NCBI GenBank assembly: GCA_038143065.1
Contig: JAYQLI010000035.1
Coordinates: 608,001 to 672,000, forward strand
Length of the DNA stretch: 64,000 nucleotides
Source of the DNA: Rhodospirillales bacterium
GTDB taxonomy: Bacteria; Pseudomonadota; Alphaproteobacteria; Bin95
Direction of reading: 5' to 3'
The notes under the pieces were generated by a model, which worked only from the letters and a program-made list of their open reading frames with translations, was not told the origin of the DNA and did not search any database. Below, in pieces: positions 1 through 64,000 of this stretch (the stretch's first letter is position 1; each line of letters opens with the position of its first letter). Both the position numbers and the translations under genes were made by a program.

Positions 1-1375
1 TGCTAAGGACCTTTTCGACTTCAATGTCCTGCAATAAATCTGATTCCAATCTATTTTTTGCAACATCAATCCCACGGTCCGATAATTGCCCGCGGAAATA
101 AGATGGACCGTGAAGGGCGCTGGTCGTCGCAATGGCAGCAACAACTGCAACCATGACAGCAGTTGTAAGAGAATAGTCTGTGGTAATCTCAAAAATCATG
201 AGGATAGTTGATATTGGGGCTCCAAGTGTTGAAGCTGCGTAAGCACCCATACCTACTAACGCGTAAGCTCTTTCACCGGCAAAAATATCTTCACCAACCC
301 CCACCATCCCTGGCGCAATTTGACCTGCTATAATACCAAACGCGCCACCGATAACCGCGCCAAGAAATAATGAAGGAGAAAAAATTCCTCCGCCAAATCC
401 ACTGCCCAAAGTGATCGCTGTAGCGGCAGTTTTTGCAAATATAAGGCCTAATAAAAATACAAAGCCAAATTCCATTTTAAGAGCACTTGAAGTTGCTCCA
501 TAACCAACCCCCAATACTTGCGGAAAACTAAGAGCAATAAGCCCAATTAAAAAGCCACCAATCATTGGTCTAAAATATTGAGGAATTCGTAACTTATCGT
601 GAATTTTGGAAACGAATGGGACGGATCTCATAAAGGCGATAGCACACATCGCAGTTATTACGCCCAACAGAGCGAATGCCGGATACTCCCAATATGATCC
701 GAGATTATAAGGAGCTAACTGGAAAGCTGGATAGGCTCCATAAACCGATCTTGTAAAAGCGGTGGCTAAAACGGACGCTGCAACTGTGGGAGCTAAAGCA
801 CTCACAGCGTAGTGCCCAATTACAACTTCAAGGGCAAAAAATACGCCTGCAAGAGGCGCATTAAATGCTGCTGCTACTGCTGCTGCTACGCCGGAACCTA
901 GTAAGATCCTAGCACTTCCTTTGGGGAGCCCCAGTACTTTGGCAAACCATGCCCCAATAGTGGCTCCCAAGTGTACAACTGGCCCTTCACGTCCAGCCGA
1001 TGCTCCTGCCCCAATTGAAGCGGCGTTAACAACCGCGCCATGCAGACCTGTCTTTAGAGACATCTTGCCGCCCGTCAATGCACTAGATTCCATTACCTGC
1101 GCAACACCAACTGGTCGGCCATTTGGCAGAGTAAATTTAGCATAAATGCCAACGAATAAGCCACCAACTGTTGGAGCAGCGATTATCCAATACCAGGGCA
1201 GGTCAGCAAAAAGCTGCCATTGCGTATCATCTGTGAATTTAAAGAACACCCATTGAACTAAAGCTGTGCATTCTCGGAACCCCAGCGAAAGCAAGCCAGC
1301 TGCTAGTCCAACAAAGAGTGCAGTAATGAATAGCCTTAAGTGCGCATAATCAAATCGTCGGATCTTATCCGCCAG
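1..1375 (-). CDS. ClC-family chloride channel / H+/Cl- antiporter (3' end runs off window; start approximate)
   Basis: Absent from the ORF track. Minus strand reads GASAGREGPVVHLG (~965-1010), GSGFGGGIFSPSLFLG (~360-410) and AASTLGAPISTILMIFEIT (~180-240), which are ClC signature motifs. Confidence 0.9.
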   Translation of the reverse strand, partial: MADKIRRFDYAHLRLFITALFVGLAAGLLSLGFRECTALVQWVFFKFTDDTQWQLFADLPWYWIIAAPTVGGLFVGIYAKFTLPNGRPVGVAQVMESSALTGGKMSLKTGLHGAVVNAASIGAGASAGREGPVVHLGATIGAWFAKVLGLPKGSARILLGSGVAAAVAAAFNAPLAGVFFALEVVIGHYAVSALAPTVAASVLATAFTRSVYGAYPAFQLAPYNLGSYWEYPAFALLGVITAMCAIAFMRSVPFVSKIHDKLRIPQYFRPMIGGFLIGLIALSFPQVLGVGYGATSSALKMEFGFVFLLGLIFAKTAATAITLGSGFGGGIFSPSLFLGAVIGGAFGIIAGQIAPGMVGVGEDIFAGERAYALVGMGAYAASTLGAPISTILMIFEITTDYSLTTAVMVAVVAAIATTSALHGPSYFRGQLSDRGIDVAKNRLESDLLQDIEVEKVLS

Positions 1376-1413
1376 TGTCTTACAAAACGTGGCGAATGGA
1401 CTTAAAATTTGCT

Positions 1414-1950
1414 TTAGCCTTTGCGCCGAATGCCGATAACGCGCCCCACCTGATGAGGTTTGGGCAGCGAACTGTGAAGAGCCAGAGCACCTTGAAGTCG
1501 CTCCTGAAGATCCTTTGGCATTGGAGTGGATCGCCTGGTTTTCATATCGATATGAATACCAATTAATTCGTTAGTGGCGGCGAGATATCCTTTTTCCGCA
1601 TGGTGCATCTCATGAATGTAATGCAAGCGCTTTTCATCACAATCAAGCAAGTAGGTTGTGAAGAGAAGCTGATCTCCCTCCATTACCTCCTGATCATAGG
1701 TTATGTGACCTTCAAGCGTGAATGTAGAGCAATCAGAGGATTGTTTGTATGAGAGACCAAGGCCAAGAGCATCGTAGAAAGCATCTGTTGCCTCATCAAA
1801 AGCCGCTACGTAATAAGCGACATTCATATGTCCATTATAGTCGATCCATTCAGGTCGAACACGGCCAACATATTCTTTGTAAGGTGCAGGAAAATTCATA
1901 ATTTGAAATATACCGACCTCACTACGGGCCGCAACCCATTTTGACATCAT
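1414..1950 (-). CDS. Hotdog-fold thioesterase (4HBT/FcbC-like); real start probably MNFPAPY
   Basis: VRPEWIDYNGHMNVAYY motif typical of 4HBT-like thioesterases. Confidence 0.85.
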   Translation of the reverse strand: MMSKWVAARSEVGIFQIMNFPAPYKEYVGRVRPEWIDYNGHMNVAYYVAAFDEATDAFYDALGLGLSYKQSSDCSTFTLEGHITYDQEVMEGDQLLFTTYLLDCDEKRLHYIHEMHHAEKGYLAATNELIGIHIDMKTRRSTPMPKDLQERLQGALALHSSLPKPHQVGRVIGIRRKG

Positions 1951-2097
1951 ACCAAATAACTAGATCAATAAATTTTGTGATCAGAATAAAATTTTAGGTT
2001 AGTAGCAAAGGCAGGGACCTTTATTGTTTTACGCCAGTTTATTTAAATCCTAAAAAACTAAAAATTAGATGCAAAAATTGAAAATCCCCTGAATGTG

Positions 2098-2563
2098 TTA
2101 ACCTTTTCCCCTCGACAGTATGTCATGCCGCTCGCGGATATGAGCTGGCCATTGCGCCTTAATAAAAGCCAAAACTGACAAAATTTCCTTATCAGATAAT
2201 AATTCCTCATAGCCTAACATATCTGTTTGATAGCCAGGGGGAGCAAAAGCTGCTGTCCCATACTTTGTAATCTCGAAGAGTTCTCCATCAGGGTGATGCC
2301 AAGTATGCCCTTCCTCATTATGTGGAGGTGCAGGTAGCCTACCGTTGGCTTTACGCTCACGCCAATTACGCTGACCTTCAAGATTTTTGCCATGACAGCT
2401 CGCACATGCATTTGCATATATGATACCGCCTTGAGCGACAGCCGCATGGTCATCGTATGGGGATCCTCACAGTCTCAGGTCTATTTTGATGAAAGACCCC
2501 TGCCCCTTGAAGGATCGCTAAAACGGAACCAATTGCGGCGAGAGCCAAGATAGCCCATTTCAT
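2098..2563 (-). CDS. Monoheme c-type cytochrome with N-terminal hydrophobic segment (one frameshift ~2460)
   Basis: Hand translation: MKWAILALAAIGSVLAIL..., shift in the G run at 2459-2462, then IIYANACASCHGKNLEGQRNW...LPAPPHNEEGHTWHHPD...TDMLGY...QWPAHI..., TAA at 2098-2100. Confidence 0.85.
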
Positions 2564-2689
2564 CTTTACGCTTCCATGTTGCCTCAAAAGAGATATTTGA
2601 CGATAAATAGATGACGTCAAGGCATGTTTATCTTTACCGCTTAATTAGTCATGCCTAATCTCTAGGCTCATTTATTGGAGATAAGCTTT

Positions 2690-4327
2690 ATGAACGGCGG
2701 GGAAGCATTAGTTGAAACATTATTAGCATGGGGGGTAGATGCTGCATTTTCTGTACCTGGAGAGAGTTACCTGCCAATCTTAAGAGCGGCACAGCGTAAC
2801 TCAAATCGCATCCGATTAATTACCCCAAGGCATGAGTCAGGAGTTACTTTCGCTACTGAGGCGTACGGAAAGTTAACCGGCCGTCCCGCAGTTGGCCTTG
2901 TAAGCCGCGGTCCTGGAGCAACAAACGCCTCGATTGGTGTTCATACGGCACGGCAAGACTCCACCCCGATGCTTTTGATTGTTGGCCATGTCCCTACTGC
3001 CACTAAAGGTCGTGAAGCCTTTCAAGAAATTGACTATCATCAAATGTTTGGAGCAGTAGCAAAGGCGGTTTTTGAGCCAGAACACTCTGCACAAGTTGCA
3101 GAGATTACCGCAAGGGCACTAGCTATTGCCACCAGTGGGCGTCCTGGACCAGTAGTTATCGTGATGCCAAAAGACATCACGGAGGGGGATGCCGGTGAAC
3201 CAAAAATCCCAACACCCATTCCCAGGGCAGTTAGTGCACCGGTATCACAAGCTATTAAAGCAGCGGCGAGCTTGATTGATAAAGCAGAACGCCCGATGGT
3301 TATTGCAGGAGAAATGGTTACAAACGAAGGTGCTCAGTCAGCTTTAATTCAATTTGCAAACTCCACTGGTTGTGCCGTCTCCAGCGCATATCGACGACAG
3401 GATGCAATAAACAATGATCATCCAGCCTATGCCGGACATTTAGAAATCAACCGGGTTAATTGGCAGGAAAAGGCGTTTGCTGATGCTGATCTGATAATCG
3501 CTGTCGGAGCGCGTATGGATGGTATCACTTCACTTGAATTCAGTTTGGTGCGCGATGACCAAGCGTTTATTCATATTTTCCCCGATCCGGATGTACTCGC
3601 AAGGTTGCCGCATACATTGGGACTTCCCACCGACGTTGGTCCAACCTTAACCGCATTATCAGAAGCAGTGTCTCCGCCGTCCAAGGATAGACTCAGTTGG
3701 CGGGATCAAGTTCACTTCTCCTATCTCGAGTTTGCAATTCCTGGTGAAATACAAGTCAAAGGACCAGTCGACATGGCTGTATGTGTCCAGGAAGCTCAAC
3801 AACAGCTAAACGATGACGCAGTCATTCTTACAGATAGTGGTACATTTGCTCGTTGGGTACATCGTTACTACAAATTTAGATCCCCACGTACCCAAGCCGG
3901 GCCAATGTGCGGGGCAATGGGTTATGCGGTCCCAGGAGCCATTGGAGCTGCTGTAGCTCGGCCAAATGCACAAATAGTCGCTTTTGTGGGCGATGGTGGA
4001 TTTCAAATGACTGGGCAAGAGCTTATGACAGCGGTAGCTCACGATCTCCCTATAAAAGTAGTAGTTGCTGATAACGGATCTTGGGGATCAATTATGGTTT
4101 CGCAGCAACGAAGATATGGGGATGAAGGTATTTATGGAACGCGCTTAGCTGCCCCCGATTTCGCTGCGATCGCAAAAGCTTACGGCATGAAATCATGGCG
4201 TGTGGAAGCAACCGAGCAGTTTAAAGGAGCCTTTAGCGAAGCACTTGCTCATGATGGGCCTGCCCTAGTCCATTTAGTTCTAGACGAGAGAGATATTTCT
4301 CCATTCGTTGCTGAGCAATCAGTTTAA
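2690..4327 (+). CDS. Thiamine-diphosphate-dependent enzyme, acetolactate synthase large subunit-like (probably catabolic)
   Basis: VPGESYL, RHE and GDGGFQM...N TPP motifs; GGAG RBS upstream of ATG 2690. Confidence 0.9.
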   Translation: MNGGEALVETLLAWGVDAAFSVPGESYLPILRAAQRNSNRIRLITPRHESGVTFATEAYGKLTGRPAVGLVSRGPGATNASIGVHTARQDSTPMLLIVGHVPTATKGREAFQEIDYHQMFGAVAKAVFEPEHSAQVAEITARALAIATSGRPGPVVIVMPKDITEGDAGEPKIPTPIPRAVSAPVSQAIKAAASLIDKAERPMVIAGEMVTNEGAQSALIQFANSTGCAVSSAYRRQDAINNDHPAYAGHLEINRVNWQEKAFADADLIIAVGARMDGITSLEFSLVRDDQAFIHIFPDPDVLARLPHTLGLPTDVGPTLTALSEAVSPPSKDRLSWRDQVHFSYLEFAIPGEIQVKGPVDMAVCVQEAQQQLNDDAVILTDSGTFARWVHRYYKFRSPRTQAGPMCGAMGYAVPGAIGAAVARPNAQIVAFVGDGGFQMTGQELMTAVAHDLPIKVVVADNGSWGSIMVSQQRRYGDEGIYGTRLAAPDFAAIAKAYGMKSWRVEATEQFKGAFSEALAHDGPALVHLVLDERDISPFVAEQSV

Positions 4328-4560
4328 AATAAAATTAGTCTATTTCTGTTAAGAAAGACGCTGATTAGCCCAAATTCTGGGCTGATAGCGGCCCCTAACT
4401 TTGTAATCGGGCCAGAAATCAACCATGCCTCTATTTTTCATTAGGTGAAGAATTTTGTAAAAGTCTTGAATTCAGAGAGCATATCAGGACACTGTTTAGT
4501 GCATCTATGCATTTCCCGGTCAGATGTACATTGGTTAGTTTGAAAAATGCGTTTCTAGGA

Positions 4561-5298
4561 ATGATGAACACGTTAAAGGCATACATTTCCCGGTCACTTT
4601 TTCCGGATGAAGGTGATAAGTCGACAATATTAGAACGTGCTTTATCAGTCGTTATTTTTTTAGCGATTGCTTTGATGGTTCTATACACGGAGCCTCATAT
4701 TCGGTCTAACCTGAAACCTTGGATGCAGACCATTGATTTTATTATTTTTTTAATATTTCTTACTGAATATATTTTGAGAATTTGCTATTGTGGTCGCTTA
4801 AGGAAATACAAGGGTTTTAAAGGTAAAGTAAAATACATTTTTAGTCCGTTAGCGATAGCCGACTTGCTAGCTATTTTACCTAATATCTTATTCTTTGTTG
4901 CTGAAGATCTCGTTTTATTCCGGCTAATTAGGCTCTTCCGTATGCTGAGGATTATAAGATTAGTCCAGAGGAATAGACCTCTTGTGTTGTTTGCTGAATC
5001 GATAATTGCATCTTGGCCGCAGTTAGCGGCAAGTTTAGTTGTTACAATCTTTATGCTCTTCTTATCATCAATACTCCTCTACTTTGTAGAAGGAAACGTC
5101 CAGCCTGAGGCATTTGGAAGTATTCCCAGAGCAATGTGGTGGGCAATGGCTACACTGACTACGGTAGGTTATGGTGATGTCTATCCTATCACCGTAATTG
5201 GCAAGATTTGTGCAGGAGTTGTTGCATTAGTTAGTATCGGGGTCGTAGCTCTGCCTGCTGGCATAATAGCTGCTAATTTTTCAAAAAAATTAAACTAA
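4561..5298 (+). CDS. 6-TM voltage-gated-type potassium channel
   Basis: TTVGYGD selectivity filter; Arg-rich S4 segment RLIRLFRMLRIIRLV. Confidence 0.93.
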   Translation: MMNTLKAYISRSLFPDEGDKSTILERALSVVIFLAIALMVLYTEPHIRSNLKPWMQTIDFIIFLIFLTEYILRICYCGRLRKYKGFKGKVKYIFSPLAIADLLAILPNILFFVAEDLVLFRLIRLFRMLRIIRLVQRNRPLVLFAESIIASWPQLAASLVVTIFMLFLSSILLYFVEGNVQPEAFGSIPRAMWWAMATLTTVGYGDVYPITVIGKICAGVVALVSIGVVALPAGIIAANFSKKLN

Positions 5299-5386
5299 AA
5301 TAGGGTTTTATGTAATAATACTTTTTATAATTATGAAGATTTGAATTTTTTAAATACCCGCCACTTGGGGGAGGCAACCGAACGTC

Positions 5387-6638
5387 ATGAGCGGTATTCA
5401 ACGCAATTTAGGTGTTAACAAGTCCAGACTCTGGAACATGCACTTAGAGATGGCAAAGATTGGACCCGGTGTAGCTGGTGGTAACAATCGCCAAGCATTG
5501 ACTGACGATGATCGTATAGGCCGAGACCTATTCAAGAAATGGTGCGAAGCAGCTGACATGACAGTTTCAACTGACACGATGGGCAATATGTTCGCACGAC
5601 GATCCGGTAAGGACCAAACTCTATCGCCAGTACTGGCAGGCAGTCATCTAGACACACAGCCAACAGGAGGACGGTTTGATGGAGTTTTTGGAGTATTAGC
5701 AGCCCTAGAGGCCGTACAAACGATGAATGATCTGGGCATTCAAACAGAACGTCCAATTGAAGTAGTCAATTGGACCAACGAAGAAGGCTCCAGATTTGGA
5801 CCGCCAATGATGGGATCAGCTGTTTTTCTCTGGAGCTCTACGTGAGGCCGACGCCAAAGCAACCAAAGACCAGGATGGTTTTACTATGGGAGAGGCACTC
5901 AAAGAGATTAATTATGCAGGAAAAGATCCCACTCAATCTCGCCCAGTACATGCATTTATAGAGTGTCACATTGAGCAAGGCCCTTACTTAGAACGTGAGG
6001 ATAAAGCAATTGGGGTAGTAACTGGTGTTCAAGCAATGCGCTGGTACAAAGCACGTGTGCTTGGAGAGGCGAGGCATGCCGGTACAACACCCCCTTCCTC
6101 ACGAAAAGACGCATTAACAGCAGCTGCTAAACTCGTTCTCAAAATTGATGAAATTATGCAACAACGCGGAGATGCCGGTAGATGCACTGTGGGCATACTT
6201 CAGGCATTTCCGGGGTCTCCAAATGTATGCCCTGATCGGGTTGAGTTCACTGTTGATATGCGAAACCCAACATCCGAAGAACTCAATAAAATGGATCGCG
6301 AGTTAAGAAGAGCTGCAGAGGATTTATACATAGATACTGGCTGCGGAGTGGAAATAGAGGAAATATGGTTTTCAGAACCAGTACATTTTGACCAAACATG
6401 TATAGATGCCATTCGACGCGGTGCTAACGAACACGATCATCCCTGGCGTGATATTATGTCTGGAGCTGGTCATGACGCCGTAAATATGGCTCGGATTGCA
6501 CCATCTGCAATGATCTTTATTCCCTGTAAAGATGGCATCAGTCACAACGAAGCGGAGTATTCTTCACCAGAGGCAATTGCTGCAGGGGCAGATGTACTCT
6601 TATCGACCTTGTTAGAACTTGCCGGACCCACCACCTAA
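5387..6638 (+). CDS. M20-family Zn amidohydrolase (N-carbamoyl-L-amino acid hydrolase / beta-ureidopropionase-like), frameshifted ~5825
   Basis: GSHLDTQPTGGRFDG and WTNEEG in ORF 5387-5845; ECHIEQGP, SGAGHDA and SHNEAE in ORF 5886-6638. Confidence 0.9.
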
Positions 6639-6697
6639 CACTTCTTGTTAAATCATTGAATTGTTGCCGGTTTTAAGAAATTCTTGGGAATTAAATA

Positions 6698-7960
6698 TTA
6701 CTGTAATTTAAACCGATTAGTCATTCTAGTAGCCATCAACCAAGACAGGCCACACATAGTCAATGCAGTAACAAGACATAAAGTAAGTCCTCCAAACTGG
6801 AAGCTTAGTCCGGATAACAGTGTCCCTAAAAGGCGCCCAGCCGCGTTGGACATATAGTAGAAACCAACATTCATAGTGACACGACTAGAATTGCTAAACG
6901 CTAATATGAGAAAGCTATGAAGTGCGGAATTTAGCGCAAACACTGCACCGAACAGCATTAGACCCAATACAAGACTAATAGAGAGCCATATCTCACCGTT
7001 ATTCCCAAATATTGAAGCACCTACTAATAACATCGGGATTACAGTAAGAATCCCAGCCCATGTGCAGGTAAGCCTCACAAGTATTTCTAATGGCTTGTCT
7101 TTTGCTCTGAGAAGACCAGGAGCTGCTGCTTGTATAGCTCCATATCCAACTATCCATAAAGCCATCCCTCCCCCCACAATAAAAAAGGACTCTCGAGGTG
7201 TAAGGTTAAAATCACCTGTAAGAACAGCGTGAAAATAAATTGGAATCCCAACAACAAACCAAACGTCCCTTGCACCAAACAAGAAGAAACGGGCTGCTGA
7301 TAAACGATTAATATTGCTATCGTTGGAGAAAACCTGGGAAAATTTTGCTTTCTTATTACCAACTGGGAGCCCTGGGGGCATAAAAATTAAGGCTCCCAGT
7401 AGAATGATTAAAAGCCCGACGGCCATTCCTAGAGTGACTACATTAAAATCAAAAGCAGCTAGTAAAGCCGCCCCCACGAAAAAACCAAATCCTTTAAATG
7501 CATTTTTACTTCCGGTAAGAGCAGTAACCCATTTAAAGAGTTGATTATTTCCTTCGTTAGGAGAAAGTAACTTCACTGCGCTTTTAGAGCTCATCTTAGT
7601 TAGGTCTTTGGCTACGCCTGATAGTCCTTGGGCGGCCATTACAAAAATAACTGAGGTGCTGACAGCCCAAGTTGGATCAAGTTGACTCAAGCCCATAAGC
7701 GCAGAAATTTGGAGGAATAAACCACCGTAAAGAGTTTTAGAAAGCCCAAACCTAGCGGCAATCCAACCAGCCGATAAATTGGTTACAATGCCCATAAACT
7801 CATACAGTAGAAACAAATAAGCAAGTTGAATTGGGTGAAACCCAAGGCTATGGAAATGCAGGAGCACAAGCATACGTAATGCCCCATCAGTCAGCATAAA
7901 CGCCCAATAGGCTGCAGTAACTGTTATGTAAGCACCAAATCCGTCTGGTCTTTTTGTCAA
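6698..7960 (-). CDS. arsJ: Organoarsenical efflux MFS transporter ArsJ
   Basis: [32 protein letters not shown] and [12 protein letters not shown] are characteristic of ArsJ; 4-nt overlap with the upstream GAPDH. Confidence 0.92.
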
Positions 7961-8982
7961 CCAGGATCTCCTATAGAACCAGCCACCATGCTGGTTAACT
8001 CAGCCATACGATTGGCGTACCCCCATTCATTATCATACCAGACTAACACTTTCACTTGTGTTTTATCGACAACCATAGTGGATGGGGCATCGATAATTCC
8101 AGACCGTGGATCATTTACGAAGTCTACGGATACTAATGGCCGTGTTTCATAACCTAAAATACCATTTAAGGGTCCCTCAGAGGCTGACTTCAAAGCAGAA
8201 TTGACTTCCTCAACAGTTGTTCCGCGTTCAACTTCAAAAACACAGTCGGTCAGGGACGCATTGAGTAACGGTACACGAACAGCTAATCCATTTAATTTAC
8301 CCTTCAATTCTGGATAGATCATGGTAATTGCGGTCGCTGATCCAGTAGAAGTTGGAATGAGGGAATTCAGTGCAGATCTCGCTCGACGGAGATCTTTATG
8401 CCCTGTATCCGCTATTCGCTGAGTGTTTGTTACATCATGTATTGTCGTTATAACACCGTGCTTTATTCCAAAGGTTTCATGTATTACCTTAACGACTGGC
8501 GCCAAACAGTTAGTGGTGCAGCTAGCAGCAGTTAAAACGCTATGCTGGTCAGCTTTGTATTCATGATGATTGATACCATAGACAATGTTGAGAGCTCCTT
8601 CTTTGACGGGCGCAGCAACAATTACCTTTTTAACTCCAGCGGAAAAATAAGAATTAAGGGAACTAATATCTCTAAATTTTCCAGTGCTTTCTATAACAAT
8701 ATCGCAGTCCCAGGCTTTCCAAGGAGCTTCAGAAATAGTCGGAAAAGAAGAGTAACCAATTGTTTTTTCGTCGATATTTATATGAGTACTTACAGAGGAA
8801 ATAGTCCTCTCCCAACTTCCATGTACGGAATCGAATTCAAGCAGATGAGCAGACATTGCCGCATCACCTGATATTTCGTTAATTCCTACCCATTCTATGT
8901 CTGGAAGATCAAAGCCTGATCTTAAAACAAGCCTTCCTATTCTGCCGAAGCCATTGATACCAACCCGGACTGCCATACGCAC
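7957..8982 (-). CDS. gap: ArsJ-associated glyceraldehyde-3-phosphate dehydrogenase
   Basis: [10 protein letters not shown], active-site [11 protein letters not shown] and WYDNEWGY; TIHDVTNTQ variant and coupling to arsJ. Confidence 0.93.
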
Positions 8983-9052
8983 TCCCCCTCTGAACAGGCT
9001 TGAGTTTAGAGATGAATGATTGCAGTTTTTTTACATTGTATTGCTAAAAACA

Positions 9053-10418
9053 TCAGTAAGCATGAACCTGATATATTGGCTCAACAGACTGGCCCCACTC
9101 TTCTTCGAAACTTAATAACAGATGATCCGCCGGTGTTTTTCCTGAAGCAACGATTTGATCAAGCATGTCAAGAAAGTGAGCCTCATTAGCACCTGCACTA
9201 TCAATACGTGCCCTAGAATTTAAGCCATCACGAGCGATGCGTAAAACATCTTTAGCGATATCCTGTAAACTATGCTCACCCATCCTAGCCTTCAGTCCAA
9301 CTAATGGGGCATCATTCCGGAGACGCAGTCTATCTTCGGAATTCCAATCTTTGATTAGAGAGAGCGCAGCCTTTTGCGCAGCATCATCATATAATAATCC
9401 AACCCAAAAAGCCGATAGTGCACAGATAGCAGACCAAGGCCCTCCATCAGCGCCCTCATCTCCAAAAAGCGTTTAAGCCTGACCTCCGGAAATGCAGTGG
9501 TAACATGATCAGACCAATCCCCCATATGGGGAATTTCACCCTTTAATTGAGGAAGGTTACCGGTCATAAACGCACGAAAACTCTCACCTGCAACGTCTAC
9601 GTAATTTCCATCACGGTAGGCAAAATACATTGGTACATCGAGCAGATAATCAACATATCTCTCAAAGCCAAAACCATCTTCAAAAACAAATTCAAGCATA
9701 CCGCAGCGATTAGGATCAGTATCTGTCCAAACATAAGACCGCTCGCTAACCCTGCCCGTTGGTGCCCCTTCTACAAATGGGGAATTTGCAAATAGAGCAG
9801 TTGCCAGTGGCTGTAATGCCAAACTGATACGGTATTTTTCAACCATATCCGCTTCGCTTCCAAAATCAAGATTGGACTGGATCGTACAAGTTCGGGTCAT
9901 CATATCGAGCCCACGTGTCCCAACCTTAGGCATATACCGACGCATTACTTTATATCGCCCCTTAGGCATCCAGGGCATATCAGCTTGAGTTCCGGTAGGA
10001 TCAAATCCAAGACCAATCATACCAAGACCAAGATCTGCACAAACTTCTCTAGACTCTTTCAAGTGAGAATTTGCTTCCGCACAGGTCTGATGAAGGGTCT
10101 CGACGGGAGCACCAGACAGCTCAAATTGTCCGCCTGGTTCTAAGGTAATGTTACAGCCATCTCTCGTGAGAGCTATTGTGTTTCCACCCTCCTCAATTTT
10201 ACTCCAGCCAAAACGGTCAGATAAGTTATTGAGAAGAGCTCCAATACTCTCTCTCCCTCGTAAGGAGCCCGAAGTTTACTCTCCAGATCAAACACAAACT
10301 TTTCATGCTCTGTGCCCACACGCCAATCTACTTTTGGTTTGACGCCTGCCTCTAGCCACTCCACTAATTGCCTTTTTGTTGTAATCGGGTCTCCGCCCGA
10401 GCTAGGAGGCGCTGCCAT
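9053..10418 (-). CDS. gshA: Glutamate-cysteine ligase, alphaproteobacterial/plant type (two frameshifts, ~10250 and ~9455)
   Basis: [29 protein letters not shown] and [13 protein letters not shown] spread over three ORF pieces. Confidence 0.93.
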
Positions 10419-10427
10419 ACTTAATAC

Positions 10428-11201
10428 CTAATCCTCACTACCTCTAGCCGCACTGAAATCTCCAATTTTTGCCTGAGCTAGCACTAGGCCAGCTATAGCT
10501 GCTGTCTCAGCCCGCAATATCCGCGGCCCGAGACTAATTTTTCTGACAAATGGTATGTGTGAAAAACCATCTAATTCATCAGAAGTAAAGCCACCTTCTG
10601 GACCAATTAGCAAGCCATAAGAATTACTAGAATAACTATTTAGACTTTCCAGAATTGGAGGGGAGCATCCGGTTTCATCTCCCACAATTAAAATCCGTTC
10701 GTTAGGCCAATTAGATATCAAATCAGGTAAAGACACTGGTTCTTTTATTTTTGGTACATCTAGTCGCTCACTCTGTTCCGAAGCCTCAACTGCAATCCTC
10801 ACTAATCTCTCAATATTTATACGGTCCGAATTAGATCTGCTTGTACGTACTGGGAGCAGTTTGGAAACACCTAATTCAGTGGCTTTTTCGACAATTAATT
10901 CGGTTGGCCCACGCTTAATCATTGAAAATGCCAGCCAAGGTCCATTAGTCTGTTTTTGAATACGAACTCTTAAATCAAGTTTTAACGCCACCTTATCACG
11001 TCCCGTTTGAATCAGACTGGCTAGCCATTCTCCATCAGCTCCATTGAAAATACGTATTTGATCCCCATTTCCTCGACGCATCACATTTAATAAATAGCGT
11101 GACTGGTCACGATGCAGATTTATCACCTGACCTAAGCTAAGCTCGCTCTCGACAAACAACCGCGGCCCTCGATACACCAACAATTTATGCTTCGGATCCA
11201 T
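10428..11201 (-). CDS. rsmE: 16S rRNA m3U1498 methyltransferase
   Basis: EKATELGV, EASEQSER, LIGPEGGF and LGPRILRAETAA motifs. Confidence 0.95.
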   Translation of the reverse strand: MDPKHKLLVYRGPRLFVESELSLGQVINLHRDQSRYLLNVMRRGNGDQIRIFNGADGEWLASLIQTGRDKVALKLDLRVRIQKQTNGPWLAFSMIKRGPTELIVEKATELGVSKLLPVRTSRSNSDRINIERLVRIAVEASEQSERLDVPKIKEPVSLPDLISNWPNERILIVGDETGCSPPILESLNSYSSNSYGLLIGPEGGFTSDELDGFSHIPFVRKISLGPRILRAETAAIAGLVLAQAKIGDFSAARGSED

Positions 11202-11215
11202 ACAAGGCCTCCAAA

Positions 11216-12187
11216 ATGACTGGAAATAAATCTCTTCAAAAACCAGCGCACATTGAGCGAGCAAATAAAGCGTCTGATATCGTAAGCGAAAGTATCGTTT
11301 TTAGTCAGCTTCCTTCAAGTTGGCATCCTTATATTCGCCTCGCGAGATTAGACCGACCTATAGGAACTTGGTTATTGCTGATTCCATGTTGGCAAGGTCT
11401 AGCGTTGGCTTTTGCTTCAAGTCAATCGTCGTTGGATTGGCAGCTTATTTACTTCGCTATCCTTTTTGCTCTTGGCGCGGTTTTGATGCGCGGAGCAGGA
11501 TGCGCACTCAACGACATTGCGGATCGCAATATAGATGGAAAAATAGCTCGCACAGCACTTCGACCTATTCCGGCAGGCGACATAACTGTTCGACAAGCAA
11601 TAGTCTTTATGATGCTACTAATGTTTGGTGGTGCCTTAGTACTCATTCAGTTTAATTTACCAACCATAATTGTAGGCCTAGCGTCTCTGCCATTTGCAGC
11701 AATTTACCCTTTTATGAAGCGTTTTACTTGGTGGCCGCAACTCTTCCTCGGCATTGCCTTTAATTGGGGAATTCTTGTTGGTTGGACAGCCATCGTTGAG
11801 CAATTATCATGGCCCCCAATCGTTCTATATCTAGCTGGGGTGATGTGGACGCTGGGTTACGATACAATTTATGCCCATCAAGATAAGGAAGATGATGCTC
11901 TTGTTGGTGTGAAATCCACAGCGCGTCTTTTTCAAGCTAAAAGTAAATATTGGATTTCAGCATTTTATGTTTTGTCTATTCTTGGCACAGTCACTGCAGG
12001 TTTTCTAGCTGGCCTGTCGGCACTTCTAATTCTCTTTTTAACGCCATTTGCCTATCACCTAATACGTCAAAGCCTAAGAACCAATTTTAATGAACCAGCA
12101 GAATGCCTGTTGGCTTTTAAATCTAACCGCAATGCTGGGTTTCTGATGTTAGCAGGCATTATCTTGACGAAGTTATTTCAGGCATGA
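11216..12187 (+). CDS. ubiA: 4-hydroxybenzoate polyprenyltransferase
   Basis: RLDRPIGTWLL, NDIADRNID and YDTIYAHQDKEDD motifs. Confidence 0.95.
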   Translation: MTGNKSLQKPAHIERANKASDIVSESIVFSQLPSSWHPYIRLARLDRPIGTWLLLIPCWQGLALAFASSQSSLDWQLIYFAILFALGAVLMRGAGCALNDIADRNIDGKIARTALRPIPAGDITVRQAIVFMMLLMFGGALVLIQFNLPTIIVGLASLPFAAIYPFMKRFTWWPQLFLGIAFNWGILVGWTAIVEQLSWPPIVLYLAGVMWTLGYDTIYAHQDKEDDALVGVKSTARLFQAKSKYWISAFYVLSILGTVTAGFLAGLSALLILFLTPFAYHLIRQSLRTNFNEPAECLLAFKSNRNAGFLMLAGIILTKLFQA

Positions 12188-12843
12188 CGCCAAAGCAGAT
12201 CAGAAACTTTGTAAAGTCTCACGCCAATCTTTCACATCCAAGTCTTGTAGCAGAATTAAAACTCTGGCTTGCGGACGAGTCTACGGAATTATGGCTTGCG
12301 ACAGAGACAGCTCTCAATTCAATCAATTTACCACCGCCATTTTGGGCGTTTGCATGGTCAGGTGGGCAAGCCATTGCCCGTTTTATTATAGATAACCCTG
12401 AATTAATTTTTAAAAAACGTATACTCGACTTTGGTGCTGGTGGAGGCATCTGCTCATTGGCAGCTGCATATTCAGGATCTAAGGAGGTTGTCGCTGTTGC
12501 CCTCGATCCCTTTGCTGCAATCGTCCAAAGTATGAACAGCGAGGCCAATTCTTTAAAAATAGAAACCGTCACACAAAACGCGTCTGAACTTACCCTTGAT
12601 AATTTCGACATCATTCTTGCCGGGGACGTTTTTTATGACCGGATAGAGTCACGTATTGCAATGGAATTTCTTTTAGAAGCAGTGAAAAACGGAATAACCG
12701 TTTTTATTGGGGATCCAGGTCGAACGTACCTACCTGATTGGCTGAAAACACCAATCGCTAATTACTCAGTCCCAACATCAAAAGATTTAGAGCAGAAGAC
12801 AGTAACCAAAACCGATGTGTGGATGATAACTAACAAAGTTTAA
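12184..12843 (+). CDS. Class I SAM-dependent methyltransferase (PrmA/ETFBKMT-like)
   Basis: PPPFWAFAWSGGQA, LDFGAGGG, AGDVFY and IGDPGR motifs. Confidence 0.85.
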   Translation: MTPKQIRNFVKSHANLSHPSLVAELKLWLADESTELWLATETALNSINLPPPFWAFAWSGGQAIARFIIDNPELIFKKRILDFGAGGGICSLAAAYSGSKEVVAVALDPFAAIVQSMNSEANSLKIETVTQNASELTLDNFDIILAGDVFYDRIESRIAMEFLLEAVKNGITVFIGDPGRTYLPDWLKTPIANYSVPTSKDLEQKTVTKTDVWMITNKV

Positions 12844-12994
12844 AGCTTTGAATAATGGCATTTATTGACGCTTGAGCCACTTACATTAGCCATTGACCAA
12901 TTAGCTCTAATAAATTTCTGCCAAATTTTTGCCTTCTAATCTTGCCTTAATAGAGAGTGAAAGGGATCATACAACTTGGCAATTGGCAGAATAG

Positions 12995-15475
12995 ATGAAA
13001 CCATTTTTATCTTCAGCTTTTAAAATTACCTTGCTTTCTGGTTTTTTAGGCGCGCTGATTGCAATCTCCTTTGCCATAATTCTTTCCGAGGATATGGCAG
13101 AAACCTTCCTGATCATGCTGTTTTAGCAAAATACATCCCCCAGATAACAACACGGGTCCATGCTGGTGATGGAAGGATTCTAGCCGAATTTAAAAGAGAA
13201 CATCGACTATTCGTGCCAATAGGAGAGATCCCAGACATAGTTCGAGTTGCGTTCCTCTCTGCAGAGGATAAGGATTTTTATACTCATCCGGGAATTGATG
13301 TTCAGGCACTTACAAGAGCAGTTTTTCTAAACCTAAAATATTTAGCAACTGGTCGCCGATTAGTTGGTGGCTCCACAATAACTCAACAGGTTGCTAAGAA
13401 TTTTCTTTTAACCAATGAGGTTTCATACGAGCGGAAAATTAAAGAAGCAATTCTGGCATTTCGTATAGAACGAGCGCTCACAAAAGAGCAAATTTTTGAA
13501 TTATATTTAAATGAAATTTATCTCGGTGAAGGAACGTATGGCGTTGCTGCGGCAGCAATGACATACTTCGGCAAATCACTGACCGATCTGTCAATTGAAG
13601 AAGCTGCATATCTTGCAGCTTTGCCAAAGGCTCCCAGTAATTATCACCCAATCCGCCAGAATGCCGCCGCCATCGGGCGTCGCAATTGGGTACTAGGCCG
13701 AATGGCAAAAGACGGCTGGATAAGCCAAACTGAGGCAACAAGTTCTAGCGCATCCCCTTTGACCATTACAGGAAGACCAAAGCAAGAACGAGTAATTGCA
13801 TCTTGGTTTTCTGAAGAGGTTCGTCGAGAATTAAAAAATTTATATGGCGAGACTAGTTTATACGGCGGGGGAATGTCAGTCCGTGCAACCATAGATCCCA
13901 AATTACAACATATGGCAGATACGGCATTGGCTGATGGTTTAGAGACCTATGACCGCCGTCACGGCTGGCGTGGCGCAATCTCTACCCTCCCCTTAGATGA
14001 AAACTGGTTTGATAGTCTTAAAAAATATAAGCCCCCTCTCGGCATTCGAGATCGTCATATTGCAGCCGTCATAAGAACAACTCCAAAAGTTGCCTACATA
14101 GGGCTTCAAGACGGGACTTATGGTAGTATCCATTTTGAGGATCTAAAGTGGGCTCGCAAACGCCTCAAACGACAGAGAATTGGCCCCTATCCTAAAAAGT
14201 GTTTCAGACGTTCTAAGCCCAGGGGATGTAGTCACAGTTAGAGAGTTACCGAATATTCAAGAGGATATTCCTGACCTACCTAGAAGATATTCACTTGATC
14301 AAATCCCAAATATAGACGGTGCTCTCGTTGCAATCGATCCTCATACTGGGCGGGTTCTTGCCATGTCTGGAGGATACTCCGCTGACCGCAGCCAATTTAA
14401 CAGAGTTACACAAGCCAATCGCCAACCAGGCTCGGCAATTAAACCATTTATATACCTCTCTGCTCTAGAAGCCGGACACACACCAGCAACCCTGATTTTG
14501 GATGCACCAATCGTAGTAAATATCCCTGGTTATGGGCTTTGGAAGCCCCAAAATTATAGCGGGAAAATCTATGGTCCAAGTCCGATGCGCATTGGCTTGG
14601 AAAAATCACGCAATCTGATGACCATTCGCCTAGCTGAATATATAGGTATCGATAAAATTATCAGCACCGCAGATCGTTTTGGACTTGGGCAGAGAATGCG
14701 TCCTGAACTTGGCTCCGCCCTTGGCAGCGGTGAGGTTACGTTATTAGAACTAACATCGGCTTACGCAATGATAGCAAACGGAGGGCTTAAGATTTCTCCG
14801 TCTTTCATTGATACGGTTCATGACCGGAATGGAAATCTGATTTTTAGGCATGACAATCGTAAATGCCAAGAATGTATTGGTCCCAATGCAGATCCCTTAA
14901 TGCCCCGGAACTCCCAAATGAAAAAGAGAGAGTTGCGGATCCTCTTTATCGCTATCAACTCGTTTCAATGATGCAAGGTGTTGTTGAAAACGGAACTGGG
15001 AGAAGAGTTAAGACTTACAGGTCGACCACTAGCTGGAAAAACTGGAACAACTAATAAATCGTTGGACGCTTGGTTTGTTGGTTTTTCCTCGAACCTTACG
15101 GTGGGGGTATTTGTTGGATTTGATCAGCCAAAAACGCTCGGCCCCAGAGAAGGAGGCGGAAGCGTTGCTGCCCCTATTTTTGGGAGATTTATGCGCGAGG
15201 CTTGGCCTATCCTACCAGGCGCCCCATTTAAAACTCCACCCGGGCTAGAATTTGTCAGAGTTAACCGGCTTAACGGCCTGCCAGCAAAACAAGGCGATAA
15301 GAATACAGTCTTAGAAGCTTTTTTACCTGGAACTATACCCTCTGCAAACGACAATGTAATTGGGGCCGGTCTCAATGAAAATCTTGGCGAAATGATTCCA
15401 TCGATTTTATTTGACGAAGACGGTGACGATGAAGTTCGCGAGCAAGACATCTCAGTTCAAGATCGTACCAATTAA
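12995..15475 (+). CDS. mrcA: Penicillin-binding protein 1A (several frameshifts)
   Basis: Transglycosylase AEDKDFY and GGSTITQQVAKN; transpeptidase QPGSAIKP, SRN and GKTGTTN; N-terminal TM after ATG 12995. Confidence 0.93.
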
Positions 15476-15495
15476 GAGTATTAAGCGTCAGATAA

Positions 15496-15530
15496 ACATC
15501 GTTCATAAAATGTTTTTCATGGACGTATGT
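15496..15530. terminator. Imperfect hairpin between convergent mrcA and DEAD-box helicase genes
   Basis: AACAT-CGTTCAT ... ATGGACG-TATGTT inverted repeat in the convergent gap. Confidence 0.4.
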
Positions 15531-15592
15531 TCTTTGCTCATTACTCAAATTTCAATTTTTTGACACTCTTGAGCCATGAAAAGTTGGTTCGT

Positions 15593-16924
15593 CTATTTTG
15601 ATCGACTATTTTTGGGCCTGCGCCCCCTTGATCGCTCATTTGCGGGACGGCCATTAGGGCTACGGCTATTAGGGCCACGGGCTTGTTCCTTATCGCCTTT
15701 TTGTCGAGCTCTATGACTAGACGGTCGACGCGGAGATTGCCCACTCTTCGCCTTTTGAAATTTAGTTCTCTTAGGGGATTTCCCTGAGGGAACACCCCTA
15801 ACTCCTTCAGGAAGCAAAGAGACACTGATAAGGCGCTCAATATCCTGCATTAAAGCAACTTCGGCAGGATCATAAAACGTTATAGCAATGCCCTCTTTTC
15901 CTGCTCGCGCTGTACGTCCAATGCGATGCACGTAAGCCTCTGGGGTCACCGGGACATCGAAGTTTATAACGTGAGAAACATTCTCTATATGAATGCCCCG
16001 GGCAGCAATATCAGTAGCTACCAAAATAGGCATTCGTCCATCACGAAAAGCAGAAAGTGCTCTGACCCTTTGAACTTGAGTTTTGTCACCATGGATCGCA
16101 GCTGCAGCAAAGCCGGCAGCTTCGAGTTTCCGACAAACTCGGTCCGCGCCATGCTTAGTTCTTGTAAACACAATTGATCTTTCAACTTTTTCATCAATCA
16201 ATAAATTAGCCAGTTTTTCTGATTTTTCGTGAAATGGTACAGCGATCGCGCGTTGCTCTATTTTTTCTATTGGTTTGGAGGTTGGACCAGCCGCAACCTG
16301 AACTGGATTTTGCAAAAACTCTTGAGCTAGCTCGATGATCTGCCTGGGCATCGTAGCAGAAAACATTATTGTTTGGCGCTTCTTTGGCAAACTCGACATC
16401 AACCGCCGGATAGCTGGCAAAAACCCTAAATCAAACATTTGATCGGCTTCATCTAACACAACGACTTCCGTGTGATCTAAATTAACCGCACCGGCCGCAA
16501 GATGGTCTTCAAGACGCCCTGGGGTAGCAACAACAATATCAACACCTTGAGCCAGAGCTTTTATCTGGGGACGAGGTTTCATTCCCCCAACCACCACTGT
16601 GGTTCGAAGGCGCATATTACGACCATACGCCCGAGCATTTACCGCAATCTGTGAAGCAAGTTCGCGTGTTGGTGCAAGAACCAGCATTCTGCAACGTTTT
16701 GCGCCTGGGGGGCGAGGTTGTTTTGCCATTTTGTCTAGCATTGGGAGAATAAAGGCCGCAGTCTTACCAGTTCCCGTTTGCGCAATACCTATCAAGTCAC
16801 GTCCTTCCAATAGAGGCGGGATTGATTTCTGTTGTATTGGTGTAGGGTTTTCATACCCCTCGCTGACGACCGCACTGAGCAACGGCTCAGCAAAGCCAAA
16901 GTTTGAAAATTCGGACACGAGCAC
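15593..16924 (-). CDS. rhlE: DEAD-box RNA helicase, RhlE-like
   Basis: Q motif PTPIQ, AQTGTGKT, DEAD, SAT and HRIGRTAR; basic disordered C-tail. Confidence 0.88.
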   Translation of the reverse strand: MLVSEFSNFGFAEPLLSAVVSEGYENPTPIQQKSIPPLLEGRDLIGIAQTGTGKTAAFILPMLDKMAKQPRPPGAKRCRMLVLAPTRELASQIAVNARAYGRNMRLRTTVVVGGMKPRPQIKALAQGVDIVVATPGRLEDHLAAGAVNLDHTEVVVLDEADQMFDLGFLPAIRRLMSSLPKKRQTIMFSATMPRQIIELAQEFLQNPVQVAAGPTSKPIEKIEQRAIAVPFHEKSEKLANLLIDEKVERSIVFTRTKHGADRVCRKLEAAGFAAAAIHGDKTQVQRVRALSAFRDGRMPILVATDIAARGIHIENVSHVINFDVPVTPEAYVHRIGRTARAGKEGIAITFYDPAEVALMQDIERLISVSLLPEGVRGVPSGKSPKRTKFQKAKSGQSPRRPSSHRARQKGDKEQARGPNSRSPNGRPANERSRGRRPKNSRSK

Positions 16925-17387
16925 TCTCTTTCCAACTCATCAGCAGGCGCAGACGAAAAATTTAAAAATGTTTTGGAAGCTTGCGTAAATCAGCCGCCGG
17001 CGAGGCACCATCATGGTGCTATAATTGTCAATGCATACCTTTTTCGACAATGGATGCTTTGTAGTTACCTCCCACGTTTACTGCTCTGCCTTCCATACGT
17101 GAGACGTTCTTATTTTAGGTTTTAACTACGGATCATGAATTAAAGTAAATAGCTTACATACGACGCGGCTAGAGGCCGCGCCTGAACGTATAAACTCTTC
17201 TTTCAGATTGCTTCATCCAAATCTGCTTTTTTGAGCTGAATTTTATGTGCTTTAAAATGTAGTCATACCCAAATTTTTCCGCAGCATTTCTAAGAATGTA
17301 TTGAAAAATTTTTATCCTACTGTCATCACTTGGCTATTAGTACTTTTCAGTTTTAGGCTTAAAAAAACTCACCCCAGGAGATGCAAT

Positions 17388-18137
17388 ATGCCAATTTTTG
17401 AGAATGGTTCCACACAGATTTACTATGAGGAATCTGGCAGCGGCTATCCTATGCTTGTTCTTCCCGGTGGTGGATTAAATGCGACAGTCGAAAATTTAGG
17501 ACATGCAGGCTCATTCAACCCTTTAAAGGAATTTTCAGATACCCATCGGGTAGTTGCATTAGATATCAGAAACGCAAATGGCGGGAAATCAACTGGTCCT
17601 TTAGAACCAGAAAAAGGGTGGGACCAATTCACTGATGATCAACTTGCCCTAGCTGATCATCTTGGTTTTGAAAAATTTGTCGTCACTGGTTTTTGCATAG
17701 GTGGTCCATTGATTTGGAACTTAATCAAGCGGGCACCTAATCGAATTGTGGCGGCTATTCTCGGACATCCCAGCGGTTTCCGCCCTGAAAAGCCAGACCT
17801 GTTCTATCAAAACAACATCAACGGATGGGCGCCAAAATTTTTAGAAACACGAGAGGACGTAACTATGGAAATGGTTGAACGTTTTCTAGCTAACATGTAT
17901 CGAAGCAACCCGGATTTTGTCTTCACCGTTGATCGAGATTTTGTGCGTAATTGCAATATTCCATTGCTAATTATGCCTGATGATGTAGCAGCTCACCCAT
18001 TTGCCTGTGCAATGGAAACTGCCAGACTATCTCCATCCGCAGAGGTAAGTATTTATCCATGGCGAGAACCATCAGGACACATGGAAATAGCCCTCAGACA
18101 TGCAAGGAGCTTTCTAAAAGCTCACACACCTACTTAA
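17388..18137 (+). CDS. Alpha/beta hydrolase with Cys at the nucleophile elbow (GFCIG)
   Basis: YYEESGSGYP, LPGGG and DHLGFEKFVVTGFCIGG; AGGAG RBS before ATG 17388. Confidence 0.85.
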   Translation: MPIFENGSTQIYYEESGSGYPMLVLPGGGLNATVENLGHAGSFNPLKEFSDTHRVVALDIRNANGGKSTGPLEPEKGWDQFTDDQLALADHLGFEKFVVTGFCIGGPLIWNLIKRAPNRIVAAILGHPSGFRPEKPDLFYQNNINGWAPKFLETREDVTMEMVERFLANMYRSNPDFVFTVDRDFVRNCNIPLLIMPDDVAAHPFACAMETARLSPSAEVSIYPWREPSGHMEIALRHARSFLKAHTPT

Positions 18138-18144
18138 ATTTGGC

Positions 18145-19364
18145 TCACTCAGCCGCGGCCTTTGTTTTCGATGCTGCATCAAAAATTGCACCTGTTTGAT
18201 GCAATTCATGTAGTTCATCTCTTGTGAAGCCCACATCTTCTAAAACCGCTACTGTGTTTGCCCCAGAGTTTGAGGATATAGCCGAACCTCTTGCGGTGTT
18301 TCAGAGAATTTTACTGCAGGTCGCGCATGCCTTACACGACCTTCTGTGGGATGGTCATATTCTTGAAAGATACCCACGGCTTTGAGATGCTCATCTTCAG
18401 CAAGGTGGTCTAAGGGCATGGCGCGGCCATTTGGAATATCGTTTTCTTGAAGCGCTGCAAGTAATTCATCAGTTTTCCAGGAAGCAACAGCTTTAGAGGC
18501 CATTTCATAAAGCTCAGCTATTTTGATGCTCCTAGTTTTAGGATCAACAACTCTCAAGTCATCAACCATATTTTCCTGACCCATCAACTTAAAAAAGTCC
18601 TGCCAATGCTTTGTATTATATGGCAAAATTGAAACATACCCATCTAAAGTTGCATGGGGACGACGATCTGGCGCCATCGCACGAGCATATCCCGTTGATC
18701 CCTCATTAGGAATAAATGTGTGGCCTGCATTATGCTCGATCATATTGAAGCCAACCATCGCCTCTAACATGGGAACTTCAACTAATTGCCCACTTCCCGT
18801 CTTCTCTTTATGGAAAAGGGCTGCAAGTGTTGCATGGGCGCAAAACTGTGAACAAATTTTATCACAAATTGATGCCTTTACGTAGGCTGGAGCGCCATCA
18901 GGGCCTCCCTGCATATCTGCAAGCCCTGAAAGTCCTTGAATAACATCATCGTATGCTGGCCGACGAGCATAAGGACCTTCCTGTCCAAAACCCACAAGAG
19001 CCACGTATACGATTGCAGGATTTGCCACTTTACAATCCTCATAGCCTAGACCCAATCGCTCCATAGCTGCGGGACGGATTGAGGTAATTATTGCATCTGC
19101 ACCTTGAATTAGTTTTAAGAGAGCATCTCTTGCACCAGTTTGTTTGAGGTCTAGAGCTATTGAACGCTTGTTACGATTTGCATTTATAAAAAAATGCCCC
19201 ATTCCAGGATTGCGCATGGGAGCAATACCGCGGGTAATATCTCCATCTAATGCCTCAACTTTGATAACATCGGCGCCATAATCTGCTAAAATCTGAACGC
19301 CATAAGGACCAAAGCCAACAGTTGTTAGATCTAGAATTCGAACTCCATCTAATGGTCCTGACAT
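18145..19364 (-). CDS. CaiB/BaiF family III CoA-transferase (frameshift near 3' end)
   Basis: GPLDGVRILDLT, LADYGADVIKVE, NRNKRSIALDLK and PAYDDVIQ; C-terminus continues in another frame to TGA at 18145. Confidence 0.9.
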
Positions 19365-19574
19365 AAAACTGCTCCTTTTTTTGGTCACCCGACCCTAATC
19401 AATAGGATTTTCAGTCGTCTGAAGACGGTCTTATCAAAAAATACAATTATAAATTAAATAAAATTTTATTTAGTTATCTGATAGTCAGCTATCAGAAATT
19501 TTTATTCTACTTAAACCGTAAAAGTGAGAGAGCCGCCATCAAAATTAGGCTGCCAACACTCCCAAAATGTAATC

Positions 19575-20414
19575 TTAGTAGCTTGGGTTAGTAGAGTAAG
19601 GTGTCAGTTGAAGATCATGTGTCCAGACTGAACGATGCTGGCTGTGTAGGTACCAAAAAGCATTTGCAATCTCGCCTGCATCCATAACAATCTCTGGATT
19701 ATCAATTGCTTTTTGAGAGCCCGAGTGCCTGGAGAATCAATTAAGCCATCGATAATTACATTTGCTACATGAATATTGTGTTCTGAATACTCCTCTGTCA
19801 GCACTTGCGCCAATGTCCGCATCATAACTCGTGGATAATATAGAGATTGACCAGTTAGTCGTTTTCGGCCACGCAAAGAGCTGGAGTTATTAGAAATAAG
19901 GAACGTACCTGAGCCACGCTTACGCATCGCGGGCAAAACTTCTTTTGCCACGAGGAATGGACCACGACATGCGATATGCTGGGTCGTATCAAACATCTCT
20001 GTTGGGATATATTCTAACAACTCCATTTCTGGCGGGAGGTCCCGCCCCCTCCAGATAGCCAGCATTGTAGACCAACACTTCTGGATCTCCGGCTTCCTCT
20101 CTTATTTTGGCAAATGCAGCTTGGATTGACTCCTCAGATGAGAGATCAAGCTCAACCGTTAGGGCATCCCCACCTGCGTTATTAATTGCGGCCTCAAGGC
20201 CAGACGCATTAGAGGCAGTGCGGGTCGTCAAGATGGTACGAAAGCCTTCTGAAGCAAACTTTTGTGCAATAGCCCCACCTACACCCCAACGGGCAATAAT
20301 AGGAATATCAGCATCGTCTAGATTTTGACCATGCGCCAACCGCGTGTTGCGTCCGTCCGCCTGCCATTTTGAAGTTGCTCCAATCACCACCGCCACAGGC
20401 TTAGCTTGACCCAT
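19575..20414 (-). CDS. Short-chain dehydrogenase/reductase (two frameshifts)
   Basis: GVGGAIAQKFASEG, LVYNAGY and IHVANVIIDGLID across two ORF pieces. Confidence 0.85.
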
Positions 20415-20503
20415 TTTGACCCCCTGCTTTTATTTTAGACCATAGTTTAAGAAATTATTTTCCATAAATAGGAACGCTTAGAGAAGCTCTTTATCTATGC
20501 TCT

Positions 20504-20794
20504 TTATCTTTTAAGTTCGGTTTCGATGAATATGAATTCATAGGCGTTTACGTTGATAACATCATGTTCGACACCAGTTTCACGAAAATAAGGCTGACCA
20601 GCTACTAGATTAACTTCTGTTACTGACCCGTCCGAGGCCTCAATCGACAAAACTCCAGTTGTCATTGGCGTTACCATGTAATCCATTTCGTGTTTATGCC
20701 AACCTGTGGCAGCCCCCGGTGGAAACCGCCATTCTGTAACACGGATACGATCGTTATCGATTAAAATAGTGGGTATTGCAGACACTCTAGACAT
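20504..20794 (-). CDS. Small cupin, BauB-like
   Basis: IDNDRIRVTEWRFPPGAATGWHKHEMDY...GVEHDV cupin motifs resembling the beta-alanine degradation cupin BauB. Confidence 0.8.
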   Translation of the reverse strand: MSRVSAIPTILIDNDRIRVTEWRFPPGAATGWHKHEMDYMVTPMTTGVLSIEASDGSVTEVNLVAGQPYFRETGVEHDVINVNAYEFIFIETELKR

Positions 20795-20801
20795 AGTGCT
20801 C

Positions 20802-21966
20802 TTAAACCCCTTCGTATTGCCCTAATTCTGCTCTACGTACGATTGCCCAACGATATTGCTCAGGCCATAGAGCAAAGGCGTCTTCTTGCTCTAATGCTTC
20901 TGCCGCGTGGAGCGGCCAGAAAGGATTATGCATAAGTTCACGACCAATGCCGATTAGATCGGCTCTTCCAGCGGATAAAATATCTTCCGCTTGCTGAGGA
21001 TCAACGATACGCCCAACTGCCATTGTGCCAATGTCTGCATCTCGGCGAATTGTTTCTGCATACGGGACTTGGAAGCCTAGAGGTCGTTGCCCACCCTTAG
21101 GTAAAGGACGACCATCATCTTCAGCACGAAACGCTGGAGCGCCAGAAATGCCGCCTGCAGAGCAATCGATCACATCCACCCCTAAGGGATTTAAGTTCTT
21201 TAGCAAGTTTAACTGAGTCCTCGAGACACCAGCCGGCCGTATCAACCGCCGATACACGGAAGAAAAGTGGGAGATTGTCAGGCCATACTGCACGGACAGC
21301 TTCTGTTACCTCAAGCGCAAATCGCATTCTTCCAGCAAGCTCACCTCCATATTGATCATTTCTCTGGTTCGCTACGGGAGAGAGAAAACTATGGATCAAA
21401 TACCCATGGGCTCCATGAATCTCTATCACTTTAAAACCGGCCATTGCAGCGCGCTTTGCTGATGCAGCAAAATCCTCTACTAGGCTGGCAATCTCTCCCT
21501 CTGATAATGCGCGAGGGGTTTCCCATCCATCAGCAACAGGAACTGCCGATGGTGCTACTGTTTCCCAACCGCTGTCGCCCCAACTTGTGTCCCCTACCGA
21601 TACAGGTTTACCACCTGCCCAGGGTGGAGACGCAGAGGCCTTTCGACCAGCATGTGCAATCTGCAATCCCGGCACAGAACCCATCTGCTCTATAAAATTG
21701 GTTGTAGGTTTTAATGACTCTGCTTGCTCATCAGTCCAAATACCTAAGCACTTGGGTGTAATTCGTCCACGTGGCTCTACTGCTGTTGCTTCTGCAAAAA
21801 CCAACCCAACTCCACCGCGAGCAAACGTGGATAGGTGAGCAAACTGCCAATCTGAGGCAAGACCACTATTTGCGGAGTACATGCAAAGTGGAGATAGCAC
21901 CACGCGATTGGGCAGAGTAACACCGCGTAGTTCAAGCGGGCTAAAAAGTTTTGTTGTTTTTGACAT
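20802..21966 (-). CDS. Old Yellow Enzyme family NADH:flavin oxidoreductase (YqjM/NamA-like), frameshifted ~21180
   Basis: NRVVLSPLCMYS, QIAHAGRKAS, EIHGAHGYL and IGRELMHNPFWP. Confidence 0.92.
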
Positions 21967-22131
21967 TTAAGCCTCCAAGTGCATCGTTGTTTAAATCCGT
22001 GTTCTTACAGTACGGCCATCGCCCATTTTAGGTGCGCTTTTCAAACAGGAGTAAAGTTTGCATTGGAGTAAGAATTCCCAGCCACACAAACTAAGCAATA
22101 AAGAGAAAGGTAATTCTCTTTATTTTACATT

Positions 22132-23683
22132 TTATTCCCATTCTATCGTTCCAGGTGGCTTTGAAGTTACATCGTAAGTCACTCGGTTAACGCCTCCCAC
22201 CTCATTAATTATTCGAGTTGCAACCCGGCCTAAAAATTCCATTTCAAACGGATAAAAATCCGCCGTCATCCCATCTGTCGATGTTACAGCCCGCAAAGCT
22301 AGTGCACTTTCATATGTACGCTCATCCCCCATCACCCCTACGGTTGATACAGGCAACAATACAGCAAAAGCTTGCCATATTTCATTGTACAATCCAGCCT
22401 TGCGTATCTCTTCAAGATATATGGCATCAGCTTTTCTTAGGGTTTCTAAGCGACCTTGCGTGATTTTCCCTGGAATTCTTATTGCTAGGCCAGGTCCTGG
22501 AAAGGGATGACGCCCCACAAAAGCATCTGGTAATCCCAACTCACGTCCAAGATCGCGCACCTCATCTTTGAACAACTCTCTCAATGGCTCTAGCAACTGC
22601 AAGTTCATACGCTCAGGCAGCCCGCCAACATTATGGTGGCTTTTAATTGTGACACTGGGCCCACCATCGAAAGATACGCTCTCGATTACATCGGGGTATA
22701 AGGTTCCTTGAGCGAGAAAATCTGCTCCCACCAATACGTTTTGCTTCTGCCTCAAAAATTTCGACAAATAGCCGTCCAATGGTCTTGCGCTTTACCTCTG
22801 GATCCGAAACACCATCTAAATCTCCAAGAAATTTACTTTCTGCTTCAACATGATGCAGCGGAATATTGAAGTGTTGTCTAAATAATGAAACTACCTCTTC
22901 AGCTTCCCCCAATCGGAGCATGCCCGTATCCACAAATATGCACTGTAATTGGTCTCCAATAGCTTCATGGATAAGCACTGCTGCTACAGCGCTATCTACA
23001 CCACCAGACAGGCCACAAATTACTTTCCCGTCGCCGACCTTTGCGCGGATACGAGCAATTTCCTCTTCCCTAAATTTTGCCATTGTCCAGTCACCGGAAC
23101 AAAAGGCGACATTTTTAACAAAATTGCTTATAAGAGCGGCCCCATCTGGCGTATGCACAACTTCTGGATGGAACTGCACCCCAAAATACCCAAAGGCCTC
23201 ATCTGCGATAGCGGCATAGGGTGCGTTAGGCGTTTTAGCAATAACTTTGAAGCCATCAGGCAAAGCTGAAACCGCATCTCCATGGCTCATCCAAACCTGA
23301 TATTTTCCACCAGCCGACCAAACTCCATCGAACAAAGCTGAATTCTCGACAACCTCAATCTGCGCGCGGCCAAACTCACGTTTTTCTGAATTAGTAACAA
23401 GCCCTCCCAGCTGATGAGCCATAGCCTGCTGGCCATAGCAAATACCCAAGACCGGAACGCCTAAATTGAAAACACATTCATCCGCTTGGGGAGCCGATGC
23501 ATTAGTTATGCTAGAGGGTCCGCCTGAAAGAATAATCCCTTTTGGATCATATTCTTTTAGCGTTTCTTGAATAACCTTGTTGAAGGGCCAAATCTCGCAA
23601 TAAACACCTGCTTCCCGTACCCTTCGCGCAATTAATTGAGTTACCTGAGAACCAAAATCGACAATAAGAATACGATCGTGCAT
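22132..23683 (-). CDS. guaA: GMP synthase (glutamine-hydrolysing), frameshifted ~22740
   Basis: [29 protein letters not shown] and [10 protein letters not shown]. Confidence 0.97.
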
Positions 23684-23696
23684 CAAAAATCTTTCA

Positions 23697-25241
<1,545 letters not shown>

Positions 25242-25925
25242 TTATTCAAACTTTCTAAAGCCCGTAGCTACAAGGTACATTTCAGCGGAATCAGAGCGGC
25301 TAGCTGGCGGCTTAGCGTGCTTAACTTCTGAAAAATCCTTTTTTAAAAGATCCAATAATTCACTTGGCGCACCGCCTTGAAAAACCTTTACGGCGAATGT
25401 CCCACCTGTCCCAAGTAATTGGGCAGCTACATCATAAGCAGCTTCGGCCAATGCTCCGATGCGAAGCTGGTCAGTGCGCTTATGACCTGTGGTAGAGGGC
25501 GCCATGTCGGATAAAACAGCATCAGCTAGACCGCCAAGAGCCTGGGATATTTTGCCAACCGCCTCATCCGAAAAGATATCTAACTTCAGGATTGTAGCTC
25601 CATCGATTGGATCTACATCCTGTATGTCGACCCCAACAACAGAGCCTCCATTAAGCCTTTTAGCGATTACCTGAGTCCAACCACCCGGAGCACACCCAAG
25701 ATCAACGAACCGACCATTGGGAGATAAAATATTAAAACGAGTATCAAGTTCTGAAAGCTTGAACGCAGCCCTGCTCCTATATCCCTCTATCTGCGCCTTT
25801 TGAACGTAGGGGTCATTGAGTTGCCTCTGCAACCAACGGGCGGATGCATTTGATCGCCCGCGTGCGGTTCTAACTCGAGTTGCTAGCATTCGTGAACCAT
25901 CACCACGCCGGTTTCCTCTAGCCAT
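25242..25925 (-). CDS. rlmE: 23S rRNA Um2552 methyltransferase
   Basis: WLQRQLNDPYV, YRSRAAFKL, DLGCAPGGW and KPPASR; start taken at MARGNRR. Confidence 0.95.
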   Translation of the reverse strand: MARGNRRGDGSRMLATRVRTARGRSNASARWLQRQLNDPYVQKAQIEGYRSRAAFKLSELDTRFNILSPNGRFVDLGCAPGGWTQVIAKRLNGGSVVGVDIQDVDPIDGATILKLDIFSDEAVGKISQALGGLADAVLSDMAPSTTGHKRTDQLRIGALAEAAYDVAAQLLGTGGTFAVKVFQGGAPSELLDLLKKDFSEVKHAKPPASRSDSAEMYLVATGFRKFE

Positions 25926-26287
25926 TAGTTTCCTAAATCCTGAGTAATTGGCGGGATTCAGATGAAGATCATTATCATCACAGGCCGCCAGAAGACATAC
26001 TACTTTTGAACAGCCCGTCTGTTTTTCACACGACATGGACCAACCCATCAACAAGATAACGTTTCTCATGCCTGTGCTCGTTGATAATGGAGCTAGAACC
26101 AAAAAGACCTCCAAATCCATACTCACTGTCACTTTTGGTTCTTGCAAGTTTTCGTAATTTCCAAAATAGGGCAGTCATAAATTGTTTGCGAAAATTACAG
26201 TCGGCTTGCGCTTGGCTATACCATCGTTTCCTCGGGTACAAAAGCATAGATCAAAATGAAAAATCCCATAGAATCAAAGGTTAAATA

Positions 26288-26302
26288 TTCACATTTTGTG
26301 AA
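26288..26302. promoter_or_regulatory. Perfect palindrome TTCACA-N3-TGTGAA upstream of the cytochrome cluster (candidate operator)
   Basis: Inverted repeat seen ~76 nt before ATG 26378; its function is inferred only. Confidence 0.35.
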
Positions 26303-26377
26303 GTAACGAGCTTTCGTCCTAGGCAGATGGGTGTTAAGCTTATGCGCAAATTTGAATCTTAGTGATGGAAACGCGCC

Positions 26378-27262
26378 ATGAGACTCTCATTTTCCACTTT
26401 AGTGTTGGCTGGCCTGTTAGGGATCATGTCATTGACATCTACAGGTGCGATTGCTGCTAGCAATGTAGGTCCAAAAAAATGTCAAGAATGCCATCGAGCT
26501 GAGCATGATGTATGGAAAGGTAGCGCGCATTTTAAGGCTTTCCGAGGTGCTCACAAAGCGAAAGGTGCTAAGGAAATAGCCAAAGCATCAGGTGGCGGCA
26601 AATCAATGAGACGAAACCAGGTGTGTGTGGCATGCCATTACACCGAAGTAGGCGGAAAGCCAAAAGCAGGCCCTTCTTGTGAGAGCTGTCATGGCGGCGC
26701 CTCAGAGTGGCTTTCGATACACAATGATAAAGCAATGCCGAAAGAGCAACGATTAGCTGCTGCTAAGGACGCTGGGATGATTCATTCCTCAATGCTTTTT
26801 GAAATTGCTCAAAATTGTAATGGCTGCCACACAATGCAGAATGTAGACCCTGCAATGGCTGGGAAACTCATTGATGCTGGCCATCCTATCAATGGTGATT
26901 ACGAGTTAGTTAAGTATAGCCAAGGTCAAGTTCGGCATCGTTTCTACCCTCCTGACGTCACCGTAAACCAAGAAATGTCGAAGTCCGAATTGGCTAATAT
27001 GTTTCTAACAGGTCATGCTGTTGGTCTGGTTTATGCGACTAACGGTATCGCTAAGTCCGATAATGCCAAGTACAAGGCCGAAATGCAGAAGCGGGTAGAT
27101 GCAGCCACCAAGGCTCTAGGAGCAGTAAAAGATCAAATTCCTGCTGCTAATAAGCTTCTATCAAGCCCTAACGAAGGTAATGCTAGAAGTTTTATTACTG
27201 AAATCACTGGTAAAGATCTATCAGCCGCAGTAGGTGCGATGTTGCCCAGCAGCTACAAGTAA
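26378..27262 (+). CDS. Periplasmic tetraheme c-type cytochrome (cytochrome c554-like N-domain plus helical C-domain)
   Basis: Sec signal ending AIA; CQECH, CVACH, CESCH and CNGCH. Confidence 0.9.
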   Translation: MRLSFSTLVLAGLLGIMSLTSTGAIAASNVGPKKCQECHRAEHDVWKGSAHFKAFRGAHKAKGAKEIAKASGGGKSMRRNQVCVACHYTEVGGKPKAGPSCESCHGGASEWLSIHNDKAMPKEQRLAAAKDAGMIHSSMLFEIAQNCNGCHTMQNVDPAMAGKLIDAGHPINGDYELVKYSQGQVRHRFYPPDVTVNQEMSKSELANMFLTGHAVGLVYATNGIAKSDNAKYKAEMQKRVDAATKALGAVKDQIPAANKLLSSPNEGNARSFITEITGKDLSAAVGAMLPSSYK

Positions 27263-27428
27263 GGTTTTTAGGGAATTAACCTAGTGCCTCTTATTAAACG
27301 CGAGCTCAAGACCTTAAAACCAAGCTGCAGGTTACCTTTAGTTTTGGGATTTTGTCTTACTGTTGAGGGATCCGGAAAAATATTTGTTAGTTCGCATCAT
27401 CACAGCTTAGGATCTAAAGGAGGACGGG

Positions 27429-29069
27429 TTGGCAGTTGCAACTAGGTTAACAAGGCCTCAACGCTGGGACAGGCCTTTTGACCCTGCGATGTCGCAGAGT
27501 CGACTAGATTTGTTGATGCAGAATTCTGTTATTGATGCGATAGATTCTGAAGCTTTCCCTAAGACAATTCCTCTATCGGGAATTATCGAAAATGATACTA
27601 GATTATTACAATTTTCGGCCGGAGAAATTGTTGTACGTGAAGGGGACTATGGAAATTCAGCTTTTTTGGTACTTTCCGGTAAGGTTCAGGTTGTAATTAA
27701 TCCTCCGCTATCTGCAGAACAAATTGGACGGGAAAACACACCTCCATCTCGATTTAGCAACGCTGTCGCTCAAATATTTAGACGCAGAACGGCACCTGAA
27801 GTTCGTGACCTCAATCGTTATGGACAATTAGGTCTTTCAAACTCGGATCAAACTTCGAATTCAGATAAACAGGCTGTTTTCCTTCAAGATTTTCCGATGA
27901 TATTAAGGGATAGAGACACGGCCGAAATTGGAGAAGGAAGTCTTTTTGGAGAGCTTGCTGCTCTTGGGCGTACACCCCGGTCGGCTTCAATTATTTGCAG
28001 TGAAGACGCTGAACTTTTGGAAATTCGCTGGCAAGGCCTCAGGGAATTACGCAGATTTGATGCTGGATGGCGTCGCCAAATAGACGAAAATTACAGGAAA
28101 AATGCTCTTTTAGCGCACCTTCAGGATACCCCTCTTTTCTCAAAGCTTTCGTCGGAGACTCTCGCTACGATAGCATCAGCTACATTATTTGAGACATATG
28201 GGTCTTTTGATTGGAGTTCTTCTTTTCAGCGGTCTGGAGCAGAAGATGCCCTGCGCAGCGAGCCCGTTATTGCTCGAGAAGGTGAGTATCCCGATGGCCT
28301 ACTCTTAGTGAGAGCAGGTTTTGCGAGAGTTTCCGTCAAGCAAGGTTCTGGGGAGCGAACGCTAACATACTTGGGAGCTGGGGACACATTTGGACTGCAT
28401 GAGTTATATCACGGCTGGCAGGGCTCAGAAGCGCTAAATGGAACAACTCTTAGAGCAATAGGCTATGTAGATGCTCTGAGGGTCCCAACCCACATTCTAG
28501 AGGAACATGTTTTCCCTACGCTTTTATCTGCACCTGACAGTCTTCTAGATTTTGCGCGACGTCCGTTAGCGGAAGACGCAATGCAAGAATGGTTAGTTGA
28601 GCAACGGTTCATCAACGGAACAAAAGGTATGCTCATTAACCTCGATAAGTGCGTGAGGTGCGATGATTGTGTGCGTGCGTGTGCCTCTACGCATGACGGG
28701 AACCCTAGATTTATCCGACACGGTAAGACTCACGATCACTGGATGGTAGCAAACGCCTGTATGCATTGTGCTGATCCAGTTTGCATGATCGGGTGCCCAA
28801 CCGGGGCGATCCATCGATCACTTACTGGAGGATCCGTTGTCATAAATGACGATACATGTATCGGTTGCGGAACGTGCGCTAATTCTTGTCCCTACAATAA
28901 CATTAGATTGGTGGAAATTAGAGATTTAGCAGGTCGGCCTGTTCAGGATGAAGCAACCGGAACACCAATCCGCAAAGCGACAAAATGTGATTTATGCTCA
29001 GGAATTCCAGGCGGCCCTGCATGTGAACGGGCCTGTGCTCATGGCGCGCTACAGCGTGTTAGTTTTTAG
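27429..29069 (+). CDS. Tandem cyclic-nucleotide-binding domains fused to a DmsB/NrfC-like 4x[4Fe-4S] ferredoxin
   Basis: GEIVVREGDYGNSAFLVLSG...FGELAALGRTPRSASI (cNMP-1); second cNMP domain IAREGEYPDGLLLVRAGF; CVRCDDCVRAC, CMHCADPVCMIGC, CIGCGTCANSC and CDLC...C...C; AAGGAGG RBS; no signal peptide. Confidence 0.9.
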   Translation: MAVATRLTRPQRWDRPFDPAMSQSRLDLLMQNSVIDAIDSEAFPKTIPLSGIIENDTRLLQFSAGEIVVREGDYGNSAFLVLSGKVQVVINPPLSAEQIGRENTPPSRFSNAVAQIFRRRTAPEVRDLNRYGQLGLSNSDQTSNSDKQAVFLQDFPMILRDRDTAEIGEGSLFGELAALGRTPRSASIICSEDAELLEIRWQGLRELRRFDAGWRRQIDENYRKNALLAHLQDTPLFSKLSSETLATIASATLFETYGSFDWSSSFQRSGAEDALRSEPVIAREGEYPDGLLLVRAGFARVSVKQGSGERTLTYLGAGDTFGLHELYHGWQGSEALNGTTLRAIGYVDALRVPTHILEEHVFPTLLSAPDSLLDFARRPLAEDAMQEWLVEQRFINGTKGMLINLDKCVRCDDCVRACASTHDGNPRFIRHGKTHDHWMVANACMHCADPVCMIGCPTGAIHRSLTGGSVVINDDTCIGCGTCANSCPYNNIRLVEIRDLAGRPVQDEATGTPIRKATKCDLCSGIPGGPACERACAHGALQRVSF

Positions 29070-29080
29070 AAGGAAACGCT

Positions 29081-29908
29081 GTGGTGCACACCCCTAAATC
29101 AACTTTATCGTTTGGATTGACCTTTTCTCTTGTTGCCGTGTTATGCCTTATAGGTCTAGCCTATTTTTCTCACCAGGAAATGTTGAACCTAAGTGACGCC
29201 TCTTTTGTGACTGTCTGGATACTTCTTGGGATAATGTTTTCACTAGGTATTTTTAATATACGAAAACGTATGTCAGCTCTTCCTCTAGGGCGAGCCGCTT
29301 ACTGGCTGACGTTGCATGTAGTGCTAGGTTTCTTTGCAGTCGGCACATTTCTTGTTCATACTAATTATGTTTGGCCTACCGGAGTATATGAACAGCTGTT
29401 GGCTAGTCTTTTCTGGCTCACAGCAGTCTCAGGGATGTTAGGTTGGCTGTATCAGAGAGCGATACCGCGGCGGCTATCCAGAATCGGGTATGAAGTTATC
29501 TTTGAGCGCGTCCCTGCTGAAATTGCACATCTTCGTGAAGAAGCAGAAGCGGCTGCTCTTGAAGCAGTAGGTAACAGTGGTGAACCAACCTTGGGCCGTT
29601 TCTACTCAGAAACATTAGATTGGTTTTTTCAGCGCCCACGTTTTGCCATATCGCATCTCTTGGGAACTGGTGCTGCTGCTCATTGGCTAGAGCATCGTAT
29701 CGCTGCTGTACGAAGATTGTTAGGTTCTGCCGAACTAAAAGCACTTGATGAAATCGAAAAAATAGCTCAACTAAAGATTTCAGTAGATGCTCACTATGCA
29801 ATTCAACGATCACTCAAACTTTGGGTTTTTGCGCACGTTTTGCTGACTTCAGCAACCCTCTCATTGTCTGTTTGGCATCTCATTTTGGTTCATGTGTACG
29901 CTAGATGA
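29081..29908 (+). CDS. Inner-membrane protein, predicted diheme cytochrome b (ferric-reductase-like)
   Basis: About 5 hydrophobic segments; two H-x13-H pairs (HVVLGFFAVGTFLVH and HVLLTSATLSLSVWH). Confidence 0.7.
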   Translation: MVHTPKSTLSFGLTFSLVAVLCLIGLAYFSHQEMLNLSDASFVTVWILLGIMFSLGIFNIRKRMSALPLGRAAYWLTLHVVLGFFAVGTFLVHTNYVWPTGVYEQLLASLFWLTAVSGMLGWLYQRAIPRRLSRIGYEVIFERVPAEIAHLREEAEAAALEAVGNSGEPTLGRFYSETLDWFFQRPRFAISHLLGTGAAAHWLEHRIAAVRRLLGSAELKALDEIEKIAQLKISVDAHYAIQRSLKLWVFAHVLLTSATLSLSVWHLILVHVYAR

Positions 29909-31973
29909 CTGATACAACAAACCGATACGATCACGATAGCTCGCCTTATGAACGACCTAATCTTCCCTTCCGCTGTGGGCGAGAGGCGGCGTTTGGGAAA
30001 CCATGCCCCAGAGGGCCCACTCTTAATGGAGCTTGTCAAGGGATCTCAGACTGTACCCCGTTTCAAACGAGAAAATCAGTAGTAGACGAAGAGACTGGCG
30101 AACAACGTGAAATATTACGCTGGGAGTGCCGGAGACCCACATGGGCAGGAGGCCCTTGCTCACAAGGCCCTAAACCGGATGGAACTTGTTCTTGTACCCA
30201 CCCACCCTGCGCGCCTCGCCCCACCATCCGTCGTCAACGTGGACGATGGGCTCTTTTGGCTGTAGCTGCGGTTTTTGCCCTTGCCATTGCACTAATGGGT
30301 TTTGGAGGTGCACCTACGCTACCAAGTTCTATCGATCCCGGACAGCTATCTGGTAAACACGCCCAATTTACGGCAGCTGAGGGTTGCGTGGCATGTCATG
30401 ACAGCCATTCCACCTCGCTCGTTGGATGGGTAGGAGCGGTATTTAGTAAAAATACAATTTCTGACTCCTGTGTTTCATGCCATTCCTTTGGTAAAGAACC
30501 GGTTATTGGAAATGAGCCTTCGAAAAATGCCTTGTTGTTCGCAGCCCATAACTGGAATTTTCCAAATAATCCCGATGCGCTAGCCACTAATTGTCAGGGC
30601 TGCCATACAGAGCATAAGGGTGAACTAGCATCGATTACGCCGTTGGTAGATGGTCAGTGTGCGGGTTGCCATACTGAAAAATTTGACAATTTTTCAAAAG
30701 GACATCCTGAGTTCTCAAATACTTTCCCCAATCAAAATCCGCGCACAATAAAATTTTCTCACAGTAATCACTTAGAAGAGTATTTCGCAGATAGTCGTTA
30801 CAAAGAGCTGGCGCCTAAAGAAAATTGTGTGTCATGCCACACTAAACAGGAAAATGGACGACTGTTACCCGGGAGTTTTGATACTGGGTGTGCTGGTTGT
30901 CATGAGCAAGCCATTCGAGAACAAGGCTTTGCTGTAATTGGTTTGCCTGAACTCAGTGATCCTACACTAACAGCAGATGGCGCTGAAACATGCGGTTTCT
31001 CCCAGGCAGAAATAGAGCCTGCAAAAACTCTAATAAGTGCAATTTCTGACTCTATAAGTTCACTTAATTCAGTATCGGAAGCATTTGAAAGAAATAACTC
31101 CTCAGATCTCCAAACAGCGGTAACTGCAGCCGCAGATACCGCGGACGCGCTCGCTGAAACTAAAACTGAACTTGAGGAGGCTTTTGATCGAGAAGAAGCA
31201 GTTTCGCTGGAATACCTTCCCGAAGTTTTATCATATCTTTTAAAACATCCTTCAGATGATTTAGACGCTTACAGCGAGGATGTTGCAAGCCTGCTAATTG
31301 AGCTTGCTCAAAATGGATATGAACCTCTATCGGAATTGCTCGAAGCGACGGGAGGCTCCGCGAACAATCTTTTGGCGGGTCTCTCTGATGAGCTCGTACA
31401 GCGTGTGGTCTGTGCCTGGACCGCTAACCAGGAATACGAAGCACTTAGAGATCCAGAACCAGGTAAAGGCTGGCAAGCCAGCCCTTATCAAATCAGTTAC
31501 ATGCCGACTGGTCACTCGGATAGCGTTGTTAGAAATTGGATTGAATTTTCTCTTAGTGAGGAGGTTCGTGAGAGTGATTTGGGAAATCAAATTACTGAAA
31601 AAATGCTTCATCCTGCGGATGGACCAGGACGCTGCTTTAAGTGCCATGTTGCCCCGGTATCAGAATCTTCTTTACCGACCGTATCTTGGAAAATTCCCAG
31701 TGAAGACCTGCGACCTTTCACCGAGTTTAATCATACCCCTCACTTGAATGTCTTAAACGTTGGTTCGGGCTGCGCGACTTGCCATCAAAGCGTGGAAACT
31801 TCAAAAGTTACCTCTGGAAAAGAAAAAAAAATTCTCCTTCACACCCTAAAGAATTTGGACCAATTAAAAAATCTGTTTGTAGCGATTGCCATAAAGAAGG
31901 TGGTGTGCAACAAACCTGTGTAACTTGTCATCAATATCATACCGAGCCAACTATCAGAAAACGACAAAATTAA
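29905..31973 (+). CDS. Membrane-anchored decaheme c-type cytochrome with N-terminal Cys-repeat domain (frameshift in A9 run 31823-31831)
   Basis: 8 CxxCH in ORF 29905-31923 plus CSDCH and CVTCH in overlapping ORF 31779-31973; one TM at aa ~115-133; ATGA overlap with the upstream gene. Confidence 0.88.
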
Positions 31974-31984
31974 GGAACGACGAC

Positions 31985-33744
31985 ATGACGAACCAGAGCT
32001 GCCCATTGCAGCTGGCCCGCCACTTTGCCGCCGCTTTTCTTACACTCTTACTGATCCTGCCCAGCTCACAAAGTCTGGCAGAAAAGAGTGTGTCTGATCC
32101 TCACGCAGATGTATTTGCTGAAGAGAATTATCCAACTGCTGCGCAATGTGGGACCTGTCATAAACAGATCTACAGAGAGTGGGCGTCAAGCAATCATGCT
32201 TACTCATCTATTTCTCCCATGTTCCATAAATTTGAACAGAAGATTAACGATCTTTCGAGCGGTACAATTCGCGCATTTTGCGTTCGGTGCCATCAACAAG
32301 TTGGAACTCAGCTCAACGAACGTCGAGACTTACCTCTTTGGGAGCGGAGCCAGATTGCGCGTGAAGGTGTAACGTGCATCACCTGTCACCGAGTGCAAGA
32401 TCAGTTTTACAAGGTAAATGGTGAACGCCATATCGTGCCAGGGCCCATTTATTCTAAAGTCACTGGTGTTGGTGAAGGAGAAACACTTCAAAAGATTATT
32501 GATAACCGCGACGAGTACCGCGTATCCGCCAGCCCCGACGAGCGTGGCGCGCAAATTCATACCGGCATTTACAAGTTTGATCAGATTAACAAGTCCGAGT
32601 TCTGTGTGTCTTGTCACCAAGTTGCCGTGAACCCAGGAATTAAACTTGAGGTTGTTTGGGACCAATATCGAAACTCCCCTGCCGCAGCTGCAGGCGTTAC
32701 CTGTCAAGATTGTCATATGGGTAAAGTACCAGGCCGAGCTGATGGTTATGAAACGGCTCCGGTAGCCATTGTTAATGGTGAGGAGATCGATCCAGACCGC
32801 AAACACTCAAATCACGCCTTTTACGGTCCAGGATACCCAATAGCACATCCTGGAATTTTCCCCCATAATCCTGACGCGGCTGAAATTCCAATCGAAGATT
32901 GGCTGCAATTTGACTATCGAGCAGGCTGGGGTTCACCAGAATTTGAAGAAAAAGTGGATGCTGGAGAAATCAGTGAAGATATCTTCCCAGATGCATGGGC
33001 AGACGTTGTTGATCGTGAAGAGGCGTATGAAATTATCCAGGAGAACATTGAACTTCTAGAAGAAAAACGTGAACTTCGTCGACAAGTAATGGAGAATGGT
33101 TCACGTGTAGACGGTCCGTTTTTTGCAAGTGCACCTAGATCCGGCTCATCCATGAGCTTTAAGATTAAAGTTACAAATACCGACGATGGGCATAACCTTC
33201 CATCGGGTTCTCTGGGAGCACAGCCTGAAATCTGGCTCAATGTAGCGGTGGTATCCCCATCTGGTAAGACGGTGTAGGAATCAGGTTATGTAGATAGCAT
33301 CGGCGACATGGCCGACAATCACTCCTAGATGTGGCGGCAGGCACAATTGATCACGACAATCAGTTGTTCAATCTGCAAACAAAATTCCTCTTCACCAATG
33401 TAAAAGGAACAGATAGGGAATGGTATCTTCCTATCAACGTAGATATTGACCAATTACCGTTCATACGACCACCAAATGTACCTACAACAATCCTGAACCA
33501 CCCTCCCTTCATTAGAATGGAAGGTCGCTCAATCCCGCCTCTTGGGGTACGAGACGCCAACTTTAGAGTGCCCTCAAGCGCTATGGTTGAGAAAGGCACA
33601 TACAAAATGGCAATCAGAATGCGTAGTCGTGCTGAGCCAATGTATTTCATGCGTTTCGTCGAAGCTACGCCTGAGATGGAAGAAGCCATGAATGAGTGGA
33701 TGTTAGATTTCCACGCCTACACCGTCGAATTCGACGTCAAGTAG
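31985..33744 (+). CDS. Periplasmic pentaheme c-type cytochrome with heme-free C-terminal domain (internal TAG at 33275, frameshift ~33325)
   Basis: Signal peptide ending SLA; CGTCH, CVRCH, CITCH, CVSCH and CQDCH; GHNLPSG; the frame continues past TAG (ESGYVDSIGDMADNHS) and joins ORF 33331-33744 with one extra base. Confidence 0.85.
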
Positions 33745-33818
33745 ATTGTTGAGATGCTTTCATTCAAACATTTTAATTGGTTAACCTCAGTCCATTTCTA
33801 TATAAAGGGGCTAAATCC

Positions 33819-35363
33819 GTGAGAGTTATTGAGCTCGCCAGAAGCAGCCATAAGCCCTTAATGGTAGCTACATGTGCTTCGTTGGTATTGCTTGCCACAT
33901 CAAACATCGCTGTTGCGGCTGGGCCTGACATTGATCGACCACGTGAGATGGACGGAAGCGTCCGTGTAACAGATTACGACGATAGTGTTTTTAAAGCTGA
34001 TCCTACTTACGAAGATAAGCCATATAGTGCTGAAGAGCAGATTAAGATCTATGGTGGCAAGAAGGACATCAAGGAACCCAGACCAATCATTGAAATTGGT
34101 CAGCCTCAATACATTGAGGGGCCCTTTAACCAATCCGATGGCTTTAAAGATTTAGGAGATAAAAACCCATTTTCTTGGGCTTTCTCAGTCTTCGGCGATT
34201 TCAGAACTGCAGTTGCCGGAAATGATATTGGTAACGACGAAGTATTTGAATGGGCGAATGTCCTGAACTTAGATGTTGACCTTAAGATTACATCAACCGA
34301 GAGAATACACGCTTTCCTAAAACCAATCGACCAGGGAGCAAATGTAGCAGGCTTCAGAACCGGAGATGATAGCGGGAATAATGGTTTTAACGGTGATGTT
34401 GATGCCGGGTTAGAAACCTTATTCTTTGAAGGTGATCTAGGCGTGATCGCGTCTGGTTTAACCGATGAATATCAATCTCAAGATCTGCCATTTTCGTTTG
34501 GACTAGTCCCTTTAATTATGCAAAACGGCCTCTGGGTAGATGACGCATTTCTTGGGGGAGGTTTCGCCTTCCCATCAATGAACAGCCCATTGCTCGATAT
34601 CACTAATATGGACATAACCTTCTTCTCTGGTTTTGGCGAAATTGATTCACCAGCCATTGCAGATGCTAATGGTACAGCATTCAATAATGAGGCCATGCTG
34701 TTCGGTGCCGCGGCATTTATTGAATGGTTTGAAGGTTATTCTGAATTTGGCATTGGTTACGTCGAAGGCACACAGGAAGTTGGAGATATTGATTACTTCA
34801 ACATTACCGGTGCGTTTACCAGAAGGTATGGTGGTTGGCTTTCAAACAGCGTTCGGCTGTTTGGTGCTGTAGGACAGGACACAAATAACCGAGCAAAAAC
34901 TGCTGACGGATTTGCGCTTCTCGTTGAGAACTCTCTCATTACAAGCAAACCAGGCACATACGTTCCTTATGGCAATTTTTGGATTGGCATGGATAAGCCT
35001 CAGGCTTTAGCTAAAAACAATGGTGGGCTTTTAAGAAATACAGGCATAACATTCGAAGCAGATGGGATGACGAGTTTTCCCAAACTCGATGACACCGCAA
35101 ATGATACCTACGGTGGCGCCATTGGCATTAACTACCTGTTTAGTCTTGACCAGCAGCTAGTTGTCGAGGCCTCAACAGTACAAATGCTTGAAGGTGACAA
35201 TCAAGCTGGGCAGTCCGCACAAGGCGCTCAGTATGCGGTTGGCTTTAGGTATCAGAAACCAATTACTAATCGTGTAATTCTACGCACCGATGGTATTTAT
35301 GCCGTTCGAGAAAATGCCAAAGATGTGGCTGGTGTCCGTTTTGAAGTTCGCATAAAGTTTTAG
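33819..35363 (+). CDS. Outer-membrane beta-barrel protein (putative porin)
   Basis: Signal peptide ending AVA; Gly/Asp/Asn/aromatic-rich amphipathic strands; C-terminal VRFEVRIKF BAM-type signal. Confidence 0.75.
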   Translation: MRVIELARSSHKPLMVATCASLVLLATSNIAVAAGPDIDRPREMDGSVRVTDYDDSVFKADPTYEDKPYSAEEQIKIYGGKKDIKEPRPIIEIGQPQYIEGPFNQSDGFKDLGDKNPFSWAFSVFGDFRTAVAGNDIGNDEVFEWANVLNLDVDLKITSTERIHAFLKPIDQGANVAGFRTGDDSGNNGFNGDVDAGLETLFFEGDLGVIASGLTDEYQSQDLPFSFGLVPLIMQNGLWVDDAFLGGGFAFPSMNSPLLDITNMDITFFSGFGEIDSPAIADANGTAFNNEAMLFGAAAFIEWFEGYSEFGIGYVEGTQEVGDIDYFNITGAFTRRYGGWLSNSVRLFGAVGQDTNNRAKTADGFALLVENSLITSKPGTYVPYGNFWIGMDKPQALAKNNGGLLRNTGITFEADGMTSFPKLDDTANDTYGGAIGINYLFSLDQQLVVEASTVQMLEGDNQAGQSAQGAQYAVGFRYQKPITNRVILRTDGIYAVRENAKDVAGVRFEVRIKF

Positions 35364-35447
35364 CTTAGACAAAAAAGCCTACTAATAGATTGGCGTTAGT
35401 ATTTTTACTTAAGATTGTACGACCCAAAATCTTGGGAGGATATTAAG

Positions 35448-36718
35448 GTGGAAAATATGGCGGCTTATTTAGCCACTGCTGCAGCTAGTCTCCTTGCTAT
35501 TTATATCCTGACGTTAATCTATGGATCGATTAGACAACAACTTCAGCTCGCTCGTCACTTTGAAGAACAGTCCTCACTTTTCAGAGCACGAGCAGATAGT
35601 CTGCAAAAAGCGCGGGCAGAAGAAATCCAAAAGACTCAAAATACCTGGAATGGTTTTAGAAAATTTGAGGTCGCTGAAAAAATAAACGAAATTGATGATT
35701 GCCACTCAATCTACTTAAAGCCACATGATGGGCGCCCTCTACCTCCCTTCGAGCCAGGACAATTTCTGACTTTTAAGTTTAAGGTTCCAGATCAAGCAAG
35801 CGATGTGATCAGATGTTACTCGCTGTCTGATGCACCTGGTAGAGATTACTACAGGATCACTGTTAAAAAGGTACCACCGCCACGAGGAAAGCCTGAATTA
35901 CCGTCTGGTGTTTCGTCCACGTATGTTAACGAAGTTCTCAAACAAGGTGATATTATTGATGTGAGAGCTCCGAACGGTGGCTTTTATCTGCAAAGGCAAC
36001 ATCGCCGTCCAGTCGTACTCATCGGTGGCGGTGTGGGGATCACTCCTGTTCTAAGCATGCTTAATTATATCATAGAGCATGAACCAGATCGTGAGACTTG
36101 GTTTTTCTTTGGTGCTCCCAACAAAGCAGGGCACATAATGCAGCAACATCTAAGAGAAGTTGCCGAGAACCATCCAAATATTAATATGAATATTTGTTAC
36201 TCTGACCCTACTGAAGACGATGTGCATGGCGAGGATTATGACCACCATGCTCGGGTGTCTGTGGAGCTCTTCAAAGAATTGCTTCCATCAAACAACTATG
36301 AGTACTACTTCTGCGGCCCTCCCCAATGATGAATGCCCTGGATGCCGATTTAAAGGCCTGGGGCGTACCGGAAGCGGACATACACTACGAGGCGTTTGGG
36401 CCAGCTTCGGTAAAGAAAGCCGCTCCACCTGCAGCGGCAAGCGAAGGCACTGAAGCTGCAGCTGCCATACCTTTAACGTTTGCAAAGTCAGGAAAGACAC
36501 TCGATTGGACACCAGCATCAGGTACAATTTTAGATTTAGCCGAAGCAAATGGAGTAGACATCGCATCAGGCTGTAGAGCCGGTAGCTGCGGAACATGCTT
36601 GACGGCAATCATTGAAGGTGATGTTGGATACGCAACACCACCTGATGCGGCTGTAGAAAATGGCTCTTGTTTGTCATGTGTTGGGACGCCTAAATGCCCT
36701 TTAAAAATCGACGCCTAG
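35448..36718 (+). CDS. Membrane-anchored FAD/NAD(P)H oxidoreductase with C-terminal [2Fe-2S] ferredoxin (frameshift ~36320)
   Basis: N-terminal TM; PGQFL, RCYSL, GGGVGITP and CGPP(P)MM; CRAGSCGTC...C; GGAGGA RBS before GTG 35448. Confidence 0.9.
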
Positions 36719-37678
36719 CAGGAGGACTAGTTAGGCAGGCCAACTCCTGGATAGTAAACCTTACCGGAATATCTATAGTTGTCTCAACGGGGCGGCCTCC
36801 TTTTATTGCAGGCTTAAATCTCCAGTTTTTAACCGCTTTCAATGCTGCGTTATCCAGTCGATCAAATCCGCTTGTTTGGATGATTATTGCATGGGTGGTT
36901 GTGCCGGTAATCGATATATCCAATCGGACCCTAACAACCCCTCTTCACCCAATCGTTTTGAGACACTCGGATAAATTGGTGGCGCATTTTTAGAAAGTAT
37001 TGAAACAGGCTGATGCTCGAACTGTTGATTGCGGGCGTTCTTGCTCGATGACAACAGATAATATTCTAATTTATTATCATTTTTAAAAGATCTTCCTTCA
37101 GCATGTATATCTGATCTCTGGCTCTTAAAATCGCCTTGACGAACAAGATCAACGCTATCCAATTGCGGGTATGATTTTAAAGAAACCTGTCTATCTAAAT
37201 CTAAGCCTACCGCACTACTAACGACTTTGACCTCTGCGGATTTTACTTTTTTACCGAGCAAGTTCTGCAGGACTTCGGGTGTTTTTGCAGAGTGTGAAAA
37301 CTGCACTAGTTTGGAAGACGCTAATGACTCAGCATCTTGATTGGCAGAAACAATCCCTACTTCGGCTTGCTTTAATAATATACCTGGCTTCGCAGTACCA
37401 ATCGTCTCGGTTGATATGCGTTGCTCTGATCTTTCGGAAACCCTAGACCGCAAAGTTATAACTTTTTCTATCTCTTTCAATGACAACTGGTTTTCAAAAC
37501 CCGTAGGGATACTGGGCTCATAATTCTGTGGTATTTCAAATAATAAACTAATCGGGATCGCATCTTTTTGAACCGGTTTGTTAAATGCGTGATTGGCAAA
37601 AATTGCCAATACCAAAGCAAAATGGCATGCAAACGAGACAATTAGGAATTTTTTAAATGATGATGAGTATAGGGACAT
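36690..37678 (-). CDS. tonB: TonB family energy transducer (frameshift ~36935)
   Basis: N-terminal TM with SFACH; PIYPSVSKRLGEEG; C-domain TSGFDRLDNAALKAVKNWRFKPA...IPVRF. Confidence 0.85.
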
Positions 37679-37696
37679 TTAAGAATATTTGGACAA

Positions 37697-38473
37697 TTAA
37701 GCATCGCTCGAAATTATCCTTTCGAAATCTAACCCCTCTTTAATTTCTCCTCCTATCGGCCTTATCCCAAAACATTGGAATAAATTTTCATTGTTAAAGA
37801 CTACCTGTGGTTTATCAAAGCTTATACAGGTACCAAATTGTCCCAACAAAAGAGCTTTATCGGCAAATCGAAAAGCATGACGTATTTCGTGAGTTGTGAA
37901 AATTACTATCCTATCGGATGCAGCAATTTCTTTAAGCTTGGCCATCACATCAAGTTGGACACCAGGATCAAGCGCGGCTGCCGGTTCATCTGCAAGTAAA
38001 ATCTCAGGATCACCTACCAATGCCCGCGCTAGGTGTACTCTCTGTAACTCACCACCTGACAACTCGTTTGCGGGACGGTGAGTTAGTCTTTCCAATCGAA
38101 AATTTTCAATTTGCCGATCAATTTTTTCATTTTCAGATGCCGTAATTTTATCTAATCGGCTTCCAAACGGCACCAGTCCAAGGGCAACGACATCTCTTAC
38201 GGAAAGTGCCCAATGTATTTCAGATCGTTGGGGAAGATACGAGATGCACCGCGCACGAAAATTTGAATCCAGTTGGGTTAATTCCCTTCCATTAAAAAGG
38301 ATGCTGCCAGAACTCAAAGAACTAAGTGATGCCAACGCCCTTAGAAGAGTTGTTTTTCCGGCGCCATTTGGTCCTGATACCGCAAGCAGATTTCCACTGG
38401 TGATATTAAAACTAATGTTTTTAAGATATCCACCCTTCGTAACAGACAATTGCTTTACCGCTATCTCACTCAA
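37697..38473 (-). CDS. btuD: Cobalamin/iron-siderophore ABC transporter ATPase (BtuD-like)
   Basis: GPNGAGKTT, LSGGELQR and LLADEP; lies in the B12-riboswitch operon. Confidence 0.8.
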   Translation of the reverse strand: MSEIAVKQLSVTKGGYLKNISFNITSGNLLAVSGPNGAGKTTLLRALASLSSLSSGSILFNGRELTQLDSNFRARCISYLPQRSEIHWALSVRDVVALGLVPFGSRLDKITASENEKIDRQIENFRLERLTHRPANELSGGELQRVHLARALVGDPEILLADEPAAALDPGVQLDVMAKLKEIAASDRIVIFTTHEIRHAFRFADKALLLGQFGTCISFDKPQVVFNNENLFQCFGIRPIGGEIKEGLDFERIISSDA

Positions 38474-38475
38474 AC

Positions 38476-39456
38476 CTAGCCTCTCCTTAGCTTAAGAATA
38501 AGAGCCAAGAAAAACGGCGCACCAATGAGTGCGGTTAAAACTCCCAATTTTAATTCTGAGCCTACTGAGAACACTCGTACTGCAAGGTCCGCAATCCCAA
38601 GCATGACTGCGCCTCCTAGAGCACTGGCAAAAAGGAGGGCTCCGGGCCGATGCCCAACAAAGGGACGCAATATGTGAGGAACAGCTAAACCAACAAAACC
38701 AATCACGCCGGCAACAGATGTTGCAGCGCCAACTGCCAAGGCTGTTCCAAATATAATCCTAACACTTACACCTCTCAGATTAAGGCCAAGACTACGAGCA
38801 GTTTCGGGGCCTAAAGACAAAGCATCTAGTGATGTACGAACACTTAAAAGTAGCCCCCATCCAATCATCATGAATGGGAGTGATACCCAAAGATGCTCCA
38901 TGCTACGGTCGGCCAACGAGCCCATTAACCAAAAGATAATCTCAGTTGCGGCAAAGGGATTTGGCGCAAAATTTAGTGCTAACGCTGTTAAAGAACCGGC
39001 TAAACTCGATATAGCCACACCTGCTAAAATTAGAGTTTCAGAATTACCTGCTCGACCAGCTAAAAACCAAACAAGCACTGTCGCCAACAGCGCCGATACA
39101 ATTCCTGCTAACGGGAGTATTAGCGTCCATCCCCCAAAAGCACCAAAGTAGAAAACTATAACCGAACCCAACGCAGCTGCAGGACCAGATCCTAATAAAG
39201 CAGGTTCGGCTAATGGGTTTTGCAAAAACCCTTGAAGGGCGGCCCCGCTTAGACCCAACGACGCTCCAATCGATATTGCAAGCAATATCCTAGGTAATCG
39301 CACTTCAAGCAGGATCAGCTTTGTTAAATTACTTCCTTCGCCAGACAACTCCTTAGCGGCTTCGTATAGTGAAATATTAGCGGGCCCATATAGTAACCCT
39401 GCGAAAAATACAGCCAAAACACTCAGGACAAGGAGTATGTATGAGTGAATCTTCAC
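38476..39456 (-). CDS. btuC: FecCD/BtuC-family ABC permease
   Basis: RLPRILLA, LQNPLAEP and GVIGFVGLAVPH. Confidence 0.85.
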   Translation of the reverse strand: MKIHSYILLVLSVLAVFFAGLLYGPANISLYEAAKELSGEGSNLTKLILLEVRLPRILLAISIGASLGLSGAALQGFLQNPLAEPALLGSGPAAALGSVIVFYFGAFGGWTLILPLAGIVSALLATVLVWFLAGRAGNSETLILAGVAISSLAGSLTALALNFAPNPFAATEIIFWLMGSLADRSMEHLWVSLPFMMIGWGLLLSVRTSLDALSLGPETARSLGLNLRGVSVRIIFGTALAVGAATSVAGVIGFVGLAVPHILRPFVGHRPGALLFASALGGAVMLGIADLAVRVFSVGSELKLGVLTALIGAPFFLALILKLRRG

Positions 39457-40280
39457 TCCATATTCTCCCGAATGCGACGAAGCTTATTGAATGCCTCAGT
39501 TATAAACGGACTTCCACAAGTCCATAACCTATCTGGAATTGTTGTAGAGCGGTCATCCTTAAATATCACTTTAAGGGACCGATGACGTGGTACTATGCTT
39601 GCTAACGATGCAGGGCCATTTTCTGGAAGTATGAGAAGGTCTGGTTGGAGTGAAATTAATTCTTCAACTGAAAAATATTTTGGAACTTTAGAATTATGTC
39701 GACTGTTCAGATCGAGAAAACCAGCATGCCGGGTCACGCGAGCTGCTAACGAACTACTTCCTGGCGTATAACCATTATCCCAATAAAGAGCCGCGGTAAG
39801 CTTTTGCTTATTAAGCCCAGAAGACATCTTAAGTGCTTGATTGAGATGCTTGATAATACTTTCACCAGCTGCCTTCTCACCAACAGCGTTCGCAACAACT
39901 CTTATATTTCTCTGAATGCCATCAAAATCATTTGCTATCGGAAGTTCAAGTACATTAATGCCGGCACGTTTTAGCAATTTAACAGTGGATCGTGCTGAAA
40001 AGCCTCCAGAAAACACTATGTCTGGATTAAGAGGTAAAATTTCCTCTACAAGACCATAGTTTCTATGAAACCCTTTGGCTTTATCTGAAAGAGCTGAAAA
40101 ATTTGGATTGCTCGCAAAGTAACTCAAAGAAACGACATGTTGCTCTTTCGCGAGAAGCATCACCAACTGATCTGCGCAAAGATGAGTAGAGACAATTCTC
40201 TTCGGCGTGGCAGCAGAAGCGTGGAAATCACTATAAAGAACTAGGAGTAAGGATAAACTTACTTTGATAAATACTCTCAT
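39453..40280 (-). CDS. btuF: Periplasmic cobalamin-binding protein (BtuF-like)
   Basis: Signal peptide; PKRIVSTHLCADQL; WTCGSP. Confidence 0.8.
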   Translation of the reverse strand: MRVFIKVSLSLLLVLYSDFHASAATPKRIVSTHLCADQLVMLLAKEQHVVSLSYFASNPNFSALSDKAKGFHRNYGLVEEILPLNPDIVFSGGFSARSTVKLLKRAGINVLELPIANDFDGIQRNIRVVANAVGEKAAGESIIKHLNQALKMSSGLNKQKLTAALYWDNGYTPGSSSLAARVTRHAGFLDLNSRHNSKVPKYFSVEELISLQPDLLILPENGPASLASIVPRHRSLKVIFKDDRSTTIPDRLWTCGSPFITEAFNKLRRIRENME

Positions 40281-42188
40281 CCCCCCAATTGAACCTGAAG
40301 CCCCATGAACGCGCCAAACCCAGGGTTGGCGGTCCCAAATACGTTCTCATACCTCTCGTTCAGTATATTCTGCAGCCTGCCAAAAATACTCACGCTGTCC
40401 GTTAATTTATATTTGATATTAGAATCAGCTAAAATGTAACTATCCAAAGTTACCGTCTGACTTCCAAAAGGTAATACCGCCTGAAAGGCCGTATCATTTT
40501 GCTTACCATAATAGGTCCCACCAAAATTTATCTCCAAGTCGCCGTTAAAACGAGTAAGTGTGGAACGCAGGCTAGCAATATGTTTAGGGCGGCGAATGAG
40601 CTCAACCCCATTCGCATCTTCTGTCGTTGTGTATGTATACTGTCCACTGAAAGAAAGGTTCGTTGCAGGGCGGATAGAAACCTCAAACTCCGCCCCCTCG
40701 ATCTTATTTTTTCCATTTAAATTTACAGCAGTTGCACCAGCACCCTGAATTAGGTTTTTGATGTTATTTTCAAAATAGGTGGCAGCAAAAGTTGCCTGTC
40801 CATTCATAAATTCTTGCTCAACTCCAACATCCCATCCGTAACTTTTTTCGGATTTCAGATTTGGGTTTGGAGTGAAGCCGGGAGCAAAACCGAATAGTTC
40901 AAAAAGTGTAGGGTTTTTAACCCCTTCTCCATAACTTGTATGAAGGCGAGTTCCAGTATCTTTAACAACGTACGCACCAGTAGTCCGCACGGTATTTGTA
41001 TTTTTGAAAAGGTCATTTTCGTCATGGCGAATACTTGCGCTTAGAAAGATTTGATCAAAAAGATCTAATTTATATTCACCGACAAAACCTATGGTTTCTG
41101 AGTCTACATCTGACTGAATGCCACCACCAAGCACGTCTTGCGCATCAATTTCATTATCAACCAGAAAGGTAAAAACATGAGATGCTTCAGCGAGCGCACT
41201 AGTTTCTATAAAAACATTTGATTGGTAATAAGCCCGTCGTTTATCTCCCTTAAAGGTAGAGGCAAACCCTCCGAAATTCTCTCGGTCAATTTCAGATATT
41301 CCGAGGCCTAATATATGCTCCCATTGCCCTTCAAAGCTCTGCAAAACAGACTTCAGGCCTAAAGAAAATGCCTCACTTTCTGTTTCTGATTGACTGTCTA
41401 CCGGGAGGGAAAAGCCCGCCTACGTTGCCTAGCTCATCAAATTCTTGCTGAGAGTCAACGTAGCGTCCTACGATCTCAAAATCTAAATTTTCAGTCAGCT
41501 GAATCCCAATTTTCGTATTGAACGCAGTAACATCAAATCCATCCTGTTCAGTATTACCCTGGCGCTCTGGAGCGAATGAAACACCTTCGGTACTGAATTC
41601 TGATAACCCAAGGGAGTAATTAACAATTCCTTCCGAACCTCGAACACTTACGGCTGCTTTCCCGGTACCGAATGATCCACCTTCGGCGCTAGCTGCAGCT
41701 TTAATCGCTCCATCTCCGCTTTTAGTTATGATATTAATGACGCCACCTATTGCATCGCTTCCGTAAAGTGAGCTCTGTGGCCCCCGGAGGATTTCTACGC
41801 GCTCAATATCATCTACGAGCAAAGTATTGAAATCGAATTCTGAAGCTCCGCTAGGATCGTTTACTTCCACCCCATCTATTAGAACCAATGTATGGTTGGC
41901 TTCAGTTCCACGCATACGAACTTGCGTTTGCGCCCCAACAGGTCCTGTTCTGCTTAACGAGATACCAGGTACGTCCCGAAAAACGTCAGCTACAAAACTA
42001 GTTTGCTTTCTCGAGAACTCTTCCGATGTCACTACAGAAATAGAGCTGCCAGACGCAATTCGCGAAGTTGGCGTTCGGTTGGCAGTAACGACAACCTCAG
42101 GCATAACCTGAGGATAATTTTGGGCAAAACTCGCGCTTTCGGACACGAATATAAGCCCCGCAAACAATAAAAATCCTGAGAGCCGCAT
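40277..42188 (-). CDS. btuB: TonB-dependent cobalamin receptor (frameshift ~41400)
   Basis: TonB box EVVVTANR; plug RGTEANHTLVLIDG and IERVEILRGPQSSLYGSDAIGGVINIIT; NPNLKSE; directly downstream of the cobalamin riboswitch. Confidence 0.9.
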
Positions 42189-42339
42189 TACGACGTATTC
42201 CCCATAAGACCGTTGCGCCAATGACCGCCTACATGAATGAGGAGTTAAAACACACTCACCCAACAGGCACTCATTACGCATCGCCTATCACGGAGAACCG
42301 TTGCGCTACCTACCCCGGGCTACGCGTGGGCGACACTAA

Positions 42340-42518
42340 TGCTGGCAGGTCTCCTGGCTCACGGGTCTATGTCCGCTCCTGGCCTTCCCGGAATCATCCA
42401 GTGACCATGAGATAGACACGAACTCGCCGTTTACAGTTGCGGGGACAGCCAAGGTTTCCTGGTAAACCTAGATTAACCAGATCCTTGTTCCCTTTTGCTT
42501 CCCTAAGGAACCAGCACT
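42340..42518 (-). promoter_or_regulatory. Cobalamin (B12) riboswitch
   Basis: Minus strand reads GGTTCC...AAAAGGGAAC...CTGTCCCCGCAACTGTAA...GTCACTGG...CCGGGAAGGC...GAGCCAGGAGACCTGCC, the B12-box consensus. Confidence 0.95.
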
Positions 42519-42575
42519 GAAATTAGTTAGTAGTAGGTGCGATGAATGGTCAAGCTAAAGTTATCAAGAACTTCG

Positions 42576-42887
42576 CTATGCATCCGACATTATGTGGATT
42601 ACTCGATCAGCTAGGAGTTCTTTGGTCAAAGCACCATATGCCTTCATGTGTGCTGACACAGCGTGAGCTTTCAAATGATCCAAGCTCGCCCATTTTTCCA
42701 CCACTACGAATGTATCTTCACCGTACTTCGCAGCAAAGTCTGCATTAGCGCAATCAATCGTAGCGCCGTATTCGATACAACCATCTTCTGCAAGTACTGC
42801 GGGAACATTCGCTTTAAAGTGCTTTAGCACCTCGTCTCTTTTACCTGCTTTGGTTGTTATGACTGCGATAACATGAACACGACTCAT
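42576..42887 (-). CDS. ABM-domain protein (YgiN-like putative quinol monooxygenase)
   Basis: VLAEDGCIEY and VVEKWASLDHLKAHAVSAHM. Confidence 0.85.
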   Translation of the reverse strand: MSRVHVIAVITTKAGKRDEVLKHFKANVPAVLAEDGCIEYGATIDCANADFAAKYGEDTFVVVEKWASLDHLKAHAVSAHMKAYGALTKELLADRVIHIMSDA

Positions 42888-43079
42888 CAATAATATCTCC
42901 ATTAATTTTACTTTTTTAGCCTGCAGTTACTTCAGATAAGCGTCAATGTCTCGTTCCACTCAACTGCAGCTAACAATGCGACTAAAACCATACACGTATA
43001 TTATCAAAGTACGTTTGGCCCTGATGAACAATGCTATTAGAGACTTAAGATCGTAAAGAAATGACTTTGGAGTTCTGGT

Positions 43080-43235
43080 GTGTCCAAAATTCGTCGAAAA
43101 TCAGACCTTCCATCAAAGACATGCAAGGTTTGTGGCAGACCATTCAGCTGGCGTAAGAAATGGGAAAAGGTTTGGGATGAAGTAGTTTATTGTTCAAAGC
43201 GCTGCGCATCGAATAGAGCCAAATCAGGACAGTAA
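43080..43235 (+). CDS. DUF2256 family small Cys-rich protein (51 aa)
   Basis: Below the ORF-track cutoff; reads MSKIRRKSDLPSKTCKVCGRPFSWRKKWEKVWDEVVYCSKRC; GGAG upstream. Confidence 0.88.
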   Translation: MSKIRRKSDLPSKTCKVCGRPFSWRKKWEKVWDEVVYCSKRCASNRAKSGQ

Positions 43236-43763
43236 TTGGGATTTTAGTTTTTGTACTTGGATTGCCTACCACGATTTAGATCTAGGAGTCCCTATTTTTA
43301 GCCCTGAACATAGTAACAAAAACTAATTTCATAAAAATTACTTACTTTCTCAAAGTGCGAAGAAACACAGACCTTTTTCACGGTTTTCCATGATCATAAT
43401 GAAGCAGAGCCTAAGCTAGAAAGTCTCTCCAAGCCGCAAGCCTTCAAAAATAAGCACTGTGATAATATTGAAATGCGTATCGACGTTAAAAATACAGATC
43501 GGTCGGGCTCAGAGTTTTATAATAAAACCTTATCTTTAGCTCGTACGTCTTCGGTTGCTGATGCGATAGTTACACCATGGCTGTATTAATACACCCTTAG
43601 TGTGTCCGGAACTGGCGAAGACAAACCAGCTTATCAGACAAACAATGCGTTTCGGGAACCTAGCTACCGAAGATCACAAATTGCAATTAGTTTCATATTA
43701 AAAATTAAACAGAGATAAATCCGAGCAAAATTACGACGAATACTTTTTTTCACAGGGTTTTTC

Positions 43764-44278
43764 TTAGTTTTGAGGCCATGCTTCAAATGTGATAGTTGCT
43801 TTCGTTTCGGCATTCTCTTTCACTAATTTGTACAAAGGTCCGGTGTCCATCTTTTTACATATATCCTTCGGGATGCCTTGCCCTTTATATTTTTTACCAA
43901 GCTTTTCACACGTCAGATCGTTTCCGTAATCAATTCTGTGTTTGTGCCAATTTGGTTTCAATTGGATCGTTTTATTTGATCCAGGGAAAGAGATCTTAAT
44001 TTTTTTAGGCATTCGTTTCTCTGCTTTTCTAATCAAATTATAACAATCCCCCTCCTTTAAATTGTCAGCCCTATTCATATCGACCTCCCCAACAAAAGCC
44101 ATACGATAAGTCTCTTTCTTGCCGTCTGGGGTCTTATAATTGGTACCACTCGTATAACCACAAAGCCGACGACTACTTTGGGCGTGGAATTTTCAAAAGA
44201 AATACAGACTAAAGCGACACTGATGGTCATCGCCGTAAGCCATAAACTTGCGGATCGCTCCTTTAAAAAAAACTTCAA
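43764..44278 (-). CDS. Hypothetical secreted Lys-rich protein of ~170 aa (frameshift ~44190)
   Basis: The signal-like N-terminus of ORF 44075-44278 joins HAQSSRRLCGYTSGTNYKTPDGKKETYR, which is in frame with ORF 43764-44102. Confidence 0.6.
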
Positions 44279-44649
44279 AACAGAATTCCTTAAAAAACCT
44301 AAATCAACTGGTTAATAACACTGCAACTAACTAAAACGCAAAAAACAGATGGAAATCCCGCGACTTAAAGCTAAAGCCAGATTTTTGAGTTTTACTGCAC
44401 ACCAGAAAGTAGAGAGTTTACAGGCCACTCTTCGAAACAACACAGTTATATCTGCGGTAATAAAATCAATTGTTTTGCAAGGAACCAAACCAGACTAGAA
44501 ATCACTGGGTATATTGCAAACGGCGGTATCAACTCACGCTGAAAAAAAAGTGATAAAATATCAGTAGAAGACAAAACTATTAATGATCATGCATATTAGC
44601 ATCAGAAATAAATTTTTATTGATTCATCAAAACTTTGGATATGTAACAG

Positions 44650-45825
44650 ATGATAGATCAAGATCTCCCTTTCGCTGGACTAAAAGTTTTAGATATGTCT
44701 CAGGGGGTTGCTGGGCCTCATTGCGGCCTATTGCTTGCACAGCACGGAGCTGATGTAACCAAACTAGAGCCTCTTGGTGGAGATTGGGGAAGAGCTCTTG
44801 GCGTCCGTTATGGCGATTTTTGCGGATTTGGCGCGGTTTATAATCGTGGCAAGAAGTCAATTTCGGTAGATCTAAAAACAACTTCTGGTCTTGAAGTTGC
44901 AAAAAAACTAGCAGCTAAAGCTGACGTCATACTTGAGAGTTTTCGACCCGGTGTAATGGCTCGTTTTGGTCTGGATTATGAAACTGTATCTGCTGTTAAT
45001 CCATCGGTTGTTTACATGTCCGTTTCTGGCTATGGGCAGCAAGGGCCATATAGCAAACAACCGGTTACTGACTCAGTTATGCAGGCATTTTCTGGTCTTA
45101 TGAGCGTCAATAAAGACGCCAACGGTAATCCGCAAAGAATTGGCATTATTGCAGTTGATGTTCTCACAGGGCTTTACGGATTTCAGGCCGTCAGCCCAGC
45201 ACTCTACCGACGCCTGCGCACGGGTAAGGGACAACATTTAGACATTAGCTTAATGCAATCAGCTTTATCCTTTTTATCTTCAAAAATGGTTGAACGACAT
45301 CTTCAAGGACCCGAACAACAGGTCCTGGGTGCCCCAGTTGGCACGTTCAAAACGTCTGATGGTTATATCAATATTAATGCACGAAGAGATCCACATTTTA
45401 AGGCGCTAATGGCGATGATTGGTCGTCCAGAACTAATTGACGATCCCAAATTCTCTACTGCTGAGGCACGTAATCTTAATACAGATGAGATCTCAGCAAT
45501 TATTGCTGAAGAAACGCCGAAGCAAAGCACTGAGGATTGGCTATCCAAGCTTCATGCGGAAGATATCTTAGCAGGCCGCGTCAATGACTTTCCAGATATA
45601 ATTGCTGATGAACACGTACAGGTCATCCAAGCTGTCAGGTGGACTAATCAGCCGGAGATGGGTGAAATACCATTACCTTTAATCCCTGGCGCTGCTGTAC
45701 CAGTGGCCGACAAGGCGACCTCGCCCTATCTTGGAGAGCATACATGTGTTGTCCTCAAAGAGCTGGGCTACGATGATCAAACAATCGAGCAAATGTTATC
45801 CAGTGGTGAGGCACTACAAAGGTAA
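44650..45825 (+). CDS. CaiB/BaiF family III CoA-transferase
   Basis: LKVLDMSQGVAGP, HGADVTKLEP, NRGKKSI and ESFRPGVM. Confidence 0.92.
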   Translation: MIDQDLPFAGLKVLDMSQGVAGPHCGLLLAQHGADVTKLEPLGGDWGRALGVRYGDFCGFGAVYNRGKKSISVDLKTTSGLEVAKKLAAKADVILESFRPGVMARFGLDYETVSAVNPSVVYMSVSGYGQQGPYSKQPVTDSVMQAFSGLMSVNKDANGNPQRIGIIAVDVLTGLYGFQAVSPALYRRLRTGKGQHLDISLMQSALSFLSSKMVERHLQGPEQQVLGAPVGTFKTSDGYININARRDPHFKALMAMIGRPELIDDPKFSTAEARNLNTDEISAIIAEETPKQSTEDWLSKLHAEDILAGRVNDFPDIIADEHVQVIQAVRWTNQPEMGEIPLPLIPGAAVPVADKATSPYLGEHTCVVLKELGYDDQTIEQMLSSGEALQR

Positions 45826-45840
45826 TAGAAGGCCGCTTTA

Positions 45841-47621
45841 ATGACTGAACCAGCTCACGATCTTGGTGATCTTCCAAATTGGGACCTAACCGATCTTTAT
45901 TCTGGGATAAATGATCCGAAGCTAGAAGCGGACCTGTCTGAGTGCGGTGGGCGTTCAGCAACATTTGAAAAAACATGGAAAAGTAATCTTATTGGAATAG
46001 ACGCTAAGTCTTTAAAGCAAGCTATAGTCGAATATGAAGCGATTGATGAAATATTATCGAGGATAATGAGTTTTGCAGGCCTGCTTCATGCAGGCGATCT
46101 ATCAGATCCCGCACGTGGTCAGTTCATGCAAAACATGAGCGAACGTGCCACCGATATCGCATCAAAATTAGTGTTTTTTGAGTTAGAAATTAATCAATTC
46201 TCGGAGGAAGCAATTTCAGCTCTTATTAGCGATCCAGAATTGTCTCCTTATGGTATCTGGTTAGACCAGCTTAGCCGATGGAGGGCGCACCAACTTTCAG
46301 AGGAAATGGAAACCTTCATTCAAGAAAAGGCTTCAAGTGGCAGGCAAGCATGGAACAGGCTTTTGATGAAACTATGGCCGACCTGCGTTTTGTTGTCTCT
46401 GGCCAGACGCTAACTAACGCTGAAGCTCTTAACCTCCTCTCCTCACCGATTAGACAGCAACGTAAAGAAGCTGGCGAAGCAATTGGTACCACACTGAAAG
46501 AAAATTCTCGTATTTTTACGCAAATTACAAATACGCTGGCTAAAGATAAGTTTGTAGAAGATAAATGGCGCAAATACACTCGACCAATATCATCCCGTAA
46601 TCTTTCTAATCAGGTAGAAGATGAGGTTGTCGACGCCTTAGTTGAAGCTGTGCGCAGTTCTTATAGCCAACTCTCCCATCGGTATTACTCAATTAAGGCA
46701 AATTGGTTTGGTGGCGAGCGGTTGGAATATTATGATCGCAACGCTCCTCTGCCAGATAGCGTAGAGCGTAATATTCCATGGTCAGAGGCAGAGCACATCG
46801 TACTTGAAGCCTATGATGCGTTCAGCCCAAAGCTAGCTGATGTAGCAAGGCCTTTTTTTGAAAACTCTTGGATCGATGCGCCCACTCGAGCGGGTAAGAG
46901 TCCAGGTGCTTTTGCGCACCCGACCGTTCCCTCTGCACATCCTTACCTGCTCTTAAATTATCAGGGCAAGACCCGTGATGTGATGACTTTAGCTCATGAG
47001 TTAGGTCATGGTGTGCATCAAAGGTTAGCGGCGTCGCAAGGGCACTTTCTATCGAATACACCTCTCACTTTAGCTGAGACAGCATCTGTATTTGGGGAAA
47101 TGTTAACCTTTCAGAAATTACTGAAAGATGCTGATCCTAAAACAAAGAAAGCGCTTCTCGCCGGCAAGACTGAGGATATGTTGAATACGGTAATCAGGCA
47201 GATTGCCATGCTCATGTTTGAAATTAATCTGCACAATGAACGAAAAAATGGCGAGCTATCTACTGACCGAATTTGTGAAATATGGATGGAAACACAAACC
47301 GAAAGTCTAGGCCCGGCACTAAATTTCGATGATGGCTACAAATATTTTTGGTCCTATATCCCACATTTCATTCATTCACCATTTTATGTCTACGCTTATG
47401 CTTTTGGTGATTGCCTCGTTAACGCCCTCTACGCTGTCTATCAGGATAGCGAAGCGGGATTTGCCGATCGTTATCTAGAAATGCTCGCGGCAGGTGGATC
47501 AAAGGGACATAAAGAGCTCCTCTCACCCTTTGGGTTAGATGAATCTGACCCAGATTTTTGGAAACGTGGGCTTAATGTGATTGGTGGGTTTATCGACCAA
47601 TTGGAAACGATAGATGGTTAA
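45841..47621 (+). CDS. pepF: M3B oligoendopeptidase F (frameshift ~46362)
   Basis: WDLTDLY, TLAHELGHGVH, AETASVFGE and HFIHSPFYVYAYAFG. Confidence 0.92.
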
Positions 47622-48954
47622 CGAAGACGGTTTTACGAGCCGAGCCAAACGTTTTGCCAGGACAACACGAACTGTTGGTGGGCTTGCTGCAAAACTAGCA
47701 AGCGAGCGCTACCTTGGGCGTACTATTAATAGAGAAATTCACGCCAGTGAGCTCCGTGAGGCGATCGGTAACCTTAAAGGCCCTTTAATGAAAGTTGCTC
47801 AAATTTTAGCAACAATTCCCGACGCCATACCAGAAGAGTACGCAGAAGAGCTTCGGCAATTACAAGCTGACGCGCCCTCCATGGGTCCGCCATTTGTTCG
47901 GCGCAGAATGGCTGGTGAATTAGGCCCAGAATGGCGTTCTAAATTTAATACTTTTGATCTCAATGCAGCTCACGCGGCTTCTCTTGGCCAAGTACACAGA
48001 GCTTCTCTGTTTGATGGGCAAGATGTGGCAGTAAAGTTACAGTACCCTCAAGTGTCAGCCGCAGTGGAAGCAGACCTAAAGCAACTTCGTCTGATCATTT
48101 CGGTTTACAAACGTTATGATAGCGCCATCCAACCAGAACATATTCAGGAAGAAATAGCCGACAGGCTTCGGGAAGAGCTGGATTACGGCCTCGAAGCCCA
48201 TCACATGGCCTTCTATAACAATATTCTGAGTGATGTACCCGGCGTCCAAACGCCAATTTCAATACCAGAGCTGTCGACAAGCCGGCTTCTCACCATGTCC
48301 TGGCTTACCGGCAGTAAACTTGTTGATTTAATCGATAAACCAGTCGAAATAAGAAATACCGTGGCGGAGAATATGTTTAGGGCGTGGTACGTGCCTTTCT
48401 ACAAGTATGGCGCCATCCACGGCGACCCCCATCTTGGAAACTATTCCGTAACGAATGATTTCCAGGTCAATCTTTTAGATTTCGGCTGCATCCGTATTTT
48501 TCCACCAAGCTTTGTTTATGGCGTTATTGAGCTGTATCTTGCGCTTAAAGATAAGGACAGAGACCGAGCTGCAGCAGCTTACGCAGCTTGGGGCTTTGAA
48601 AACTTATCCAATGAGCTCTTAGACGTATTGAATATATGGGCTAATTTTATTTATGCACCGCTCTTGGAAGATAAGGTGCGCAAAATTCAAGATAGTGATA
48701 GCGGCCATTACGGTGCTGAAGTAGCCCAAACCGTCCATAAAGAACTTCGACGCCTAGGCGGCGTAGCACCACCCCGTGAATTTGTGCTTATGGATAGAGC
48801 TGCAATTGGCTTAGGCTCGGTGTTTATGCGCCTCAAGGCAGAACTTAATTGGGCAGAAATGTTCCAAAACCTGACAACTGATTTCAATATAGATGTGCTA
48901 AAGCAGCGTCAGGAAGAAGCTCTATCTGCATCTGGCCTATCAAAGCATCATTAA
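47614..48954 (+). CDS. ABC1/AarF/UbiB family atypical kinase
   Basis: AASLGQVH, VAVKLQYP, HGDPHLGN and LLDFG. Confidence 0.92.
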   Translation: MVNEDGFTSRAKRFARTTRTVGGLAAKLASERYLGRTINREIHASELREAIGNLKGPLMKVAQILATIPDAIPEEYAEELRQLQADAPSMGPPFVRRRMAGELGPEWRSKFNTFDLNAAHAASLGQVHRASLFDGQDVAVKLQYPQVSAAVEADLKQLRLIISVYKRYDSAIQPEHIQEEIADRLREELDYGLEAHHMAFYNNILSDVPGVQTPISIPELSTSRLLTMSWLTGSKLVDLIDKPVEIRNTVAENMFRAWYVPFYKYGAIHGDPHLGNYSVTNDFQVNLLDFGCIRIFPPSFVYGVIELYLALKDKDRDRAAAAYAAWGFENLSNELLDVLNIWANFIYAPLLEDKVRKIQDSDSGHYGAEVAQTVHKELRRLGGVAPPREFVLMDRAAIGLGSVFMRLKAELNWAEMFQNLTTDFNIDVLKQRQEEALSASGLSKHH

Positions 48955-49018
48955 ATTCATCATCGCAATTATTCATTATTCACGTTAGGCTTCCTCGTAT
49001 CATTTGGGAAAGCAGAAA

Positions 49019-49888
49019 ATGAAATTTGGGCTTAGATACTGTAATACCGGTCGCTATGTGGATCCAATCAAAGCAAAAGAACTTCTTCAGGCAGGGGAAG
49101 AGGCAGGCTTCGAGAGTTCCTGGACGGTAGAACACACAGTTGTGCCTGGTGGATACGCCTCTTCCTATCCATATTCCCAAGATGGTCGAATGGCTGGAGG
49201 TAAGAATGATATTCCTCTCCCAGACCCCTTAATTTGGATGGCTTATGCCGCGGCTTGGACTACAAAGATTAAGCTTGGCACCGGAATCTTAATCCTACCA
49301 CAACACAATCCGGTGGTAGCAGCCAAACAGATAGCAACTCTCGATAATATGTCCGGCGGTCGAATTCTGCTCGGCATATGCGTTGGGTGGCTTAAAGAAG
49401 AATTCGAAGCGATTGGAGTTCCTTTCGAAGACCGCGGTCGCAGAACAGATGAATACGTCCATGCATTGCGTGAATTATGGTCAGCAGAATCTCCAACCTT
49501 CAAAGGGGAATTTACATCATTTGAGAATGCTTATTGCCGCCCGCAACCAACCAATAAGACTGTTCCAATAATAATTGGAGGGCATTCAAAAGCGGCGGCA
49601 AGAAGAGCTGGTCGACTAGGAGATGGCTTTTTCCCAGCAAGAGGTGCATCAGAGGAGCTGATAGATCTTGTCCGCAAAACGGCGGAAGAAAATCAACGAG
49701 ATCCAAGTTCAATTGAAGTTACGACCAGCATGCCTGATGACCTATCTGAGATCTCAAAATTGGCAAAAATAGGAGTTGGTCGAATCTTGGTGCCAGTTAC
49801 TGGCATGGCAGGATTGCCACCAGCAATACAAAGTCCAGAAGAAGCTTTGTCTTGGAAGAACAGGATTGAAGATATGGCAGGGATTTAA
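49019..49888 (+). CDS. LLM-class flavin-dependent oxidoreductase, probable F420-dependent Rv2161c-like subfamily
   Basis: GFESSWTVEH, DPLIWMAY, AKQIATLD and GWLKEEF. Confidence 0.8.
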   Translation: MKFGLRYCNTGRYVDPIKAKELLQAGEEAGFESSWTVEHTVVPGGYASSYPYSQDGRMAGGKNDIPLPDPLIWMAYAAAWTTKIKLGTGILILPQHNPVVAAKQIATLDNMSGGRILLGICVGWLKEEFEAIGVPFEDRGRRTDEYVHALRELWSAESPTFKGEFTSFENAYCRPQPTNKTVPIIIGGHSKAAARRAGRLGDGFFPARGASEELIDLVRKTAEENQRDPSSIEVTTSMPDDLSEISKLAKIGVGRILVPVTGMAGLPPAIQSPEEALSWKNRIEDMAGI

Positions 49889-49998
49889 TCTGAAAGAAGT
49901 TAATCAAAGGTTCTTTGATTATAGTGCTTTAACCAATTTTAAATTGTGGAACATTGCGCCGCCTCGCTTTGGCGCTAACTCCATGCTAGTGCGAAAAT

Positions 49999-50709
49999 AT
50001 GAAAACACCTGTGATTGGCATAACAGCAGATCTAGAAGAGACTGGTGGCTACTCCGCTCTGCCTTGGTATGCTTTACGACAAAACTATGCGTCCTCAATA
50101 ACTCGCGCTGGCGGAATACCTATAATTCTGCCTCATGAGATGTCTCTTATAGATAGTTATCTCAACCTCATTGATGGCCTTATGGTAACTGGCGGAGCCT
50201 TTGATGTAGATCCCGCACTGTTTGGAGAAAGTACACAGCATTCTTCTGTTACTCTTAAGCGAAACCGCACAAATTTTGAGTTAGCGATTACAAAGCTAGC
50301 CCTCCAGAACAATCTTCCAGTTTTAGGGATTTGTGGTGGCCAACAGCTCCTTCACGTTATTTTGGGGGGAGCGTTACATCAGCACATTCCAGATGAAGCT
50401 CCCAGTAACATTGAGCATGAACAAAGAAATCCAAGGACAGAGCCAGGCCATGATGTATTGGTTGTAGAAAACACGATGCTGTCCAGGATAACTGGAATGC
50501 AAAGATTTCCTGTCAATAGCGCGCATCACCAAGCAGCAAAGAACTGTCCTGAAGGTGTTATAATATCTGCCTATGCCGAGGATGGCTTAATAGAAGCTAT
50601 CGAAGCCCCCTCCTACAAATTTTGTATGGGCGTACAATGGCACCCAGAATATAGGATTAGTCCAGCCGACGACGCTATCCTGGCATCATTTGTAGAGGCA
50701 ACAAGATGA
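49999..50709 (+). CDS. Peptidase C26 / gamma-glutamyl-gamma-aminobutyrate hydrolase (PuuD-like)
   Basis: LGICGG, VNSAHHQ and GVQWHPE class I GATase triad. Confidence 0.88.
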   Translation: MKTPVIGITADLEETGGYSALPWYALRQNYASSITRAGGIPIILPHEMSLIDSYLNLIDGLMVTGGAFDVDPALFGESTQHSSVTLKRNRTNFELAITKLALQNNLPVLGICGGQQLLHVILGGALHQHIPDEAPSNIEHEQRNPRTEPGHDVLVVENTMLSRITGMQRFPVNSAHHQAAKNCPEGVIISAYAEDGLIEAIEAPSYKFCMGVQWHPEYRISPADDAILASFVEATR

Positions 50710-51464
50710 GTCCTGAACTAGAAAAAGAACGTATTGCAAAACGCATTGCTCGTGCTGGGGTAGCCTCTCGTAGAGACGCAGAAGCGATGATTATGGCAGG
50801 AAGAGTTGTTCTCAACGGAGAGAAACTTAAAACAGCCGCAACTCTGGTAAACGATGCCGACACGATACTTATTGATGGGAAACCATTAAATAAACCCGAG
50901 AGAACACGCCTCTGGCGTTATAACAAACCCAAAGGGCTAGTCACGACAAATCGAGATGAGCGTGGACGCATTACTATTTTCGATAAGCTCCCCAGCCATC
51001 TACCGCGTATAATGACAGTAGGCCGTCTCGATCTCACTTCTGAAGGATTATTACTTCTTACTAATGATGGAGGGTTGGCGAGAGCTCTTGAACATCCATC
51101 AAGAGCATGGACGAGACGATACAGAGCTAGGGTGTTTGGTCTACCAACCCCTAACGCATTGGCTGCACTAAAAAACGGTGTCACTGTAGACGGTATTACC
51201 TTTGGTTCAATTAGCGCAGTGGTTGAAGAAGGCGACAAGAATGCCGGACGTTCCAATATTTGGCTTTCTGTAACTCTAAAAGAAGGTAAAAATCGTGAAG
51301 TTAGAAAGGCACTCGAATTTGTCGGGCTCCCAGTATCACGCTTGATAAGACCCGCTTATGGACCTTTTCAATTAGGAAAGCTTCAACCAGGAGAAGTCTA
51401 GGAAACCCCAACAAAGGTTCTTAAAGAACAGCTCGGCTCGTCTGCATCAGAATTTAAATTTTAA
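50706..51464 (+). CDS. rluB: 23S rRNA pseudouridine synthase RluB-like (internal TAG at 51399-51401)
   Basis: S4 domain, VGRLDLTSEGLLL and EGKNREVR; the frame continues after TAG as ETPTKVLKEQLG to TAA 51464, 2 nt before rsmD. Confidence 0.88.
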
Positions 51465-51466
51465 AT

Positions 51467-52027
51467 ATGCGGATTATTGGAGGTATCCATAAAGGACGGA
51501 TCATTGCAGCACCTCAAGGCATGAAAGTTCGTCCGACAACGGATAGAGTCCGACAATCAATGTTTAATGTCCTTGAACATGGTAAATTTTCTGGCATTGG
51601 AAATCCTATAAAGGGGGCCACAGTCTTAGACGCATTCTCTGGAACGGGAGCTCTTGCCATTGAAGCTTTGTCCAGAGGCGCAGCCTCGGCGACGTGCATG
51701 GATATTGATCAAAGCTCTTTGCAGCAAATTGAAAAAAATGCTGCTAGTCTCTCTGAAACACAACGTCTCCAAGTCATTTTAAGTGACGCCACAAATCCTC
51801 CTAAAGCGATAGCTTCTGCAAGTCTAATTTTTCTTGACCCGCCCTATGGCCTTGGTCAGGTTGAAGTGGCTCTAAACGCCCTTCGCGACGCAAATTGGAT
51901 ATCTAAAAACGCGATTGTCGTGGCAGAAACCGGAGTTAAGGAAGACTTATCAATAATTGATGGGTTTCTCACTTTAGATCGCCGTAAATACGGGAAAATA
52001 GCAATAACTTTTCTTCAAGCTTCTTGA
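51467..52027 (+). CDS. rsmD: 16S rRNA m2G966 methyltransferase
   Basis: MRIIGG, RPTTDRVRQSMFN, LDAFSGTGAL and FLDPPY. Confidence 0.95.
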   Translation: MRIIGGIHKGRIIAAPQGMKVRPTTDRVRQSMFNVLEHGKFSGIGNPIKGATVLDAFSGTGALAIEALSRGAASATCMDIDQSSLQQIEKNAASLSETQRLQVILSDATNPPKAIASASLIFLDPPYGLGQVEVALNALRDANWISKNAIVVAETGVKEDLSIIDGFLTLDRRKYGKIAITFLQAS

Positions 52028-52046
52028 TCTGTTGCAATTGAGAGAG

Positions 52047-52065
52047 CAGTCCGACCGCAGGACTG
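52047..52065. terminator. Hairpin between convergent rsmD and isochorismatase-family genes
   Basis: CAGTCC-N7-GGACTG inverted repeat in the convergent gap. Confidence 0.4.
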
Positions 52066-52082
52066 GATGCGATCAACAAATC

Positions 52083-52772
52083 TTAATTTTTAAAACGTGA
52101 CTTTAGCTCCATTAAGACTTCATCAAGCGGTTCTACATCAGCCATTTTCATATCCATATCGAACATATTAGCTCGATGCACCTGGAGTGATCTATCGCCA
52201 CAGCAATCCTCAATTACGGTAACCCTGAAGTTGTGATTAAAGGCATCAAGAGCTCCGGCCCTCACACATCCCGAAGTAGAAATTCCAACAATAATGACAC
52301 TGTCGATATCTGCGTATCTTAACCAGCTTTCTAAAGGCGTCGCAAAAAACGGGGAAGGTTTGTTTTTTAGAACAATTACATCCTGCTCACGTGGCCCATA
52401 AGCCTCTGGCCACTGATCTGCGTTAGGGTCAGATGTGTATTGATATGTGTCCGCTGTACCTAATTTCAGGTTCCAAACACCTCTCTTCGTAGGATGGCTA
52501 CGATCATCACGCCGGCTATAGAAGATGGGCAAGTTAAGGTCACGAAACGCATCAGTTACTTTTACCAAGTTGTTGATTAATCGATCATCACGTTCAGCGC
52601 ACATATCATATTTTGGGTCTACGAAGTTATTCGTAGTATCGATATTCAAAAGAGCTGGTCGAGAACCTATACCAATCTTCTCCCCAAAACCCGCCTTCGC
52701 GTATGCCTGCATCTCCTGTTCATCTATCAAATCGGCCCATCTTTGCAGTTTTGCATTTGGGATTTTCGACAT
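52083..52772 (-). CDS. Isochorismatase-family cysteine hydrolase (maleamate amidohydrolase/N-carbamoylsarcosine amidase-like)
   Basis: RPALLNID, KNKPSPFF and GISTSGCVRA (D-K-C triad). Confidence 0.88.
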   Translation of the reverse strand: MSKIPNAKLQRWADLIDEQEMQAYAKAGFGEKIGIGSRPALLNIDTTNNFVDPKYDMCAERDDRLINNLVKVTDAFRDLNLPIFYSRRDDRSHPTKRGVWNLKLGTADTYQYTSDPNADQWPEAYGPREQDVIVLKNKPSPFFATPLESWLRYADIDSVIIVGISTSGCVRAGALDAFNHNFRVTVIEDCCGDRSLQVHRANMFDMDMKMADVEPLDEVLMELKSRFKN

Positions 52773-52988
52773 CAAAATGTCCTTCTAAAAGCTAGGAATT
52801 TAAAGATATGACCGATTATGTGTCTCAAAATTTTTAAAAGTCTAAAAGATCAACAACTTCTACTAAACTCAACGAGATAGTCTTTAACATTCCACATTTA
52901 GACCAGGCAAACTGAACACATCTTATATTTTAAGTTAAACTAATGAACCTCTTTATGCACAAAAATGATACGTCTATAGGGCTAAAAA

Positions 52989-53945
52989 ATGTCGGAAAAA
53001 ATTATTGCTTTCGATTTTGTCGATAAAACTTGCCGGAATATAACTAGGGCATCTATAGCCTCAACAATTACTGAGGGAAAATATTGTTGGGTTGATACCG
53101 AGGTTAATTCAGAAACTGAGTCTCTACTAAGTGACCTTGAAATAAACCGATCAACGATTGACTCGATTTATAGAACCCAAGCTCAAAGCCAAGTTAGGGT
53201 TCGTAGTAACTTTCTGCATATCACTCTCGTCGAGACTGAGATCAAGGCAGATAAACTTATTTTAAAACCTCTGCAGATAATACTTGGCCCTGGATATCTT
53301 ATCACATTAACAAATGGCCGTTCTGAACTCCTCGATAAAATGCGCCTCACCTACGAAGAGGATTTTTCTAGTACAGCCCGATCTGGCGGTTTCCTTCTGT
53401 TTGAAATAGCTGATCATCTCATTGATGGTTTTAGAGCAGCACTCAGACAGCTTTCTGAAAAAGTTGATGAAATACAGCAACGACTTTTAAAAAATATTGG
53501 CGACGAAATTCTAATCCAAGTATCAAACTTAACTCGTGAACTCCTTGAATATCGAAATTCAGTAGTTTCTGCCCGTGAAGCTCTTGATGAGCTGGCAACT
53601 AGACGTTCTCCATATATAGAAACATCGACCCAGCCTTTTCTTGATAGGCAAACAATTCCCTTAGATCGCCTTGCAAATGATGCCGCAACGGAGCGCACGG
53701 TGTTATCAGAGAGTATTAATTTGTATATGGGATTGGTAAGCCGTCGTACCGGGAAAATAGTACACCGACTGACACTAGTAAGTAGTGTCTTTTTACCATT
53801 GAACTTTACTGCGGCAGTTTACGGCATGAATTTCGACAACATGCCAGAATTAAGTTGGAAATACGGTTATCCTGCATTCTGGTTATTCACCATCACATTA
53901 GTAGTGGCGACCGTTATCCTGCTACGCAAAAGCTCCAAAACATAG
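52989..53945 (+). CDS. corA: CorA-family Mg2+/Co2+ transporter
   Basis: FLPLNFTAAVYGMNF and MPEL signature. Confidence 0.9.
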   Translation: MSEKIIAFDFVDKTCRNITRASIASTITEGKYCWVDTEVNSETESLLSDLEINRSTIDSIYRTQAQSQVRVRSNFLHITLVETEIKADKLILKPLQIILGPGYLITLTNGRSELLDKMRLTYEEDFSSTARSGGFLLFEIADHLIDGFRAALRQLSEKVDEIQQRLLKNIGDEILIQVSNLTRELLEYRNSVVSAREALDELATRRSPYIETSTQPFLDRQTIPLDRLANDAATERTVLSESINLYMGLVSRRTGKIVHRLTLVSSVFLPLNFTAAVYGMNFDNMPELSWKYGYPAFWLFTITLVVATVILLRKSSKT

Positions 53946-54093
53946 CTGACAATAGTTAATAATACTCAAAATTTAAGGCGATAAATCTAAAGACTGTTTT
54001 AGCAAACAAGGATTAACTCAGTGCACCCACATATGCGTGCATCCCCTTCAGCATGAGCACTAAATGTCAAATTTTTATTGTAAATAATGTATC

Positions 54094-54755
54094 TCATTTA
54101 AGAACACTGGCCGCCTGCCATGGCTCACCGATTTTATCCAGAAACACAAATTCACCCATGCTTCCTCTTCCTACAGGCCCAAAGTTACCCAGCGGATATC
54201 CAATTGGAATGATCGCGTAAGAATGCACGCCTCTTGGTAACCCCAGAGCTTTTTCAGACTCTTCTTCAAAATAGAGGTGTCTGTTTGTTAATGTAGCTCC
54301 TAATCCAAGTGCACGAGCTGCCAACAGCATATTCTGAACAGCGGGGTATATTGAGGCACCAGAGTGACGTGTTGGTTTTGACTCCCCATGATCTATGCAC
54401 GCTACAATCCAAATTGGCGCCTCATGGAAATGATCGGTCAAATATTCAACTGCTGTATGTTGCCTATGATACCCTTCCTTCGTTGAACCAGGCGGAGGAC
54501 TGATCGAAGAGTAGCGGGGCTAATCCATTCGTCGTAAGCCTTTTTATAAATAACCTGAACTTTTTTCTTTATTTCAATGTCTTTAACAACAAGAAAGCGC
54601 CAGGTTTGCATATTCCCACCATTAGCGGCGGACATTCCAGCCTTTAAAATCTTTAACACTAAATCATCTGGCACAGGTTCTGGCTTTAAACGACGCATCG
54701 CTCTGGTCGTAAACATAATGTCAAAGACATCCTGAGAAGAAACATCGGTCATCAT
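54094..54755 (-). CDS. Nitroreductase-family flavoprotein (frameshift ~54515)
   Basis: TTRAMRRLKPEPVP and ANGGNMQTWRF; SIYPAVQNMLLAARALGLG and IPIGYP. Confidence 0.88.
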
Positions 54756-54926
54756 TAAGGCCTCGCCTAAGTGGATTTTACCAAATTGAAGTAACCAAAA
54801 ATCAAAGCGTACATTGCATATGCAATGCAATGTTATTTTGCTCATAAATAGAAATTAAAAAAACTTCTATGGCATCGAAGCGTAACCACGCTAACATCGG
54901 TTAAATAACGAGGGAGGTTTATAGAG

Positions 54927-55810
54927 ATGACACTCTCTATTCGACAAGTTGGCCCCTGTTTTGCAGGCGAAGTGACAGGAATTAATCTGACTAAACCGCT
55001 TCCACCTGGTGTCGCACAAGAAATTCATGATGCAATGGATGAATATGCTGTTCTTGTGTTTCCAGATCAGAATTTTACCGACGAAACACAGATAGCCTTT
55101 ACCGAACATTTAGGCGAAATAGAGCACTCCATTGGGGCGGGACTCAGAAAGCCCGATGAATATCGTCTCTCAACTCATTTTGCTGATGTATCGAACCTTG
55201 ATAAAGAAAATAAAGTTTACGGACGAGAGGACAGGCGACGACTATTTGCTATCGGCAATCGTCTCTGGCACTCAGACAGCAGCTTTAAGGTAGTTCCTGC
55301 GAAGTACTCCTTCTTCATGCAAGAGCTATCCCTTCAAAAGGGGGAAACACTGAGTTCGCTGATATGCGAACGGCTTATGATGACCTCGACAATGAAACGA
55401 AAAAACATATCGATGATATGATTGCTGAGCATACTCAAATCCACAGTCGGAGATCAGTTGGTTTTGAGGAATTTGATGAAGAGGAGCGCATTCGTATGGC
55501 TCCGGTAAAGCAGAGACTCGTAAGAATTCATCCATCAACCGGACGAAAATCCCTTTATCTCTCAAGCCATGCTGGCAGAATTGATGGAGTACCAGTCACT
55601 GAGGCCATGCTTCTTCTAAAAGACCTTACAGAACATGCTACCCAAAGGGAGTATGTATACTCCCATAAATGGCGGCTGCACGATCTGGTCATTTGGGATA
55701 ACCGACGCACAATGCACCGGGCTCGCCCCTTCCCTGAGAATGAACCACGGGATATGCGTCGAACAACTGTGATAGGTGATGGCCCCACAGTAGAACAACA
55801 AGTCGCTTAA
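54927..55810 (+). CDS. TauD/TfdA-family Fe(II)/2-oxoglutarate dioxygenase, TfdA-like (frameshift ~55312)
   Basis: GNRLWHSDSSF (HxD) and WDNRRTMHR. Confidence 0.9.
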
Positions 55811-55861
55811 GATATTTGACTAAACTAAACTTTAAAAAGCATCTATTTAAAGGAAGATAAT

Positions 55862-56317
55862 ATGGAAAAACCCCGATTTGCCGAGGATTTCCATGCTGGA
55901 CAAGTATTTAATCTGGGGAGCAAATCGGTCACTAAAGAGGAAATTATCGCTTTTGCTCAAAGGTATGACCCCTTTCCATTTCACCTAGATGATGAAGAAG
56001 GATCTAAAACTGTCTTTGGAGGGATAATCTCAAGTGGTTGGCAAACCGCCTTAATCTGGTTGGAAATGATGCATGAAAACATCCTAGACTATACAACAAT
56101 AATGGGATCACCAGGTCACGATGCCCTCAATTGGAAGACTCCTGTACGACCGGGAGACACTCTCTCGGGCTCTATGGAGATACTTGACACCAAATTATCA
56201 AAAAGCCGGCCAGAAATTGGTTTCGTAAAATACAAAGCACAATTGGTTAATCAAAAAAATGAACAAGTATTTTTTACTGAAAGCACACTGATCATAAAAA
56301 CACAGCAAGCAACCTGA
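55862..56317 (+). CDS. MaoC-like dehydratase
   Basis: FAQRYDPFPFHLD, GIISSGWQT and PVRPGDTL. Confidence 0.88.
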   Translation: MEKPRFAEDFHAGQVFNLGSKSVTKEEIIAFAQRYDPFPFHLDDEEGSKTVFGGIISSGWQTALIWLEMMHENILDYTTIMGSPGHDALNWKTPVRPGDTLSGSMEILDTKLSKSRPEIGFVKYKAQLVNQKNEQVFFTESTLIIKTQQAT

Positions 56318-56399
56318 ACCTTTGCTAGCTTCAAAATAAGATTATCTGCTGCTTTCGCAAAAAGAATGCCGGTTCAAAAAAACTTTTTAAAATTACCAA

Positions 56400-57068
56400 T
56401 CAGTTTTGAACGAGCTCTTCTATAGAATCACTGCGAGCGATCATCATTTTATCTATCAAATCGACAAATAATCCATGGGCAACAATCCCTGGTGTCATAT
56501 TTAGAAGTACATCAAGCTCATAAGGGTCTTCAATCACATTGAATGCTGCATCAATAATCCAATGTCCTTCATCAGATACAAAAGGCATTCCACCGCTCAT
56601 ACGAATTTCAGATGTAGCCCCTAAATCCAAAATTTTTCTTTGAATAGCTGGGCTTGCAAAAGGAGAAACCTCGATTGGTAAGGGAAATGCCCCAAGTTGG
56701 GTTTTCAGTTTTGAAGAGTCGCCAATGCACACAACCATTTCAGAAATACCGGCAACAATTTTTTCTCGCATAAGCGCACCACCACCACCCTTGATGGCAT
56801 TTAAATCAGAATCAACTTCATCAACACCATCGACAGTCAAATCTACCTTTTTGATATTTTCTAACCCCACCACATGTAAACCAAGTGACGTTGCCAAAGC
56901 AGCAGTAGCCTCGGAGGTTGCAACACAGCGCGGCATAAGATCTTTTTTTGCTAATGCTTTAATAAAGAATGCGGCAGTTGACCCTGTGCCGAGTCCAATG
57001 GTCATGTCCGGTCGAACAAGCTCTGCAGCTGCTTTCCCTACACGTTCTTTTTGATCATCTTGCATCAT
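56400..57068 (-). CDS. rpiA: Ribose-5-phosphate isomerase A
   Basis: GLGTGST, DGVDEVD and KGGGGALMREK. Confidence 0.95.
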   Translation of the reverse strand: MMQDDQKERVGKAAAELVRPDMTIGLGTGSTAAFFIKALAKKDLMPRCVATSEATAALATSLGLHVVGLENIKKVDLTVDGVDEVDSDLNAIKGGGGALMREKIVAGISEMVVCIGDSSKLKTQLGAFPLPIEVSPFASPAIQRKILDLGATSEIRMSGGMPFVSDEGHWIIDAAFNVIEDPYELDVLLNMTPGIVAHGLFVDLIDKMMIARSDSIEELVQN

Positions 57069-57148
57069 TCAGATCCAACCAATTCTCTCGAAAATTAACA
57101 TCGTAAAAAGCTTCAACTTAACCCATAGGCGTTATTGAATTCGTGCCG

Positions 57149-58890
57149 TCAATTCGCAAGGGCAGCATCTTCGATTATCAACCTAGCCTCATCCCTTCCC
57201 CGCCATGTATTAATTTCAATTCGACCAATCACATGGATAACTGCTGGTCGCGATTGAAGAAAATCCCCAAGAGGTGAACCAATACTTCGGAACGACATAG
57301 CCGAGATACTAAAACCGTCAGGCCCTTCTAACCGGATTGCTAGATGCGAATTCTTAATCACACGCAAATCTTTTAACCTCACGCCTGCTACAGCAAACCT
57401 AGGCTCAGGGTTACCCATACCAAACGGGGATAACTTCTCTAAAGCGTTTGCCGCAGCATACGCGCCCTTAGGGCCAATGACCGCGTCTATTCTTATTGAA
57501 ACTTCCTCAGCTGCTTTATCAATATTTTCCGAAAGCTTAGAGGACAAAACCTCCACAAAACTCTTGAAACCTTCCTCCGCAACACGAAATCCCGCGGCCA
57601 TATTGTGGCCACCACCTGAAATTAATAATCCTTCTTCGCGGAGGTCAATTATCGCAGGACCTAAAGCTACCCCAGAAACTGACCTACCTGAACCAGTAGC
57701 AATCCCATCTTCAATTGCGGCAACCAGGGCGGGTCTTTTGAAACGCTCAACCAAGCGACTTGCAACAATCCCAACAACTCCTTGCCGCCACCCTGCACTT
57801 GAAACAGCGATTACCTTGGCCCCGCTATCGGCTTGAACGTCAGCTTGTTCTAGAGCTTGGTCAAACACAGACCGCTCAATTTGCTGACGTTGACGATTGA
57901 GATTATCCAGCTCGGAGGCAATCATTGCAGCTTCCTCTGGATCATCCGTTGAAAGAAGACGCACCCCAAGTTCGCTGCGGCCTATTCGCCCTCCAGCATT
58001 GATCCTTGGGCCTATCACAAATCCCATATGGGACGCTTTGGGTGCGCCCTGCACTCCACCTACCCTTAGCAACTCAGCAATACCCAGCTTCGGGTTAATA
58101 GCCATTACGCGGAGGCCTTGCGCCACTAGTGCTCGATTGACACCTGTTAAAGAAGCAACATCTGCGACGGTACCAAGAGCAACCAAATCTAGAAAATTCA
58201 TCAGATCAATATCGACCTTAAGTTTTCGTCGAAGCGCTACAACAAAAGAAAAACTACTCCCACAGCAGCAAGTTGAGTGTGAGGGCTGATTTCGTCTGCT
58301 CGGTTAGGGTTAACAACTGCGACAGCATTTGGTGTGGCTTCTGCGCCTACATGATGGTCTAGAACTATGACATCAAGGCCAACTTCATTGGCAGCATCAA
58401 TGGCTTCAAATGCAGTAGCTCCGCAATCAAGGGTCAATACTAAGTTACAACCTGACTCCTTAAGATAATTCATAGCGGCTGGATTAGGGCCATACCCCTC
58501 TTTCTCGCGGTCCGGCACGTAAACCAACACATCTGCGCCTAGAACGGACAAAAACCTCTGGAGAAGCGCTCCTGATGTAGCGCCGTCAACATCATAATCG
58601 GCGAATATTGCAATGCGTTCATTGCTCTGAAGAGCCGCTTCGACCCTCTCAACAGCTCTGTCCATATCAAGAAAAGTTAAAGGATCGGGAAGCTGATCTC
58701 GCAGCCGCGGCGACAAGAAAGCTGCCGCTTCCTGTTTGTTCTGAATACGGGCTGCTAATACATTGGCAACGCCGTCTGGAAGATCAAACTGCCTTGCATA
58801 AAATTCAGCGAGACGAGAGTCGCTAATTACAGAGACCCAAGCTTTGCCACTAGCCGACTTTTCAACATTTAACGCGTATTTTGAGACCAA
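57149..58890 (-). CDS. recJ: ssDNA exonuclease RecJ (frameshift ~58245)
   Basis: DYDVDG, DCG, DHH, LGTVAD, PRINAGGR and GGH. Confidence 0.95.
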
Positions 58891-58904
58891 ATAGAAAACC
58901 TTAC

Positions 58905-59878
58905 TCAGTCAAACATCGATTTCCGTTCAAAATTATGAAAGGTTTCAATTTTACGAACGGTACCAGTCTTTGAACGCATTACAAGTGATTGGGTGCTTAC
59001 ACCTTTACCTTTTCTGCGAACACCCGCGAGCATAGAGCCACTAGTTACCCCAGTGGCTGCAAACATCACATCCCCAGATGCTAGCTCTTCGAGATTGTAT
59101 TTCCTATTTAGATCTTCAACGCCAATTCGATGTGCGCGTCCGCGTTCATCGTCATTGCGGAATATCAATCGGCCTTGAAATTGGCCGCCTATGCAACGAA
59201 GCGCGGCCGCGGCTAACACACCCTCAGGAGCACCGCCAGAGCCCATGTAAATATCGACACCACTCTCTACATTTGTTGTCGCAATCACTCCGGAAACATC
59301 CCCATCAGAAATGAGCATTATACGCGCTCCAGAGTTTCTAACTTCCTCAATCAATTCCTGATGACGTGGGCGATCTAGAATACAGGCGACAAGGTCCTCT
59401 ACTTTAACACCACGCGCATCGGCCAAATTATTAAGATTTTGTGTGGGGCTGTTGTCTAGATCTATCACGCCCGCAGGCAGACCCGGACCTACGCCAATTT
59501 TGTCCATGTACACGTCAGGTGCATGTAAAAACCACCATCATCTGCCATAGCAATAACGGCTAACGCATTAGCACCACCTTTGGCGGTTATAGTAGTACCT
59601 TCCAAGGGGTCTAGAGCAATGTCAATTTTTGGACCTCTACCAGTTCCAACCTTCTCACCGATATAGAGCATGGGCGCTTCATCACGCTCGCCCTCACCTA
59701 TTACTACTTTCCCATCTATATCTAATGAGTTTAGGGCCTGACGCATTGCATCAACTGCCGCCTGATCTGCAGCTTTTTCATCCCCGCGCCCCATGAGCCG
59801 TGATGCCGCAAGCGCCGCAAATTCTGTCACACGAACAGCTTCAAGCGCCAGGTTACGGTCCATTTTTTCTTCAGACAT
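58905..59878 (-). CDS. glpX: Class II fructose-1,6-bisphosphatase (frameshift ~59527)
   Basis: [22 protein letters not shown] and [13 protein letters not shown]. Confidence 0.95.
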
Positions 59879-59910
59879 TTTTAAATTTCCTTCAACCGAT
59901 CAGACTGCGG

Positions 59911-61197
59911 TCACAGCGATTCTATGCGCATTAAAATAGGCGTTTCCGCAACAGTGGCCAATGCACCAAGTTGCTCCACCACCTTACGGATTGTGCTCTC
60001 ATTAGTATCGTGAGTCGTCATAACCACCGGAACTGCTTCGTCAGGTTGGCGACCATGCTGTAGGAATGACTCAATTGATACTCCATTCTTTCCGAATATC
60101 GAAGCCATTTCAGCTATGACACCAGGGCGATCAATTACCGTCACTCGTATGTAAAATGATCCTGCTCGAGCTGAAACTGGAGCAACGGACAGTTCTTTGA
60201 GTGATGAAGCCGCCTCTCCAAATCCTCGAGCTCCTCTTCCGCTAGCTATATCAACAATATCACCAAGAACTGCAGAAGCTGTTGCTCCTCCTCCTGCGCC
60301 AGGACCAACCAGTAAGGATTGTCCTACAGGGGAGCCCTCAATCAGCACTGCATTGGTTACACCATCAATACGTGCCAAAGGGTGCGCTTTTGGTGTCATG
60401 CACGCTGACACCCTTTGCATCACCCCGTCCTTTGTTCTTTCCGCAACACCGATAAGTCGGATTTGATACCCAAGCTCTTTTGCAAACCTGATATCCAAAT
60501 CAGTTACATATCTCACTCCAGAAGTATCAACAGAGTCGAAGTTAGGAGCACCACCAAATGCTATTGCGGCAAGGATTGAGAGCTTTTGCGCTGCATCAAC
60601 TCCATCAATATCAAAAGCTGGATCAGCTTCTGCATAACCCTTAGCCTGTGCTTCTTTTAGAACATCATCAAAGGATCTGCCTGTTTCAGACATCTCTGTA
60701 ACGATATAGTTGCAGGTACCATTCAAAATCCCAGATACCCGATCAATTCGATTTCCAGCCAACCCTTCCTTGAGAGCCTTTAGGGCAGGAATTCCTCCTG
60801 CAACTGCCGCTTCTAAAGCCAAAGTAACGTTCATACTTTCAGCTATCGCAGCAAGCCTTGCCCCATGACGAGCAATCATTGCCTTATTTGCTGTAACCAA
60901 ATGCTTGCCGGCCTTCAGGGCTGCCTCTGCAACTTCCAGGGCAATACCATCTTCTCCACCGACCAGCTCGACAACAACATCGATATTGGGACTAGTTGCC
61001 AACTCTATTGGGTCGTCTCGCCAAAGATATTCCTGAACGTCGAAACCTCGATCTCTGCTTTTATCCCTCGCAGAGACTTCAAGTATTTCAACCTTCTGGC
61101 CAGACCTTTCTTCGATGACATTCGAATGATTTTTAAGGGTTTGAAGGGTTTCCGCCCCAACTACGCCTAATCCTATAACCCCCAACCGAATGGTCAT
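59911..61197 (-). CDS. hom: Homoserine dehydrogenase with C-terminal ACT domain
   Basis: GLGVVG, VTANKA, GILNGTCNY, GYAEADP and DRPGVIA. Confidence 0.96.
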   Translation of the reverse strand: MTIRLGVIGLGVVGAETLQTLKNHSNVIEERSGQKVEILEVSARDKSRDRGFDVQEYLWRDDPIELATSPNIDVVVELVGGEDGIALEVAEAALKAGKHLVTANKAMIARHGARLAAIAESMNVTLALEAAVAGGIPALKALKEGLAGNRIDRVSGILNGTCNYIVTEMSETGRSFDDVLKEAQAKGYAEADPAFDIDGVDAAQKLSILAAIAFGGAPNFDSVDTSGVRYVTDLDIRFAKELGYQIRLIGVAERTKDGVMQRVSACMTPKAHPLARIDGVTNAVLIEGSPVGQSLLVGPGAGGGATASAVLGDIVDIASGRGARGFGEAASSLKELSVAPVSARAGSFYIRVTVIDRPGVIAEMASIFGKNGVSIESFLQHGRQPDEAVPVVMTTHDTNESTIRKVVEQLGALATVAETPILMRIESL

Positions 61198-62438
61198 TTT
61201 GATGCCTCCGCAATCCTTGCATCCTGTCGTTTTGCCATTTCCATCGCATCTTTAGGGTCTCTAACTTTGCTCAGGAATTGTTTAATACCGCGCGACGCTT
61301 GACGTATACGTTGCCTATTCTCAACAAGCGCTAAACGCACATATCCTTCACCTCGTTCTCCAAAACCCACTCCAGGTGAAACTGCTACATCTGCCTCCTC
61401 AAGTAGCAACTTAGAGAACCCCAAACAGCCAAGTTCCTGGAACTGCTCTGGTATAGGAGCCCAAGCAAACATGGTTGCGGGTGGTGGAGGCACCTCCCAA
61501 CCAGCCTGCCCAAAAGCGTCGACCATTACGTTTCGTCGCTCCCTGTAGAGATTGCGAGCATCTTCAACACAGTCTTGTGGTCCATTGAGAGCAGCAGCCG
61601 CCGCAACCTGGATAGGAGTGAAGGCACCATAATCAAGATACGATTTTACTCTAGCAAGAGCACCTACAAGCTCTCTATTGCCAACACCATAACCAACACG
61701 CCAACCTGGCATTGAGTAGGTTTTAGAGAGCGAGCCAAACTCTACGGCGATATCAATGGCTCCAGGTACCTGCAGAATAGAGGGAGGTGGCGTCTCGTCA
61801 AAATAAATTTCAGAGTAGGCTAAATCTGACACAACGAAAATTTGGTGTTTTTTTGCAAACGCTATTACGTCTTTATAAAAATCAAGATCTGCAGTGAGAG
61901 CAGTAGGATTTGATGGATAACTAAGTAGTAGTGCTGTTGGCGGTGGAACCGCATGACGAACGGCACGCTCTAGCTCTGTAAAGAAAGATGCGTCCGGCTT
62001 TACGGACACATGCCAGAGAGATGCCCCTGCAATAACGAAACCGAATGCATGAATTGGATAGCTAGGATTAGGTGCCAGTATAATGTCACCAGGAGAAGTT
62101 ATCGCTTGAGCTAGATTGGCCAAGCCCTCCTTAGACCCCAAAGTAACTACAACTTCACTTTCTGGATCCAAAGTGACATCAAAGCGGCGATCGTAATATC
62201 CAGCGATAGCGCGCCTAAGCCCTGGGATGCCTTTCGAACTTGAATACCGATGCGTTCGACCATCACGCACGGTTTCCGTTAGTTTATCAACAATATGCTG
62301 AGGCGTAGCTGAGTCTGGATTACCCATACCAAAATCAATGATATCTCTACCAGACTTCCGTGCTGCTGCTTTCATCGCGTTTACTTCAGCGAATAAATAT
62401 GGCGGCAGACGACGTATTTTATGAAATTGAAAGCTCAT
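61194..62438 (-). CDS. Class I/II PLP aminotransferase, AlaC/LL-DAP aminotransferase-like
   Basis: RLPPYLF, GMGNPD, GSKEG and SLSKTYSMPGWRVG; immediately upstream of hom. Confidence 0.88.
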   Translation of the reverse strand: MSFQFHKIRRLPPYLFAEVNAMKAAARKSGRDIIDFGMGNPDSATPQHIVDKLTETVRDGRTHRYSSSKGIPGLRRAIAGYYDRRFDVTLDPESEVVVTLGSKEGLANLAQAITSPGDIILAPNPSYPIHAFGFVIAGASLWHVSVKPDASFFTELERAVRHAVPPPTALLLSYPSNPTALTADLDFYKDVIAFAKKHQIFVVSDLAYSEIYFDETPPPSILQVPGAIDIAVEFGSLSKTYSMPGWRVGYGVGNRELVGALARVKSYLDYGAFTPIQVAAAAALNGPQDCVEDARNLYRERRNVMVDAFGQAGWEVPPPPATMFAWAPIPEQFQELGCLGFSKLLLEEADVAVSPGVGFGERGEGYVRLALVENRQRIRQASRGIKQFLSKVRDPKDAMEMAKRQDARIAEASK

Positions 62439-62492
62439 AGTTTAAACAAATCCAATGCCACATGGGGCGTGTTAAATGGAGGAATAACCCCT

Positions 62493-62939
62493 TCAGCGCT
62501 CAAGGTATAGCTCTACGTTCGAAACAACATCTGCTGAATGCGAAAAAATTAAAAGTTTAACACTTACCCCTACCGCTTCTAGCTGTCGGACAATATCTGT
62601 CAGGGCGCTGTCGGACACCTCGCTAGATGAAAGAATTACCAGAGTCTTTTTACCCTCCGAAACCAACCCCTTCACTCGATTTATCGAATCCTCGTTTAAA
62701 GTCTGCTCCCCTCTTAGAGAAACAATTTGCAACGGGTTGACTAAGAGGGTTTCTTTGATGCTCTTCTTTGGTCTTGGTTTCGAAGCAGCCAAAATCTTTG
62801 CTTGGCGAACAAAAGCCATTTCTCTCGCCTCAAGCATGGAGGAAGGCACTTTATTTGGCGCAGAGCCTAAACTTGGGTAATCGCCGCGACAGCCAGCCGC
62901 AACGGCTAAAATCATAAATAACGTTGCAAATACTTGCAT
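62493..62939 (-). CDS. Hypothetical lipoprotein
   Basis: Hydrophobic leader ending in lipobox-like AAG-C; 148-aa open frame. Confidence 0.6.
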   Translation of the reverse strand: MQVFATLFMILAVAAGCRGDYPSLGSAPNKVPSSMLEAREMAFVRQAKILAASKPRPKKSIKETLLVNPLQIVSLRGEQTLNEDSINRVKGLVSEGKKTLVILSSSEVSDSALTDIVRQLEAVGVSVKLLIFSHSADVVSNVELYLER

Positions 62940-62991
62940 TTTAACACATCTATTTGTTGTTTGCTGCAGCGCAGCATTTTTGGAGGGACCA

Positions 62992-64000
62992 ATGAATACT
63001 AGCCCAGAGCAGACTTCTCAGGAAGCATTGAGCCGCCTTGCACAAGAGCTAACCGACATTGCCGAGCGGAGCCAGAGATTAATCGCTGATTTCACTGAAA
63101 ATGCAGATAAATTAAATACTGGTGAAACACAGCAGGAATTTATGCTTATCGGGCAAACGTTCATGCAGTATGCGATGAAGCTTGCAGAAAACCCAATACA
63201 GATGATCGAAGCTCAGGCGGATCTATGGGCACAGTATTCCACTCTCTGGCAGAACACGCTCCAACGAATGACTGGAAATGAAGCTGAACCTGTAGCTACT
63301 CCGGACGCTGGCGACCGCCGCTTTAAAGACTCAGAATGGTCAAACAACATAATTTTTGACTACATAAAACAATCGTATCTTCTAACTTCACGATGGTTAG
63401 TGGATCAAACGGGGCATGCTGAAGGGCTTGAGCCCCATCTTGCGAAAAAGGTAGATTTCTTTACCCGCCAATTTGTTGACGCAATATCCCCAACAAATTT
63501 TGTAGCAACCAACCCAACTGTTCTCAAAGAAACACTTGAGACACGAGGAGAAAATCTGCTCAAAGGCCTGCAAAATATCCTAAACGATATGGAACGCGGG
63601 CATGGGCAGCTTCGTATTAGCCAAACAGATATGGAGGCATTTTCTGTTGGAGAGAATATCGCAGTAACTCCGGGCCAAGTCGTTTTCCAGAACGAATTAA
63701 TGCAATTGATACATTACGAGCCCACTACTGAAACCCAATTTGAAACACCTTTGTTGATAATTCCGCCATGGATCAACAAATTTTATATCCTCGACCTCCG
63801 TCCAGAAAACTCATTTATTAAATGGGCTACAGATCAAGGTCACAGTGTCTATGTAATCTCTTGGATAAATCCAACAGAAGAACTGAGACACAAAGACTTT
63901 ACTTCTTACATGATGGACGGCCCTCTTGCCGCATTAGAAGCCATCAAGACAGATATAGGCATACAGAAGGTAAACGCGATTGGGTATTGCTTAGGGGGTA
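62992..64000 (+). CDS. phaC: Class I polyhydroxyalkanoate synthase (3' end runs off window)
   Basis: Absent from the ORF track. Reads DRRFKDSEW, DAISPTNF, TPGQVVFQNELMQLI, PPWINKFYILDL and catalytic GYCLGG at the window end. Confidence 0.95.
   Translation, partial: MNTSPEQTSQEALSRLAQELTDIAERSQRLIADFTENADKLNTGETQQEFMLIGQTFMQYAMKLAENPIQMIEAQADLWAQYSTLWQNTLQRMTGNEAEPVATPDAGDRRFKDSEWSNNIIFDYIKQSYLLTSRWLVDQTGHAEGLEPHLAKKVDFFTRQFVDAISPTNFVATNPTVLKETLETRGENLLKGLQNILNDMERGHGQLRISQTDMEAFSVGENIAVTPGQVVFQNELMQLIHYEPTTETQFETPLLIIPPWINKFYILDLRPENSFIKWATDQGHSVYVISWINPTEELRHKDFTSYMMDGPLAALEAIKTDIGIQKVNAIGYCLGG

Follow-up and report, generated by a model that had tools for sequence, protein, structure and literature searches.

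The seven-gene cluster at 26378-36718 of the 64-kb window (the whole stretch of DNA analyzed here), in which all genes share one orientation on the (+) strand, probably moves electrons from the interior of marine-bacterial cells to the envelope. By sequence, its products match one-to-one those of ptdABCDEFG, a cluster that has already been named in silico. We favor, with some reserve, the reading that an intact ptdABCDEFG ortholog is an NAD(P)H-fed chain that exports electrons, probably under the control of a cyclic-nucleotide (cNMP) switch, independently of quinones and without conserving energy. In such a chain, membrane-tethered PtdC would oxidise NAD(P)H in the cytoplasm and pass the electrons by way of FAD to a [2Fe-2S] cluster, PtdE would carry them onward through four [4Fe-4S] clusters and dock on the cytoplasmic face of PtdF, and PtdF would take them across the inner membrane via two bis-His hemes b; the anchored decaheme PtdG and the soluble tetraheme PtdD would spread them in the periplasm, and the pentaheme PtdA with the barrel PtdB would deliver them to an acceptor located either in the outer membrane region or outside it. 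The flow would be downhill and dissipative, as in NOX or a ferric reductase, rather than respiratory or energy-conserving, and a cyclic nucleotide bound to PtdE would probably switch it. We infer the direction of flow, the cofactors, quinone independence, cNMP control and the acceptor, as well as the contacts other than PtdE-PtdF. The genes, in their order along the window, are:

PtdD, 26378..27262, + strand, ORF for a secreted tetraheme cytochrome c
PtdE, 27429..29069, + strand, ORF for a cytoplasmic cNMP-binding four-cluster ferredoxin (predicted)
PtdF, 29081..29908, + strand, ORF for a five-helix inner-membrane bis-His protein (predicted)
PtdG, 29905..31973, + strand, membrane-anchored decaheme; frame change in the A-run 31823-31831
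PtdA, 31985..33744, + strand, secreted pentaheme; TAG at 33275-33277 and frame change after 33323
PtdB, 33777..35363 (alternative starts 33819, 33861), + strand, outer-membrane beta-barrel (predicted)
PtdC, 35415..36718 (alternative start 35448), + strand, TM-FNR-[2Fe-2S] reductase; frame change after 36320

The ptd locus, its integrity and its distribution

The ptd names come from a 2023-24 preprint (bioRxiv 10.1101/2023.11.21.568154), the available text of which calls the function "completely unknown", lists as its carriers marine Alphaproteobacteria, Gammaproteobacteria, nitrite oxidisers and Planctomycetes, and describes high transcript levels of ptdAB for an oxygen-deficient zone. As described there, A is a pentaheme with a beta-sandwich, B a porin, C an FAD/NAD(P) oxidoreductase, D a periplasmic tetraheme, E a cNMP-binding Fe-S protein, F a ferric-reductase-like TM protein and G a decaheme; the window order, D-E-F-G-A-B-C, is a circular permutation of this lettering. 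The earlier note on this DNA knew of no characterized example, which holds for experiments (we found no bench work on any Ptd protein in the literature) but not for the set as such, given its description in silico. To that description the present analysis adds the four predicted PtdE clusters, the modelled PtdE-PtdF interface, the PtdG head, the separable PtdAB pair and the cyclase neighbours.

Successive genes from ptdD to ptdC are separated by 166, 11, -4, 11, 74 and 84 nt (with ptdB starting at 33819 and ptdC at 35448), and the cluster encodes 19 CxxCH motifs (4 in PtdD, 8+2 in PtdG, 5 in PtdA), out of 25 counted over the six frames of the 64-kb window. The seven co-oriented ORFs, their spacing and the 19 motifs after frameshift repair had been reported in the earlier note and were all recovered, and its list of products, from tetraheme to TM-FAD/NAD-[2Fe-2S] reductase, agrees with the domain and motif content of all seven. 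Profile searches (Pfam and NCBIfam) found within the cluster no CymA/NapC-type, NrfD-type or catalytic molybdo-subunit gene, as the note had said, and no energy-coupling subunit; the same searches of the window proteins returned no match for PtdF or PtdB. The predicted locations take in the cytoplasm, inner membrane, periplasm and outer membrane, and in this sense every compartment is covered, as had been proposed.

As given, the window sequence contains three frameshifts and one stop spread over ptdG, ptdA and ptdC, which could be taken to mean that the cluster is a decaying pseudogene remnant. The four breaks are instead assembly errors, and the seven genes are whole in nature, since independent public contigs mend all four and guaA and guaB are split too. 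In ptdG, the two surplus A's in the run 31823-31831 are both missing at 31823 in 4/4 public-contig runs; in ptdA, position 33276 is A>G (TAG to TGG) and an extra C follows 33323, each in 3/3 public DNA runs; and in ptdC all four runs carry an extra C after 36320 (X1, X5, X15) or T after 36322 (X6). The premature TAG of ptdA falls on a Trp that is conserved in the homolog alignment, ptdA and ptdC are each one single ORF in 61/61 homologous loci, and three of the four breaks sit in homopolymer runs. Splits of the same kind are seen in the guaA, guaB, SDR, OYE and TonB receptor genes of this window. The homopolymer positions and these nearby splits also speak against decay, to which we attach next to no probability; the contigs that mend all four breaks rule it out.

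The co-conservation that the earlier note had proposed to check is evident from 80 related loci in Alphaproteobacteria, Nitrospinota and other groups, 55 of which hold all seven genes, 40 of these in the order D-E-F-G-A-B-C. The D-E-F-G-C core holds together, whereas the place of A-B varies as a unit: ptdB adjoins ptdA wherever both occur. Three loci (L006, L036, L077) have the core but no PtdAB within the fetched flanks (4.8-6.6 kb for L006, 8.9-10 kb for the others), which counts against the export chain as drawn. Nitrospinota account for 17 of the 80 loci by record title, and this abundance bears on whether the chain might run inward. Electrons from an external or periplasmic low-potential donor would then enter at the hemes and reach PtdC by way of PtdF and PtdE, and PtdC, acting as a ferredoxin:NAD(P)+ reductase, would supply autotrophs (e.g., Nitrospina) with reducing power. 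FNR-type modules are reversible, and without such a route Nitrospinota depend on reverse electron flow for their NAD(P)H; outward spending of NAD(P)H would, moreover, be costly for nitrite oxidisers (e.g., Nitrospina), which counts against the export chain. Inward flow would, however, oppose the membrane potential and require donors with a potential close to that of the NAD(P) couple or lower, the cluster has no energy-coupling subunit, and most carriers are heterotrophic-looking Alphaproteobacteria. We consider it very unlikely.

The proposed route from NAD(P)H to the inner membrane

The export chain that we prefer would begin at PtdC, in which Pfam finds PF00970 (FAD_binding_6), PF00175 (NAD_binding_1) and PF00111 (Fer2) and in which both parts lie in one ORF in 61 loci. 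On sequence, its FNR-type FAD/NAD(P)H module appears nearest to the reductase domain of flavohemoglobin (NCBIfam NF009805, 223 bits, model positions 142-366 of 399), its ferredoxin domain is of the predicted plant-type [2Fe-2S] kind, and a TM helix is predicted near its N terminus (aa 14-40, hydrophobic-segment prediction).

PtdE combines cNMP_binding (PF00027, E 4.1e-25) with Fer4 families in Pfam, and it matches the AegA, DmsB, DsrO and HydN models of NCBIfam, each below cut-off. No hydrophobic segment is predicted in the whole protein. Its 16 Cys, in four motifs, are invariant in 53/53 aligned homologs and indicate four Fe-S clusters, as against the two 4Fe-4S clusters given in the available text of the preprint, and its C-terminal part appears to be a four-cluster ferredoxin of the NrfC/DmsB type. 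Of its two cNMP-binding domains, the first has a canonical phosphate-binding cassette (G174, E175 and R184 are invariant in the homolog alignment) and the second is degenerate and lacks the Arg. At 16 of the 80 loci, class III cyclase genes occur no more than 10 kb away; there are none in the window, and the six PF00211 matches in the genome are each at least 430 kb away. One canonical cassette together with cyclases at 16/80 loci is only suggestive of cNMP control of electron flow.

PtdF contains two H-x13-H pairs, H79/H93 and H252/H266, which are invariant in 48/48 aligned homologs and are the putative ligands of two hemes b. Its AF2 model (mean pLDDT 93.1) has five helices and a cytoplasmic helical insert of ~80 aa, and on our topology reading of the model the four His would lie on two helices of the same direction. 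The window protein matches nothing in Pfam, Ferric_reduct included; weak matches to DUF4405 (13/48) and Ferric_reduct (2/48) occur among its homologs, and the nearest Atlas cluster is auto-named ferric-reductase-like. Foldseek returned 0 matches at E <= 0.001, and the VIA similarities to STEAP4 (Z 7.0) and cytochrome b561 (Z 7.7) are both within helical-bundle noise. Because PtdF is without a clear match to any solved fold, a quinol site in it is possible, and PtdF might then be a quinone-reactive cytochrome b of the NarI/FdnI kind that feeds the periplasmic hemes from the quinone pool, with PtdE and PtdC as an accessory or regulatory input. Four-cluster ferredoxins do usually sit on quinone-reactive membrane subunits (NarGHI, FdnGHI, DmsABC). 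Against this, helices 3 and 5 carry their H-x13-H pairs in a spacing that fits the ferric-reductase-domain pattern better than that of NarI/FdnI, the weak family hints are Ferric_reduct and DUF4405, and an NAD(P)H-oxidising subunit is a constant member of the cluster, all of which leaves quinone-fed flow unlikely. No fused form of PtdF was found, which speaks weakly against the export chain.

When PtdE (aa 375-546) was modelled with PtdF, the interface scored 0.72, the best of three controls 0.00. In the calibration, 58 of the 80 solved complexes reached the mark, as did 2 of the 110 mismatched pairs. The three runs had no fewer than 88% of their contacts in common, with a partner pLDDT of 80 or higher. 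This pass may, we assume, lean on solved ferredoxin/cytochrome-b complexes (NarHI, FdnHI). Residues at the interface include C408, C411 and C536 of PtdE and 62-76, 125-141 and 238-245 of PtdF, the latter one turn from H79 and H252, and the ferredoxin lobe is thus modelled as docking on the cytoplasmic face beside the inner His pair. This contact supports one step of the cofactor chain that the earlier note had proposed.

The periplasmic cytochromes and the outer module

PtdD, whose sole hydrophobic segment is N-terminal, matches Cytochrome_C554 in Pfam (E 2.4e-10) and Cyt554_Nsmonas in NCBIfam (50.9 bits, under the 400-bit cut-off); its 4 CxxCH are kept in nearly all full-length homologs, and its C-terminal domain of ~140 aa has no Pfam match. 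PtdG matches multiheme families (Pfam/NCBIfam) and has 10 CxxCH in most full-length homologs. A Cys-rich N-terminal head (aa 1-111) is followed by a single TM helix (aa 112-140), and the heme domain after it is periplasmic and interrupted by a helical insert. The head, in which C24, C34, C44, C50, C75, C85, C95 and C102 are conserved in the homolog alignment, is predicted to be cytoplasmic; the preprint's available text, in contrast, describes PtdG as periplasmic.

PtdA and PtdB form a module that can be separated from the core and that is of the pentaheme type known from ExtKL and c552. The five motifs of PtdA are all CxxCH and the five-heme count is kept in homologs; the protein also has a non-heme C-terminal domain. 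It matches Thermochromatium tepidum c552 (PDB 5ZE8, E 1.9e-7) and, at 37 bits (E 1.5e-9; cut-off 250), the ExtKL model of NCBIfam. The AF2 model of PtdB (mean pLDDT 80.7, pTM 0.75) is a beta-barrel of about 18 strands (DSSP line) with a conserved but poorly modelled N-terminal periplasmic stretch of ~100 aa, and its best Foldseek matches (MOMP 5ldv, E 8.2e-11, OccK/OprD, AlgE and chitoporin) liken it to 18-strand substrate channels rather than to the 26-strand MtrB. The window copy of the cluster encodes no surface cytochrome or lipoprotein, and with such a barrel the passage of electrons across the outer membrane is no more than a possibility.

These features open the way to a chain that ends in the periplasm, with PtdA as an NrfA/c552-related terminal enzyme for a small soluble substrate (N-oxide, iodate, selenite and peroxide are examples) and PtdB as the dedicated channel of that substrate. 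Beyond the likeness of the barrel to substrate-specific channels, such an ending would agree with the ordinary signal peptide of the window PtdA, which lacks a lipobox, with its weak Cytochrom_C552 (NrfA) match in Pfam (E 9e-7), with its placement in the same COG as NrfA in the preprint's available text (bioRxiv 10.1101/2023.11.21.568154) and with the behavior of PtdAB as a swappable end module. It sits less well with the at least six further conserved His that are available as distal ligands beside the five CxxCH, inspection of motifs and conserved His having revealed no obviously open heme. The PtdA homologs of Nitrospinota, moreover, have a lipobox and a long linker, which would fit surface or outer-membrane-anchored proteins, and the related ExtKL is encoded next to a porin, in a conduit cluster of Geobacter that is described as contributing to the reduction of Fe and Mn oxides in insoluble form (PMC6148476). 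We regard a periplasmic ending as doubtful, although it deserves to be kept in view.

Comparison with known systems

The Geobacter sulfurreducens ExtHIJKL cluster, in its available description (PMC6148476), likewise places a periplasmic ExtKL-family pentaheme beside a barrel with no outer-surface cytochrome. The ExtKL match of PtdA is, however, far under cut-off; the rhodanese lipoprotein (ExtH), ExtJ and the selenocysteine are missing from the ptd cluster, ExtI is described with 21 strands, and the Ext clusters as described lack the NAD(P)H, Fe-S and heme-b input module that ptd has. ExtKL and T. tepidum c552 are assigned to one pentaheme family (PMC11976967, available text). For c552, no physiological function is known; the PtdA heme-domain match to it spans hemes 1-3 and 4-5, with a chain of 435 aa in c552 and about 590-770 aa in the PtdA homologs.

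To MtrCAB, MtoAB and PioAB the likeness is general, i.e., multiheme cytochromes encoded beside an outer-membrane barrel. PtdB has no MtrB/PioB family match and is 18-strand-like as against 26, the DmsE/MtrA model of NCBIfam (cut-off 192.2) gives 34.8 bits for PtdA and 16.7 for PtdG, and ptd has neither a CymA/NapC quinol dehydrogenase nor a surface decaheme lipoprotein.

On the input side, NarH and FdnH are likewise four-cluster ferredoxins that sit on a cytochrome b with two hemes (NarI, FdnI), much as the 16-Cys DmsB/NrfC-type ferredoxin of PtdE is modelled atop a putative two-heme membrane protein. The ptd cluster differs in having no catalytic molybdo-subunit, PtdF is unrelated by sequence, and PtdE is cytoplasmic, has no Tat signal and adds cNMP-binding domains. 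NOX, FRE, STEAP and MsrQ resemble the proposed ptd chain in bis-His hemes bound through H-x13-H on TM helices 3 and 5, in feeding by an FNR-type NAD(P)H-FAD module and in outward flow without energy conservation. They have six helices and PtdF five, the structural match to STEAP4 is slight and Ferric_reduct is unmatched by the window protein; in ptd the flavin module has a protein of its own, which is tethered to the membrane and has an added [2Fe-2S] domain, and a four-cluster ferredoxin is interposed.

The ptd genes of the window

The seven genes considered here (g1 to g7), whose ORF sets lie at 26378-36718 in a single orientation, have a published counterpart in the ptdABCDEFG operon: in both, seven products of the same domain make-up are encoded together. 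The operon was defined with these products in a preprint (bioRxiv 10.1101/2023.11.21.568154), whose accessible text also reports strong transcription of ptdAB in an oxygen-deficient zone, names marine Alphaproteobacteria, Gammaproteobacteria, nitrite oxidisers and Planctomycetes as carriers, and says of the function that it "remains completely unknown". The novelty claimed in the earlier note has therefore been overtaken by an in silico description of 2023-24. A literature search found neither the ptd names outside the preprint nor any follow-up to it; PMC10732223 and PMC11442690 proved to have no bearing on the cluster. Unexplained multiheme clusters in Nitrospinaceae MAGs are mentioned in the available portion of PMC11995701, and three of the four clusters or MAGs named there are among the related loci that we compared (L041, L059 and L076). 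The ptd system remains uncharacterised, is widespread and is testable.

As an observation, the seven-gene cluster described in the earlier note was confirmed in its ORFs, domains and spacing; with the starts chosen there, the gaps of 166, 11, -4, 11, 74 and 84 nt are reproduced, and the 19 CxxCH motifs are found as counted, out of 25 in all six frames of the 64 kb window. The products, with their CxxCH motifs and hydropathy, are as follows.

Products of the seven genes, from domain searches and hydropathy
g1, PtdD: c554-like tetraheme; 4 CxxCH; hydrophobic segment at the N-terminus only
g2, PtdE: cNMP_binding (E 4.1e-25) over three stretches, then 4Fe-4S ferredoxin families; zero hydrophobic segments
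g3, PtdF: no family match in Pfam or NCBIfam; several hydrophobic segments
g4, PtdG: multiheme cytochrome; 8+2 CxxCH; one hydrophobic segment, C-terminal to a 111-residue head
g5, PtdA: multiheme cytochrome; 5 CxxCH; hydrophobic segment at the N-terminus only
g6, PtdB: no family match in Pfam or NCBIfam; hydrophobic segment at the N-terminus only
g7, PtdC: FAD_binding_6, NAD_binding_1 and Fer2; one N-terminal hydrophobic segment

Three of the genes are interrupted in the assembly: g4 changes frame within a run of nine A (31823-31831), g5 has a TAG at 33275-33277 and a frame change after 33323, and g7 changes frame after 36320. Contigs from three public DNA runs and one RNA-library run (X15) were compared with 29905-36718; X5 and X6 come from different studies, and X1, the best match, may be the source sample. 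Two letters at 31823 are absent in all four runs, and all three DNA runs have G for A at 33276, restoring a conserved Trp, and an extra C after 33323. The frame of g7 is restored by a C after 36320 (X1, X5, X15) or a T after 36322 (X6). Among homologous loci with both halves, g5 is a single ORF in 61 of 61, and so is g7. Several unrelated genes of the window are also split, each into two adjacent ORFs, namely those for an SDR protein (19604-20414) and an OYE-type flavoprotein (20802-21966), guaA (22132-23686), guaB (23697-25235) and a TonB-dependent receptor gene (40277-42281), as fits an indel-prone long-read assembly. Because public contigs mend the breaks, homologs are unbroken and unrelated genes are split alike, the ptd breaks are assembly errors and the genes are intact in nature.

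Contigs of X15, a metatranscriptomic library, cover 26 of 30 bins (uncovered bins carry no meaning), a coverage from which transcription is not demonstrable, as the library may contain DNA; with the same proviso about DNA, one contig spans the g5-g6 junction (33651-34270). Promoter-like sites (12 in the window, against 16.8 +/- 4.0 in shuffles) and terminator-like sites (11 against 10.9 +/- 3.0) are no more frequent than expected, so that operon boundaries are not readable from them. Rfam gave zero matches over 25900-37200 at E <= 0.1, and no inverted repeats were found in 26100-27500.

Co-conservation and distribution

A scan with g2 of one genome per species gave 198 relatives, from which 80 loci (L001 to L080) were kept and compared by tblastn with all seven proteins. 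The earlier note had proposed a look at synteny across genomes, and there the seven genes prove to be co-conserved: the full set is present at 55 of the 80 loci, in the order of the window at 40 of these. The g5-g6 pair is relocated upstream in nine of the 55, every one titled Nitrospina or Nitrospinota, and inverted in the other six. At 22 of the 25 loci that lack genes, a contig end falls near the missing ones; the remaining three (L006, L036 and L077) have g1-g2-g3-g4-g7 without g5-g6 within the fetched flanks. Since g5-g6 moves as a pair and these three loci have the rest only, the system has a core that stays constant (D, E, F, G, C) and an end module that is separable from it (A, B). The heme counts of 4 (g1), 10 (g4) and 5 (g5) are retained in nearly all full-length homologs.

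Carriers are widespread among marine and estuarine bacteria, with 17 of the 80 loci in Nitrospinota by record title, and the distribution is patchy: in an even class-wide sample, a PtdF profile finds homologs in 20 of 401 genomes and 17 of 308 genera, counting the genome G000. Two genomes of this sample (G182, G381) have two PtdF matches each, and L016 and L032, which share an isolate name and hence one MAG, represent two diverged ptd clusters. A second tier of PtdF homologs, at E 1e-60 to 1e-79, suggests from sequence a paralogous subtype. One locus with all seven genes, L043, belongs to Kordiimonadales bacterium IMCC3096; its record title reads complete chromosome and bears no MAG label, so that a cultured source is possible.

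The neighbours of the cluster in the window (guaA/guaB, ftsJ, FecCD/TonB uptake and others) are beside it at mostly none of the 80 loci; a CoA-transferase recurs at 4 and an ABC ATPase at 2. Just downstream, at 37697-42281 on the minus strand, lies an iron-chelate-type uptake operon with a FecCD-type permease, a periplasmic binding protein, an ABC ATPase and a TonB-dependent receptor. We considered this operon as evidence for a role in iron metabolism and dropped it, because the neighbourhood is not conserved. Between the cluster and the transporter, a 264-aa ORF (36884-37678, minus strand) is matched by no Pfam family and is without relatives at the 80 loci. In one carrier clade, a gene for a TolC-like outer-membrane efflux protein (Pfam OEP) directly follows ptdC on the same strand.

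TolC-like gene following ptdC
L007, 19191-21173, plus strand: TolC-like OEP gene; likewise in L008, L009, L011, L015, L025, L031 and L057

The proposed inner-membrane chain and its possible switch

Sixteen Cys of PtdE (C408/411/414/418, C444/447/452/456, C477/480/483/487 and C520/523/532/536) are conserved without exception across 53 homologs and fall into the four motifs common to the four-cluster ferredoxins NrfC and DmsB, which indicates that PtdE would carry four clusters, as against the two stated in the available text of bioRxiv 10.1101/2023.11.21.568154. It is no equivalog of either protein by NCBIfam, all scores for g2 being far under cut-off (DmsB, for example, 53.3 against 214.1 bits), and the absence of the usual NrfC/DmsB partners remarked on in the earlier note is borne out by Pfam, with zero NrfD-type or molybdopterin genes within the cluster.

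The candidate partner of these clusters is PtdF. None of its 48 aligned homologs departs from H79, H93, H252 and H266, and its model (mean pLDDT 93.1) shows five helices in the membrane and a helical insert on the cytoplasmic side. In proteins with a ferric-reductase domain (NOX/FRE/STEAP/MsrQ), helices 3 and 5 bear two pairs of His with a spacing of 13, and PtdF shares this arrangement (H79/H93 and H252/H266, on helices 72-94 and 216-274 of the model). Because the two His-bearing helices run in the same direction by our reading of the topology, one heme would lie near each membrane face. Family hints to such a kinship are weak: PF01794 (Ferric_reduct) matches 2 of 48 homologs (best E 0.027), the window protein being unmatched, DUF4405 matches 13 of 48 weakly, and the nearest Atlas cluster (score 0.97) is auto-named ferric-reductase-like. 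Foldseek against the PDB gave zero matches at E <= 0.001, and a wide VIA-align search gave matches at the level of helical bundles only, the best (Z 10.3) to chemoreceptor sensor domains; STEAP4, at Z 7.0, is within helical-bundle noise. No fused forms of PtdF were found among longer proteins, which is weak evidence.

The one modelled contact of the chain joins PtdF to PtdE residues 375-546, with a score of 0.72 against 0.00 for the best of three controls; in calibration the interface mark is passed by 58 of 80 complexes of known structure and, among 110 mismatched pairs, by 2. Agreement of contacts between runs is 88% or higher, and the partner has a pLDDT of 80 or more. On the PtdE side the contact involves Cys motifs I and IV (C408, C411, C536), and on the PtdF side helices 2-3, 4 and 5 where they end at the cytoplasm, a single turn away from H79 and H252. 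The model supports a putative binding of PtdE to PtdF, and its score may owe something to ferredoxin/cytochrome-b complexes of known structure.

PtdG consists of a cytoplasmic Cys-rich head, a TM helix and a heme domain. The head (its first 111 residues; 29905-30249 encodes residues 1-115) has two C-x9-C-x9-C-x5/6-C repeats with eight conserved Cys and may bind metal or an Fe-S cluster. At E <= 1, Pfam had no meaningful match for this head, the helical insert of PtdG, the C-terminal domains of PtdD and PtdA (the latter from L001) or the N-terminal stretch of PtdB.

From these parts a path can be proposed in which membrane-tethered PtdC would oxidise NAD(P)H, passing electrons to FAD and then to its [2Fe-2S] cluster; the four clusters of PtdE would hand them on to the inner PtdF heme; the outer heme would reduce the anchored decaheme PtdG; and soluble tetraheme PtdD would shuttle them to PtdA, working at PtdB. 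Both the potentials and the membrane potential would favour outward flow, making the chain dissipative, as in NOX and ferric reductases. The analysis shows the gene content, the motifs, the intactness and co-conservation of the genes and the barrel fold, and it models the PtdE-PtdF contact; all other steps of the path are inferred. An export chain across the inner membrane fed by NAD(P)H is, on balance, probable.

PtdE may also place the chain under control. Its match to PF00027 (88 bits, cut-off 27.5) and a predicted phosphate-binding cassette in domain 1 (Gly-Glu, Arg-Ser/Thr; G174, E175 and R184 unchanged in all 53 homologs) are those of a CRP/PKA-type cNMP-binding domain; domain 2 is without the cassette Arg. 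Cyclase genes, identified by Pfam, adjoin several related loci.

Cyclase genes at related loci
L066, 18774-21029, minus strand: CHASE2 adenylate/guanylate cyclase
L047, 5333-7618, minus strand: CHASE2 adenylate/guanylate cyclase
L069, 3559-5799, plus strand: CHASE2 adenylate/guanylate cyclase
L074, 5826-7994, minus strand: CHASE2 adenylate/guanylate cyclase
L025, 5382-8696, minus strand: cyclase-TPR protein

In tblastn these cyclases find matches within the fetched flanks of 16 of the 80 loci, many of the genes being truncated where the locus ends, and a catalytic-domain query does so at 9. Judged by the density in the source genome, chance adjacency would give about 2 of 80; the loci, though, are related to one another, and cyclases may be more numerous in other genomes. 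The window itself has no cyclase gene, and the six PF00211 matches of the source genome lie at least 430 kb from the cluster. We give control of the chain by a cyclic nucleotide an even chance.

The outer end and known electron-transfer systems

PtdB is a barrel, with about 18 strands by our own count from the DSSP line of its model (mean pLDDT 80.7), and the structures closest to it are the 18-strand channels MOMP, OccK/OprD, AlgE and chitoporin. PtdA matches T. tepidum c552 (5ZE8; E 1.9e-7), and g5 is the sole match in the genome to the ExtKL model NF040886 (E 1.5e-9; 37 bits against a cut-off of 250). The accessible text of PMC11976967 places ExtKL and T. tepidum c552 in one pentaheme family, and that of PMC6148476 describes ExtKL as a pentaheme located in the periplasm and encoded next to the barrel ExtI; their cluster contributes to the reduction of Fe and Mn. 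In the PtdA homologs of Nitrospinota (L037, L045, L059, L070, L076, L080), a lipobox-like L-x-S-C precedes a long linker rich in Lys, Met, Glu and Ala; alphaproteobacterial homologs, that of the window included, have a plain signal peptide.

The likeness to 18-strand channels bears on the main rival explanation, in which the inner-membrane chain is unchanged and ends in the periplasm, with PtdA an enzyme and PtdB its substrate channel. Against it stands the possible kinship of PtdA with ExtKL, whose cluster contributes to metal reduction, and we hold this rival to be unlikely. Passage of electrons across the outer membrane is possible, at distinctly less than an even chance. The conduit from cytoplasm to outer membrane put forward in the earlier note is accordingly upheld in part: co-conservation and the modelled PtdE-PtdF contact speak for it, and the barrel resembles substrate channels, not MtrB.

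In the fullest and most tentative reading, which we think rather unlikely as a whole, Ptd would be a bacterial analogue of NOX and ferric reductases divided among separate proteins, in which a cNMP-switched chain of NAD(P)H, FAD, [2Fe-2S], four [4Fe-4S] and two hemes b bypasses the quinone pool and feeds 19 c-hemes extending to the outer membrane. Marine bacteria with an aerobic or microaerobic life, Nitrospina among them, would use it to acquire iron by reducing Fe(III) outside the cell, or to make extracellular superoxide. Electron export would then serve nutrition or signalling and not respiration. If Ptd exports electrons derived from NAD(P)H at all, extracellular or periplasmic reduction independent of the quinone pool would take place in oxic-to-suboxic seawater. 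To the prior description the present analysis adds the putative four-cluster relay of PtdE, the modelled PtdE-PtdF docking face, the cytoplasmic Cys-rich head of PtdG, the separable PtdAB module, the cyclase link and a possibly cultured carrier.

Among known conduits, MtrCAB, MtoAB and PioAB have an MtrB/PioB barrel of about 26 strands, whereas PtdB is smaller and falls in no Pfam or NCBIfam family; their MtrA/DmsE-family decaheme is likewise not matched (TIGR03508: 34.8 bits for g5 and 16.7 for g4, cut-off 192.2). The rhodanese domain (ExtH) of Geobacter ExtHIJKL is not seen by Pfam in the seven ORFs. At the cytoplasmic end, PtdC combines FAD_binding_6, NAD_binding_1 and Fer2 in one chain, which is the make-up of an FNR-family reductase with a plant-type ferredoxin.
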